Below, piece after piece: positions 1 through 64,000 of a stretch of DNA of 64,000 bases; position 1 is the first letter of the stretch; each line of letters begins with the position of its first letter. The position numbers were made by a program, and so were the translations under genes. Location: assembly GCF_006345805.1 (NCBI RefSeq), contig NW_021832831.1, positions 38,188 through 102,187 of the forward strand. Reading direction: 5' to 3'. This DNA comes from Octopus sinensis. Taxonomy: Eukaryota. A model generated the notes under the pieces. The model searched no databases. It had not been told where the DNA came from and saw only the letters and a program-made list of their open reading frames with translations.

Positions 1-1437
1 AGTGACTCAGTAATTAGAGCAAGGTCACCAGCATAGAGGAGCTCCCAGGGGCATCCTGTCTTGAATTTCTCCATTATTGCCTGGAGGACTATGATAAATA
101 GGAGGGGGCTGAGGACTGAGCCTTGGTGGACCCCAACCTCTACCCGGAATTCTTCACTGTACTCGTTGCCAACCCTCACCTTACTAGCAGCGTCCCTGTA
201 CATGGCTCGCACAGCTCTCACTAACAATTCATCTATCCCTAGTTTCCTCATTGACCACCAGATAAGTGATCGGAGTACCATGTTGAAGGCTTTCTCCATG
301 TCAACAAAAGCCAGGTACAGGGGCTTATCTTTGGCTAGGTATTTCTCCTGCAGCTGTCTTACCAGGAATATAGCATCAGCAGTACTTTTCCCTGGCACGA
401 GCCCAGACTGCATCTCATCTAAACTAACTCTCTCTCTAATTAGTTGGGCTATGACCCTCTCCGTAACCTTCATTACCTGATCCAATAGCTTGATACCCCT
501 GTTGTTATTTGTATATAGGGCGTCACCTTTAACTTTTTAGCAGTTGACTATTATGCTGCTACACCAGTCATTGGGAATGACTCCTTCGTGTATCACCTGG
601 TTAACTATATGGGTGACTGGGCTATAGCCGACACTGCTAGATATTTTAATCATCTCTGCAGTAATTCCTGATGGGCCTGGGGCTTTCCCTGTCTTCATGC
701 TTCTAATTGCCTTAACTACCAAGGAACTGTCAACTCGGATAGCTTGTCTCTCTGTTGGATCGACATTCGACAGACTCTCTTTATCCCATTCATTTTCTTT
801 ATTCAGCAACCTTTCATAGTGGTGTCTCCAAACCTCTCTCTTTGCATCCTCATTTAGCGCAAGTGAACCATCATCCATGCGAACACATTTCTGTCCTACC
901 ACATCACGATTTTCTCTCACACTCTGTCTTGCAACACGAAATACCTCAAGTCTTTCTTCCTCATGGCTCAGAACATTGTTAAATTTTTTCTTATCTGCTT
1001 CCACTCTGGCTAAATACACCTGCCTCCTAGCTTCCCTTCTTGCAGTCTGATACAATTCCCTGCTACCACCATTCTTCCAGTGCTTCCAAGCCTGTTTCTT
1101 TTGTCTAAGAGCCCTGTCAACTATATTGTTCCACCACCACGTTATTTTGGGTCTTGAGGGTACTTTGCACCAACCACAGATCTGGTCAGTGGCTCTCAGC
1201 AGGTTGTCCCTTAGAGACCTCCAGTTGTCTTCTGCCCCATGTGAAGCTATATCCCCTTCTATTTCGTCAAAGTCTTCAAGTAATATGTCTCTAAATCTCT
1301 GTCCATTTGTAGGATCTTTAAGCTTCCAGATCCTTCTTCTCCATGTTGGTCGTCTTCTGGTCGTCCTCTTAGTCCTGATCTTAAAGTCACTAACTACCAG
1401 TCTATGTTGTGGGGTACATTCTTCGCCTGGGAAGGTT
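1..1437 (-). mobile_element. RTE-clade LINE, 5'-truncated copy (linker plus RT), runs off the window start
   Basis: ORF 537..1457(-) carries 'PGEECTPQHRLVVSDF', 'KAPGPSGITAEM' and 'IPNDWCSSIIVNC'; it is collinear with the + copies at 2864-6172 and 60769-64000. Its 5' end abuts (TA)n at ~1441. Confidence 0.95.
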
Positions 1438-1451
1438 AAATATATATATAT

Positions 1452-1681
1452 AAACAATTGCAGTGTGGAAGGTGTTTATAAGCACAAAGTTTTGTCAGTG
1501 AAGAGGTTGTGGTTTCAAAGCGACGAAAATATTTTGACAAATTAAATTTAAATGTTGAAGTGAATCTAACGGTTTTTGTGTGTTTCTTAAATGGTTTATA
1601 AATACCTTCCACACTGCAATTGTTTTCGCTCCAGCACATGAACTCAGATCAAGTCACTCACTATGCAAGTATATCACCGTA
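1452..1681. mobile_element. ~230-bp Penelope pseudo-LTR-like mini-element between (TA)n runs, with a 30-bp inverted repeat
   Basis: 1452-1481 and 1596-1625 are reverse complements with 1 mismatch, and hammerhead-like motifs lie inside. The PLE assignment is inferred. Confidence 0.5.
1491..1541 (+). ncRNA. Degenerate minimal type I hammerhead ribozyme
   Basis: Stem I TTTGTCA/TGACAAA (7 bp), core gTGAAGA (C3 mutated to G), imperfect stem II GGTTG/CGAC, GAAA, palindromic stem III AATATT. Confidence 0.55.
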
Positions 1682-2863
1682 ATATATATATATAAATTAG
1701 AGAAAAACCACTATTATGTAATTCAAACAATGATAGATGTAAATCATACCATATAGAAAAAATAAAATATGTGATAAAACATTTACCAAGATCACAATAA
1801 AGTACATAATAATAAATAAACAAACAGTATATAAATAGTAAATAGACTACATATATTTTGTGGCCATATCTTCAATTTAAATTACAATTAAATTTAAATT
1901 TAATCGGAGCATTAAGTGTGGTTGCTTTGTGAAATAATTTGTAATGTAAAATATTATAGTATATGTAATGAAAAGTTTTAATTTCTTTTGTACTATTGAA
2001 TTGAATAATAATAATAAGTACTTTCGTTATTCCCTTAATATTCGAAATATTAGATCTGGGCTATGTTATATGTTTTAATTTAAAATTTTTTAGTTCATAA
2101 AATATCTTTGAAAAAATAAGTATACATTTTATTTAAAAAATAATGGTGAAATTCATATGATTATTGATTAAAAAAATATGTATTTCTAATTTTTTTTATT
2201 TTAATTATAATTTAAGATACATACATTTATTTAATTATTATTATTATAATAATTATTATATGTGAACTAAAATCTAAAATATTATTCATGGTTGTTTTGT
2301 GAAATAGTTTGTAACGTAAAATATTACAGTATAGGTAGTGAAAAGTTTTTTCTTTTTTTCTTTATATACTATTGAATTTAATAATAATAATAAGTACTTT
2401 GTTTATTGTATCAATGAGCGAAATATTACTTCTAGACATAAATTAATTTACTTATATAATAAGTTTAAATTATTTGTGAGTATATTTTTGAAATATATAC
2501 AAAATACTATTGCAGGGTTGTGGCTGCAGCATTGTTGATATAAGATATATTGTAAGTCTACACATGTTTGTGTAGGGTTTAGTACATAGTTAGAATCGTA
2601 TCAAATTAGATGTTTATTTAATTAGTAAATAAATATATAATTTAATTAATTAATGAATATAGATTAAATTATAGTAATTTAGCTTAACTTAAGTATATGA
2701 TGTATTTTAAGTATTTTTATTTTAATTAATTGGACTCATATATTTTTCCAGTAAAGATATACTATATCTTGTTTAGATTATTCTCAAAGTTAAAATATAT
2801 ATCTTCACAGATAAATTACATATTTCTATCTATTTACCCTATTTTTTCATGTTAGGTTTTTAA

Positions 2864-5800
2864 TACTGCAGACTACCTTTCTATGACACTCTACTGCAGA
2901 CTACCTCGTTGACGAACGACAGAGACCTTATCTTTGTGGCTGGTGACTTCAATGGTCATGTTGGACGACATGCTAGGGGCTTCCATGGCGTACATGGAGG
3001 CTATGGCTATGGCTCCCGCAACGAGGGGGGAACCAGGCTGCTGCAGTTCTGCGATGCAAATAATCTTATGATTTGCAACACTAACTTCAGGAAACCTACC
3101 AGCCACCTAGTCACTTACCGATCGGGCCAACATACCAGCCAAATTGACTACATCCTTGCAAGGCAAAGGGAGAGATGGCTGCTTATAAATGCCAAAACCT
3201 TCCCAGGTGAAGAATGTACCCCACAACATAGACTGGTAGTTAGTGACTTTAGGATCAGGACTAGGAGGACAACCAGAAGACGACCATATGGAGAAGAAGG
3301 ATCTGGAAGCTTAAAGATCCTGCAAATGGACAGAGATTTAGGGACATATTACTTGAAAACTTTGACGAAGTAGAAGGGGATAGAGCATCACAGGGGGTAG
3401 AAGACAGCTGGACGTTTCTAAGGGACAACCTGCTGAGAGCCACTGACCAGATCTGTGGCTGGTGCAAAGTCCCCTCTGACCTAGAATAACGTGGTGGTGG
3501 AACAATATTGTAGACAGGCTATTAGAGAAAAGAGACAGGCTTGGAAGGTCTGGAAAAATGGGGGTAGCAGGGAATTGTATCAGACTGCCAAAAGAGAAGC
3601 TAGGAGACAGGTTTATTTAGCCAGAGGAGAAGCAGATAAGAAATAATTTACCAATGTTCTGCACCGTGAGGACCAAAGAGTGGAGGTGTTTCGTGTTGCA
3701 AGACAGTGTGTGAGAGAGAATCGTGATGTGGTAGGAGAGAAGTGTGTTCGCATGGAAGATGGTTCACTTGCGCTAAATGAGGATGCAAAGAGAGAGGTTT
3801 GGAGATGCCACTATGAAAGGTTGCTGAATAAAGAAAATGAATGGATAAAGAGAGTCTGCCGAATGTTGACCCACAGAGGGACCAGCTATCCGAGTTGATA
3901 GTTCCGTGGTAGCTAAGGCAATTAGAAGCATGAAGACAGGGAAAGCCCCAGGCCCATCAGGAATCACTGCAGAGATGCTCAAAATGTCTGGTAGTGTCGG
4001 CTATAGCCTAGTCACCCGTATAGTTAATCAGGTGATACACAAAGGAGTCATACCCAATGACTGGTGTAGCAGCATAATAGTCAACTGCTACAAAGGTAAA
4101 GGTGACGCCCTAGATACAAATAACTACAGAGGTATCAAGCTGTTGGATCAGGTGATGAAGGTTACGGAGAAGGTCATAGCCCAACTAATTAGAGAGAGAG
4201 TTAGTTTAGATGAGATGCAGTTTGGGTTTGTGCCAGGGAAAAGTACTACTGATGCTATATTCCTGGTAAGGCAGCTGCAGGAGAAATACCTAGCCAAAGA
4301 TAAGCCCCTGTACCTGGCTTTTGTTGACATGGAAAAAGCCTTCAACAGGGTCCCCCGATCCCTTATCTGGTGGTCAATGAGGAAACTAGGGATAGATGAA
4401 TGGTTAGTGAGAGCTGTGCGGGCCATGTATAGGGACGCTGCTAGTAGGGTGAGGGTTGGAAACGAGTACAGTGAAGAATTCCGGGTAGAGGTAGGGGTCC
4501 ACCAAGGCTCAGTACTCAGCCCCCTCCTATTTATCATAGTCCTCCAGGCAATAACGGAGGAATTCAAGACAGGATGCCTTTGGGAGCTCCTCTATGCTGA
4601 TGACCTTGCTCTAATTACTGAGTCGCTATCAGAACTGGAGAAGTTTCAGGTGTGGAAACAAGGATTAGAATCGAAGGGCCTCAGAGTCAATCTAGCTAAA
4701 ACCAAAGTCGTAATCAGTTGGAAGGTAGACAAATCACAAACGCCTTCAGGTAGATGGCCCTGCTCGATCTGTAGAAAAGGTGTAGGTAGAAACTCTATAA
4801 GATGCACCAAGTGTAAGCTATGGACACATAAGAGGTGCAGCAATGTCAAAGGAAGGCTAACTAGGAAGATGGTTTTTGTATGTGGCAGATGCTCAGGAAC
4901 AATAAACACTGAAAATGCTCTGAGACCAACTTCCGTCACTTTCCAGGGAGAAAACTAGAAATAGTTGATAGCTTCCGTTACCTAGGTGACCAAGTCAGCA
5001 GCGGGGGCGGGTGTGCTGAAAGTGTAACTGCTAGAGTAAGAATAGCTTGGGCAAAGTTCAGAGAGCTCTTACCTCTGCTGGTGACAAAAGGCCTCTCGCA
5101 CAGAGTGAAAGGCAGACTGTATGATGCGTGTGTACGAACAGCCATGCTACATGGAAGTGAAACATGGGCTATGACTGCTGAGGATATGCGTAAGCTTGCA
5201 AGAAATGAGCCAGTATGCTCCGATGGATGTGTAATGTCAGTACTCATACTCGGCAGAGTGTAAGTTCCTTGAGAGAAAAGCTGGACCTAAGAAGCATCAG
5301 TTGTGGTGTGCAAGAGAGACGTTTGTGCTGGTATGGTCATGTGGCGAGAATGGATGAAGATAGTTGTGTGAAAAAGTGCCACACCCTAGCTGTTGAGGGA
5401 ACCTGCGGAAGAGGCAGACCCAGGAAAACCTGTGACAAGGTGGTGAAACACGACCTTCGAACTTTAGGTCTCACTGAGGAAATGACTAGAGACCGAGACC
5501 TCTGGAAGTGTGCTGTGCATGAGAAGACCCGGCAGGACAAGTGAGTCCATAACCTGTGGCCTTCTACATGGGATGGAGCCAGCCTACGTATGCATACCTT
5601 CCCTTCTTGGGACACAAAACTCTACTTGTGAAGACCTGTTGAGGCAAGTAAGGATCAGAATCGAAATCGATCAATGGAAATTGCAGATGTGTTACCAGTG
5701 CCGGTGGCATGTCGAAACTCTACTTGTGAAGACCCGTTGAGGCAAGTGAGGATCAGAATCAAAATCGATCAATGGAAATTGCAGATGTGTTACCAGTGCC

Positions 5801-6172
5801 GGTGGCATGTAAGAGAACCTTCCATTTCGCGACCGTTGCCAGCACCGCCCCGACTGGCCTCGTGCCGATGGCACGTAAAAAGCACCATCCGTTCGTGTCC
5901 GTTGCCAGCCTCGCCTGGCCCTCGTGCCGGTGGCACATAAAAAGCACCATCCGTTCGTGGCCGTTTGCCAGCTCTGTCTGTGCGAGTGGCACGTAAAAAG
6001 CACCCACTACACTCACGGAGTGGTTGTCGTTAGGAAGGGCATCCAGCCGTAGAAACACTGCCAGATTTGACTGGGCCTGATGAAGCCTTCTGGCTTCACA
6101 GACCCCAGTAGAACCGTCCAACCCATGCTAGCATGGAAAACGGACGCTAAACGATGATGATGATGATGATGA
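2864..6172 (+). mobile_element. RTE-clade LINE, 5'-truncated, frameshifted, complete 3' UTR and (GAT)n tail
   Basis: APE motifs 'FVAGDFNGHVG' and 'SQIDYIL'; RT motifs 'QFGFVPG', 'FVDMEKAF', 'GVHQGSVLSPLLF', 'LLYADDL'; ends CATGGAAAACGGACGCTAAAC(GAT)n. Confidence 0.97.
2909..5544 (+). pseudogene. RTE EN-RT-PHD polyprotein, disrupted (ORF pieces 2909-3373, 3680-3898, 3906-4958, 5081-5263, 5215-5544)
   Basis: Consecutive ORF-track fragments in shifting frames reconstruct one LINE ORF. Confidence 0.93.
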
Positions 6173-6327
6173 ATTGTATTATAAACACTTGGTCATACAT
6201 TTTAAGTTTAAAATTTAGTTAATGGAATTTCTTTTATAAGAAGAATCATGTTTTATTTCTTTAAGAAATATTGTTTAATTCTGTTTGATTATTTATTAAA
6301 AATATGTATTTATTGTTATTATTGTTG

Positions 6328-6438
6328 ACTTGAGGAGTGACTATACTTTTAAATTGAATTGTTTTTGGATTGATTAAATCTAAATTTAAATTTAATTGTA
6401 ATTCAAATTGAAGATATAGCCACGAAACATACGTAGTC
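6328..6438 (+). ncRNA. Hammerhead ribozyme remnant (type I, long AT-rich stem II insert)
   Basis: GAC-TTGAGGA-GTGACTATA...TATAGCCAC-GAAAC-ATAC-GTA-GTC. Stem I GAC/GTC, stem II 8 of 9 bp. The homologous copy at 46414 has an intact CTGATGA. Confidence 0.6.
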
Positions 6439-6619
6439 TTTTTACTAATTATATATTGTTTGATTATTTATTATTATATAATTTATTATGATCTAGGTAA
6501 GTGTTTTATCATATATTTTATTTTTTCTATATAGTATGATTTACATCTATCATTGTTTGAATTATATAATAATTGTTTTTCTCTAATTTATATATATATA
6601 TATATTTATATATTTATAT

Positions 6620-8370
6620 TGTGAAATTTGATTTTAAATGTCTTGCAAACTACTTGCACATGCAAGTGCTACCAGTCAAAAGCTCCGTATACCGGAAGCC
6701 AGCAAGTGTATGGGGTCATCAGGAGAGAATGTGCGCCGTTTCGGGGCCTACCTCTCAACGGCATCAATGCACACCAACCAAATCCAGTGGCTAGCCTTCT
6801 CCATTGTAGATTGGATATCAGTCATGATGGTATGGACTTTACGATGAGTTAGGCCTAGCGATAACAACAGTCGTCTCACGCTGTGTCCAACAAACCCTCT
6901 ACATCCGACTTCGATAGGAAAATGTTCCGCTTTCCAGCCTGCGTCTTCACATTCCTCGAGGAGGTTTAAATAACGGTTCAATTTTCGAGCCCAAGCGGCA
7001 TCCATATTATCTTCATGAGGAACCGTTAGCTCGACTATATTTACAACTTTCTTTCTTTCACCCCACATCAAAATATCTGGTTTTTTCATAACTGGGATGG
7101 GTAAGAAAACCTGGCACCCAGGTAAATCTGCAGTTACCTCCCAATAGCCGTTCCACTTTTCATTTCTCTCAGGAAGTTTCTTCATCTTCTTCTTGAAACG
7201 GATCCCCTGACCTGGTCGCACGAAGGTAATGAAATCTCTTGATGGTACTTTCAACGGTTTTTCCTCAGTGTTGTTGAGATGAATTTGGTTCTTTATGGCA
7301 TTGAAGATAACCTTAAGGACCAAGTTGTGCCTCCATGTATACCTGTTCAATGCTAATGAACAGTTGGAAAGAATATGTTTTAGTGTACCGACCTTTCTAC
7401 ATTTGCAGATGTCATTCTCTGAGACGTTCCATCTTACTAGATTCGTAGGTGATGGCAAAACATCATAAGATGAACGAATCAGGAAACTCAGCCAAGATGT
7501 CGTCCACTTCCACTTCTCATCCCAACTTATCTTCCTCTCAACAACATGTTCTTCCCATCTCGTCATCTGACCTTGATGAACACTCTCTTCTCTCTGCTTC
7601 TCTTGTTTTGACGCTGTTGCTAACAACAGATCTGCATTCACTCTGCATCATGCTTGCAAACGGTCTGAACTGATCCACGCCAAAACCAATTTCTTTCCGA
7701 TGGTTCTGCGTTGCTCCCACCGTATCTATGTGTATAAGAGAAGACAAGATGTCATCAGTTTCTGCTTCTGCTTTCCACTTCCTGGCTGTTTTCACCTCTG
7801 GTGGGTTACGCCTGATTTCCATATCCTTCGATTCTCTCAGCATCATGACCGTCCGTATCTTCCCCAGCTTATATATTTCGACTATTGATGCTATTGGTAG
7901 CTGCAACAAACCTCTTTTACGATAAAGAGCTGAGCTGTTCAATATACGAGGTAGGCCTAGCCACTTTCTAATGAACACATTACATTTTTGTTCAATGCTT
8001 TCAACTCGTGTCAATGCTACCTCGTATATTAAAAGTGGCCACGCAAGTCGCGGGTAAAGCCAAACTGCAAGCACCAAATTTTATATTTACCTGGTAACTT
8101 CAAATTATCAATCGCTGATAACCTAGCCTCGGCCTGTTTCATAATTTCAATCCCACGACTTCTGTCTGACAATGTTCCAGCATATACTCATCCCAAGCTC
8201 TTGACGGGCTCTTCCTTGACTGTTGGAATGCTTTCTTCGGATATTCGAAATGTAAATTCTTTCTGCTCTCCCTTAACAAATGTCAGACTACGCGACTTTT
8301 TTGCTCTAAATTGCATCCTTGACCACCTTACAAGTTCGTCTAATCTCAATTTTTCCCTGCAAGTTTAGAG
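6620..8370 (-). mobile_element. HERO-like (R2-group) non-LTR retrotransposon with restriction-like endonuclease, 5'-truncated
   Basis: RT thumb 'YPRLAWPLLIYEV'; zinc knuckle 'CKC...TLKHILSNC'; 'RYTWRHNLVL'; RLE motif 'KPDILMW...IVELTVPHE...K' followed by 'FPIEVGCRGF' (ORFs 6748..7641 and 7538..8077). The HERO clade is assigned from recalled motif style. Confidence 0.85.
6712..6762 (-). ncRNA. Hammerhead core in non-circularly permuted strand order
   Basis: The minus strand reads GCC-GTT-GAGAGG-TAGGCCCC-GAAAC-GGC-GCAC-ATT-CTCTC-CTGATGA-CCCC. Stem III GCCGT/ACGGC and stem I GAGAG/CTCTC pair in register with the core; stem II does not pair. Confidence 0.5.
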
Positions 8371-8380
8371 TTATACACCC

Positions 8381-8414
<34 letters not shown>

Positions 8415-8465
8415 GTTATTATTATTATTATTATTATCATTATTATTATTATATATATATATATA
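8381..8465. repeat. (TAA)n/(ATT)n/(TA)n compound microsatellite
   Basis: Directly visible at the 5' truncation point of the RLE LINE. Confidence 0.95.
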
Positions 8466-9232
8466 ATCAAAATAGCAACAAAGATATCCAGAGATAATGC
8501 AGTATGATCATTTCATGCAACTCCATTTAATTGAACAATGCAATCATTATGTCAATTTAATATGTAGAGCAATCTTTAGCTACACAAAGACTGGTTTTAA
8601 TTAAATTAGAACAGATGGACACATTAGTATAATTTTACCTAAAATCTCCAAGAAGTTAAGGAGATAGACAAAGAACATCTTGTACCTACAACAGCATAGT
8701 CGTAACTAAATTTATTTTCAAGAAGACACTGCCTGTCATTGATTTTTTGTTTTGTTGTTTTTTCATGGGGTCAGTTTTACTTTATAGACTAGTTTATCAT
8801 ATCCCTTGTATATTTAAGGCTGAGAGAAACAGAGGGTAGTATCTGTTTGGGGTAGGGTTGATGAAGTAAACAGACATTCTAGATGGTATAGACATAAAAA
8901 TCAAGATTTATTAGAAGCAGTGTCATGAGGTTTTGTAAGAAAAAACTTGAAACAAGATGTTAGCTGATAATTAAGGAGTCACCCACTAGCAGACCATTGA
9001 TAATGAAACAGGGGAAGTCTTATCATGTAGTACTATAGTTGAATACTATAAAACAATGTTGCTATATTGTATACAGATGAAGTTATTCAAAAGATTATTA
9101 AGAAGAATATTGTAACAAAAGATAGAAATTTATGAATACTTTTGAGTATATATCAAACTTTTACCACAATAGAGGGAGGAAAAGAAATTATATTAGAAAA
9201 GTTTAATATTTATACATATTGCATACTTAATA

Positions 9233-9760
9233 TAGATGTCTCCCCTATGTACATCATGTTCATGTCTTTACAAGCACCTTCTATGCATCTTCTGCTGTAA
9301 ACTACATTTCGAGGTCTACGGTTAATGCCAGGGTTTGAAAAGTCAGGGAACTCCGTCAGATCACAACTATGTAGGATGTACCCCTTTGAGAATACCATAT
9401 GCACCAATGATAACTGCATGGTAAGTAGGATTAACCCTGGCATTAACTGTAGACGTCGAAATGTAGTTTACAGCATAAGATGCACAGAAGGTGCTTGTAA
9501 AGACATGAACATGATGTACATAGGGGAGACATCTAGGAGCATTGTGGAACGACTAAATGAACATCTGAGACAATATGATGACAAAAAACAGTCCTCCATA
9601 CTCTACCAACATGCCATGGAGGCAACTTGGGTCAACTTGACATCCACATCTTATCCAAGCACCCAAAAGACCCAACACTCAGACAAATACGGGAGTACAT
9701 CCTTATAAAGGAAACCTCCCCAATACTAAATAGGAAATATACATAGTAGATATCATACCT
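9233..9760 (+). mobile_element. Penelope-like GIY-YIG endonuclease fragment with a fold-back inverted 5' duplication
   Basis: ORF 9325..9708 'NCRRRNVVYSIRC...MYIGETSRSIVERLNEH'; 9233-9335 is the reverse complement of 9433-9535. Confidence 0.85.
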
Positions 9761-10039
9761 CCATACCACAGTTTACACAGGAGATAATCAAGCATGTTGG
9801 GAATGACTAATTTAACATGATTTGGTTTAGAAGGAATATAATGTTACAAGTGGTTAGGTTTTGCTTTATATTTTTTTCAATGAGGTGAGTTTCCTTATTT
9901 AAAAATGTTAGAAATGGTTAAGTTTTGGCTTATATTTTTCAATGAAGGTTTCCTTATTTAATCTAACTTGTGTTGGTGTTCCAATGGTACATTGATAGAA
10001 TGGAAAGATTATAAATTGTGGTAGTAGTTGCTTTGCACA

Positions 10040-11510
10040 TTACTCAATATGTTCACTAAAGGGTATCATTCTGTATTCTGGGAATGCAATCTGCTGTCGA
10101 TGCAGAGTGCATCTGCATCTGAGCGATAATCCCGTGGACCCTATGTAGTTTTGGTGGCAGCCCAAGAATCTTATGGCATAAATCAGGTTTTCTGAAGCAC
10201 AAGTAAAATTTGATTTGATTTTGAATTTTTGTCCCTCCTTGAAGAGGAATTCTGATCCTTCTAGAAGGTTTGGGCATGTTGTGCAATTTGGTCTACCACA
10301 TTTCTTCACTTTTGCATCCGTTATTTTAGAAAATAATTTTGCCTTTGTGAGGATCTTTTTTAGTGATTTCGGTTGTTTGTAGCTTTTAATGAATTTATGT
10401 ATATGTAAAATTTTCTTTAATTTGGGGTCCTTATGTAGCATTGGTAAATTTTGGGTTATGATGGTGAAGGCTTCTTTGTTTCTGGGGTTGTATGTGGATA
10501 TGTACGGCAGTTTTTTCGGTGAAGGTGTGTTGCTGTGTTGAACTTTTCTTAAGGTTTCTCTGTCGATTTGTGTTGCACGTCTGATTCCATCCTCTATGAG
10601 TTGAACTGGGTAGTGTCTGTCAATTAGGGTGTTTTTGAGTTCTTGCTATTTAAAGTTTCTGGTATTTTGTTCTGACACTATTGTGCATATCCTTCTTGCA
10701 AGGTTGAATGGGATGTTTGTTTTGGTGTGTCTTGGGTGGCATGAATCAAAAAGTAGATATTGTTTGGCATCTGTGGTTTTGTAAAATATGTCCATTTCTG
10801 TTTTTAGGTTTATTTTTTTAATTAGTATATCTAAGAATGGAAGCTCCTTTTGGTTGTACTTCATTGTGAACTGTATGTTTGGGTTGATGCTGTTCAATAG
10901 GCTTTTGAAATTTAGGAGTTTATCTTTGTTTTCATTCCAGATTATGAAACAGTCGTCTAGGAAACTTTTTCAATTTTCTTTTATGTATTCGGAAAGGGGG
11001 TTTCCAAAGGTAGATAAAGATTCCTGGCATCTTATTACCTCCAGGTAGCTCATTGTTAGGTTTGCAATGACTGGTGCTGCCCTAGTACCCATAACAAATC
11101 TGGATTTTGAATGGTAAAATGCATTGACAATCATGACGTGGTTATTTTGTAGGATGAATTCAACCGATTTAGTTATGAATTTTTTACTGATCCTTTTTGG
11201 TATTTCTTCCGGAAATTGGTCCAGCCAGAACTGAATAGCCTCTATCCCATAATTATGAGGTATACTGGTATATAAATTAACTACATCAAATGAAACCATA
11301 ATTGTTTCTTCTTCTTGACTTTTTTTGGAAGGTGATTTAACATATCCAAGTCACTTCTGGTATGGCTATTGATGTGTTTAAGGAGAATGACCATAAATAG
11401 ACTTAGTCTGTGTGTTTCACAGGCTGGGCCAGCTACAATTTGTCGTAGTTTTAGGTCCCCTGGGTTTGGTGTATGTATGTACGTCTTTGGTGATTTTTAA
11501 TGGTTTCATT
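10040..11510 (-). mobile_element. Penelope-like element (RT plus GIY-YIG), decayed and 5'-truncated
   Basis: RT motifs 'SFDVVNLYTSIPH', 'MGTRAAPVIANL', 'LPFLDILI' and 'QYLLFDSCHP'; EN motif 'CASENLIYAI...NYIGSTG...LHRQQI'. Confidence 0.92.
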
Positions 11511-11511
11511 T

Positions 11512-11548
11512 AGAAATTTGAAAAGAAAATATGAAACCGGTTATTTCT
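11512..11548 (+). ncRNA. Degenerate minimal hammerhead at the PLE 5' junction (inverted pLTR orientation)
   Basis: AGAAAT-ttgaaaa-gaaaatat-GAAAC-CG-GTT-ATTTCT. Perfect 6-bp stem I and palindromic AACCGGTT stem III; the core and stem II are decayed. Confidence 0.45.
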
Positions 11549-12259
11549 CCAAAAATTATGTTACTATACGCAAAATTTTATACATTTTTCTAACATAATG
11601 ATTTAAATATATTCTTTAACCATATCACACCAGCCTTCTGTAGTTTTTTCACTCTTTTTTGTCTTTTATACATCCACCATGTGCTTTCACATACCATCTC
11701 TCTCACCTATATATAATACACGTGAGACTGGTTTATTCAGTTAGAAAACAAAAACCTAATGATGATGTAATTAGCAACTAGCACATTTTGTTTCTTAATT
11801 TCTGTTTGTTTTAATATTAAATTCTTTATTTCACTGTTATTTTCAGCCACAACTCAATTATTTTTGTTTATGAATTCTCTGTATGTACTTTTGCTTTCTT
11901 GGTGATCAAAGCAAATCAAAGCAATCGATAACTTCATGCTGCAGCCGTTTTTCTTCCTATGTGATTTAAAGCATTTTTTGATATGTGGCTTTTCAAAATT
12001 AGAAATGAGTTCCAAACTGCTATTCAAGTTCACTGAAACTTATCTCCTGCCACTCAAAACAACAACTCAAATGGGATAAAGAGTACACGCATTACAACAA
12101 CAACAGCAAGTGTATATTTGTGTGTGTGTGCACGTGTCTGTGTGTGTGTGAGTGTAGACTTACAATATATCCTATTGTTAAGAAAATTTTACACAATCAT
12201 TCAATAAAACTAAAATGGATAAAGAGTACACACTTTATCTGCCTAAACAGTGCAACGGG

Positions 12260-12530
12260 ACCTGCTTCATAGGCAAGTCCCTGACGCCCCACTTTATTGA
12301 GGCCACCATTGTTACGGGGAACGGGAGTGGGGAAATGTTTTCATTTCAAGATTGCACCATTATCCTACGGGGTCAGACATACCGTTTAACATCTGCAGAT
12401 TGCTATGTTTATCAACAAATCCCAAAGCTGAACACTATCAGTGGCGTCATCCATTTAGGGGAGCCATGCTTTTCACATGGGCACTTTATGTGGCCTGCTC
12501 CCGTGTGGGGAGTAGAAACACTGCAGCTGA
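12260..12530 (+). mobile_element. Helitron PIF1-like helicase C-terminal fragment
   Basis: Frameshifted 'IEATIVTG', 'IPTGSDIPF', 'LGEPCFSHG' and 'LYVACSRVG', matching 53249-53590. Confidence 0.8.
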
Positions 12531-12770
12531 TATGGTTATGAACAGGTGATACGGAAGCATTGGCCAGACATATTCTCAAACCATGGCAGCATGACTCATG
12601 GACTCTTCCTCTTCTTTATTGGACAATGCTGACTTCTGCAACAACAATGCTCACTCGGCTGATATCAGTACTTGGTCAAGTTGCTCATAGAGTTAGGCTA
12701 GAAGGGCCAGGCCCCTTATTTTTTTGTTAAGGCTGTTGGTGAGTTTTCCTAAGTTACTCCACTCCGGATC

Positions 12771-12950
12771 CCCAATGCAAACCTTCGAATCAACCTTCTC
12801 CAATGCAGATCTCTAATGCAACCTTATCCAATCCAAATCTGTGAGTCAACCTTTTCACTGCAGATCTCCAATGCAAACCTTCGATGCAACCTTCTCCAAT
12901 GCAGATCTTCAATGCAGCCTTCTCTAATGTATATTTCAATACAGCCTTGA
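12771..12950. repeat. ~28-bp minisatellite (TTCTCCAATGCAGATCTCTAATGCAACC-like, about 6 units)
   Basis: Diverged tandem units are visible, inside an unclassified ~750-bp GC-balanced segment (12560-13300). Confidence 0.75.
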
Positions 12951-13784
12951 CTGATAGTACCCCTAGGAGGAGTTAGGACTAGATTGGAATTAGTCGCTGC
13001 CTTTTAGAGGCTCCCAGTCCCCCTTTTACTAGATTAGCTTAGGCTTAGGTTAAGGCTTACTTGTGATCCAAACATAACCTCTTCTGACACAGAGGATTGG
13101 GAGCCCTTTTGGGCATTCTATTTTCCTTGCCGGATGGGCTCCCATCCCATGGCCTAGAGGGTGGCAGGTTAGATGATGGGGTTAGGGTTCGAAAGGGCAG
13201 GCATGAGCAACCTGATCACCTCTGCCAGTCAAACTTCGAACCCGTGTGTTCCCATTATGACAATGATTCTGCAAAACTGGGTTGGGTATGAAAACCAACT
13301 TTAAAGTATAAATATAGATTTTTTGAGTCAGCAATGTTGTGTTCAGTTAAGTCCTATTTGGGATGAAAAACCAATAAACTGATTCCTTATGGGGTTTTCC
13401 ATTCAATCAGGATGAAAAATCAATAAACCAATTCCTTATAAAATTTCCCACCAAAATTGGCTACACCCTATGTTCAACCATAACTTTTACCAGTTTTGTT
13501 CAGACTTGATGCTGACATTACTTAGGACTAATGGGATCTTTGAATGCTTTAACCCCCCCCCCCCCCGAAAAAAAAAGTAATCATGAGTGAAAAAATTGAT
13601 AAAACGATTCTTTATGGATTTCCCAATCAAATTGTCTGCAATCTATTTTCAGCCAAACGTTTACCAATTTCAACAGATTTCACTCAGATTTGATGTCCGT
13701 GTTACTTAGTTTGGTTTGAAACAAAGCACTTGATTAGCTTAATAATCCTAACTTAATTCTAGACAGTGCCAGGCTATACTGGTA

Positions 13785-13785
13785 G

Positions 13786-13839
<54 letters not shown>

Positions 13840-13895
13840 GTATATATATATATATATATACATATATATGTACTTCAATACATATATATTTGTAT

Positions 13896-13973
<78 letters not shown>

Positions 13974-13996
13974 TATATATATATAGATATATATAT
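13785..13996. repeat. (TA)n/(CA)n microsatellite
   Basis: Directly visible. Confidence 0.98.
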
Positions 13997-16900
13997 GAGT
14001 AGTGGGTAGCGATTTTCTTCACTACTTCAGGGAGTGATGACCCTGCCTGACATGAGTCCCAGGCTCAGATGGCTCCCGCTGACAGTACCTGGTATGGGCC
14101 TCTATCCTGAGTTACGGAAAGGAGACAACCTTCAAAGAAATCCGGAGTGAAGCCCCGAAGGCAGTTTAGTGTTCGACTCGACACTCTTCCAGCAACTCCT
14201 GCAACCAGGGTGGTGCCAAACATAATGCTCTGCACTCCTTTGGGCTATATTAGCAAGGTTGAGAGAGGAATCCTGATGATTGGGCTACCCAGGATTTTCT
14301 TATTTCTAGCCCAGGCCTGCGCAAAACTGGAGAGGACACTTCAGTGCTGCTGTAAAAAGTGGCAGAAAAGACATGGGAGGTAGCAGTCACTAGTGATAAG
14401 TCTATTCAGATTGGTGTAAGATATGGGCGCTACGGGTTACCTCTGATGGTGGAAGGGACCCCCGTGTCCCATTGGTTAACTACTGCCCACCTCAAGCTGG
14501 GCAGCCCCCCGGTTAATAAGGTGCTGACCCATCACAGGCCGCCTGCTTCATTGGGTGCTTGGAGCTAAGAGTTTGACTTGAAAAATGGCCTGCAACCTCT
14601 GCATCAGGCAAACAACTGAAAGACAAGAAACTACCAGTCCTGCAGTTAGCAAGCTGGAATGTCAGGACCATGTGCCCTGGCATATCTAATGACCTACTCA
14701 GGGTTGAAAACACACGAAAGACGGCCATCATTGACCGTGAACTAAAGAGACTTAACATATACATTGCTGAACTGCAGGAGACAAGACTCCCCTGAAATGG
14801 CAAACACAAAGAACAGGATTTCACTTTTTTTGGCAGGGAAGCGATCCAGAAGAACCTCGTCAGCATGGTGTTGGCTTTGCAGTGAGAAACTCATTACTCT
14901 CCTCAACAGAACCACCATCAGGAGGCACTGAGCGTATCCTCTCACTGCGCTTCCCAACCTCTTTTGGCTCAGTACATCTACTGAGCATCTATGCTCCCAC
15001 TCTCTACAGCTCAGAGGAGACCAAGAACCAGTTCTACAAAGATCTCAACTGTGTCATTAGAAATATACCAACCAATAAAAACAGCTACCTTCTAGGAGAT
15101 TTTAGTGCTTACGTGGGATCTGACCATGATTCATGGCCCATTTGTGTTGGACACTTTGGTATTGGCAACATGAATGACAATGGTAGAGACTACTTGAATT
15201 TTGCACATACCATAACCTGTGCATCACCAACACATTCTTTGCCAACAAGCCATCCCACAAGGCATCTTGGAGACATCCAAGATCTCACAACTGGCATCAG
15301 TTGGATCTCATCATTACATGAAGATCCTTTCTGAATTCTGTTCAACTGACCCGTAGTTACCACAGTGCAGATTATGACACAAATCATTCACTAATAAGAA
15401 GCAGGGTGAGGATTCTGCCTAAAAATGTCCATCGCTCCAAGAAAATGGGCCAACCATGCATTAACACTGCCAGAACCTCAGACTCTACACTGCAAAAATG
15501 TTTTGCTGTTTCTATCAAGGTTGCCCTCAGTAGCTGCCCAACCTCCTCTGCTGAAAGTAGGTGGAATTATATCAGGGAAGCTGTGTATACCACGTCAATA
15601 GATACTTTCAGCATGAGAGAAAGGCAAAACCCAGATTGGTTCAGTGCTGGGCTCTCAGAGCTGGAACCAGTTATTGAAGCAAATCGCACAGCTCTGATGC
15701 AATACAAGAGTGATTCTTCTACAAAGACACTCAAAGAACTCAAAAAGGCAAGAAGTAAAACCCAACTGACTGCCAGACGCTGTGCAAATAGGTATTGGCA
15801 GGAAATGTGTCAGAGTATCCAGTCAGCTGCTGACAGTAGTGACACCCGTGGGATGTATGCTGGTTTGAAGAAGTCCCTCGGTCCATCTGCAACCAAGTCA
15901 GACCCTCTGAAATCAATTACTGGAGATCTCATCAAGGACCAAATCAAGCAAATGGATAGATGGGTGGAGTACTACCAGGATCTCTACTCACGGGAGACCA
16001 CAGTAGCTGAGGCTGCAATTGAGGGTGTCAAGATCTTGCCAGTCATGTGTGAACTTGACAATCTGTCATCTATTGCAGAGCTCAACAAGGTTATTGACTT
16101 CCTAGCCAGTAACAAGGCTCTGGGAAAAGATGGCATCCACTCATAGATATTCAAAGCTGGCAAAAACACTGTCCTGCTTCAGCACCTTCATGAGCTTCTG
16201 TGTCAGTGCTGGGAAGATGATACAGTCGCTCAGGATATGCGGGATGCTAACATCATTATGCTTTAGAAAAACAAAGGTGACCGTGGTGATTGTAACAATT
16301 ACCATGGAATATCACTTCTAAGCACTGTTGGAAAGACCTTTGCTCACGTTATCCTGTCCAGGCTACAACTGCTTACTTCTCAAATTTATCCAGAATCACA
16401 GTGTGGCTTTAGAAGAAGCAGATCAACTATTGACATGATATTCTCCATATGCCAACTTCAGGAGAAGTCCAGAGATCAGAGAATGCCATTATATATGGCC
16501 GTCATTGACCTGACAAAGGCCGTTGGCTTGGTAAGTAGAAAAGGCCTCTTCATCGTGCTCCAAAAAATCAGATGTCCACCAAAACTGAAGATCATTAAAT
16601 CTTTCCATGATGATATGCAAGGCACCATACAGCACAATGGTTCATCATTAGCCTCCTTCCAAATAAAAAACGGGGTAAAGCAAGGTTGTGTCCTTGCTCC
16701 TACATTATTTGTCATTGTCTTCTCGCTGCTGCTGTCACATGCCTTTGAGACATCATGATGGAGTGTTTCTGCACAGTAGAAGTGACAGGAAACTGTTCAA
16801 TCTCTCGCATCTGCATACCAAGACCAAAATCAGAAGTGTCCTGATCAAGGAGATACTATTTGCTGATGCTGCTGCTCTGGTATCACACACAGAAAAAGCC

Positions 16901-17385
16901 TTGCAAAGGCTCATCAACTGTTTTGAGCAAGCATGTAGTGACTTTGGCTTAGTTATCAGTCTCAAGAAGACCGACATCATGGGTCAGGCTACATCAGACA
17001 TCCCAAACATATATTGGAGACCACAGACTACAGGAGGTGGAGAAGTTTACCTATCTTGGCTCTACCATTACCTATAACCTATCCCTTGATGCTGAGCTCA
17101 ATATACGCATTGGCAAGGCAACTGCTTGATGGCCCAACTCTCCAAATGGGCATGGGACAACAATAAGCTGACCAAGACCACAAAAATAAAGATTTACCAG
17201 GCATGTGTACTTAGCACTCTACTATATGGAAATGAGACTTGGACACCATACACATGCCAAGAGCATCGCCTAAATATCTTTCACCTGCGCTGCCTCCGGA
17301 AAATCCTCGGCATCAAATGGCAGAATCATGTCCCCAACAAAGATGTCCTGAAGCAAGCAGGAATACCAAGCATGTTTACACACCT
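13997..17385 (+). mobile_element. BovB-like RTE LINE (second family) with apparent 5' UTR, decayed ORF, 3' end missing
   Basis: 'LQLASWNVRTM', 'LLSIYAPTL', 'LLGDFSA', 'PESQCGFR', 'QLQEKSRDQ', 'GVKQGCVLAPTLF', 'LLYGNETWT'. It has no PHD insert, unlike the main family. Confidence 0.92.
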
Positions 17386-17589
17386 CACATATATACTACA
17401 TGCACAATTTTATAAACTTAATTCACAGTATACTCCCTCTTTCTCCCTCACTTTTTACCATACCCTCTTTTTCTCTCTCCTTTTCCTTTCACTCTTCACC
17501 TTTCCTTTCAACTAATCACATGAAAGCATTACAGCCGGGCTAAGTAATAGAGTAAAAAAAAATTTCATTAAAAAAAAAATTTACACATT

Positions 17590-17659
17590 TAGCCCAGTCA
17601 TACTATCCAACTGATGCCAGCATGGACAACAGACGTTAAATGATGATGATGATGATGAT
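17590..17659 (+). mobile_element. Isolated RTE-type 3' tail (extreme 5' truncation or RTE-tailed SINE)
   Basis: GCCAGCATGGACAACAGACGTTAAAT(GAT)n. Confidence 0.8.
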
Positions 17660-17695
17660 ACACACACACACACACACACATATATATATGAAAAT

Positions 17696-17729
<34 letters not shown>

Positions 17730-17989
17730 GAAAATACACACACACAAGTAAGCACATTAATGGAAAATACAAAATGGAAAACATAGTGCTCAGATACCTA
17801 AGACAGAATTATATACTTTTATTAAAGCTGAAAAATCTTCACAAAACTGTTTCACGGTTTCACATTTCTGTTTGTTGGACAGTTGTGATGATTACTGAAT
17901 TAAAATCATGATGGCACATGTAACTTAATATGATATAATAAAATTCAGTTTAGTCAATTAATAACTGTGATGGTCTTTTTGTGTGCCTT

Positions 17990-18470
17990 AGGCTCAATTG
18001 CTGGAGACTGATGGTTATGTGAAGCTGCTGTAGACTAATTAAACCCTGACTGGATAAGGTTGATGCAGGAAGGCCATATGTATGACAGCAGGATTATGTT
18101 CCTTGTATCTGCAGAAGGAGTCAGAAGTGGTTTTTGGAAAATTCCTGTGACTTCACAAGCTCCAGTTTCAGGTCTCCCAATTTCCCCAATTGTAATCTCA
18201 GGGATTACTATGCATGGTACGTGATTGAGAAAGAGACCAACTGCTCTGCCTGCAACACCAAAGCTAAGCTGGTAGCCAAGATCAAAGAAGTTATCCAGAG
18301 CTATTTTGGGGCAGTGATGGAAGCTAGAGGTGACTACTTTGAGTAAATTATTATCTCCCAGTCATAATGTAGTCGATATTCTTCTTAATATTTTTAAATA
18401 CTTAATTTTTGGATGGGATTTTGAGTTTTCTTTTTGTTTCATGCAAACTGTCAAATTTAGCCCAGACACT
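17990..18470 (+). mobile_element. Tc1/mariner-superfamily transposase C-terminal remnant
   Basis: ORF 18134..18346 'SPNFPNCNLRDYYAWYVIEKETN...KAKLVAKIKEV' resembles the SPDLNPLDY motif region. Confidence 0.6.
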
Positions 18471-18499
18471 GTGTGTGTGTGTGCATGCGTGCGTGTGTG

Positions 18500-21310
<2,811 letters not shown>

Positions 21311-21438
21311 ACATTTCTAACACCTGTGTGTGTGTGTGTGGTGTGTGTGTGTGTGTGTGTGTGTGTGTGGTGTTTGTGTGTATGTATCTGTCTGTCTGTC
21401 TGCATGTATTTCTATCTGTGTGCATATATGTATGTATT

Positions 21439-21480
<42 letters not shown>

Positions 21481-21529
21481 CATGTGTGTATTTATGTATA
21501 TGTATGTGTAATATGTATATATTTGTATA

Positions 21530-23400
21530 TCATCAACTTTTAACATCCATGGGTCTGACAGTTTGCCAGGATCTGGTATGCCAGAGGACTGTACCATGCT
21601 CTATTGTCTGCTTTAGCATGGTTTCTACTGGTTGATGCCCTTCATAACACTAACCACTTTATGCAATGTTCTGGGTGCTTTTTACATTGCACCAGCCCCA
21701 CAGGAAACACTAAGTAACTTGACAAAGACCCCGGAGGAGAAATACTGAGGGAAGTGGCTTTGTGCCAGTCAATGAGAGCTTAAAAAGTTTAATCATGTAA
21801 TAAATATAGGTGTCTTGCTGAAGAAGAGATATATCGATAACCCTATTGGAAAAGAAAGGAATTAAAGAGTGAGACAGTTAGACAGAAGGATAAAGAGAGA
21901 GACAGGGAGTATGATTGAGAGAGAGAGAGAGAGTTAGGGAGAAAGATAGAGAAAGAGAGAGAGCGAGAGAAATGATGGTAGACATGTGTTGGGACATACC
22001 TGCAAGGTACAATGGGGGGTAAATATAACTTAAGTGGTACAGTGAATCGGCAGTGGGTAATAGAAGGGCAAATTTCATACCAGTGTGAGGAGAGAAGGTT
22101 AGAGATGGGATACAGGTGATCATATTAAGTGAACATGGGAGATATAGGAGTGGCTCAGGATGGGGTGGCATGAAGACTATGGTAGATATGTGAAGGCGTT
22201 AAGAGTGATGACAGAAAATAAAGTGTTAAGGATGGAGTGTAGCAAAGAGGAGAGAGAGCAATGGCTAAAGGCAATAAAAGGCGGTGATTGGTGAAAACAT
22301 TGAGAAATGGAAGTGGTTCCAGGAGAAAGATGAAGAAGATAACCAAAAGGGAGGGGATGAATGTGCCTGAGAGTAGAACTTGCTCTCAGGTGATTACAGC
22401 AGCTGAGTAATACAAAAGATAGAGAAGCCAAGGCTAGGGAAATGATTGATGAAGGGGAGAGAATGGAGTTGGGGCAGAGCTCCACATATCCAAGCTTTAC
22501 AAATGTGGTTTCAGGATATCAGTTCTACTGTGGTGATGGCCTTCTTGAGTACAAAAACCATCAATCATCTTGGTCCTTTGTCATCTTTGTAAGACTGAGC
22601 ATCTTGAGATCAGCCTTCAATACATCATTCCATGTCTTTCTCGGTCTTCCTCTTCCACAAGTTTCATCCACTTTAAGTGCTCAGTACTTCTTTATGCAAC
22701 TGTCCTCGTCATAAGCATCCCATGACCAAATCAATGCAGTCTTCTCTCTTGCACACTATATGTAATTCCTCTTACACATAACTTTCCACTCAATAGATTA
22801 CCACTTTCTTGTATATGCACACTGGTATTGCACATGCAATGGAGCATACTAGCTTTATTCCTCTCCAGACTTGCATGTCTCACTATAGCATTGCCATTCA
22901 TTTCTCTCAGAGAGAGAGAGAGTTTTTTGTTGCCAACAGAGATAAAAGCTCTCTGATTTCTTCCATCCTCTTCTTATTCCATCAACTACACTTTCAGAAC
23001 ATCTTCCTCCACTGCTAATCAGTCACTTAGATAGCAGAAATTATCTTCTACCTCTAGGGAGCCTTTGGGCATGTCAATAAATCAATTTCCCATGTATCTG
23101 TAGACCTCATGGCTCCTATGCATTTTCTATGTAGAAACACTTCTCTCTCCATTAACCTTCCTGTGATTCCACTGCATCTCTTGTTTATCCATTGCTTTCA
23201 CTGGGTATACTGTATGGAATTCCTGCCTAAACCTTTCCTTCATATTGAGTATAGCCATTTACCTGAAATGAGTAGAGTCTTATCTATATTCTTATTTTCT
23301 AGAACCTTGGTCTTTCCTAAATTAACTTTAAGGTTACTCAGTTCCAGGGTTTTCTTTCACACCAGGAATTCTTTTCCAACTTTGCTACAGATTCTGTTAT
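21530..23400 (-). mobile_element. Old, degraded RTE 3' portion with a purine-rich intervening tract
   Basis: Tail-like 21533-21750; 22560-23400 matches the antisense of the PHD and C-terminal region of the main family. Confidence 0.7.
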
Positions 23401-23639
23401 GAGAGCAAGGACATCAGCATACTGTAATTCTGAAGTGAAGCTAGTCTTAGATTTCCCTTGTAAAATGGGGCCTCGCTTCTGTTCCAACATAGCTCTAAAG
23501 GTTTTTAACTCTTATTTCTTACAATATAGGTGCTACCTGGCACCCTCAGTCACAATAGGTGACAATCAAATTTTTGCTTTACGGTTTTATATTGTGTATA
23601 GCTACCTTTTATAATTTGTACATTAGTATTTTGCTGAAT

Positions 23640-24370
23640 CAGCCATAAATTCATAACCTGCCAACAGATGGCAGTGCACAGTTTGTGTATAAAGTGAGAG
23701 CTAGCAATGGCCTTCACAAGGCAGAGTGCTGAGTGATATAGATGTGATTACTTCACAAGTTGTGAAATATGTTTTTTTGTAATCATGTGTATGCTGTAGT
23801 CTGCAATTTTGCCATGGACAATAACAAAGAGCCAATGGGATATTTTGTGTTAAACTTGGTAAGCCTGTTTCAGAGACATTGAGCATGCTTCTGCAAGCTT
23901 ATGGTGATGATGCAAAGGGTTGTATACAATGTTTCTTGTGGTATGGGCACTTCAAAAGTAGAAGAACTTCCCTGGAAGATGATGAGTGATCTGGAAGATC
24001 TTCCACAAGTGTCACCTCCAAAAAAGTGCTATTGTGCATTGATAATTTGTTCCCCAAGACCAGATGGTCAGTTGAGAGTTCTACCATGATGTTTTGAAGC
24101 ATTTGATGGAGGACATTCAGTGGAAGTGACCATATCTGTGGAGCATGAAGAACTGGATTCTTTATGCCAACAATGCACACAGTCACTGAACTCTCCTCGC
24201 ACATGAGTTTCTCATAAAGCAATATGGTATCTCTTCTGCACCTGCCCTATTTGCCAGATTTAGCTCCAGATTCCCACCTCTTCCCCAAGATGAAAATGCA
24301 GCTCAAAGGTCGCTGTTTTAACACTGTTGTTGAGATTCAAAGTGAATCACAGAAAGTCCTCAACTCACAG
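23640..24370 (+). mobile_element. mariner transposon, internally deleted and decayed
   Basis: N-terminal 'VKLGKPVSETLSMLLQAYGDDA...FKSRRTSLEDDE' and C-terminal 'LPYLPDLAPDSHLFPKMKMQLKGRCF'. Confidence 0.85.
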
Positions 24371-24675
24371 AAAACTACTTACACACATACACACACACAC
24401 ACATTCTCTTGTTTTATATGTATACATATTTCTTATTTGATGTATTTAATATATTTGATGTGTCCAATTTGTTTATCCCCATAATTGATTCTATACCTGC
24501 TTAACCGGATCCCTCTTATAGCCTTTCTTTACATTGTGAAATGATCCCCTGTAAAGACATCAGAGTCTAAGTCTGAATCTTTTGAGCACTGTTAAGTGTT
24601 TTCTCTATGGAGAATATCTGGATCTCATCTGTGAACTATATAAATACACACACACACACATATATATATATATAT

Positions 24676-27087
24676 GAGGAAACCAGGCTACTGGAGTTCT
24701 GTGATGCATGTAAACTTTTAATCTGCAACGCTCACTTCAGGAAGCCAGACAACCACCTTATAACCTATCAATGAGGGGACTCTGCTAGCCAGATTGATTT
24801 CATCCTCACTAGACAACGGGACGCAGGGTTGCTCTTAAATACAAAGATCCTCCCAGGTGAAGAATGTACACCCCAGCATAGGCTAATCATTAGTGACTTT
24901 ATGCTCAAGGCCAGAAGGATACCAAGAAGTAGACCAATCCAAAAAAGAAGGATTTGGAAGCTAAAGAACCCTTCACATGGTCAGAGATTTAGAGACATCC
25001 TCATCAAGAAAGTTGAGGAGAGGGAGGAGGAGCTACAAACATCGGACATAGAAGGTAGCTGGAAATTCCTACAGGACAGCTTGCTGAGTGCTACAGACCA
25101 AGTGTGTGATTGGTGCAAGTCCATCTCATCAGAGGGTCATAGTCTATCTCATCAGAGAGAGAGTCTGCTTAGATGAGTTGCAGTTCAGTTTTGTGCTGGG
25201 TAGAAGCACCACTGATGCTATATTCCTGGTTCGACAACTGCAGGAGAAATACCTAGCTAAAGATAAACTCCTATACTTAGCTTTTGTGGACTTGGAGAAA
25301 GCCTTTGACAGGGTGCCCCAATCCCTTATCTGGTGGGCGATGCGGAAACTGGAGATTGACGAATGGTTAATAAGGGCTGTATTAGGATTGTCAATGAGTA
25401 TAGTGAAGAATTCTGGGTCAAAGTAGGGGTCCACCATGGTTCAGCCCTCAGTCCCCTTTTAATCATCATAGTCCTTCAGGCAATAACAGAGGAATTCAAG
25501 ACGGGTTGCCCCTGGGAGCTCCTCTATGCTGATGACCTGGCCCTCACAACAAAATCACTACCGGAACTAGAAAAGAAATTTTGTGTGTAGAAGCTAAGTT
25601 TGGAAACAAAAGGCCTTAGAATCAATGCAGCAAAGACCAAAGTTCTAGTAAGTAGGAAGGCGAACACATCATACACCGCCTCAGGTGGCCCTGCTTGATC
25701 TGTAGAAAAGGTGTAGGTAGAAACTCCATAAGATGTACCCAATGTAAGCTATGGACACATAAGAGGTGCAACAACATCAAAGGAAAATTTATCGAGAAGA
25801 TAGCTTTCGTGTGCAGCAGATGCACAGGCCAATAGACCCCACAGATACTTAGAAAACAGATTTGATCACACTCCAGGAGGAGAAACTAGAAGTAGTTGAT
25901 AGTTTTCTGCTACCTAGGTGACCAAGTTAGTTGTGGGGGTGGATGCTCAGAGAGTATTACCACTAGAATAAGAATAGCCTGGCCAAAGTTTAGAAATCTT
26001 CTTCCCCTACTGGCGACAGAGGGTCTCTCGCTCAGAGTGAAAGGTAGATTGTACGACGCATGTATGTGAACTGCAATGCTACATGGCAGTGAAACGTGGG
26101 CCGTGACTGCGGAGGATATGCGTAGGCTTGAAAGAAATGAAGCTACCATGATCCACTGGATGTGTAATGTCAGTGTGCATGCACGACAGTGTAAGTGCCC
26201 TGAGAGAAATGTTGAACATAAGAAGCATCGGATGTGGCATGCAGGAGAGGCATTTCTGTTGGTATGGTCATGTACTACAGATGGGTGCGGAGAGATGTGT
26301 GAGGAAGTGCCACCCCCAAACTGTTGAAGGAATCCAGGGTAGAGGTAGACCCAGGAAGACATGGGATGAGGTGGTCAAGCATGACCTTCGAACGTTGGGC
26401 CTCACAGAGGCCATGACAATAGACCGAGACCTCTGGAGATATGCTGTGACTGAGAAGACCCGACAAATGAAGTGAGTTCATGGCTCACAGGATGGCCTGC
26501 TGTGCTTGAGGAGACCTATTGAGTCAAATACATCAACATCAAAGTAAAAAATCAAATGGATATTGTAGTTGTGATACCCATGGCGGTGGCATGTTGGGCC
26601 TCACAGAGGCAATGACGAAAGACCACGACACCTGAGACATGCTGTGACTGCGAAAACCCAACAAATAAAGGTAGTTTATGGTTCGCAGGATGGCCTACTA
26701 TGCTTACCTTGTGCTTGAGGAGACCTATTGAGTTAAGTACATCTACATCAAAATAAAAATCAATGGAAATTGTAGAAGTGATACCTGTACTAGTAGCATG
26801 TAAAAAGCACCATCCGAACGTGGCCGATGCCAGCGCCGCCTTGACTGGCGTCCGTGCTGGTGACACGTAAAAAGCACCAACCAATCATGGCAGTCTACCG
26901 TCCTCCCCTGGTCTCTATGCCAGTGGCATGTAAAAAGCACCCACTACACTCACTGAGTGGTTGGCGTTAGGAAGGGCATCCAGCTGTAGAAACACTGCCA
27001 TATGCAGCCTCCTGGCTTCCCAGACCCCAGTTGAACCCTCCGACCCACGCTAGCATGGAAATTGGATGTTAAACGATGATGATGATG
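24676..27087 (+). mobile_element. RTE copy with internal deletions, a duplicated ORF-end/UTR segment and a (GAT)n tail
   Basis: ORFs 24829..25176, 25088..25426, 25363..25590, 26076..26475; tail at 27050-27087. Confidence 0.92.
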
Positions 27088-27239
27088 TATGTATATCCAT
27101 GTAACTCCTCTGCAACAAGACATGGCATATCCATGTAATTCCTACAACAGTAATACACCTATATTTGTCCCCTCTGTACTTTAAATCTCACAACTGCTAC
27201 AAAGCTACACTCTCCCAGTTGGTAGGGTATTTTGTGTTG

Positions 27240-27477
27240 CAAGGTACTTGTTGACCCTGTTAATGCTGTTGCCATGTAAAAAGCACTGGCGCTGGTGCCA
27301 CATAAAATCACCAATACAATCTGTAAAGTGGTTGGCATCAGAAAAGCCATCAAGCTGCAGAAACCATACCAAAACAGACAGTGAACATTGTTGTGGCTTC
27401 TAGCCTTGTCAGTTCCTGTCAAACTTTCCAACATATGCCAGCATGGAAAACAGATGTTATGATGATGATGATGATGA
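27240..27477 (+). mobile_element. RTE 3' UTR/tail fragment (SINE-like)
   Basis: GTAAAAAGCAC module and GCCAGCATGGAAAACAGATGTTAT(GAT)n. Confidence 0.75.
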
Positions 27478-27619
27478 TATACTTAGATGTACATAAATAT
27501 AAACATACACCACAGTAATTATCTTCTCTTTCTCTTATAAGCAAGGTTTTGTGTCATTCTGGATTGACTTCCCAGCAACATTGCTGAGAAGCTTCTTCTG
27601 GAGTCTCAGTATAGTTTCA

Positions 27620-27850
27620 GAAGTGGCAGAGTGATATTGGATAGGATTTTTGTTTTGCATCCTGTCAGGCAACTTCAAGAGAAATGCCTTGAACAGAAGC
27701 TGGACTTGTATGAAGTCTCTGTTGATCTGAAGAAGACTTTTGATCCTGTAAATAGAAGTGCTTTATGGAATGTTCTGAATCTTCAGTGTCCTGTTAAGTG
27801 TGTTCCTCTGCTTAGATGTTTTCATGATAGAATTGAGAGTATGTGTTGAA
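27620..27850 (+). mobile_element. BovB-like RT fragment
   Basis: 'RQLQEKCLEQ...VDLKKTFDPVNRSALW'. Confidence 0.75.
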
Positions 27851-27873
27851 ATGGTGTTAAACAAAGCCATATA

Positions 27874-28543
27874 TCTCTATATATAAAACTGAAATGTTTT
27901 TGGACCGCTTGGATCGCTTTCAAGGCCACTACAACCCATCGGATTGACACCAAAATTTACAGGGACATGTAAAATGAGGTGACGATGCCCGTGGGCTACC
28001 TTAGAAATCCCTATATGAAAAGGTGTCGTTGCTAGGGCCACAAATCCACTTTGACAAGTCCACTCCCATTCTTTTACATATCTGTCTTCCTCACTCACGC
28101 TATTTCCTCCATTCCCCTCTAACTCCCCTTCACTTTCCCTTTATAAGTTCGTCAAACGGCGTTCTTTATCTCACTGTCTGCATTCATAGAGATAATTATC
28201 ATTGCCACCAACAACACACAATCATGAGAACAAATATTATGAATCAGATATTCCTTGCGTTCATTTATATATGTGTGTTCTATATATAAATATGTATATA
28301 TAATGTATATATACAAAGTGTATATATCTGTATTTATGTATATTAAACTTTTTAATACTTTTTCATAGTTATATTTATTTTTAAACAAATTATAAATATA
28401 ATTTAATAATTTTTATTGTAAATTTAAATAATTTAAATTTTTCAATTTTATATTTTATATATTTTCTATATTATATTTTTATTTTTATGTTTTTGGTTTT
28501 TCAGTTTCATTTGCCTATTAGTGGTTTTATCTCTAATTTAATG

Positions 28544-28575
<32 letters not shown>

Positions 28576-29807
28576 TTGTATATATAATGCGTGCACACAC
28601 ACACACACACATATATACATATATATATATAATGTGTGCATTATGTGGTCGGTCGATTCAGCTGAAAATATGCACACCTATGTTAAAAGTGCTGGCAAGT
28701 TTGCATGACAACTATTTTTTTCCTCAAATGAAAGGCGTGACCTCTAGGACAAAATTCCTCATCTTATAAATTGTGGCCCCAGTAGACCCGAATGAAATCG
28801 GGTTATATTAACCAAAATGTGAAAAGGGGTTTAAATGGGGCTGGAAGGGGATTAAAATTTAAAGGAGCGGGTGTTTAGCAATTCTCTGTTACATCAAGCT
28901 AAAAAATTTGCGCCAGCCTTTTAATCGTCAATGTGTTGCCGTCCATGATGAAGAAGTTTTGAATGCTTGCCATCGTGAGTCTACTGTCGTGAGAAAGAAT
29001 CACTTCAAAACTTGGTGTTTATGAATTTTCTTTTACATCAAGTTCAAAATTTTACGCCAGCCGTTAAACTGTCAATACATTGCTGTCCATCGTTAAGAAA
29101 TGCCAGCCATGGTGACTCTACTATCCTCAGATTCTATCCCTTCAAACTTTGGTTTCCAATATTTTATTATTTTTATTCAGCTAGCAAGTTCGTCTGTCCT
29201 TTTTAAATGTTAGCGTTTTGCTGTCTGCCTTGAAGCAGACCTTTCCGTTGCCACTGCCTGATATTTATGATTGATCTTTCTAAATATTTTATTTCTCAAC
29301 TTACTCAAGATCTTTTGTTGTTTATAAATGGGAGAGAGATAGATAAAGATAGAGAGTAAGAGAAAGCGAGGGAGAGTCCGAGAGAAGGGAAGAGTAAGAG
29401 AGTGGGGAAAGTGAGAGAGAAAGGAGAGAGAAACAAAGAGGGAGAATCATCATCATCATCATCATCATCATCGTTTAACGTCCATTTTCTGTGCTAGCAC
29501 GGGTTGGACAGTTTGACTGGGGTCTGGAAAGCCAGGAGGCTGCACCAGGCTCCAGTCTGATCTGGCAGTGTTTCTACAGGTGGATGACCTTCCTAACGCC
29601 AACCACTCTGTGAGTGTAGTGGGTGCTTTTTTCGTGCCGCCGGCACTGGTTCCAGGGGGGCTCGTAGCGGTAACGATCGGTTGGTGCCAGTCAAGGTGGC
29701 GCTGCAATCGGCCACGTTCGGATGGTGCTTTTTATGTGCTGAAAGGAAGCAACAGAAAGTAACAACCACACTCTTACCCGCGCGTAGACCGGGTCACCTT
29801 CAGCTAG
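27874..29807 (+). mobile_element. Non-autonomous Helitron-like element
   Basis: 5' A|TCTCTATATATAAAACTG; 3' hairpin ACCCG-CGCGTAGAC-CGGGT, then 9 nt, then CTAG (29804-29807). Pairing the two ends as one element is inferred. Confidence 0.6.
29448..29745 (-). mobile_element. RTE 3' UTR/tail fragment nested in the Helitron-like element
   Basis: (CAT)nCGTTTAACGTCC... antisense tail. Confidence 0.85.
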
Positions 29808-30101
29808 TCTATATATATAAAACTGAGAATGTATGTCTGTCTGTCTGTGTGAATCACTAAAACTTGAGAACTACACGACCAATTTCATTCAATTTTATAC
29901 ATGCGTTACTTGGGGTCCATGTAGTGTCATGGGCAAAAAAAAGTTTTTAAGTTCATGCCTAGGGCGAGCCCACAGCAATATCATATCTTCTCCACTATTT
30001 CAGTATTACGTGTTAAAAGTGAAACAAAAACATCTCTATTGTAATGTCAGATGCTTTCAGTTTAATATTGAAACTATTAAAGTGAAACTATTATATAACT
30101 T

Positions 30102-30865
30102 GACAGAGTGTACTTTGAGAGAAAAGTTGGACCTAAGAAGCATCAGTTGTGGTGTGCAAGAGAGACGTTTGCGCTGGTATGGTCATGTGGTGAGAATGGA
30201 TGAAGGTAGTTGTGTGAAAAAGTGCCACACCCTAGCAGTTGAGGGAACCTGTGGAAGAGGTAGACCCAGGAAAACCTGGGACGAGGTGGTGAAGCACGAC
30301 CTTTGAACTTTAGGTCTCACCGAGGAAATGACTAGAGACCGAGACCATTGGAATTATGCTGTGCGTGAAAAGACCCGGCAGGATAAGTGAGGCCATAATC
30401 CCGTGGCCTCTACCTAGGATGTAGCCAGCCCACTTATGCGTTCCTTTCCTTCTTGGGACACAAAACTCCACTTGTGAAGACCTGTTGAGGCAAGTGAAAA
30501 TCAAAATTGTAATCTATCAACATCAGTGGAATTTGTAGCTGTGATACCAGTGCCGGTGGCACGTAAGAGAACCATCTGAACGTGGCCGTAGCCAGCGCCA
30601 CCCTGAATGGCTTCCGTGCCGGTGGCATGTAAAAAGCACCATCTGATCGTGGCTGTTTGCCAGCCTCGTCTGGCACCTGTACCGGTGGCTTGTAAAAAGC
30701 ACCCACTACACTCACGGAGTGGTTGGCGTTAGGAAGGGCATCCAGCTGTAGAAACACTGCCAGATCAGACTGGGCCTGGTGCAGCCTTCTGGCTTCCCAG
30801 ACCCCAGTTGAACCGTCCAACCCATGCTAGCATGGAAAGCGGACGTTAAACGATGATGATGATGA
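30102..30865 (+). mobile_element. 5'-truncated RTE (last codons plus 3' UTR) inserted in the Helitron
   Basis: 'LREKLDLRSISCGVQERRLRWYGHV' followed by the full UTR and tail; the flanks rejoin as in 49925-49960. Confidence 0.92.
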
Positions 30866-30994
30866 CGAACCATTAAGAGTGGACATCTATTTTGCTAGAA
30901 GATCCGCTATGGTCTTATATGCTACACCCCTGGTTTTCAATTCATATTAATCAAATTAATATTCAATCTTTCACCCTTATTATTTTAATTCAAA

Positions 30995-31500
<506 letters not shown>

Positions 31501-31519
31501 ACAGAGGCACACATACATA

Positions 31520-31849
31520 GGTGCAGGTGTCTTCTGCTATAGCCTCAGACCAACCAAAGCCTTGTCAGTGGATTTTGTAGACAGAAACTGAAATAAATCA
31601 ATTGTATATATATATATGTATGTATATATGTAAGTCTATGTGTGTGTCTTTGTGTTTCTCCCTCATCACTGCTTCACAAAAGGTGTTCGTTTATTTACAT
31701 CCCCATAACTTACTGGTTTCTTAAGAAGAAACTGATAGAATAAGTACCAGGCTTATCAAAATAAAAAAAAAGCACAAGGCAGTGTCTCTTATTTTTGTTT
31801 GGCCACTGAGTTGTATCTATCAATTTATCTTTTGTGTGTGTGTGTATAT

Positions 31850-31919
<70 letters not shown>

Positions 31920-32100
31920 TGATATGCATTTCGTAGACAGGAACTGAAGCAAATCAATCGTATATATATGTATGTATATATGTAAGTGTATATGTGTCTT
32001 TGTCTCTGTGTTTTGCCCTCATCACTGCTTCACAATTGCTGTTCATTTGTTTACATCCTCATAACTTACTGGTTTCACAAGAAGAAATTAATAGAATAAT
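31520..32100 (+). mobile_element. tRNA-headed SINE remnants (head deleted; body partly repeated at 31575-31745 and 31933-32098)
   Basis: GTCTTCTGCTATAGCCTCAGACCAACCAAAGCCTTGTCAGTGGATTTTGTAGACAGAAACTG and ACATCCCCATAACTTA...GATAGAATAAGTACCAGG match the SINE at 59363-59720. Confidence 0.75.
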
Positions 32101-32200
32101 ATAATATTTTTGTTTGCCCACTCAATTGTATCTATCAATTTATCTTTGTATGTATGTGTGTATCTATATCTATCTATCTATCTGTTTATCCATCTATCTA

Positions 32201-32301
<101 letters not shown>

Positions 32302-33603
32302 ACACCCTAATGTGGGCCTGAACTCCCAAATTTTAGTTATTTCTTTTATGTTCCAAAACTAGGTCAAAAGTACTGAATGGATCTTTATGAAATTTGAAAA
32401 TTATATTCTATGCATAAGGGCCATAACCCCCATGACAATTCATATATTTTTGCTGTTGATGAAATTTTAACCATAGATATTAGACACAAATGAAGTAATA
32501 TTTATAAAATTTCATCATCTTATAAGTTAGAAAGACCCTTCCATGGGGACTTAACATCACAATTTTGTCATTTTATCTAAGCAAAAATGAATACAGTTGT
32601 GCTCTTGGAAGCTGTAGGTTACTCAAGCATAAAAGATGAACATTATTTGTAATTCAATGGTACAACAATGCAACAGTTTGCTTTGACATACACTTACATT
32701 GTGATTTCTGCAATGTGGTGCATAAATTGTCAAGTAAATGAGAGGCATCTTTGCCTCCACTGATTCAGTTGCAAAGTGTTGAGTAAAGTTATTTGATTGC
32801 AGACCTCCTTTCAGTCTTTTTATTATCACTGGGTCACACATAGTCCCCAGATTGTACCATTGATTTCAAGGCCTTCCCAGGTGAGTGACTGATTATTCAA
32901 AGACATTTATAGATTGTAAATTTACACTGTCCAGTTACATATCAGTATAGTGGTCATTTGCAAACTCCAGGGGTGACACTTTCAATTCTCCTTAGGCCTC
33001 ACGTCACACAGTTGTTAATGTTGATTTCAGTTGGGTCACGTCCTTCCAATTGCTATACATTCGTAATGTATCTTACGGCTGTGCCTGTCACCTAGATGGT
33101 GAGGAATCCTACATTGGGAGTGGTAACGACTAAGGTAGGGTAGCTGACTGCTTATTGTGATCATTCATCTTTTCGTTTCCTGTAGCTTTGCTCTTTTTTA
33201 CAAACCCAGTGAACATATATTTCTTAATTCAAAGAAATTCAAACAATAGATATAAGACCCAAGTTAAAAAGATTCTCAACAATTCAACTTCTCTGGTTGA
33301 CATTAAGATGCCCACCCCCAACAGGGGCCTTAACTCTCACATTTTAGAGCTCCATGACCATCATGTTTCAGGAGCAAAATCCTTTTAACAGGTTCAATAA
33401 GACTGGAATTTTGGAATATGCGCATAAAAATCTGTAGTATGGGATACATGTGACACGATTACAATTTTTTAGGGTGTGTAAAGAGGGAAATAACCCTCAT
33501 CTGCAATTTTGATAAAATTCGAAACATAGGTATTCCAGTTCATTACAGAAAATATAACAGAAAAGTCTAATTCTTCAATTGAATGTAACACGGGCAACGC
33601 TAG

Positions 33604-33636
<33 letters not shown>

Positions 33637-33769
33637 CAACTTCATTTGCCTTGTATTTTCTTTGGTGTTCTCGATGGATTTTGAGAAGTGCTTACATGGA
33701 TTCTATATGGGATACTGAACAATGGGGATGATGTTGCTGCCAAAAAAAAGGCATCCTTATATGTAAATT

Positions 33770-34820
33770 CTTGTATAGTGATGACTTTCATATTTATCTT
33801 GATGCTCACTCCCAGAATGATAGGCAGCATCTTATGGACTCCTTTTCAACAGCATGCAATGCATTGAGCCTAACAACCAGCCTACAAAAGACAGTCATAA
33901 TATACCAATCTGCACAAGGTAAAGCCTACTCTTGTGTTTATCTATATGGACAGAAATTGTTGCTTGTGGAAAAATTTTTGTATTTAGACAGTACTGTGAA
34001 AATGACGAATATTCTTGATAATGAAATTTCCCTCCATATCAAGAAAGCCTGTGATGCATTTGGAAAATTTGTTAGAAGTTTAGGGTCTTGGTATGGAATT
34101 TCAGTTGTGACAAAATCAAAAGTCTGCAATACTTGTAATGTTGTTTTTATTGCGATCGTCTTGTCAGATCTTTGTTATTTACTAGAAACATATGAATAGG
34201 CTGTCATCTACTAAATGCTCAGTAACAAACATAAGTGACAAATTCCTTGAATTCAATAAGCCTAGTTTCTAGCTATAGTTTCTAGTAGTTGAAGATTATG
34301 ATGCAGTGGTTATATGGTCAAGATGGAAGACGGTTGGATTCCTTAGCAATTTATATGTTGTAAGTTTGGTCAGGGTAAAAGACCAGCACACAATCTTAAA
34401 TGAAATAAGAACTGCATCAAGAATATATTGGAAAAGATTAAAATGTTGGAAAATGGAAGAGACATCATTCTAGATCATTCATTATAGATAAAATCAGTGC
34501 ATCATCACTGGAAGGAATTTGAATGAAATTGTACTGAGCATGAAAATCTCAAGAGAGATGTTCATAAGGGTCTTGATGTTAATCTGCCTGAGAATGTTGG
34601 TTTAACATGTAACAAATGTGGTTGTTTCTAAGACAGACATACCATAGAAGTCACCAGAGAAGCCACACACACACAGAGGAACATTATTAACTATACATTG
34701 TGCAGCATCTCTTCTTGCAGTGAATGTGGAAAAGAATGTGCATCAGGAGACAGAGTGAAATGCCATGACAATTCACCAAAGCAATACTATAACACCATCA
34801 TTGGTGCCCATCATTGTGAT
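33770..34820 (+). mobile_element. BovB-like RTE C-terminal remnant
   Basis: 'LMDSFSTACNALSLTTSLQKT...KFLYLDS...LDNEISLHIKKACDAFG'; traces of CxxC pairs near 34605-34745. Confidence 0.7.
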
Positions 34821-35739
34821 ATATCAAAAGCCACATCAATGTTGCTTATGTTCAAAAGAACTATCAAGTAGTGGCATTATTTGAAATGAAGTTGCAACTA
34901 TTATATATTTGTGTGTGTGAGAGAGAGAGAGAGAGAGATAGAAGAAAAAATATTACTATACTGCTGAGTATTGTGCCTTATTTTATGAAAATTACAAAAT
35001 GGTTTTTACCTTCAAAAGAGAAATGCAAGTTGTACATATATGTGTTCATATACAAGCACATATGTCATTATAGTATATTCTACATATACTCAGTACTATA
35101 TACTGTGTATTGGTATGTATGTATGTATGTATGTATGTTGTGCTGCTGGACTTGGTGTTCTGGATATGGTGCTGAGGAGGGAGCAGTAACTTCCTGAAGT
35201 ATGTATACACCCATTACCTGTTTTTCCGTCTTCGTTTGCATTGTTTACATGAATATGTTCATGTGAAAAGTGTTGTAACTTTCAGTACTGGCTCTAGAGT
35301 CTGACTTGTTGAAAATCTGTGTTTATTTCTCACAAAAAGCTTTTCATATCCTCTCTTAATTATTGTCTGGATGGTGTTTGTATTTTCTTTCTAAAGTTGG
35401 GATCCTTCATTTGCTTGCAATGTGCCCACCCTTCCAGCCCCACTATCTATACCCACTCTACTCATTCCCATCCCCAACACCTATACCCTTTCACCACCCA
35501 CTATACCTACACCCTTTACTCGTTCTGAAAACCTATCTTCTGTACCAGAATCTCTCTTAACAACCCTTCTTTTGCTCTTCCCTCCTTTTTTCTCTCTCAG
35601 TAGTGTCTCACCTCTGTTACTGTAATATGAATGCCATAGCTTGTATGCTTTGCACCAAAATGTAACTGAAGAGAACCTATCAATTAACTAATCAACTAAT
35701 AAATTTTGATTTATCTTAGTATTAAGTAGGATTGTAAAG

Positions 35740-36745
35740 CACACTCACCTCCAGTAGATGCAGCAAATGTGACATGAATGAATAATGGTTGATTAACTGT
35801 GAGGACAACTGACATGTGTGTTACTGGCAAATGCTTGTTGAAAGTTTCTTTTTAGATGCTGTATGCTGTCACCCATCCCTGTTCCCTCCTACCTCCGATT
35901 TCACTTCCTTACAGTTGGCACTGTCACTGTAGGCACATTGAAAGGTAGGTCTGGTGAGATAGTTGAGATGTCTCAGTGGAAGTGTGCCAATATGTGTTGT
36001 ATTCAAGAAGAAGGGTGGAGGGGAGCTTCATCCAGGTTCCTCACAGGCAAAGAACATAAGTATAAAATCTTCTAGGAAGACAATAATGGTGGGGTAGGTG
36101 GTGTTAGCATACTTTTATTTAATAAATTGGTGGATAAGGTAATTGAGGTACTCAGACTGTGAGAGAGGATATTTAAGCTTAGATTAGTTACACAAGGTAG
36201 TACAGCAACAATTATTTCCACCTGTGCTCCTCAACCATATCTACCAAATGAACAAGAGGATCGATTTTGCAGACTGCTTCAAGGACAAATGCCAGTGACC
36301 TTATTTTCATGACTGGTGACTTCAGTGGACATGTTGGACAGCATCCAGTTGGCTTCGGTGGTGTACATGGTGTACCTTCTGGGGTGAGAAATCTACCCCT
36401 TATCATAGGTTAGTCATTAGTGACCTCAGACTTCAGGCTAGAAGAATTCCAAGAAGCAGACCAGTCTAGAAAAGAAGGATTTGGAAGCTTAAGGATCAGT
36501 GATTTAAAGACACTTTAAATGAAGCATTTGATGAAGAAAGGTTACAGAAATGTAACCTAGAGGACAACTTGGAGTTTCTACAGGTTAATTTAGTGAGAGC
36601 CACTGATCAAATTTGTGCCTGGTGCAAAGTCCCAACTAGATGTAGGGACATGGTTGTAGGACAGTGTAGTAGACAGGGCCATTAGACAAAGAAACAGGCC
36701 TGGAAGAATTGGAAGAGTAGTGGCATCAGAGAACTACATTAGATA
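35740..36745 (+). mobile_element. RTE 5' portion (leader plus APE endonuclease), decayed
   Basis: 'VGTVTVGTLKGRSGEIVEM...CCIQEEGWRGASSRFL'; the leader is homologous to 54960-55085. Confidence 0.85.
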
Positions 36746-36844
36746 GACTGAACGGAATTAAATTTTGTTCGATTATTATTGTAAAAATATTGATTTCTAT
36801 ATTTGTTATTTGATAATTATAAGTTACGATATGTATATTTATTT

Positions 36845-39505
36845 CATCATCATCATCGTTTAACGTCCGCTTTCCATGCTAGCATGGGTTGGACGATTTG
36901 ACTGAGGACTGGTGAACCAGATGGATGCACGAGGCTCGAATCTGATCTGGCAGAATTTCTACAGCTGGATGCTCTTCCTAATGCCAACCACTCCAAGAGT
37001 GTAGTGGGTGTTTTTACGTGCCACAAGCAAGAGGGCCAGTGAGGCAGTACTGGCAACGGCCATGCTCAAATGGTGTTTTTACATACCACCTGCACAGGAG
37101 CCAGTCCAGTGGCACTGGCAACGACATTGCTTGAATGTTTTTTTATGTGCCACCAGCACAAATGCCAGTAAGGTGACGCTGGTAACGATCACGCTCAAAT
37201 GGTACTTTTTACATGCCCCTTGCATGGAAGTCAGTTAGCTACTCTGGCAATGATCATGCTCGGATGGGGCTCTTAGCGCTCCACTAGCATGGATGCCAGT
37301 TATCGAATTTGATTTTGATTTCACTTGCCTCAACAGGTCTTCGCAAGCAGAGATTAGTGTTCAGAGAAGGAAAAGGTACGCAGAAGTGGGCTGGTTACAC
37401 GCCTGGCACAGGCAAACGAGGTTATGGTCTCATTTGGCTTGCCGGGTCTTCTCAAGCACAGCATATTTCCTAAGGTCTTGGTCACTAGTCATTGCCTCGG
37501 TGAAGCCTAAAGTTCAAAGGTCGTGCTTCACCACTTCACCCCAGGTCTTCCTAGGTCTGCCTCTTCCACAGGTTCACTCAACAACGAGGGTGTGGCACTT
37601 TTTCACACAGCTATCATCATCCATTCACGCCACATGACTATACCAGCACAGTTGTCTCTCTTGCACTTTAGATCTGATGCTTCTTAGGTCCAACTTTTCT
37701 CTCAAGATACTTAAACTCTGTCAAGTATGCACACTGACATTACACATCCATCAGAGCATACTGGCTTCATTCTTCGCGAGCTTACTCATGTCCTCAGCAG
37801 TCACGGCCCATGTTTCACTGCCATGTAGCATGGCTGTCTGTACACATGCGTCATACTGTCTACCTTTTACTCTGAATGTAAGAGCTCTCTGAACTTTGCC
37901 CAGGCTATTCTTTTTCTAGCAGCTACACTTTCAGCGCACCCTCCTCCGCAACTGACTTGGTCACCTAGGTAATGGAAGCTATCAACTACTAGTTTTTCTC
38001 CCTGGAACATGGTGGAAGTTGTTCTCTGCACATTTTCAGTGTTTATTGCTCCTGAGCATCTGCCACATACAAAAACTATCTTCCCAGTTAGCCTTCCTTT
38101 GATATTGCTGCACCTCTTATGTGTCCATAGTTTACACTGGGTTCATCTTATAGAGTATCTACCTATGCCTTTTCTACAGATCGAGCAAAGCCATCTACCT
38201 GAAGGGATTTGTGATTTGTCTGCCCCCCCTTATTAGGAATTTTGGTTTTAGCTAGGTTGACTCTAGTTTTGATAGTGACTCAGCAATTAGGGCAAGGTCA
38301 TCAGCATAGGGGAGCTCCCAGGGGCATCCTGTCTTGAATTCGTCTGTTATTGCCTGGAGGACTATGATAAATAGGAGGAGACTGAGGACTGAACCTTGGT
38401 GGGCCTGTACCTTTATCTGGAATTCGTCACTGTATTCATTGCCAACCCTCACCTTACTGACAGCGTCCCTGTACTTAGATTGCACAGCTCTTACTAACCA
38501 TTCATCTATCCCTAGTTTCCTCATTGGCCACCAGATAAGGGATCAGGAAAACCCTGTTAAAGGCTTTCTCCATGTCAACGAAAGGCAGGTACAGAGGTTT
38601 ATCTTTGGCTAAGTATTTCTCCTGCAGCTGTCTCACCACAAATATAGCATCAGAGGTGCTTTTTCCTGGCATGAACCCAAACTGTGACCCTCTCTGTGAC
38701 CTTCATTACCTGATCCAACAGCTTGATATCTCTGTAATTATTTGTATCTAAAGCATCACCTTTACCTTTGTAGCAGTTGACTATAGTGCTGCTACACCAG
38801 TCATTGGGTATGACTCCTTCATGTATTACCTGGTTAACTATACAGGTGGCTAGGCTATAGCCAACACTGCCAGATATTTTGAGCATTTCTGCAGTGATTC
38901 CTGATGGGCCGGTGGGTTTTCCCTGTCTTCATACTCTTAATTGCTTTATCTACCAATGTACTGTCAACTCGGATTGCTGGTCCCTCTGTTGGGTTGACAT
39001 TCGGCAAACTCTATTTCTCTCATTCATTTTCTTTATTGAGCAACCTTTCATAGTGGCGTCTCTTTGCAGCCTAGTTTAGTGCAAGTGAACCATTATCCAT
39101 GCAGACACATTTCTCTCCTACCACTTCACGATTCTGTCTCACACACTGTCTTGCAACACGAAATATCTCAAGTCGTTGGTCCTTACGGTGCAGAACATTG
39201 GCAAATTTTTCCTTATCCGCTTCCCCTCTAGCTAAATAAATCTGTCTCCTAGCTTCCCAGTCTGATACAATTCCCTGTTACCACCATTCTTCTAGTCCTT
39301 CCTTCCAAGCCTGTTTCTTTTGTCTAACAGCCCTGTCAACAACATTGTTCCACCACCATGTTATTTTGGATCAAGAGGGAACTTTGCACCAGCCACAGAT
39401 CTGGTCAGTGGCCCTCAGCAGGTCCCATAGAAACCTCCAGTTGTCTTCTGTGAAGCTATATCCCCTTCTATTTCGTCAAAGGCTTCAAGTAATATGTCTT
39501 ATTTT
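36845..39505 (-). mobile_element. RTE copy, 5'-truncated, tail at 36845
   Basis: (CAT)nCGTTTAACGTCCGC tail; ORFs 38252..38524 and 38650..38886. Confidence 0.93.
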
Positions 39506-39659
39506 TATTATTGTCATTATCTTGTGAATGATAATCTTAACGTATTACATAAATTTACATTGGGAAATAGTTTTGTAAGACAAAATCTTATTGAATGGGT
39601 AGGAATTTTTATTTGTTATGTAATATTGCATTTAAGTAAATACTTTTAATAATAATAGG

Positions 39660-39868
39660 AACTTTGAATAATTCTATTAATGAGTGTAACATTAAATCTA
39701 TATATAAATTTATTATATAAGTTTAACTAATTTCATCATCAACATCATTATCGTTTAACATCCGTTTTAAACGATGATGATGATGATGATGATGAAATTA
39801 GTTAAACTTATATAATAAATTTATATATAGATTTAATGTTACACTCATTAATAGAATTATTCAAAGTT
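39660..39868. repeat. ~209-bp near-perfect palindrome centred on an RTE tail
   Basis: 39660-39740 and 39788-39868 are exact reverse complements (81 bp); 8-nt centre CATCCGTT. Confidence 0.95.
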
Positions 39869-39949
39869 TGTGTGTATATATTTGAACCATTTTTCTATTT
39901 TTAATTATTGTAGTTATAGTTTGTAGTAGTATTATGTATATAAGTTAGA

Positions 39950-41641
39950 ATGAAGTTTTTTAGTATATATTACATAATTAGAATAAGATTTCCCACTGAT
40001 ATTGACGTTAGAGAAGCGAACGAAGTTGACTCTCAACATAAAATCTCGGACATAACCTTCACTGCCACTGACATCATAGCAGCAATAAATGAGGTCAAAT
40101 ACTACTCTGCTGTAGGCCCTGATAGATTCCCCGCTAGTCTCCTGAAGGAATGTAGACACCAACTTGCAGTCCCTCTGACCAACCTCTGGAGAAATTCGTT
40201 AGATGCAGGTTATATACCGAAACAGTTTCTATCCCAGTCAATCATCCCGGTTTTCAAACAGGGAAACAGATCCCTCGCACTCAACTATCGTCCAATCTCA
40301 CTCACCTCTCACATCATCAAAGTGTTTGAAAGAGTGTTAAGATCAAGGATGGCTGACTTCCTGGAGACCCAGAAACTCCTAAATGCAAATCAGCATGGCT
40401 TTCGCTGTGGCAGGGACTGTCTAACACAGCTCTTACACCACATTGAAGATGTACTCAAAGCCTTGGGAACAGGTTCGAACTCTGATGTCATATATCTTGA
40501 CTTCAGTAAAGCGTTCGACAGGGTAGACCATAATATCCTACTCTCAAAATTGGCAAATGTTGGAATCCGTGGAAAAGTTCTACACTGGATCAAGTATTTC
40601 CTGGCGAATAGAACACGACATGTTGTAGTTGATGGAGTCCACTCAAGCCCAGCAAAAGTCACCAGCGGTGTCCCCCAGGGAACTGTCTTGGGTCCGCTAC
40701 TCTTCATAATCTACATAAACGACCTTTCCAGTGTCGTACATTACTGCAAAGTGAAAATATTTGCTGATGACACCAAGCTCCAGCAAATCGTCAATGAAGA
40801 AGCAGACCGAACTCAACTCCAGTCTGATCTATATGCTGTGAGTCAATGGGCAGACAGAAACAAAATGCAACTGAACGAGGGAAAATTTGAGCTGATGCAT
40901 TTTGGAAGAAATTCCTCACTAAAACAGCCATACTCTCTTCCTTCAGGGGAACCGCTCACAGCCTCTAACAACATCAGAGACCTAGGTGTAATTGTTGATG
41001 ACGATCTCAGTTGGAGTGCACACGTCAACAAGAAGGTCGATATAGCTCGTAGGATGAGTTCCTGGATCTTAAGAACTTTCCGGTCCAGAGAACAAGGTGT
41101 CATCATACCACTCTTCTCCTTTGTACGGCCACACCTCGAATACTGCTGCCCACTGTGGTCTCCCCATACAAGACAAAACATCTCGAGGATTGAATCACCC
41201 CAGAGAGCACTCACTAAACGAATTGAAGGCATGGCTGCTCTCGATTATTGGGATCGCCTTAAAGCCTTGAAACTCTACTCTCTCCAGCGTCGCCGTGAGC
41301 GGTACATCATTTGTACGATGTGGAGAATATACCGCCAACTTTGCCCAAACGACCTGAACATTAGCTTCAAGGTTCATCCAAGACTGGGACCACGAGCCAT
41401 ACGTCCCCTGCCCAATTCAAGATCACACCATACATATACACTACAACATAATTTCTTTTCCTCAACAGGCCCTGCCCTATTTAACATTGTCCCGAAAGAG
41501 ATCAAAGAGGAACAGGATCCCATCAACTGTAAACGGAGTCTGGATAGATTCCTTCAAGGAATACCAGATAAGCCACCCATAATTGGATACAACTCACCCA
41601 ACAAAAACTCACTACTTGAATGGACCATAAGCAAAACTTGA
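39950..41641 (+). CDS. CR1-group LINE reverse transcriptase, uninterrupted frame (5'-truncated; the first ~15 codons are flank)
   Basis: 'NYRPISLTSHIIKVFER', 'QHGFRCGR', 'YLDFSKAFDRV', 'SGVPQGTVLGPLLFIIYINDL', 'FADDTKL', 'RPHLEYC', 'LYSLQRRRER'. Confidence 0.9.
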   Translation: MKFFSIYYIIRIRFPTDIDVREANEVDSQHKISDITFTATDIIAAINEVKYYSAVGPDRFPASLLKECRHQLAVPLTNLWRNSLDAGYIPKQFLSQSIIPVFKQGNRSLALNYRPISLTSHIIKVFERVLRSRMADFLETQKLLNANQHGFRCGRDCLTQLLHHIEDVLKALGTGSNSDVIYLDFSKAFDRVDHNILLSKLANVGIRGKVLHWIKYFLANRTRHVVVDGVHSSPAKVTSGVPQGTVLGPLLFIIYINDLSSVVHYCKVKIFADDTKLQQIVNEEADRTQLQSDLYAVSQWADRNKMQLNEGKFELMHFGRNSSLKQPYSLPSGEPLTASNNIRDLGVIVDDDLSWSAHVNKKVDIARRMSSWILRTFRSREQGVIIPLFSFVRPHLEYCCPLWSPHTRQNISRIESPQRALTKRIEGMAALDYWDRLKALKLYSLQRRRERYIICTMWRIYRQLCPNDLNISFKVHPRLGPRAIRPLPNSRSHHTYTLQHNFFSSTGPALFNIVPKEIKEEQDPINCKRSLDRFLQGIPDKPPIIGYNSPNKNSLLEWTISKT

Positions 41642-41746
41642 CTTAAACAGGATTCAAATAATCCTATCAGGTGGTGCTATTAAGTTAGACATGGCCTGGA
41701 CCAATCATTGGTCGAAACACATCTAAGTTTATCTAAGTTTAAGTTT
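39995..41746 (+). mobile_element. CR1-group LINE, 5'-truncated, with 3' stem-loop and (ATCTAAGTTT)n tail
   Basis: RT ORF, hairpin GACCAA-TCA-TTGGTC at 41698-41712, tail ATCTAAGTTTATCTAAGTTTAAGTTT at 41721-41746. Confidence 0.9.
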
Positions 41747-41826
41747 ATATAAATAATTTAATGGATATAGATTAAATTATTGTATTTTAGCTTCACTTAA
41801 TGTATATTATGTATTTTATATATATA

Positions 41827-43088
41827 TCTCTATATATATAAAACTGAGAATGTGTGTCTGTCTGTCTGTGTGTTTCCCTAAAACTTGAGAACTACACAAC
41901 CAATTTCATTCAAATTTTACACATGCTTTACTTAGAGTCTGGGGAGTATCATCAGCAAAAAATATTTTTTACTTCATGCCTAGGGTGAGCCCACAGTAAT
42001 ATCATATCTTCTCCACTACGATTCCCTAAAACTTGAGAACTACACAACCAATTTCATTCAAATTTTACACATGCCTTACTTAGGGTCCATGTAGTTTCAT
42101 GGACAAAAAAAATGTTCAACTTCTTGCCTAGAGCAAGCCCATAGCTATATCATATCTTGTCCACTATTTCAGTATTATGTGTTAAAAGTGAAACAAAAAC
42201 ATTTCTCTATTTTATGTCAGATGCTTTCACTTTAACAATAAAAATAATAATAACAATTGAATTATATGTAGTAAGTAGTAATTAAAATCAAACTAAAGTA
42301 TAATATAATTGTAACATAACAAAAGTAAAAATAGCAATTGGTATAAAATTGCATCAATGACTTGAACTTCAATAAGTGGCTTCACATGAATGGGAATAAA
42401 TTGAAAATAAAATTAGCGTGCAGAAATGGAATAGTCCAGATGGACTATTATACATAAAGGACTATAGCTTCAACTGCATACAATTGTTATTATTATTACT
42501 GTTTAACTATTGTTATCACGTTTGTTGGTTCCTCGTAAGGGAAACGTTGTTGTGCTGCATTTGTTAAATAATTGTAAACTGTAACCTTCCCCCTTTGGGA
42601 GAAGGAGCTTTGGTTATTGTTTAAAAATTGAATTGTATCCCTGTTTGGGGAAATTGACAATATTTTCACCGTTTACACGGAAGCATTATTGTTAGAATGC
42701 CGTCAATAGAAGAAAGTCCAAAAATGAATTTCACTGAAGCCGTCGGCAGGTGCAAACTCATTAAAATTAAAATGGAAGAAATACAAGCCTATTTCGGAAT
42801 GATTACTGACAAAGACGGTGAATCTAGGATAACACCAACAAACAAAATAAAAAATTAAATTAAAGAAAAGACTATTGTCTATAAAATATACAATGTAGAG
42901 AAAAAAAAAAGATTTGAACACCTGGAGGAAAGCACCATCGAAAAGTGTCTTGGTGCGACTATGAAAGATATAACTTTGTATTTTGTATTTTAAGTGTAGA
43001 TGTATATATATATAGATGTACATGTAATATGTACACATATATACATGCACTAGTACTATGACCCAGCAATGACAGGTCATAATGCTTG
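41827..43088 (+). mobile_element. Short non-autonomous Helitron (1262 bp), tandem copy 1
   Basis: A|TCTCTATATATATAAAACTGAG 5' end; 3' hairpin TATGACCC-AGCAATGAC-AGGTCATA, then ATGCTTG|T (CTAG mutated to CTTG). Confidence 0.85.
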
Positions 43089-43393
43089 TATATATGTATA
43101 TATTGTTTTAATTATTTTGTTTTAATTACTTTTAATTTTCGTTATTTTTTCTTCTATAAGCTAAAATATATTTTCATAGATGAAATAAATATTTCTATCT
43201 ATTTATTCTAGTTTTATTTACACCATGTTTTTAATGATATAAATATATTATAAACACTTAGTCCTTTGTATTAAGTTTAAAGATTTAATAATCAGAATAT
43301 ATTCGATAAGATATTTCGTGTTTTTGTTTTAAGATATATTGTTGAATTTTGTTGGATTTTTTTATTAGAAAATTACATATTTTTATATATATA

Positions 43394-44655
43394 TCTCTAT
43401 ATATATAAAACTGAGAATGTGTGTCTGTCTGTCTGTGTGTTTCCCTAAAACTTGAGAACTACACAACCAATTTCATTCAAATTTTACACATGCTTTACTT
43501 AGAGTCTGGGGAGTATCATCAGCAAAAAATATTTTTTACTTCATGCCTAGGGTGAGCCCACAGTAATATCATATCTTCTCCACTACGATTCCCTAAAACT
43601 TGAGAACTACACAACCAATTTCATTCAAATTTTACACATGCCTTACTTAGGGTCCATGTAGTTTCATGGACAAAAAAAATGTTCAACTTCTTGCCTAGAG
43701 CAAGCCCATAGCTATATCATATCTTGTCCACTATTTCAGTATTATGTGTTAAAAGTGAAACAAAAACATTTCTCTATTTTATGTCAGATGCTTTCACTTT
43801 AACAATAAAAATAATAATAACAATTGAATTATATGTAGTAAGTAGTAATTAAAATCAAACTAAAGTATAATATAATTGTAACATAACAAAAGTAAAAATA
43901 GCAATTGGTATAAAATTGCATCAATGACTTGAACTTCAATAAGTGGCTTCACATGAATGGGAATAAATTGAAAATAAAATTAGCGTGCAGAAATGGAATA
44001 GTCCAGATGGACTATTATACATAAAGGACTATAGCTTCAACTGCATACAATTGTTATTATTATTACTGTTTAACTATTGTTATCACGTTTGTTGGTTCCT
44101 CGTAAGGGAAACGTTGTTGTGCTGCATTTGTTAAATAATTGTAAACTGTAACCTTCCCCCTTTGGGAGAAGGAGCTTTGGTTATTGTTTAAAAATTGAAT
44201 TGTATCCCTGTTTGGGGAAATTGACAATATTTTCACCGTTTACACGGAAGCATTATTGTTAGAATGCCGTCAATAGAAGAAAGTCCAAAAATGAATTTCA
44301 CTGAAGCCGTCGGCAGGTGCAAACTCATTAAAATTAAAATGGAAGAAATACAAGCCTATTTCGGAATGATTACTGACAAAGACGGTGAATCTAGGATAAC
44401 ACCAACAAACAAAATAAAAAATTAAATTAAAGAAAAGACTATTGTCTATAAAATATACAATGTAGAGAAAAAAAAAAGATTTGAACACCTGGAGGAAAGC
44501 ACCATCGAAAAGTGTCTTGGTGCGACTATGAAAGATATAACTTTGTATTTTGTATTTTAAGTGTAGATGTATATATATATAGATGTACATGTAATATGTA
44601 CACATATATACATGCACTAGTACTATGACCCAGCAATGACAGGTCATAATGCTTG
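43394..44655 (+). mobile_element. Short non-autonomous Helitron, tandem copy 2
   Basis: Offset 1567 bp from copy 1; ORF-track translations 42703..43080 and 44270..44647 are identical. Confidence 0.85.
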
Positions 44656-44959
44656 TATATATGTATATATTGTTTTAATTATTTTGTTTTAATTACTTTT
44701 AATTTTCGTTATTTTTTCTTCTATAAGCTAAAATATATTTTCATAGATGAAATAAATATTTCTATCTATTTATTCTAGTTTTATTTACACCATGTTTTTA
44801 ATGATATAAATATATTATAAACACTTAGTCCTTTGTATTAAGTTTAAAGATTTAATAATCAGAATATATTCGATAAGATATTTCGTGTTTTTGTTTTAAG
44901 ATATATTGTTGAATTTTGTTGGATTTTTTTATTAGAAAATTACATATTTTTATATATAT

Positions 44960-46345
44960 CATCATCATCATCATCGTTTAGCGTCCGCTTTCCATGCTGG
45001 CATGGGTTGGATGGTGCAGCTGGGGTCTGGGAAGCCAGAAGGCTGCACCAGGCCCAGTCTGATCTGGCAATGTTTCTATGGCTGGATGCCCTTCCTAACG
45101 CCAACCACTCCATGAGTGTAGTGGGTGCTTTTTACGTGCCACCTGCACAGGTGCCAGACAAGTCTGGCCAACGGCCACGGTCGGATGATGCTTTTTACGT
45201 GCCACCTGCACGGAGGCCAGGCCAGGCTGGCAACGGCCACGATTGGATGGTGCTTTTTACGTGCCACCGGCACGGAAGCCAGTCAGGGCAGCACTGGCAA
45301 CGGCCACGTTCAGATGGTTCTCTTATGTGCCACCAGCACTGATATCACAGCAACAGTTTCCATTCATGTTGATCAATTTTGATTTTTGATTTTTTCCATT
45401 TTTGATTTTTTGACTTTCACTTGCCTCAACAGGTCTTCACAAGTAGGGTTTCGTGTCCCAAGAAGGAAAGGTATGCATAAGTGGACTGAGGCCATGGATG
45501 ATGGTCTCACTTGTCCTGCCGGGTCTTCTCACGCACAGCATACTTCCAAAGGTCTCGGTCTCTAGTCATTTCCTCGGTGAGACCTAAAGTTCGAAGGTCG
45601 TGCCTCACCACCTCATCCAGGTTTTCCTGGGTCTGCCTGTTCCACAGATTCCCTCAAGAGCTAGGGTGTGACACTTTTTCACACAACTATCTTCATCCAT
45701 TCTCGCCACATGGCCATACCAGCGCAAACGTCTCTCTTGCACACCGCAACTGATGCTTCTTAGGTCCAACTTCTCTCTCAAGGTATTTACACTCTGTCGA
45801 GGATGAACACTGACATTACACATCCATTGGAGCATACTGGCTTCATTTCTTGCGAGCTTACGCATATCCTCAGCAGTCACGGCCCATGTTTCACTGTCAT
45901 GTAGCATGGCTGTTTGTACACAAGCATCATACAGTCTATCTTTTACTCTGAGCGAGAGGCCTTTTGTCCCTAGCAGAGGTAAGAGCTCTCTGAACTTTAC
46001 CCAAGCTATTCTTACTCTAGCAGTTACACTTTCAACACACCCGCCCCCGCTACTGACTTGGTCACCTAGGTAACGGAAGCTATCAACTATTTCTAGTTTT
46101 TCTCCCTGGAAAGTGACGGAAGTTGGTCTCGGAGCATTTTCAGTGTTTATTGCTCCTGAGCATCTTCCACATACAAGACGTTGCTGCACCTCTTGTGTGT
46201 CCATAGCTTACACTTGGTGCATCTTATAGAGTTTCTACCTACGCCTTTCCTACAGATCAAGCAAGGCCATCTACCTGAAGGCGTTTGTGACTTGTCTACC
46301 TTCCTACTTATTAGGACTTTGGTTTTAGCTAGGTTGACTAGGTTG
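44960..46345 (-). mobile_element. RTE 3' portion (PHD to tail)
   Basis: Tail (CAT)nCGTTTAGCGTCCGC at 44960; ORFs 45605..46204 and 46147..46383. Confidence 0.93.
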
Positions 46346-46413
46346 ATATATTTATATTTTCTTATAAGGTAATATCCATACATTTATTTAATTATTTTAT
46401 CGTTTTTATCTTG

Positions 46414-46494
46414 CACCTGATGAGTGACTATATTTAAATTGAATTGATTTTACTGTTATCAATTTGAAAATATAGCCACAAGACACGTGTAGTC
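46414..46494 (+). ncRNA. Hammerhead ribozyme remnant, homologous to 6328-6438
   Basis: CAC-CTGATGA-GTGACTATATTT...AAATATAGCCAC-aAGAC-ACGT-GTA-GTC. Stem II 11 of 12 bp, palindromic ACACGTGT, GAAA mutated. Confidence 0.6.
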
Positions 46495-46667
46495 TATTTA
46501 CTAATTTTACACTATTATTTCATACTTTATTTAGTTCTAGTTAAATGTTTTATTGTATCTTTAATTTTTTTCTATATGGTATAATTTAAGTATATCATTG
46601 TTGAATTGCTACATGGTGGTTCTTCTCTAATTTATATACATGTATACACACACACACACACACACAA

Positions 46668-46712
<45 letters not shown>

Positions 46713-46718
46713 CACATA

Positions 46719-46907
46719 TGAAAGGGTGCTGAAAAGTTTCTGGATTTGAGTAGAAAAGGATTAGTTAATTATAATTTCATTCAATATATTCCTCTCCCAG
46801 ATTCACACACTTATTGCAGTCGTCCTTCAATTTTTCTAAGCTCTGTAAAAAAAACTCAGAAGGCTGTGATACTCTTAAAGCCAAGAACTTTTCAGCACCC
46901 CCTCATG
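46719..46907. mobile_element. mariner-derived MITE (~190 bp)
   Basis: TIRs TGAAAGGGTGCTGAAAAGTTTCTGG and CCAAGAACTTTTCAGCACCCCCTCA in a TA context. Confidence 0.8.
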
Positions 46908-46909
46908 TA

Positions 46910-47090
46910 CAGGTGTGGTTGTGCAGCTGAGAAGCTTGCTTGCCAGTCATATGTTTTAGAGTTTAGCACCCTCATATGGCACCTTGAGAAAGTGACTTCT
47001 TTTATAACCTGTTTCACCAAAGCCTTGTGAGTGGATTTGTTAGATGGAATCTGAAAGAAGCCTGTTGTATTTGTGTGTGTGCACGTACCC
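46910..47090 (+). mobile_element. tRNA-headed SINE, 5' half
   Basis: CAGGTGTGGTTGTG...GAAGCTTGCTT...CCAAAGCCTTGTGAGTGGATTTG...GAAAGAAGCC. Confidence 0.75.
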
Positions 47091-47337
47091 TTTTGTAGAC
47101 CGTACATGATGGTTGTAAAATGCATTATCATCATACAAGGAAGGTTTTTTTTGTCTTTAGTCTTCTATGAAAATATATCTAGCTATGGAAAAATATACCT
47201 TGCTTGGAAACAGCCGAAGTTGTTGACATGGTAACATGAAGGTCATCCTACCATAGAAAATATGCCTCAACAAATTCCATCTAATCTATGTATGCAATCA
47301 TGTAAAAGTGGATATTAAATGCTGCTTCTGCTATATA

Positions 47338-48564
47338 CAAGGGTTGGTTGAACAGTTCATAGGGTGACCAAGATACTCTTATGGAATGTGACCAAACGAC
47401 TTTTATTTTTCAACATAGTCTCCTTTACAGTGTACACATTTCTTCCATTGGTGAAGAAGATTTCATCCTGTTGGTCAAAAATGTTGCCAACAGTAGATAT
47501 CACATCATTATCACTGCAATACTGATTCCTAACCAAGTAGTTTTTCATGTTGGGGGACAGATTATAGTCAGAAGAGTCCAAATCAGAAGAATGAGGAAAT
47601 TGATCAATCAGTATCAATCAGTTCATAGTTACAATCACACAGAGCAGCCATTGAAACCAAGGACATGTGTATTGGAGCATTGTCCTGACAAAACAAACCC
47701 CATTTTGTCAGTTTTCTGAATGGCTTTCGCAACTGCCTCAGCAAGTTTGCATATTACTCTCCATTGATGGTGTAACCCTTTTGAAGATAGTCAATAAACA
47801 CAATGTCCATCGCCTTCCCTGAAATGAAATAACCATAGTCTTCTCTGATGCAGGTGAGGAGGAGTGTTTCCTCTGCATAAATTGTCTCTGTCTCTCACTC
47901 AAAGTGATGAGCCCAACACTCATCGTGGGTTTGGAAATGTGCAAGGAACTGAGCTAGATCCATCAAACAATGTCAGATTTTCCCATGATGTGATCAGCCT
48001 GATTTGCTTTTGATCAGGTGTCAGAAGACAAAACATTCACCAAGAACAAACCTTCATCATGCTAAATTCATTGTGCAGAATATTTTCAACTCTCTCACAG
48101 GATATGCTAACATCATTGGCTATTTATCATTGTCTGTATCCCTCACCATGTGGTGAACATGATCAATGTTTTTCTTCAGTGGTGGCAGTTTCAGGATGTC
48201 CAGACCTTGGGTCATCTTCATTTATTCTCTGTTCCATTCTAAATTCAGATGCCCACTTTTGCACTATTGATAAAGGTGGAGCGTCACCCTAATGTAGGAA
48301 CCATGTTGGCATGAATGTCCTTGGTGGTGAGGGGTATAAAACATTTTTCTGCAGATACTTGATAACATTAGGGTGCTAAATTTTGACTATTTTCAAGAGA
48401 AGTCACTACTAGTTATTTTTGAAGTCTTCTTTGAACATTGAGATGTCAGTCTAGCAAGAAAGAACACAGTTATGAATAAGAAGTGTTGGAATTAATGCAT
48501 GCAGAATTTCATGGCTCTAGCATCACTCCTTAATAATCAGACTATAAACTTTTCAGCCCACTTG
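47338..48564 (-). mobile_element. Near full-length decayed mariner (1227 bp) with TIRs and TA target duplication
   Basis: TA|CAAGGGTTGGTTGAACAGTTCATAG and CTATAAACTTTTCAGCCCACTTG|TA; 'PHSSDLDSSDYNLSPNMK' (PYSPDLAPSDY motif) in ORF 47357..47617. Confidence 0.85.
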
Positions 48565-49365
48565 TAATTCATTACTTTCTCTAATAATTTCTAGAATCTA
48601 AAATCATATTACTTTAAATACTTGACATAAGTTCTTTTGTGTGTCTATTCTTTGCTTTGCTGCTTTTTCAATTTTTTTGTGGTGATGCTAACCTGTAATT
48701 CATTACTTTCTTTAATAACTTCTAGAATTGTATCCCTTTAGATACTTGTCATAATTCTCTTGTTTCTATCACTCTTGCTTCCCTGTTTCGATTTTCTTGA
48801 GGTGAAGCTAGCCATCTCTTCCATTTCCTTATTGTCCTTTGCTGCTATTTTGATTTTCTTGTGGCAAACCAGCCTCTTATTTGACTACTTCCAGCTGTAG
48901 ATTATACAAAGAACCCTTTTGCACATGGTATCTTTCAAACTCAACTTGCTCTGCTATTTGGCACCATCATATCATGACGCGAAATGTCCAGCCACTAAAT
49001 TAAGAAACGTCTCTAGTTTTTTAATCATTCATCATTCTTTTTATTCATTTACATTTACTACTAACATGTTAACATTCTTCAGTTAAAATAACTTTGTGAT
49101 CTGTAATTTGCTACTTTTTCTAATAATTTCTAGAATCTAGAATCGTATCCTTTAAATACTTGTCATAATTCTCATGTGTTGCTATCGTTCTCAGTTTCAC
49201 TGCTATTTCGATTTTCTTGTGGCAAATCTAACCTGTAATTTGTTACTCTCTCTAATAACTTCTAAAATCATATCTCTTTAAATGCTTATCATAATTCTCA
49301 TGTGTCTCTATCATTCTTTGCTTCAGTGTTTCAATTTTCTTGTGGAAAAGCTAGCCGTTTCTTCC
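48563..49365. repeat. Diverged ~120-130-bp tandem repeat, arranged as two dimers
   Basis: Units start TGTAATT(C/T) at ~48563, 48694, 49103 and 49233 and end TTTTCTTG(T/A)GG...CTA(A/G)CC. Confidence 0.75.
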
Positions 49366-49412
49366 ATTTCTGTTAGTGATGCACCCACCCTTTCCTGCCC
49401 CCACCACCTATA

Positions 49413-49520
49413 CCGGAAATCCCTTCTCATGTACTAGAAGTCCCTTCTCTCGTACTGGAATCCCTTCTCTTGTACTGGAAATCCCTTCTCTCGATAGTGG
49501 TAATCTCTTCTCATATACCA
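49413..49520. repeat. ~21-bp minisatellite (ACTGGAAATCCCTTCTCTCGT-like)
   Basis: 4-5 visible units. Confidence 0.75.
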
Positions 49521-49647
49521 GTAAACTCTTCCCTTATACCGAAAGTTCTCACAGAGCACTGCCTCACTTCTGCACACCAGAAAATCTACATACCTTCATC
49601 CTTCCTTCCCTCCCAAACCATCTTCCTCTCACTCACCTCTTACTCAC

Positions 49648-49699
<52 letters not shown>

Positions 49700-50664
49700 A
49701 AACTGAGATTGTGTGTGTGTGTGTGTGTCTGTGTGTTTTCCTAAAACTTGAGAACTACACAACCAACTTCATTCAAATTTTACACATGCCTTACTTAAGG
49801 GCGACCCCACAGCAATATCATATCTTCTCCACTATTTCAGTATTACGTGTTAAAAGTGAAACAAAAACATCTCTCTTTTGTAATGCAGACACTTTCACTT
49901 TAATACTGAAACTATTAAAGTGAAAGTATTATATAACAGGGATGAACCATTAACAATGGTCATCCATTTTACTAGAAGATCCGCTATGGTCTTATATGCT
50001 ACACCACTGGTTTTCAATTCATATTAATCAAATTAATAATCAATTTTTCACCCTTATTATGTGTGTGTGTGTGTATTAGCAATTCATATAAAATTGCATC
50101 AATGACTTGAACTTGAATAAGTGGTTTCACATAAATGGGGATAAATTAAAAAGGTTTGTTGTTATTATTATTATTATTGTTTGGCTATTGTAATCACGTT
50201 TGTTGGTTCCTCATCAGGGAAACGTTGTTGTGTTGCATTTGTTAAATAATTGTAAACCATAACCCCCCCGCTTTCGGAGAAGGGGCTTTGGTTATTGTTT
50301 AAAAATTGAATTGTGTCCCTGTTTGGGGAAATTGACAATATTTTCACCGTCTTTATGGAAGCATTTTTGTTAAAATGCCTTCGATAGAAGAAAGTCCAAA
50401 AATGAATTTCACTGCAGCCGTACAAGAGGGAGGACAAGATCCAATTGATCGAAATTGCAAGAGACGGACCTACATTTCCAGTCTGTTATATATTTTGAGT
50501 ATTGTTATCACTAGCGATATCAAGATATAACCTTGTATTTTGTATTTTATGTGTAGATGTATATATATAGATGTACATGTAATATGTACACATATATATA
50601 CACATATATACATGCATAATATATCTACCCATACACACATATGCACACACACACCACATACATA

Positions 50665-50800
50665 GGGGCAGGTGTGGCTGTGTGGTAACAAACTACATTC
50701 CAAACACATGGTCCTGGGTTCAGTCCCACTGTGGTGACTTGGTATGTGTCTTCTGCTGTAGCCTCAGACCAACAAAAGCCTTCTCAGTGGATTTTGTACA
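50665..50800 (+). mobile_element. tRNA-headed SINE head carried inside the Helitron
   Basis: A-box-like TGGCTGTGTGGT and B-box-like GGTTCAGTCCC. Confidence 0.8.
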
Positions 50801-50889
50801 TATATACAGGCATACATACATATATATATATTCATGCATACGTACATATTTGGCATAAACACTCTACCACTACAACTAATAACTGTTGG

Positions 50890-53590
50890 GAACACTTTCA
50901 AACCTGCCTTACATTCGAACCGGAATCTCAATGCCCAAGTTTTCCATCTGAAGTTAATCTCTCTCATGGAGCTCATACAAAAAGGGCAAGTTTTTGGGCC
51001 CATACAGTGACATGTACACAATCGAGTGTCAAAAAAGGGGCCTTCCACATGCTCATATCCTGCTTTGGCTCTCAGCGAAGATCAATTCAAATGACATCGA
51101 CAACATAATCTCTGCAGAACTTCCTGATCCAGCTTTAGACAAAGAACTATACGAAATAGTTAAAGCAAACATGGTACATGGTCCATGTGGGCGTGGATTC
51201 AACATAAACACACCATGCTTGAGGGACAGCATATGTTCAAAAGGATTTCCAAGGAGGTTCCTACAAGAAACTCAGGTGCTGATGGGTATCCATCATAAAG
51301 ACGCAGAAAACTAGAAGACGGAGGTTTCACAGCAACTATCGGACAGCACGATATTGATAATAGATGGATTGTTCCATACTGCCCACTCCTGTCAAAGACT
51401 TTCAATGCCCACATCAACGTTGAGTTTTGCAACTCCATTAAATCCATCAAGTACGTTTGCAAATATGTAAACAAGGGTTCTGACACTGCAATGTTTGGAC
51501 ATCAACAAGAATACTGCCAGGATGAGGTGATGCATTATCAGGTGGGACGGTACATAAGTAGCAACGAGGCTTTCTGGCGCATCTTTGGTTTCCAATTCAC
51601 CAACAACACCCCGCCATTCAACAGCTTGCAGTGCACCTGGAAAATGGTCAAAGAGTGTACTTTACCAATGCTAATGCTTCTCTGTTGGCAGAGGAACCAA
51701 GGGATAGCACACTCACTGCATTCTTCAAGCTTTGTCAAGTGGATCCATTTTCTCAAACCGTGCTGTATCCACAGATTCCATCGTACTACACTTGAAATGA
51801 AAAAAAATGGGCCCCACGGTCAAAATGTTCATGGATACCCTGGCATTAAGTTTCACACTTGCCTTGGGAAAGTATACACAGTGCATCCCACTCAACAAGA
51901 GTGCTTCTACCTTTGTCTACTACTGCATGAGGTCAGAGGGCCAACGTCTTTCCAGGCCCTAAAAACCGTTCATGGACATGTCTGCACAACATACAGAGAA
52001 GCCTGCTATCACAAGGTCTGTTAGAAGATGGTGCACAATGGGATGCAACTTTAGGAGAGGCTGCTTTATCACAATCACCTAAAAGTCTCAGGGCACTATT
52101 TGAATTATTACTACAGGCATGCGAACTGTGTGATCCGGCCACTCTATGGCTCAAATATAGAGACAACCTGGCTGAAGACTTTCAGTGCTAAGCTCAACTG
52201 CTCTATCCTGACATGGAGGGTATCAGCAATGAAATCTATAACAAAACATTCATTGACATTGAAGACAGAATTACTAAACTGGGTGGAAAGGAATTGTTGA
52301 CGTATGGCCTGCCACAAGCATTCAGGTCAGGGTCAAATAGCCTTCCCACTGCTGTAATTTGTGAAACAACCTACGACACTCAAGCGCTTTCAAAGTACAT
52401 TGTTGAAAATGAGCCTAAATTATTTCCGGACCAGCTGCAGGCCTACAGAACTATTCTTAACAGTGTATGCCAACGAATCTTCTTCCTCGATGCTCCTAGA
52501 GAGACAGAAAAAACATTTATTACAAAGCTTTTCCTTGCAGAAGTTAGGCAGCATCAGGACATTGCAGTAGCTGTAGCCTCCTCTGGCATTGCAGCTACTT
52601 TGTTATCCGGTGGCAGGACAGCACACTTAACTTTTAAACTCCTCTCAATTTAGCAGCATTTGAAATGCCTTCATGCAACATCAACAAAAGCTCAGGTCAG
52701 GGACAAGTACTTTAAATGTGTTATGTAATTGTCTGGGATGAGTGCACTATGGCTCACAAGGGAGCTTTGGAAGCATTAGATAGAGCCCTGAAAGACATCC
52801 AAGACTGTCAGGCTCCAATGGGATGTGTAACGCTTCTGTTGTCAGGTGATTTCAGGCAAATTCTTCCTGTCATTCCGAAAGGCACTAGAGCAGATGAAGT
52901 CTAAGCATACCTAAAGTCCTCTACCCTGTGGCATCATGTTACAATTCTCAGTCTCACTACTAACATGAGAGCTCAGCTACATGGCGACAAAATGTCCACA
53001 AAGTTTGCACAGGACATTTTGACACTTGGTGAAGGCAAGATGCCTCTCGATGCTGCAGGACAAATGGAAGTGTGGTCATTTTCCTCTGTTGTTAATTCTG
53101 TGGATGACCTCAAAAACAAAGTCTTTCCAACTTCACACAAAACTACCAAAATCACAATTGGCTGTGTGAAAGAGCAATATTAGCTCCAAAAAATGTCGCT
53201 GTTAACAAAATTAATCAACCACCAAGACTTTGCAATGGAACACAGCTGGTGATAAAGAAAATGATGTCACACGTTATCGAGGCAATTATTCTTTCTGGAT
53301 GTGGAAAAGATGATGACATCTTTATTCCAAGAATTCCTCTTACTCCATCAGGAGCAGAAATTCCATTTACATTCAGAAGACTGCAATTCCCCCTTCATGT
53401 CAGCTTTGCCATGTCCATTAACAAATCTCAGGGTCAAACCCTCTCTGTAGCAGGTCTTCTCTTGGAAGAGCCCTCCTTCTCGCATGGGCAACTGTATGCT
53501 GGCTGCTCAAGAGTAGGAACCAAAAGAAACCTTTTTGTATATGCTCCACAAGGAAAAACAAGGAACATTGTTTACAACGAGGTGTTATAA
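50890..53590 (+). pseudogene. Helitron RepHel (HUH Rep plus PIF1-family helicase), multiply frameshifted
   Basis: 'YTIECQKRGLPHAHILLWL', 'MVHGPCG', 'KYVCKYVNKG' (read by hand near 51448), 'VASSGIAATLLSGGRTAH', 'IVWDECTM', 'SGDFRQILPV', 'RLQFPL...SINKSQGQTL', 'FSHGQLY'. Confidence 0.95.
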
Positions 53591-53884
53591 TCTCAACAGC
53601 CAGGAGGTATATACATGATCCCCCTTTTTTTAACAAACTTCATGTACTTTCATGTATATATATTTTAATATACATATATAGTGTGTGTGTGTATCCATAT
53701 ATATACAACAGAAAAGTCTAATTCTTCAATTGAATGTAACCGGGCAACGCCAGGTATCTCTGCTAGTATATATATCTATCTATCTATATGTATATATATA
53801 TATATATATGTATTTGACTAACCCAACCGAATAGCAGTCCATTATTTACTGACTTAATTTAACATTGGCATATTTATAGCTATA

Positions 53885-54913
53885 CTAGCATTAAAGACCC
53901 GTCGTTGCCGGGTCATAGTGCTAGTGCGTGTATATGTGTATATATATGTGTACATATTACAGGTACATCTATATATATACATCTACACATAAAATACAAA
54001 ATACAAATTTATATCTTGATATCGCTAGTGATACAATGCTCAAAATATATAACAGACTGGAATTGTTAGCCCGTCTCTTGTAATTTCAATCAATTGTATC
54101 TTGTCCTCCCTCTTGTATAGAAGTGTGGCTACAATCCAGCCTACCTCTACTTCTGGGGTGGGGTGGGGTGGGGGGTGCATTTAAAATTTTTTTTCCGGGA
54201 CGTCCTACGTCCCAGATATAAAGGTAAAAGTAAAATATTTCCACTTTGCAAGTTCGAGTCGAGTACTCCCTTGCACGCTCCGTTGACTCGAACCTTGCTT
54301 CTATTGTGGCGAATTTACCGTCACTGGTTAGATACCTTTCATAGTTGCACCAAGACACTTTTCGAAGGTGCTTTCCTCCATGTGTTCAAATCTTCTTTTT
54401 TCTCTACATTGTATACTTTATAGACAATAGTCTTTTCTTTAGTTTAATATTTTATTATCCATCTGGACTATTCCATTTCTGCACGCTAATTTTATTTTAA
54501 TTTATTCCCATTCATGTGAAACCACTTATTCAAGTTCAAGTCATTGATGCAATTTTATACCATTGCTATTTTTACTTTTATGTTACGATTATATTATACT
54601 TTAGTTTGATTTTAATTATTACTTACTACATATAATTCAATTGTTATTATTATTTTTATTGTTAAAGTGAAAGTATCTGACATAAAATAGAGAAATGTTT
54701 TTGTTTCACTTTTAACACATAATACTGAAATAGTGGAGAAGATATGATAGTGCTATGGGCTCGCTCTAGGCAAGAAGTTGAACATTCTTTTTGCCCATGA
54801 AACTACATGGACCCTAAGTAAGGCATGTGTAAAATTTGAATGGAATTGGTTGTGTAGTTCTCAAGTTTTAGGGAAACACACAGACAGACACACATTCTCA
54901 GTTTTATATATAT
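53885..54913 (-). mobile_element. Short non-autonomous Helitron, same subfamily as 41827-43088, inverted
   Basis: Reverse complement of 41830-43088 with an intact palindrome CTAGCATTAAAGACCCG-TCGTTGC-CGGGTCATAGTGCTAG. Confidence 0.85.
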
Positions 54914-56673
54914 TAATATTTTTCCGCTGCAGTAATGCTTATATTACAATGCTTACCTTACTGTCACCCCCAGTAGAGGCAACAATTTTAACTTGTTTGA
55001 ATGATGATAGGTTAAAAACAAGAACAACTGTTGTGATATATCTGTTATCAAATGATCATGGAACCTTCTTTGCAGGTGCCGAATAACATCTCTCCTTCCC
55101 ATGTTCCCTCCCACATCCCTTTCCCAGTTTTCAGAGTTGGCACTGTAACTGTAGGCACTTTGAAATGTTGGTCTAACGTGATTGTAGAAATGATTGAATG
55201 GAGGCATGTTTATGTATGTTGCATACAAGAGAGGAGCTTCTGCCAGGTTCTTCACAGGCAAGACACATAGGTACAAAATCTTCTGGGAAGGTAACAATGA
55301 CAGAGTAGGTGGTATGAGGATACTTCTTGCAGTGAAATAGGTCATAGAGGTAGTCATAGTGTGCGATAGAGTACTTAAGCTCAGGCTAGTCTTGCAGACT
55401 ACATTTATATCTGCCTACGCCCCACAAGCGAGCCTACTAAGTAAAAAAGAGGACCACTTTTATGATATTCTTCTGCAGAATAAATCAAAGACCAGTGACA
55501 ATGATTTTATCTTTGTGGCTGGGAATTTCAATGGGCTTGTTGGACGGCAGCCTGGTATCTTCCTTGGTGTAAATGGGGGCCATGAAATTTGGTCCTGAAG
55601 CGAAGAGGGAACATGGCTACTGGAGTTCTGTGATGCAAATAACCTTTTGATTTGCAACACCAACTTCAGGAAGCCAGCCAGCCACTTAATAACTTACCAA
55701 ATAGGTAACTCTTCCAACCAGATCGATTTCATTCTCACTAGACAGTGGGATGCATGGTTGCTCTTAAATGCAAAAACCCTCCATGGTGAAGAATGTACCC
55801 CCACCCAGCGTAAACTAGTCATTAACAACTTTAGACTCTAGGCTAGAAGGAAGGCAAGAAGCAGACCAATCTGGAAAAGAAAGATTTGGAAGCTTAAGGT
55901 CAGAGATTTAGAGACACCCTAATTGAGAAATTTGGTGAATGGGAGGAGGAGCTACAAACTTGTGACAAAAAGGTCAACTGGGAATTCCTGCGAGGCAGCT
56001 TACTGAGTGCCACAGACCAAATCTGTGGCTTGTGCACAGTCCCTTCTGGACCTAAGGTAACATGGCAGTGGAACAATACTGTAGACAGAGCCATTAGAGC
56101 AAAGAAACAGGGAACTGTATCTGATAGCCAGAAGGGAAGCTAGGAGACAGGTATATCTAGCCAAGAGGGAAGAAGAATAGAAGTTTGCCTATGTTCAGTG
56201 TCATGAGGACCAAAGAACTGAAGTATTTGGATTGCAAGACAGTGTGTGAGAGAAAATTCTGATGTCATTGGGGAGAAATGTGTCTGCATGGATGATGAGC
56301 ACTTATTTTTAATGAGTCTGCAAATAAAGTGGCTTGGAGATGCTATTATGAAAGACTGCTGAATGTTGAAAATGAATGGCACGAGAAGAGTCTACCAAAT
56401 GTCAACCCAAATGAGAGACCAGCTACCTGAATGAATCGACAGTACCTTAGAAGACAAAGCAATTAAGGCTATGAAGACAGGGAAACTCCTGGCCCATCAG
56501 GAATCACTGCTGAGATGCTTAAAATATCTGGCAGTGTTGGTTATTGTCGAGTCACCCGTATTGTAAATCAGGTAGTTCATGAAGAAGTCCTACCTAATAA
56601 CTAGTGTGGCTGCACCATAGTCAACTGATACAAAGGTAAAGGTGATGCCTTAGATAGAAATAATTTCAGAGGT

Positions 56674-56824
56674 GTAGTGGATGTGTGTGTGTATTAATAA
56701 ATACATAAGTTGTTTCATGATTAAATAGAGATTTATTTACATGGATTAATATTTACACTACATAAATTTTGTAAGCAATGCTACGCATTGCTTGTACAGA
56801 ATACATATTAAAGAAGAATATGTT

Positions 56825-56868
<44 letters not shown>

Positions 56869-57235
56869 TAAATCATTCAGAACCGTAACCTGTAGGCATA
56901 TTCTCTAGTCGTCTCCGAAACGCGTAGTGGTGTCTGCTTGAGTGTCAGCTCCGGTTGTCTCTTTCTAGTCGTTTTTCCCTTTCTATTTATAAAATCTCAA
57001 ACAGCTAGAAAAATAGATATATCGCAACAGAGCTACTGTTTAAGTAGGTCATCGTTCGTCCCCTTGAACTTCGCCTGACATGGCTCAGGTCGGAGGTCAA
57101 AGGGAAACGATCAATCACTTTTGTCAGAACAAAGGGATCTTAATTTCGCGCCTAAACGTGCATTGGTATTTGACGACCGATGATTCTTGGATTCGATTTC
57201 AAATCCAAGCTTAGAGAAGGAAGTGCTAACTCTTA
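56674..57235. other. Unclassified hairpin-rich insertion with CAGAGGT target-site duplication
   Basis: The RTE frame breaks after CAGAGGT (56667-56673) and resumes at CAGAGGT (57236-57242). No TIR, ORF or polyA is present. Confidence 0.7.
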
Positions 57236-58650
57236 CAGAGGTATTAAATTGTTGGATCAAGTGATGAAAGTTACAGAGAGTCGTAGCCCAATTAATTAGG
57301 GAGAGATTTAGTTGAGATGCAGTTTGGGTTTGTGCCATGTAGAAGCACCACTGATGCTATATTTCTGGTAAGGCAACTGCAGGAGAAATACCTAGCCATA
57401 GAAATACCTGGCTTTTGTTGACTTGGAAAAAACTTTTAACAGAGTCCTCCAATCCCTTATCTGGTGGTCAATGTGGAAACTAGGGATAGACGAGTGGTTG
57501 GTGAGAGCCATACAAGCCTTGTACAGGGACACTACCAGTAAGGTGAGGGCAGGCAAATAATTCAGGGTACAAGTAAAGGTTCACCCAGGATCAGTGCTCA
57601 CTCCCCTATTATTCATCATAGTCCTCCAAACAATAACAGAGGAATTTGAGACAGGCTGCCCCTGGGAGCTCCTCTATGCTGATTACCTTTCTCTTATAGC
57701 TGAATCACTACTTGAACTAAAGATGAAGTTCTAGATATTGAAGCAAAATCTAGATTTAAAGGGCCTTAGAGTTAATCTAGTGAAAACAAAAGTCACAGGT
57801 AGTAGGAAGGCAGAGAAATCACAAATCCCTTCAGTTAGATGATCCTGCTCAACCTGTAGAAAAGGTGTTGTTAGAAACTCCATCAGATGCACCCAGTGTA
57901 AGCTTTAGACTCATAAAAGGTGCAGCAACATCAGAGGAAGGTTAACAGGGGAAACTAACTTTTGTATGTGGAAGGTGCACAGGTACAATAAATGCTGAAA
58001 ATGTGCAGAAAATAAACTCCATCAACTGCCAGATGGGCATGGTAGAGGTAGTAGATAGCTTCCATTATCTAGGTGACCAAGTTAGTAGTGGAGGTGGATG
58101 TTCCAAGGGTATGGCTGTTAGAATAAGATTGGGTTGGGCAAAGTTCAGAGAGCTCCTACCCTTGCTGGAAATGAAGGGCCTTTCTCTCAGAGTGAAAAGC
58201 AGATTGTTTGATGCGTGTGTGTGAACAGATTTGTTGCATGACAGTGAAACATGAACTTTGACAGCTGAGGATATGCATAGGCTTGAAAGAAATGAAGCCA
58301 GTATATTTCACTGGATGTGCAATGTCAGTGTGCATGTTTGACAGAGTGTAAGCATCTTGAGAGAAAGAGGAATGAGGTGTGCAAGAGAGACGACTGTGCT
58401 GGTATGGTCATGATGCGTATGGATGAGGACAGCTGTGAAAAGAAGTGCCAATCTTTAACTGTGGCGGGAACCTGTGGTAGAGGTAGACTCAGAAAGACAT
58501 GGAGTGAGGTGGTGAAGCATGATCTTCAAACTTTGAGCCTTGCAGAGACAATGACTGGTGACCAAAACCTTTGGTGATGTACTCTGCTTGAGAGAACCCA
58601 TCAAGCTAAGTGCACCTGTGTTGGTGGCACATAAAGAACATCTTTTGAAC

Positions 58651-58920
58651 ATTGGGCCTGACAGAGGCAAAGTGGCTGAGTTCCTTTCGAGCATTGGGCC
58701 TAAACAAAGGCAAAGTGGCTGAGTTCCTCTCAAGCATTGGGCCTCACAGAGGCAAGTTGGCTGAGGTCTTTTCGAGCATTGGGCCTCATGGTGGCAAAGT
58801 GGCTGAATTCCTTTCAAGTTTTGGGCCCGACAGAGGCAAAGTGGCTGAGTTCTGTTCAAGTGTTGGGCCTCACAGAGGCAAGTTGGCTGAGTTTCTTTCA
58901 AGTGTTGGGCCTCATGGAGA
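58651..58920 (+). repeat. 42-bp minisatellite (about 6.5 units) derived partly from the RTE ORF end
   Basis: Unit starts at 58651, 58693, 58736, 58778, 58820, 58862 and 58904; core TTGGGCCTCACAGAGGCA also occurs at 26395. Confidence 0.9.
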
Positions 58921-59199
58921 TGATAACTAAGACCTTTGGCATTATATTGTGCTTGAGAAGATCCATCAAGCCAAACAAAATCGCAATTGTGGCAGATACC
59001 ATTGTTACGCAAACTGGTACCCATGCCGGTGGCACGTAAAAACACCCTTTACCCTCTTGGAGTGGTTGGTGTTAGGAAGGGCATCCAGTCATAGAAAACC
59101 ATGCCACATGAGACTGGAGTCTGGTGCAGCCTTTCCAGCATGCCAGCCCAGTCAAACTGTCCAGCCCATGCCTGCATGGACAATGGACGTTAAATGATG

Positions 59200-59235
<36 letters not shown>

Positions 59236-59237
<2 letters not shown>

Positions 59238-59362
59238 TCATCTACATTTAACATCCACTGACCATGCTTGCATGGGATGGATAGTTTGACCAGGGCTGGT
59301 AAGCCGAGGCACTGCACCAGACTCCAGTCTGATTTGGTATGGTTTCTACAGCTGGATGCCCT
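59236..59362 (-). mobile_element. RTE tail fragment, tail-to-tail with the previous copy across (TA)n
   Basis: CATCATCTACATTTAACATCCACTGACCATGCTTGCATGGG antisense tail. Confidence 0.8.
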
Positions 59363-59720
59363 GGTGGTAAGAATTTTGCTTCCCAGCCACATGGTTCCAG
59401 GTTCAATCCCACTGTGTGTCACATTGGGCAAATGTCTTCTAGTATGGTTTCATCAACCAAAACATTGTGAGTGGATCTGGTAGACAGAAATTGAAAGAAA
59501 GCCATCACATATATATATGTCTTTGTGTCTGTGTTTGTCCCCGCCACCCACTTGACAACCAATGTTGGTGTATTAATTTCCCTATAACTTAGCAGTTCAG
59601 CAAAAGTGACTGATAGAATAAGTACCAGACTTAAAGCAATAGATAATGAGATCAATTCATTCAACTGAAATTCTTTAATGTGGTGCCCCAGCATGGCCAT
59701 AATCTAATGATTGAAAGAAA
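59363..59720 (+). mobile_element. tRNA-headed SINE, most complete copy in the window
   Basis: B-box GGTTCAATCCC, central (TA/TG) tract, 3' GGTGCCCCAGCATGGCC...ATGATTGAAAG. Confidence 0.85.
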
Positions 59721-59724
59721 AGAT

Positions 59725-60190
59725 AGATTTCTTTATTAGGCAACACAGGGCTGAACACAGGGGCGACAATACAATGTAGAATTTTTCTTTTCAAAACCGA
59801 TCAAGAGGGATTGAAAACAGTTTGAGATGCATACACAAAAAGATAACAAGGTAATGTCTTAGTAGAAATCCCCAAAAGGGGGAGAAAATATAACACTGAC
59901 TAGGATTATCCATGGAAAGAAGAGCCTATGAAAAAAATCCATGGTAACCTCAAAAAAAATAGGTTCATGCTCAAAGTGGGTTCATCATTCATACATACCA
60001 TCTTTGCTACATTCACTCACCTTTTATTAAACTTTTCATTAGACAAAACTTCCCTCTGTACTCTCACCTTCCTTTTCAAGTATTACTTAAAAAAGTTGAT
60101 GACAGGTTGGCCAGAGAGAAAAGTATTTGTCTCTAAGCCTTTCAAATGAATCCACCATACACAATGTTTCACCATAGCCACCTTCCTGGT
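59725..60190 (-). mobile_element. Probable Tx1/L1-like LINE 3' end
   Basis: The minus strand reads 'HLKGLETNTFLSGQPVINFFK*YLKRKVRVQREVLSNEKFNKR*VNV', followed by a UTR ending near AATAAA. The family call is from recalled motif style only. Confidence 0.4.
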
Positions 60191-60723
60191 TAAAGGAAGG
60201 TAACGGGGCAATATTTATGATAGACTCAGTTGACAACTGGTCTTGTCCCACACGTGACTGCATAATGTTATTATATTCTCAAAGTGTTTTTATTCTTAAA
60301 AGATATAAGCAAATTATGTGTATAAGTTTATCATTGATAGGTATGTGTATGTTTGTGTATTTAGATATATATATATATATATATATATATACCATAATTT
60401 CCAGCATATAAAGCACACATTTTGCTTAAAAATTCCCTCAGAAATTGCCCTGTCCTTATATGCTGACGCTCAGGCTTTGGGTAGACTTGGTTAATATTAT
60501 TAATGATGGACAATACTGGTAGCAGTGGAGGTCAGTGGGGATATTTGGTAGTGTTAAGATAATTATTGTAACTTATCCTACCAAAAGATGTTAGTCCAAA
60601 TTTTCTGTGATTCCTATATATGAATGTGTGAGATATTTAGTTTGGGTTAGCTGTAATTTCTTTCTTGTAGATTAGGCCAACTAAAATTGGTGTGTGTCTT
60701 ATATACCCCAAAATACTGTGTTA

Positions 60724-60768
<45 letters not shown>

Positions 60769-60772
<4 letters not shown>

Positions 60773-63700
60773 AAGAACACAAGTACAAGATTTTCTGGGC
60801 AGGAAACACTGACGGGGTTGGAGGCGTGGTATACTTCTCGCTGAAAAATGGGTAGATAAGGTAATTGAGGTAATCAGAGTAAGTGACAGAATACTTAAGA
60901 TTAGATTAGTGCTTCATCATGGATTAGCAACCATTATATCGGCCTACGCCCCTCACCTGGGGCTACCCGATGGACAGAAAGACCGATTCTATGACACTCT
61001 ACTGTCGAGCGACAGAGACCTTCGCTTTGTGGCTGGTGACTTCAATGGTCACATTGGACGACATGCTGGAGGCTTCCATGGTGTACATGGGGGCTATGGT
61101 TATGGCTCCCGCAACGACGAGGGAACCAGGCTGCTGGAGTTCTGCGATGCAAATGATCTTATGGTTTGCAACACTAACTTCAAGAAACCTACCAGCCACC
61201 TAGTCACCTACCCATCGGGCCGACATACCAGCCAAATTGACTACATCCTTGCCAGGAAAACGGAAAGATGGCTGCTTATAAATGCCAAAACCTTCCCAGG
61301 CGAAGAATGTACCCCACAACATAGACTGGTAGTTAGTGACTTTAGGATCAGGACTAAGAGGACGACCAGAAGACGACCAACTTGGAGAAGAAGGATCTGG
61401 AAGCTTAAAGATCCTGCAAATGAACAGAGACTTAGGGACATATTACTTGAAGCCTTTGACAAAGTAGAAGGGGATATAGCTTCACAGGGGGTAGAAGACA
61501 ACTGGACGTTTCTAAGGGACAACCTGCTGAGAGCCACGGACCAGATATATGGCTGGTGCAAAGTCCCCTCTCGATCCAAAATAACGTGGTGGTGGAACAA
61601 TGTTGTAGACAGGGCTATTAGAGAAAAGAGACAGGCTTGGAGGGACTGGAAAAATGGTGGTAGCAGGGAATTGTATCAGACTACCAAAAGAGAAGCTATG
61701 AGACAGGTTTATTTAGCCAGAGGGGAAGCAGACAAGAAAAAATTTGCCAATGTTCTGCACTGTGAGGACCAAAGACTTGAGGTATTCCGTGTTGCAAGAC
61801 AGTGTGTGAGAGAGAATCGTGATGTGGGAGGAGAGAAATGTGTTCACATGGATGATGGTTCACTTGCGCTAAATGAGGATGCAAAGAGAGAGGTTTGGAG
61901 ACATCCTTATGAGAGGCTGCTAAATAAGGAAAATGAATGGGATAAAGAGAGTCTGCTGAATGTCGACGCAACAGAGGGACCAGCTATCTGAGTTAACAGT
62001 TCCTTAGTAGTTAAGGCAATTAGTAGTATGAAGACAGGGAAAGCCCCAGGCCCATCAGGAATTACTGCAGAAATGCTTAAAATATCTGGTAGTGTCGGCT
62101 ATAGCCTAGTCACCCATATAGTTAACCAGGTGATACACGAAGGAGTCATACCAATGACTGGTGTAGCAGCATAATAGTCAACTGCTACAAAGGTAAGGGT
62201 GACGCTTTAGATACAAATAATTACAGAGGTATCAAACTGTTAAGTCAGGTATTGAAGGTTACGGAGAGGGTCATAGCCCAACTGATTAGGGAGAGAGTCA
62301 GCTTGGATGAGATGCAGTTTGGTTTCGTGCCAGGAAAAAGCACCACTGATGCCATATTTCTGGTGAAACAGCTGCAGGAGAAATACCTAGCCAAGGATAA
62401 GCCCCTGTACCTGGCTTTCATTGACATGGAGAACGCCTTTGACAGGGTCCCCCGATCCCTTATCTGGTGGTCAATGAGGAAACTAGGGATAGATGAATGG
62501 TTAGTGAGAGCTGTGCAAGCCATGTACAGAGACGCTGTAACTAAGGTGAGGGTTGGCAACGAGTACACTAAAGAATTCAAAGTAGAGGTAGAGGTCCACC
62601 AAGGTTCAGTCCTCAGCCCCCTCCTATTTATCATAGTCCTCCAGGCAATAACGGAGGAATTCAAGACAGGATGCCCCTGGGAGCTCCTCTACGCTGATGA
62701 CCTTGCTCTAATTACTGAGTCACTATTAGAAATAGAGGCAAAGTTTCAAGTGTGGAGACAAGGATTAGAACCAAAGGGCCTTAAAATCAACCTAGCTAAA
62801 ACCAAAGTCTTAATATGTAGGAAGGCAGGCAAATCACAAACGCCTTCAGGTAGATGGCCCTGCTCAATCTGTAGAAATGGTGTAGGTAGAAACTCTATAA
62901 GATGCACTAAGTGTAAGCTATGGACACATAAGAGGTGCAGCAATGTCAAAGGAAGGCTAACTGGGAAGATAGTTTTGGTATGTGGCAGATGCTCAGGAGC
63001 AATAAACACTGAAAATGCGCAGGGACCAACTTCCGCCACATTCAAGGGAGAAAAACTAGAAGCAGTTGATAGCTTCCGTTACCTAGGCAACCAAGTCAGT
63101 AGCAGGGGCGGGTGTGCTGAAAGTGTAACTGCTAGAATAAGAATAGCCTGGGCAAAGTTCAGAGAGCTCTTACCCCTGCTGGTGACAAAAGGCCTCTCGC
63201 TCAGAACAAAAGGCAGACTGTATGATGCATGAGTACGAACAGCCATGCTACATGGCAGTGAAACATGGGCCGTGACTGCTGAGGATATGTGTAAGCTCAC
63301 AAGAAATGAAGCCAATATGCTCCGATAGATGTGTAATGTCAGTGTTCATAGTCGACAGAGTGTAAGTACCTTGAGAGAAAAGTTGAACCTAAGAAGCATC
63401 AGTTGTGGTGTGCAAGAGAGACGTTTGCACTGGTATGGTCATGTAGCGAGAATGGATGAAGATAGTTGTGTGAAAAAGTGCCACACCCTGGCGGTTGAGG
63501 GAATCTGTGGTAGAGGTAGACCCAGGAAAACCCGGGATGAGGTGGTGAAGAACGACCTTCGAACTTTAGGTCTCACCGAGGAAATGACAAGAGACCCAGA
63601 CTTTGGAAGTATGCTGTGCGTGAGAAGACCTGGCAGGACAAGTGAGACCATAACCCGTGGCCCCTACCTGGGACGTAGCCAGTCCACTTATGCATACCTT

Positions 63701-64000
63701 TCCTTCTTGTGACACAAACCCTACTTGTGAAGACCTGTTGAGGCAAGTGAAAATCAAAATCAAAATGAAAATCAAAATCGAAATTGAAATCTCTCAACAT
63801 CAATGGAAATTGTAGCTGAGATACCAGTGCCGGTGGCATGTAAGAGAACCATCCGAACGTGGCCGTTGCCAGCCTCGTCTCGCACCTGTGCAGATGGCAC
63901 ATAAAAAGCACCCACTACACTCACGGAGTGGTTGGTGTTAGGAAGGGCATCCAGCTGTAGCAACACTGCCAGATCAGACTGGGCCTGGCACAGTCTCCTG
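60769..64000 (+). mobile_element. RTE copy, 5'-truncated in the endonuclease, running off the window within the 3' UTR
   Basis: ORFs 60909..61991 (360 aa), 62252..63232 (326 aa) and 63329..63712. Confidence 0.97.

What the first reader, a model, noticed from the sequence alone, without database searches (positions are those of the whole stretch)
39660..39868. Fossil snap-back retrotransposition: 33 nt of RTE cDNA, a fold-back, and an inverted copy of the target
Seen: the host AT-rich element should read ...AACTAATTT|GTGTGTATAT (compare 2465-2490). Inserted at that point are the antisense RTE tail (CAT)n-CGTTTAACATCCGTT, which is exactly the first cDNA made by target-primed RT, then its own reverse complement, then a perfect 74-nt reverse complement of the upstream genomic flank, rejoined through a TTT microhomology. 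Inference: RT aborted, the nascent strand folded back and copied itself and the target DNA. The perfect arms imply a recent event or homogenisation by cruciform repair.
Basis: partly seen in the sequence, partly recalled or inferred. Interest (0 to 1): 0.7.

Follow-up and report, generated by a model that had tools for sequence, protein, structure and literature searches.

The report
Fold-back scar of aborted RTE insertion
A 135-base insert in an octopus-type genome looks like a jumping gene (an RTE element) that began copying itself into the DNA, stopped after about 35 bases, and folded back to copy itself and 74 bases of neighbouring DNA. The mechanism is already known from laboratory R2 and human L1 work.

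Summary
Bases 39660-39733 and 39795-39868 are perfect reverse complements. Counting part of the repeat, the perfect arms are 82 nt. It is the only palindrome in the 64-kb window that is not a (TA)n run.

Between the arms lie a (CAT)n-like run, then CGTTTAACATCCGTTTT, the antisense 3' end of the local (ATG)n-tailed RTE family, and then TTAAACG(ATG)7.

An older paralogue at 2123-2597 lacks the insert. The two flanks joined together match it 30/34 straight across the junction.

The best reading is one event. Target-primed reverse transcription started at ...AATTT|, stopped after 33-37 nt, and the 3' end snapped back on TT/AA. It then copied the cDNA and 74 nt of the primed strand, and rejoined the other end through a TT microhomology.

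- The repeat arms are not identical; they differ by two substitutions and a 3-nt indel.
- The microhomology is 2 nt, not 3.
- The polymerase is unknown.

This class of event is known from R2 "snap-back" junctions and from L1 inverted duplications and foldbacks. This is a new natural member of it, not a new kind. It could not be checked against reads or other individuals.

The parts
39660..39733 (+). Left arm. This is the original target DNA, the 3' end of the primed strand, ending ...AACTAATTT.
   Evidence: It is colinear with the upstream host DNA 39499-39659 and with the paralogue 2238-2475. It is the perfect reverse complement of 39795-39868.
39734..39751 (+). First cDNA, repeat part: CATCATCAACATCATTAT, the antisense of the (AUG)n tail.
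   Evidence: It lies directly between the target T and CGTTTAAC, as in the ordinary copies. Its 18 nt fall within the family range of 12-24 nt.
39752..39768 (+). First cDNA, unique part: CGTTTAACATCCGTTTT, the antisense of the last 17 nt before the RTE tail repeat. The last 2-4 T are ambiguous between RNA template and fold-back.
   Evidence: The tail pattern has 9 hits against 0.00 expected. The piece is 17/17 identical to L010 5262-5287.
39759..39766 (+). Hairpin loop CATCCGTT. It is RTE-derived and present once, and it fixes the polarity of the event.
39767..39794 (+). Fold-back copy of the cDNA: TTAAACG(ATG)7, in sense orientation.
   Evidence: It is the reverse complement of the left cDNA apart from 2 substitutions and a 3-nt indel in the repeat.
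39795..39868 (+). Right arm: an inverted duplicate of the 74 nt of target upstream of the nick.
   Evidence: Exact reverse complement. It is absent from the paralogue.
39867..39869 (+). Rejoining junction. TT is shared by the end of the arm and the target TTT. T39869 is target only, which gives a target-site duplication of 1-3 nt.
   Evidence: Read from the sequence. The arm would continue with C (complement of G39659), whereas the target reads TTTGTGTG, as the paralogue does at 2473-2480.
39870..39985 (+). Host AT-rich DNA downstream of the insert.
   Evidence: The first 17 nt match the paralogue 15/17. The whole stretch is only weakly similar on its own (17 of 1000 shuffles score as high), but it lies between significant colinear blocks.
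2123..2597 (+). Paralogous copy of the host AT-rich block, about 67% identical. It is uninterrupted at both the RTE site and the palindrome site, so it serves as the 'empty site'.
   Evidence: Colinearity continues at 2640-2709, which matches 41747-41818 at 87.5%.
36844..39498 (-). An ordinary 5'-truncated RTE insertion (2.65 kb) in the same host block, 235 nt upstream and in the same orientation. It shows what a completed event looks like.
   Evidence: Tail (CAT)4CGTTTAACGTCCGCTTT at 36844. RT fragments with a weak RVT_1 match below Pfam's cut-off (23.2 against 29.6 bits) and a YADD motif. About 81-83% identical to the copies at 3343-5677, 61437-63764 and 1-1290.

Best explanation
This is a single aberrant target-primed reverse transcription (TPRT) event of the local (ATG)n-tailed RTE family, or of a short element carrying the same tail.

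1. The element's endonuclease nicked the + strand after ...AACTAATTT (39733).
2. That 3' end primed on the (AUG)n tail, and 33-37 nt of cDNA were made: the (CAT)n run plus CGTTTAACATCCGTT(TT).
3. Synthesis on RNA stopped at the foot of the inner stem of the conserved 3' stem-loop, or at the end of a broken template.
4. The free 3' TT paired with the AA of the cDNA's own CGTTTAAC.
5. A polymerase, either the element's RT or a host repair polymerase, copied back along the cDNA and then along 74 nt of the primed strand itself.
6. The new 3' end (...CAAAGTT) joined the other side of the break at TTTGTGTG through 2 nt of microhomology, and the bottom strand was filled in.

Shown by the sequence: the parts, their order and polarity, the two junctions and the uninterrupted paralogous site. 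Inferred: the order of the steps, one event rather than two, the stall point and the enzymes. The two repeat arms diverged later, or slipped during fill-in.
For: - The arms are perfect over 82 nt and this is the only complex palindrome in the window.
- The centre is the RTE tail in cDNA orientation, 0.00 expected by chance, and matches an O. sinensis tail variant 17/17.
- Polarity: the loop carries RTE sequence that runs on from the left arm only.
- The paralogue 2123-2597 lacks the insert, and the joined flanks match it 30/34 against 23/34 for the next best site.
- Both ends of the insert map to one bond of the empty site.
- The ...T|CAT priming junction and the repeat length match the ordinary copies.
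- The same AT-rich block took two more LINE insertions, so it is a favoured endonuclease target.
- The cDNA ends where the conserved two-part RNA stem-loop begins. That stem-loop has 10 predicted pairs, 3 of them with compensatory changes.
- The same junction class has been seen experimentally. [quoted passage not shown] L1 insertions occur with small-hairpin, 2-bp-microhomology inverted duplications and with foldbacks of the RT-extended end (bioRxiv 10.1101/2024.12.14.628481).
Against: - There is one locus and one assembly, with no reads, no second individual and no orthologous locus.
- The repeat arms differ by 2 substitutions and a 3-nt indel while the other 81 arm positions are identical (Fisher p = 0.03 for substitutions, 0.006 with the indel). 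A pure copy model needs later change confined to the repeat to explain this.
- There is no clear target-site duplication (1-3 nt at most). Duplications of the family's normal insertions could not be measured in this AT-rich DNA for comparison.
- No second example turned up in about 73 kb of other octopus DNA.
Confidence: 0.68

Rival explanations
1. Two separate events. First an ordinary, extremely 5'-truncated RTE insertion of about 35 nt. Later a replication template switch, or fold-back repair of an unrelated break, added the inverted copy.
For: Very short tail-only fragments of this family exist, for example about 65 nt at 17595-17659. Fold-back priming at breaks by host polymerases is well documented (PMC10622511; PMC4912351 and PMC5728401). 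The differences in the repeat arms would fit an older first step.
Against: The turn-round lies inside the RTE piece, and the return point is exactly the boundary between the RTE piece and the target. No downstream target base sits in the loop. That coincidence is unforced only if the cDNA end was a free 3' end, that is, one event. There is also no target-site duplication around the supposed first insertion.
Confidence: 0.12
2. No RNA was involved. A break at 39733 was patched by copying DNA from a genomic RTE tail, for example the neighbour at 36844, whose flank also ends in ATTT. Snap-back and end joining followed.
For: Both sites read ...ATTT|CAT, so 4 nt of microhomology with the neighbour's flank are available. 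Repair with insertions templated from nearby DNA is known.
Against: The neighbour has (CAT)4 and CGTTTAACGTCCGCTTT. That is 2 of 17 differences and a shorter repeat, whereas the palindrome arms show no decay. The piece matches another tail variant 17/17. The junction looks like that of the other TPRT insertions.
Confidence: 0.05
3. Two cDNAs were involved. The same site was nicked on both sister chromatids, each primed its own cDNA, the two 3' ends annealed through TT/AA, and the bridge was resolved 74 nt into the second chromatid.
For: It would explain why the two repeat runs differ in length and sequence while the flanks are identical. L1 bridges between sister chromatids are described in PMC7058536.
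Against: It needs an extra break 74 nt upstream on the sister chromatid and a precise rejoin. Intramolecular snap-back gives the same sequence with fewer steps.
Confidence: 0.05
4. Sequencing or assembly artefact, such as a fold-back chimera or a hairpin mis-assembly.
For: Perfect arms; no independent assembly or reads were reachable.
Against: An artefact would not place a transposon tail in cDNA orientation at an endonuclease-type site in the centre. It would not return to the forward strand at exactly the bond it left. It would not leave the two repeat arms different.
Confidence: 0.05
5. A miniature foldback transposon (MITE-like) with long terminal inverted repeats.
For: It is a hairpin-shaped insert in AT-rich DNA. 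The window holds one unrelated 103-nt inverted repeat at 9233-9535.
Against: The left 'repeat' is host DNA colinear with the paralogue. The window has no other copy of the arm. The centre is an RTE tail.
Confidence: 0.02

Closest known systems
'Snap-back' 5' junctions of R2-protein-driven TPRT in human cells (PRINT; PMC11371274)
   Same: The cDNA 3' end primes further DNA-templated synthesis complementary to the cDNA, and less often to the adjacent target DNA, before the 5' junction forms. The result has the same geometry: target, antisense cDNA, turn, sense copy.
   Different: That system is R2, site-specific with a restriction-like endonuclease, running on engineered templates in cultured cells, and read out by amplicon or genome sequencing. 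Here the event is a natural one carried in the assembled genome, in an octopus-type genome, from an element with an APE-type endonuclease. The cDNA is only about 35 nt, and 74 nt of target were copied.
L1 insertions with local inverted duplication, and foldbacks of the 'primary RT end' (bioRxiv 10.1101/2024.12.14.628481; PMC7058536)
   Same: Break ends made during TPRT self-anneal through about 2 bp, prime synthesis and give an inverted duplication of genomic DNA next to the insertion. Foldback junctions that contain the TPRT insertion are described.
   Different: The two small inverted duplications shown there are on the reciprocal end. Foldbacks of the RT end are kilobase- to chromosome-scale and somatic, and are explained by replication and fusion. 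Here the fold-back is on the RT-extended end, is 74 nt long, and was resolved into a simple insertion.
Synthesis-dependent microhomology-mediated end joining and Pol theta snap-back; Pol delta foldback priming at breaks (PMC2943611, PMC5728401, PMC4912351, PMC10622511)
   Same: A 3' single strand folds on a short self-complementarity and is extended. The new end is then used for a microhomology join with the other side.
   Different: From my own knowledge, not checked here, those templated inserts are usually a few to a few tens of nt and need no retroelement. Here the folding end is a nascent cDNA and 109 nt in all were copied: TTAAACG, (ATG)7, the 74-nt arm, and the 7 that overlap the stem.
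Twin priming (5'-inverted L1 insertions)
   Same: An inverted segment inside a LINE insertion, made during TPRT.
   Different: In twin priming both segments are copied from the RNA and ordinary target-site duplications result. Here the inverted segment is a copy of the cDNA plus target DNA. The criteria rest on my own knowledge of Ostertag and Kazazian 2001, which was not read here.

Membership tests
RTE-clade non-LTR retrotransposon (source of the central piece) | A single coding region with an APE-type endonuclease followed by a reverse transcriptase. | tested here: met
   Copies at 2909-6172 and 60909-63978 encode the C-terminal half of an Exo_endo_phos-type nuclease (GDFN...SDH), then an RT domain with YADD. 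A weak RVT_1 match, below Pfam's cut-off, was obtained on the neighbouring copy's fragment only. The frames are broken in all copies.
RTE-clade non-LTR retrotransposon (source of the central piece) | The 3' end is a short tandem repeat rather than poly(A), and the element is about 3.2-3.3 kb long. | tested here: met
   Seven tails end in ...GGACGTTAAACG(ATG)4-8. The copy at 2909-6172 is about 3.26 kb, though its 5' end is not certain.
RTE-clade non-LTR retrotransposon (source of the central piece) | Phylogenetic placement of the RT and endonuclease within the RTE clade. | tested here: inconclusive
   No tree was built. The nearest named homologues are 'craniofacial development protein 2-like' of Octopus bimaculoides (79%), O. 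sinensis and O. vulgaris. From my own knowledge, that name is given to BovB/RTE-derived genes. RTE LINEs are documented in octopus (PMC9115989).
Target-primed reverse transcription insertion | The element's 3' tail abuts the target in cDNA orientation, at a site like those of other family members. | tested here: met
   The junction reads ...AATTT|CATCAT..CGTTTAAC. The other copies read ...TTATTT|CAT...ATATAT|CAT...GAAT|CAT and ...CAATT|CAT.
Target-primed reverse transcription insertion | A target-site duplication flanks the insert. | tested here: inconclusive
   Only 1-3 nt (T to TTT) can be duplicated. Duplications of the normal copies could not be defined in this AT-rich DNA.
Snap-back or foldback junction of a TPRT intermediate | Antisense cDNA turns into its own complement at a short self-complementarity. 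| tested here: met
   The centre is CGTTTAA [CATCCGTT] TTAAACG. The minimal primer pairing is TT/AA. The local hairpin folds at -5.8 kcal/mol, z = -4.0.
Snap-back or foldback junction of a TPRT intermediate | The copy continues from the cDNA into the adjacent target strand, then joins the reciprocal end. | tested here: met
   There is a 74-nt exact inverted copy of the primed flank and a TT microhomology at 39867-39868. The downstream flank resumes at the same bond as in the paralogue.
Snap-back or foldback junction of a TPRT intermediate | The event is made in one step during retrotransposition, and the polymerase is identified. | not testable with these tools
   This needs de novo events in an assay, or alleles that represent intermediate states.
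MITE or foldback DNA transposon | Terminal inverted repeats belong to the mobile unit, which exists in multiple copies with target-site duplications. | tested here: not met
   The left arm is host DNA colinear with the paralogue. The window holds no other copy of the arm.
Twin-priming 5' inversion | The inverted segment is derived from the element RNA only. | tested here: not met
   The inverted segment contains 74 nt of target DNA.
Known structured RNA or miRNA hairpin | A match to an Rfam family at its gathering score. | tested here: not met
   Only generic hairpin matches of 22-28 bits, against gathering scores of 70-110.

The most novel reading that the evidence does not exclude
Snap-back could be a regular by-product of this RTE family. 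The RT would stall at the foot of the 3' stem-loop it recognises, the T-run and TTTAA motif of the tail would make the nascent cDNA self-priming, and the genome would be seeded again and again with perfect hairpins of cDNA plus flank. Such hairpins could serve as small-RNA precursors or fragile sites, and their arms could be kept identical by conversion within the palindrome. A weaker variant: the unequal repeat arms record two cDNAs from sister chromatids annealing to each other.
Probability: 0.1. Interest if true: 0.6.

Novelty: new member of a known kind. Interest (0 to 1): 0.38.

Why it matters
Snap-back and foldback resolution of TPRT intermediates has been documented in the papers read here in engineered R2 systems, in induced L1 clones and in cancer genomes. 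A small, cleanly resolved example carried in an assembled genome, from a different LINE clade in a mollusc, would show that the same side reaction happens in nature. It would also show that a LINE can create a perfect hairpin and a local inverted duplication while leaving almost none of its own sequence behind. Repeat annotation would miss such scars, and they would be read as unexplained palindromes. The locus gives a concrete search pattern for counting such events genome-wide. On its own it is a single non-coding scar with no indication of function.

Tried and rejected
- Independent copies of the locus. The 563-aa RT ORF 82 nt downstream is not on record, and its best homologues are at most 60% identical (Argonauta hians). 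No other assembly of the site could be fetched.
- Metagenome scan for TCGTTTAAC N{0,30} TTAAACGATGATG. All seven hits are chance matches in unrelated DNA, with no (CAT)n run and no inverted flanks.
- More octopus DNA. L008 (O. bimaculoides), L009 (O. vulgaris) and L010 (O. sinensis) add about 73 kb and contain the same tail family, but no second snap-back.
- Target-site duplications of the normal RTE copies. No clear duplication could be called, because the flanks are AT-rich and the 5' ends uncertain.
- Right flank alone against the paralogue. It is not significant by itself: 17 of 1000 shuffles and 6 of 70 AT-rich background segments score as high. The empty-site argument therefore rests on the 34-mer across the junction and on the colinear blocks either side.
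- Rfam gave only sub-threshold generic miRNA-like hairpin matches.
- Rejected readings: a MITE (the left arm is host DNA), twin priming (the inverted part contains target DNA), and chance (z = -24.5).
- A literature search for 'ORF2p' together with 'snap-back' found nothing.

Full report
**What is there.**
On the + strand the region reads as follows:
- 39660-39733: 74 nt of AT-rich DNA ending AACTAATTT
- 39734-39751: CATCATCAACATCATTAT
- 39752-39758: CGTTTAA
- 39759-39766: CATCCGTT
- 39767-39773: TTAAACG
- 39774-39794: (ATG)7
- 39795-39868: 74 nt that are the exact reverse complement of 39660-39733
- then TGTGTGTATAT...

The perfect arms are 82 nt, because the first 8 nt of the repeat also pair. 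In a census of perfect-arm inverted repeats (arm at least 20 nt, spacer at most 60 nt) this is the longest; the other 24 of the 25 longest (111 found in all) are (TA)n runs. A BLAST search for local inverted repeats gives the same picture. Folded as single-stranded DNA, the stretch gives -91.8 kcal/mol against -17.4 +/- 3.0 for shuffles, z = -24.5. The palindrome is real and is not chance.

**The centre is the tail of a resident LINE family.**
- The window holds many elements whose sense strand ends ...CCATGCTAGCATGGAAAGCGGACGTTAAACG(ATG)4-8.
- Longer copies (2909-6172, 60909-63978, 36844-39498 on the minus strand, and 1-1437) encode the C-terminal half of an APE-type endonuclease, a reverse transcriptase with YADD, and a Cys-rich motif.
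- The nuclease ORF's named relatives are 'craniofacial development protein 2-like' of Octopus bimaculoides (79% identity), O. sinensis and O. vulgaris. The other RT in the window is closest to a protein of Argonauta hians.
- The window therefore comes from an octopod. The family has the hallmarks of RTE: APE plus RT, about 3.3 kb, and a short-repeat tail. RTE LINEs are documented in octopus (PMC9115989). I built no tree, so clade placement rests on these features and names.
- The pattern CATCGTTTAACRTCCGYTTT (up to 3 mismatches) occurs 9 times in the window against 0.00 expected, and 39749-39768 is one of the hits. The 17 nt CGTTTAACATCCGTTTT are identical to a genuine tail in O. sinensis, L010 5262-5287. 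The single difference from the window consensus (A for G) is thus an existing variant and need not be later decay.
- Short elements carry the same tail, so the template may have been an RTE RNA or an RTE-dependent short element.

**The host sequence and the empty site.**
- The AT-rich DNA around the palindrome is one copy of an old duplicated block.
- Joining 36735-36843, 39499-39733 and 39870-39985 gives a sequence that aligns colinearly with 2123-2597 at 67% identity. Colinearity resumes at 41747-41818, which matches 2640-2709 at 87.5%.
- Relative to the paralogue, this copy has taken three insertions:
  - a 5'-truncated RTE at 36844-39498;
  - the 135-nt palindromic insert;
  - a second, unrelated LINE at 39986-41746, carrying the 563-aa RT ORF.
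- The 34-mer made of the 17 nt before and the 17 nt after the palindromic insert has its best match in the whole window, on either strand, at 2459-2492 (30/34). The next unrelated match is 23/34.
- The right flank taken alone is only weakly similar to the paralogue. The argument rests on the junction 34-mer and on the flanking colinear blocks.

**Polarity.**
The left arm is colinear with the host block and the paralogue, so it is the original and the right arm is the copy. The unique RTE sequence runs from the left repeat through CGTTTAA into the loop (CATCCGTT) and up to TTTT. That is the antisense, cDNA orientation, attached to the 3' end of the + strand flank. The right half holds only TTAAACG(ATG)7, which is what copying the left half would give. 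This asymmetry is what the snap-back model predicts.

**Junctions.**
- Left junction...AATTT|CAT. The ordinary copies read ...TTATTT|CAT (36844)...ATATAT|CAT (44958)...GAAT|CAT (29446) and ...CAATT|CAT (6172). A T or AT before the first CAT is general, consistent with the target end pairing with the (AUG)n tail.
- Turn-round: the 3' TT of ...CCGTT(TT) pairs with the AA of CGTTTAAC. Extension then gives TTAAACG(ATG)n and runs on into the flank.
- Right junction: the arm ends ...CAAAGTT. If copying had continued the next base would be C (complement of G39659). Instead the sequence is TGTGTG, the target after AATTT. The overlap is TT, and T39869 is target only, which gives a target-site duplication of 1-3 nt.
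- Both ends of the insert thus map to one bond of the uninterrupted site.

**Where the cDNA stops.**
An alignment of 12 tails predicts a conserved two-part stem-loop in the RNA: CGUCC ... CCAUG CUAG CAUGG ... GGACG, followed by UUAAACG(AUG)n. It has 10 pairs, 3 of them with compensatory changes. The cDNA in the palindrome crosses the outer stem and the internal loop and ends at the foot of the inner stem. It is a reasonable inference that the enzyme paused there, or ran off a broken template. This is not shown.

The left repeat, CAT CAT CAA CAT CAT TAT, and the complement of the right repeat, (CAT)7, differ by two substitutions and one 3-nt unit. The other 81 paired positions are identical. 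The differences are concentrated in the repeat: Fisher p = 0.03 for substitutions alone and 0.006 with the indel counted. Because the right arm is the perfect one, copying errors are an unlikely cause. More likely causes are later mutation or slippage in the left repeat, or slippage while the bottom strand was filled in across a hairpin. Less likely is two independent cDNAs from sister chromatids. The imperfection also argues against a sequencing chimera.

**Mechanism and rivals.**
- **Best explanation (about 0.68).** A single aberrant TPRT event resolved by snap-back synthesis and a microhomology join.
- **Which polymerase did the fold-back copying is open.** R2 protein systems show this junction class in cells (PMC11371274). 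Host Pol theta and Pol delta perform snap-back and foldback priming at resected ends.
- **Two-step rival (about 0.12).** A tiny RTE insertion came first and an inverted duplication later. This requires the later event to turn inside the RTE piece and to return exactly at its boundary.
- **DNA-templated patch (about 0.05).** Copying from the neighbouring RTE tail at 36844 is disfavoured by 2/17 mismatches and a shorter repeat.
- **Artefact (about 0.05).** This is hard to square with a transposon tail in cDNA orientation at an endonuclease-type site, with the exact return to the departure bond, and with the unequal repeats. No reads were available to settle it.
- **MITE and twin priming.** Both fail their defining features.

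**Comparison with what is known.**
- Work on induced L1 clones and cancer genomes describes L1 insertions with inverted duplication of adjacent genomic DNA through a small hairpin with 2-bp homology. It also describes foldbacks of the RT-extended end that contain the TPRT insertion. L1 bridges causing foldback inversions were reported earlier.
- The octopus locus has the same logic. It differs in element clade, in being carried in an assembled genome rather than seen in cultured cells or tumours, in its very small size, and in leaving only about 35 nt of element sequence.
- It is a new member of a known kind.

**Limits.**
There is one locus in one assembly. No further example was found in 73 kb of other octopus DNA or in a metagenome scan. 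No independent assembly of the site was reachable. Age cannot be estimated beyond 'no decay in 2 x 81 nt', which means either a recent event or homogenised arms.

Noticed in passing
window 41814-44959: 41814-43392 is 100% identical to 43381-44959 over 1579 nt. This is a tandem duplication with a period of 1567 nt that ends at the RTE tail at 44958. It is either a very recent duplication or an assembly artefact.
   Followed up: no
window 59078-59362; L008 16340-16892: Two RTE/SINE 3' ends lie tail-to-tail across a (TA)n or (TG)n run, with arms 75-80% alike. The arrangement occurs once in the window and once in O. bimaculoides. It probably reflects insertions into both strands of a palindromic microsatellite target, but a recurrent dimeric arrangement is possible.
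   Followed up: partly
window 29446-29655 and 30670-30868: Two RTE 3' ends sit with their tails pointing outward. They are 89% alike, closer than most copy pairs, and 1 kb apart with another repeat between them. The outer flanks are not inverted copies, so this is not a second snap-back.
   Followed up: partly
window 9233-9335 / 9433-9535: A 103-nt inverted repeat, 96% complementary, with a 97-nt spacer and ordinary base composition. It may be a small element with terminal inverted repeats.
   Followed up: no
window 36735-41818 versus 2123-2709: An old duplicated AT-rich block, about 67% identical. One copy has taken three LINE-related insertions within 3.2 kb of host sequence and the other copy none.
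   Followed up: yes
RTE 3' ends, e.g. window 30814-30845 and 36864-36895 (-): A conserved two-part RNA stem-loop, CGUCC..CCAUG-CUAG-CAUGG..GGACG, lies 7 nt before the (AUG)n tail. It shows compensatory changes, for example GUGCUAGCAC in the copy at 29466-29546. It is a likely recognition element for the RT.
   Followed up: partly
window 3906-4958 (+) and 62252-63232 (+): The RTE ORF carries a Cys-rich motif after the RT domain (CSICRKGVGRNSIRCTKCKLWTHKRCSNVKGRL...VCGRCSG), which looks like a PHD or zinc finger. It was not classified.
   Followed up: no
window 45124-45339 and 37007-37302: 62-65-nt tandem repeats, 3.4 copies in the first array, lie inside the 3' region of the RTE copies.
   Followed up: no
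L009 13670-13793 and L009 7018-7533 / 7813-8323 (O. vulgaris): A 124-nt palindrome unrelated to RTE tails, and a 519-nt inverted repeat at 96% identity with a 280-nt spacer that overlaps two called genes.
   Followed up: no
window 39715-39814: Rfam gives only sub-threshold miRNA-precursor-like matches to the hairpin (22-28 bits against gathering scores of 70-110). This is a generic effect of a long hairpin containing triplet repeats.
   Followed up: yes
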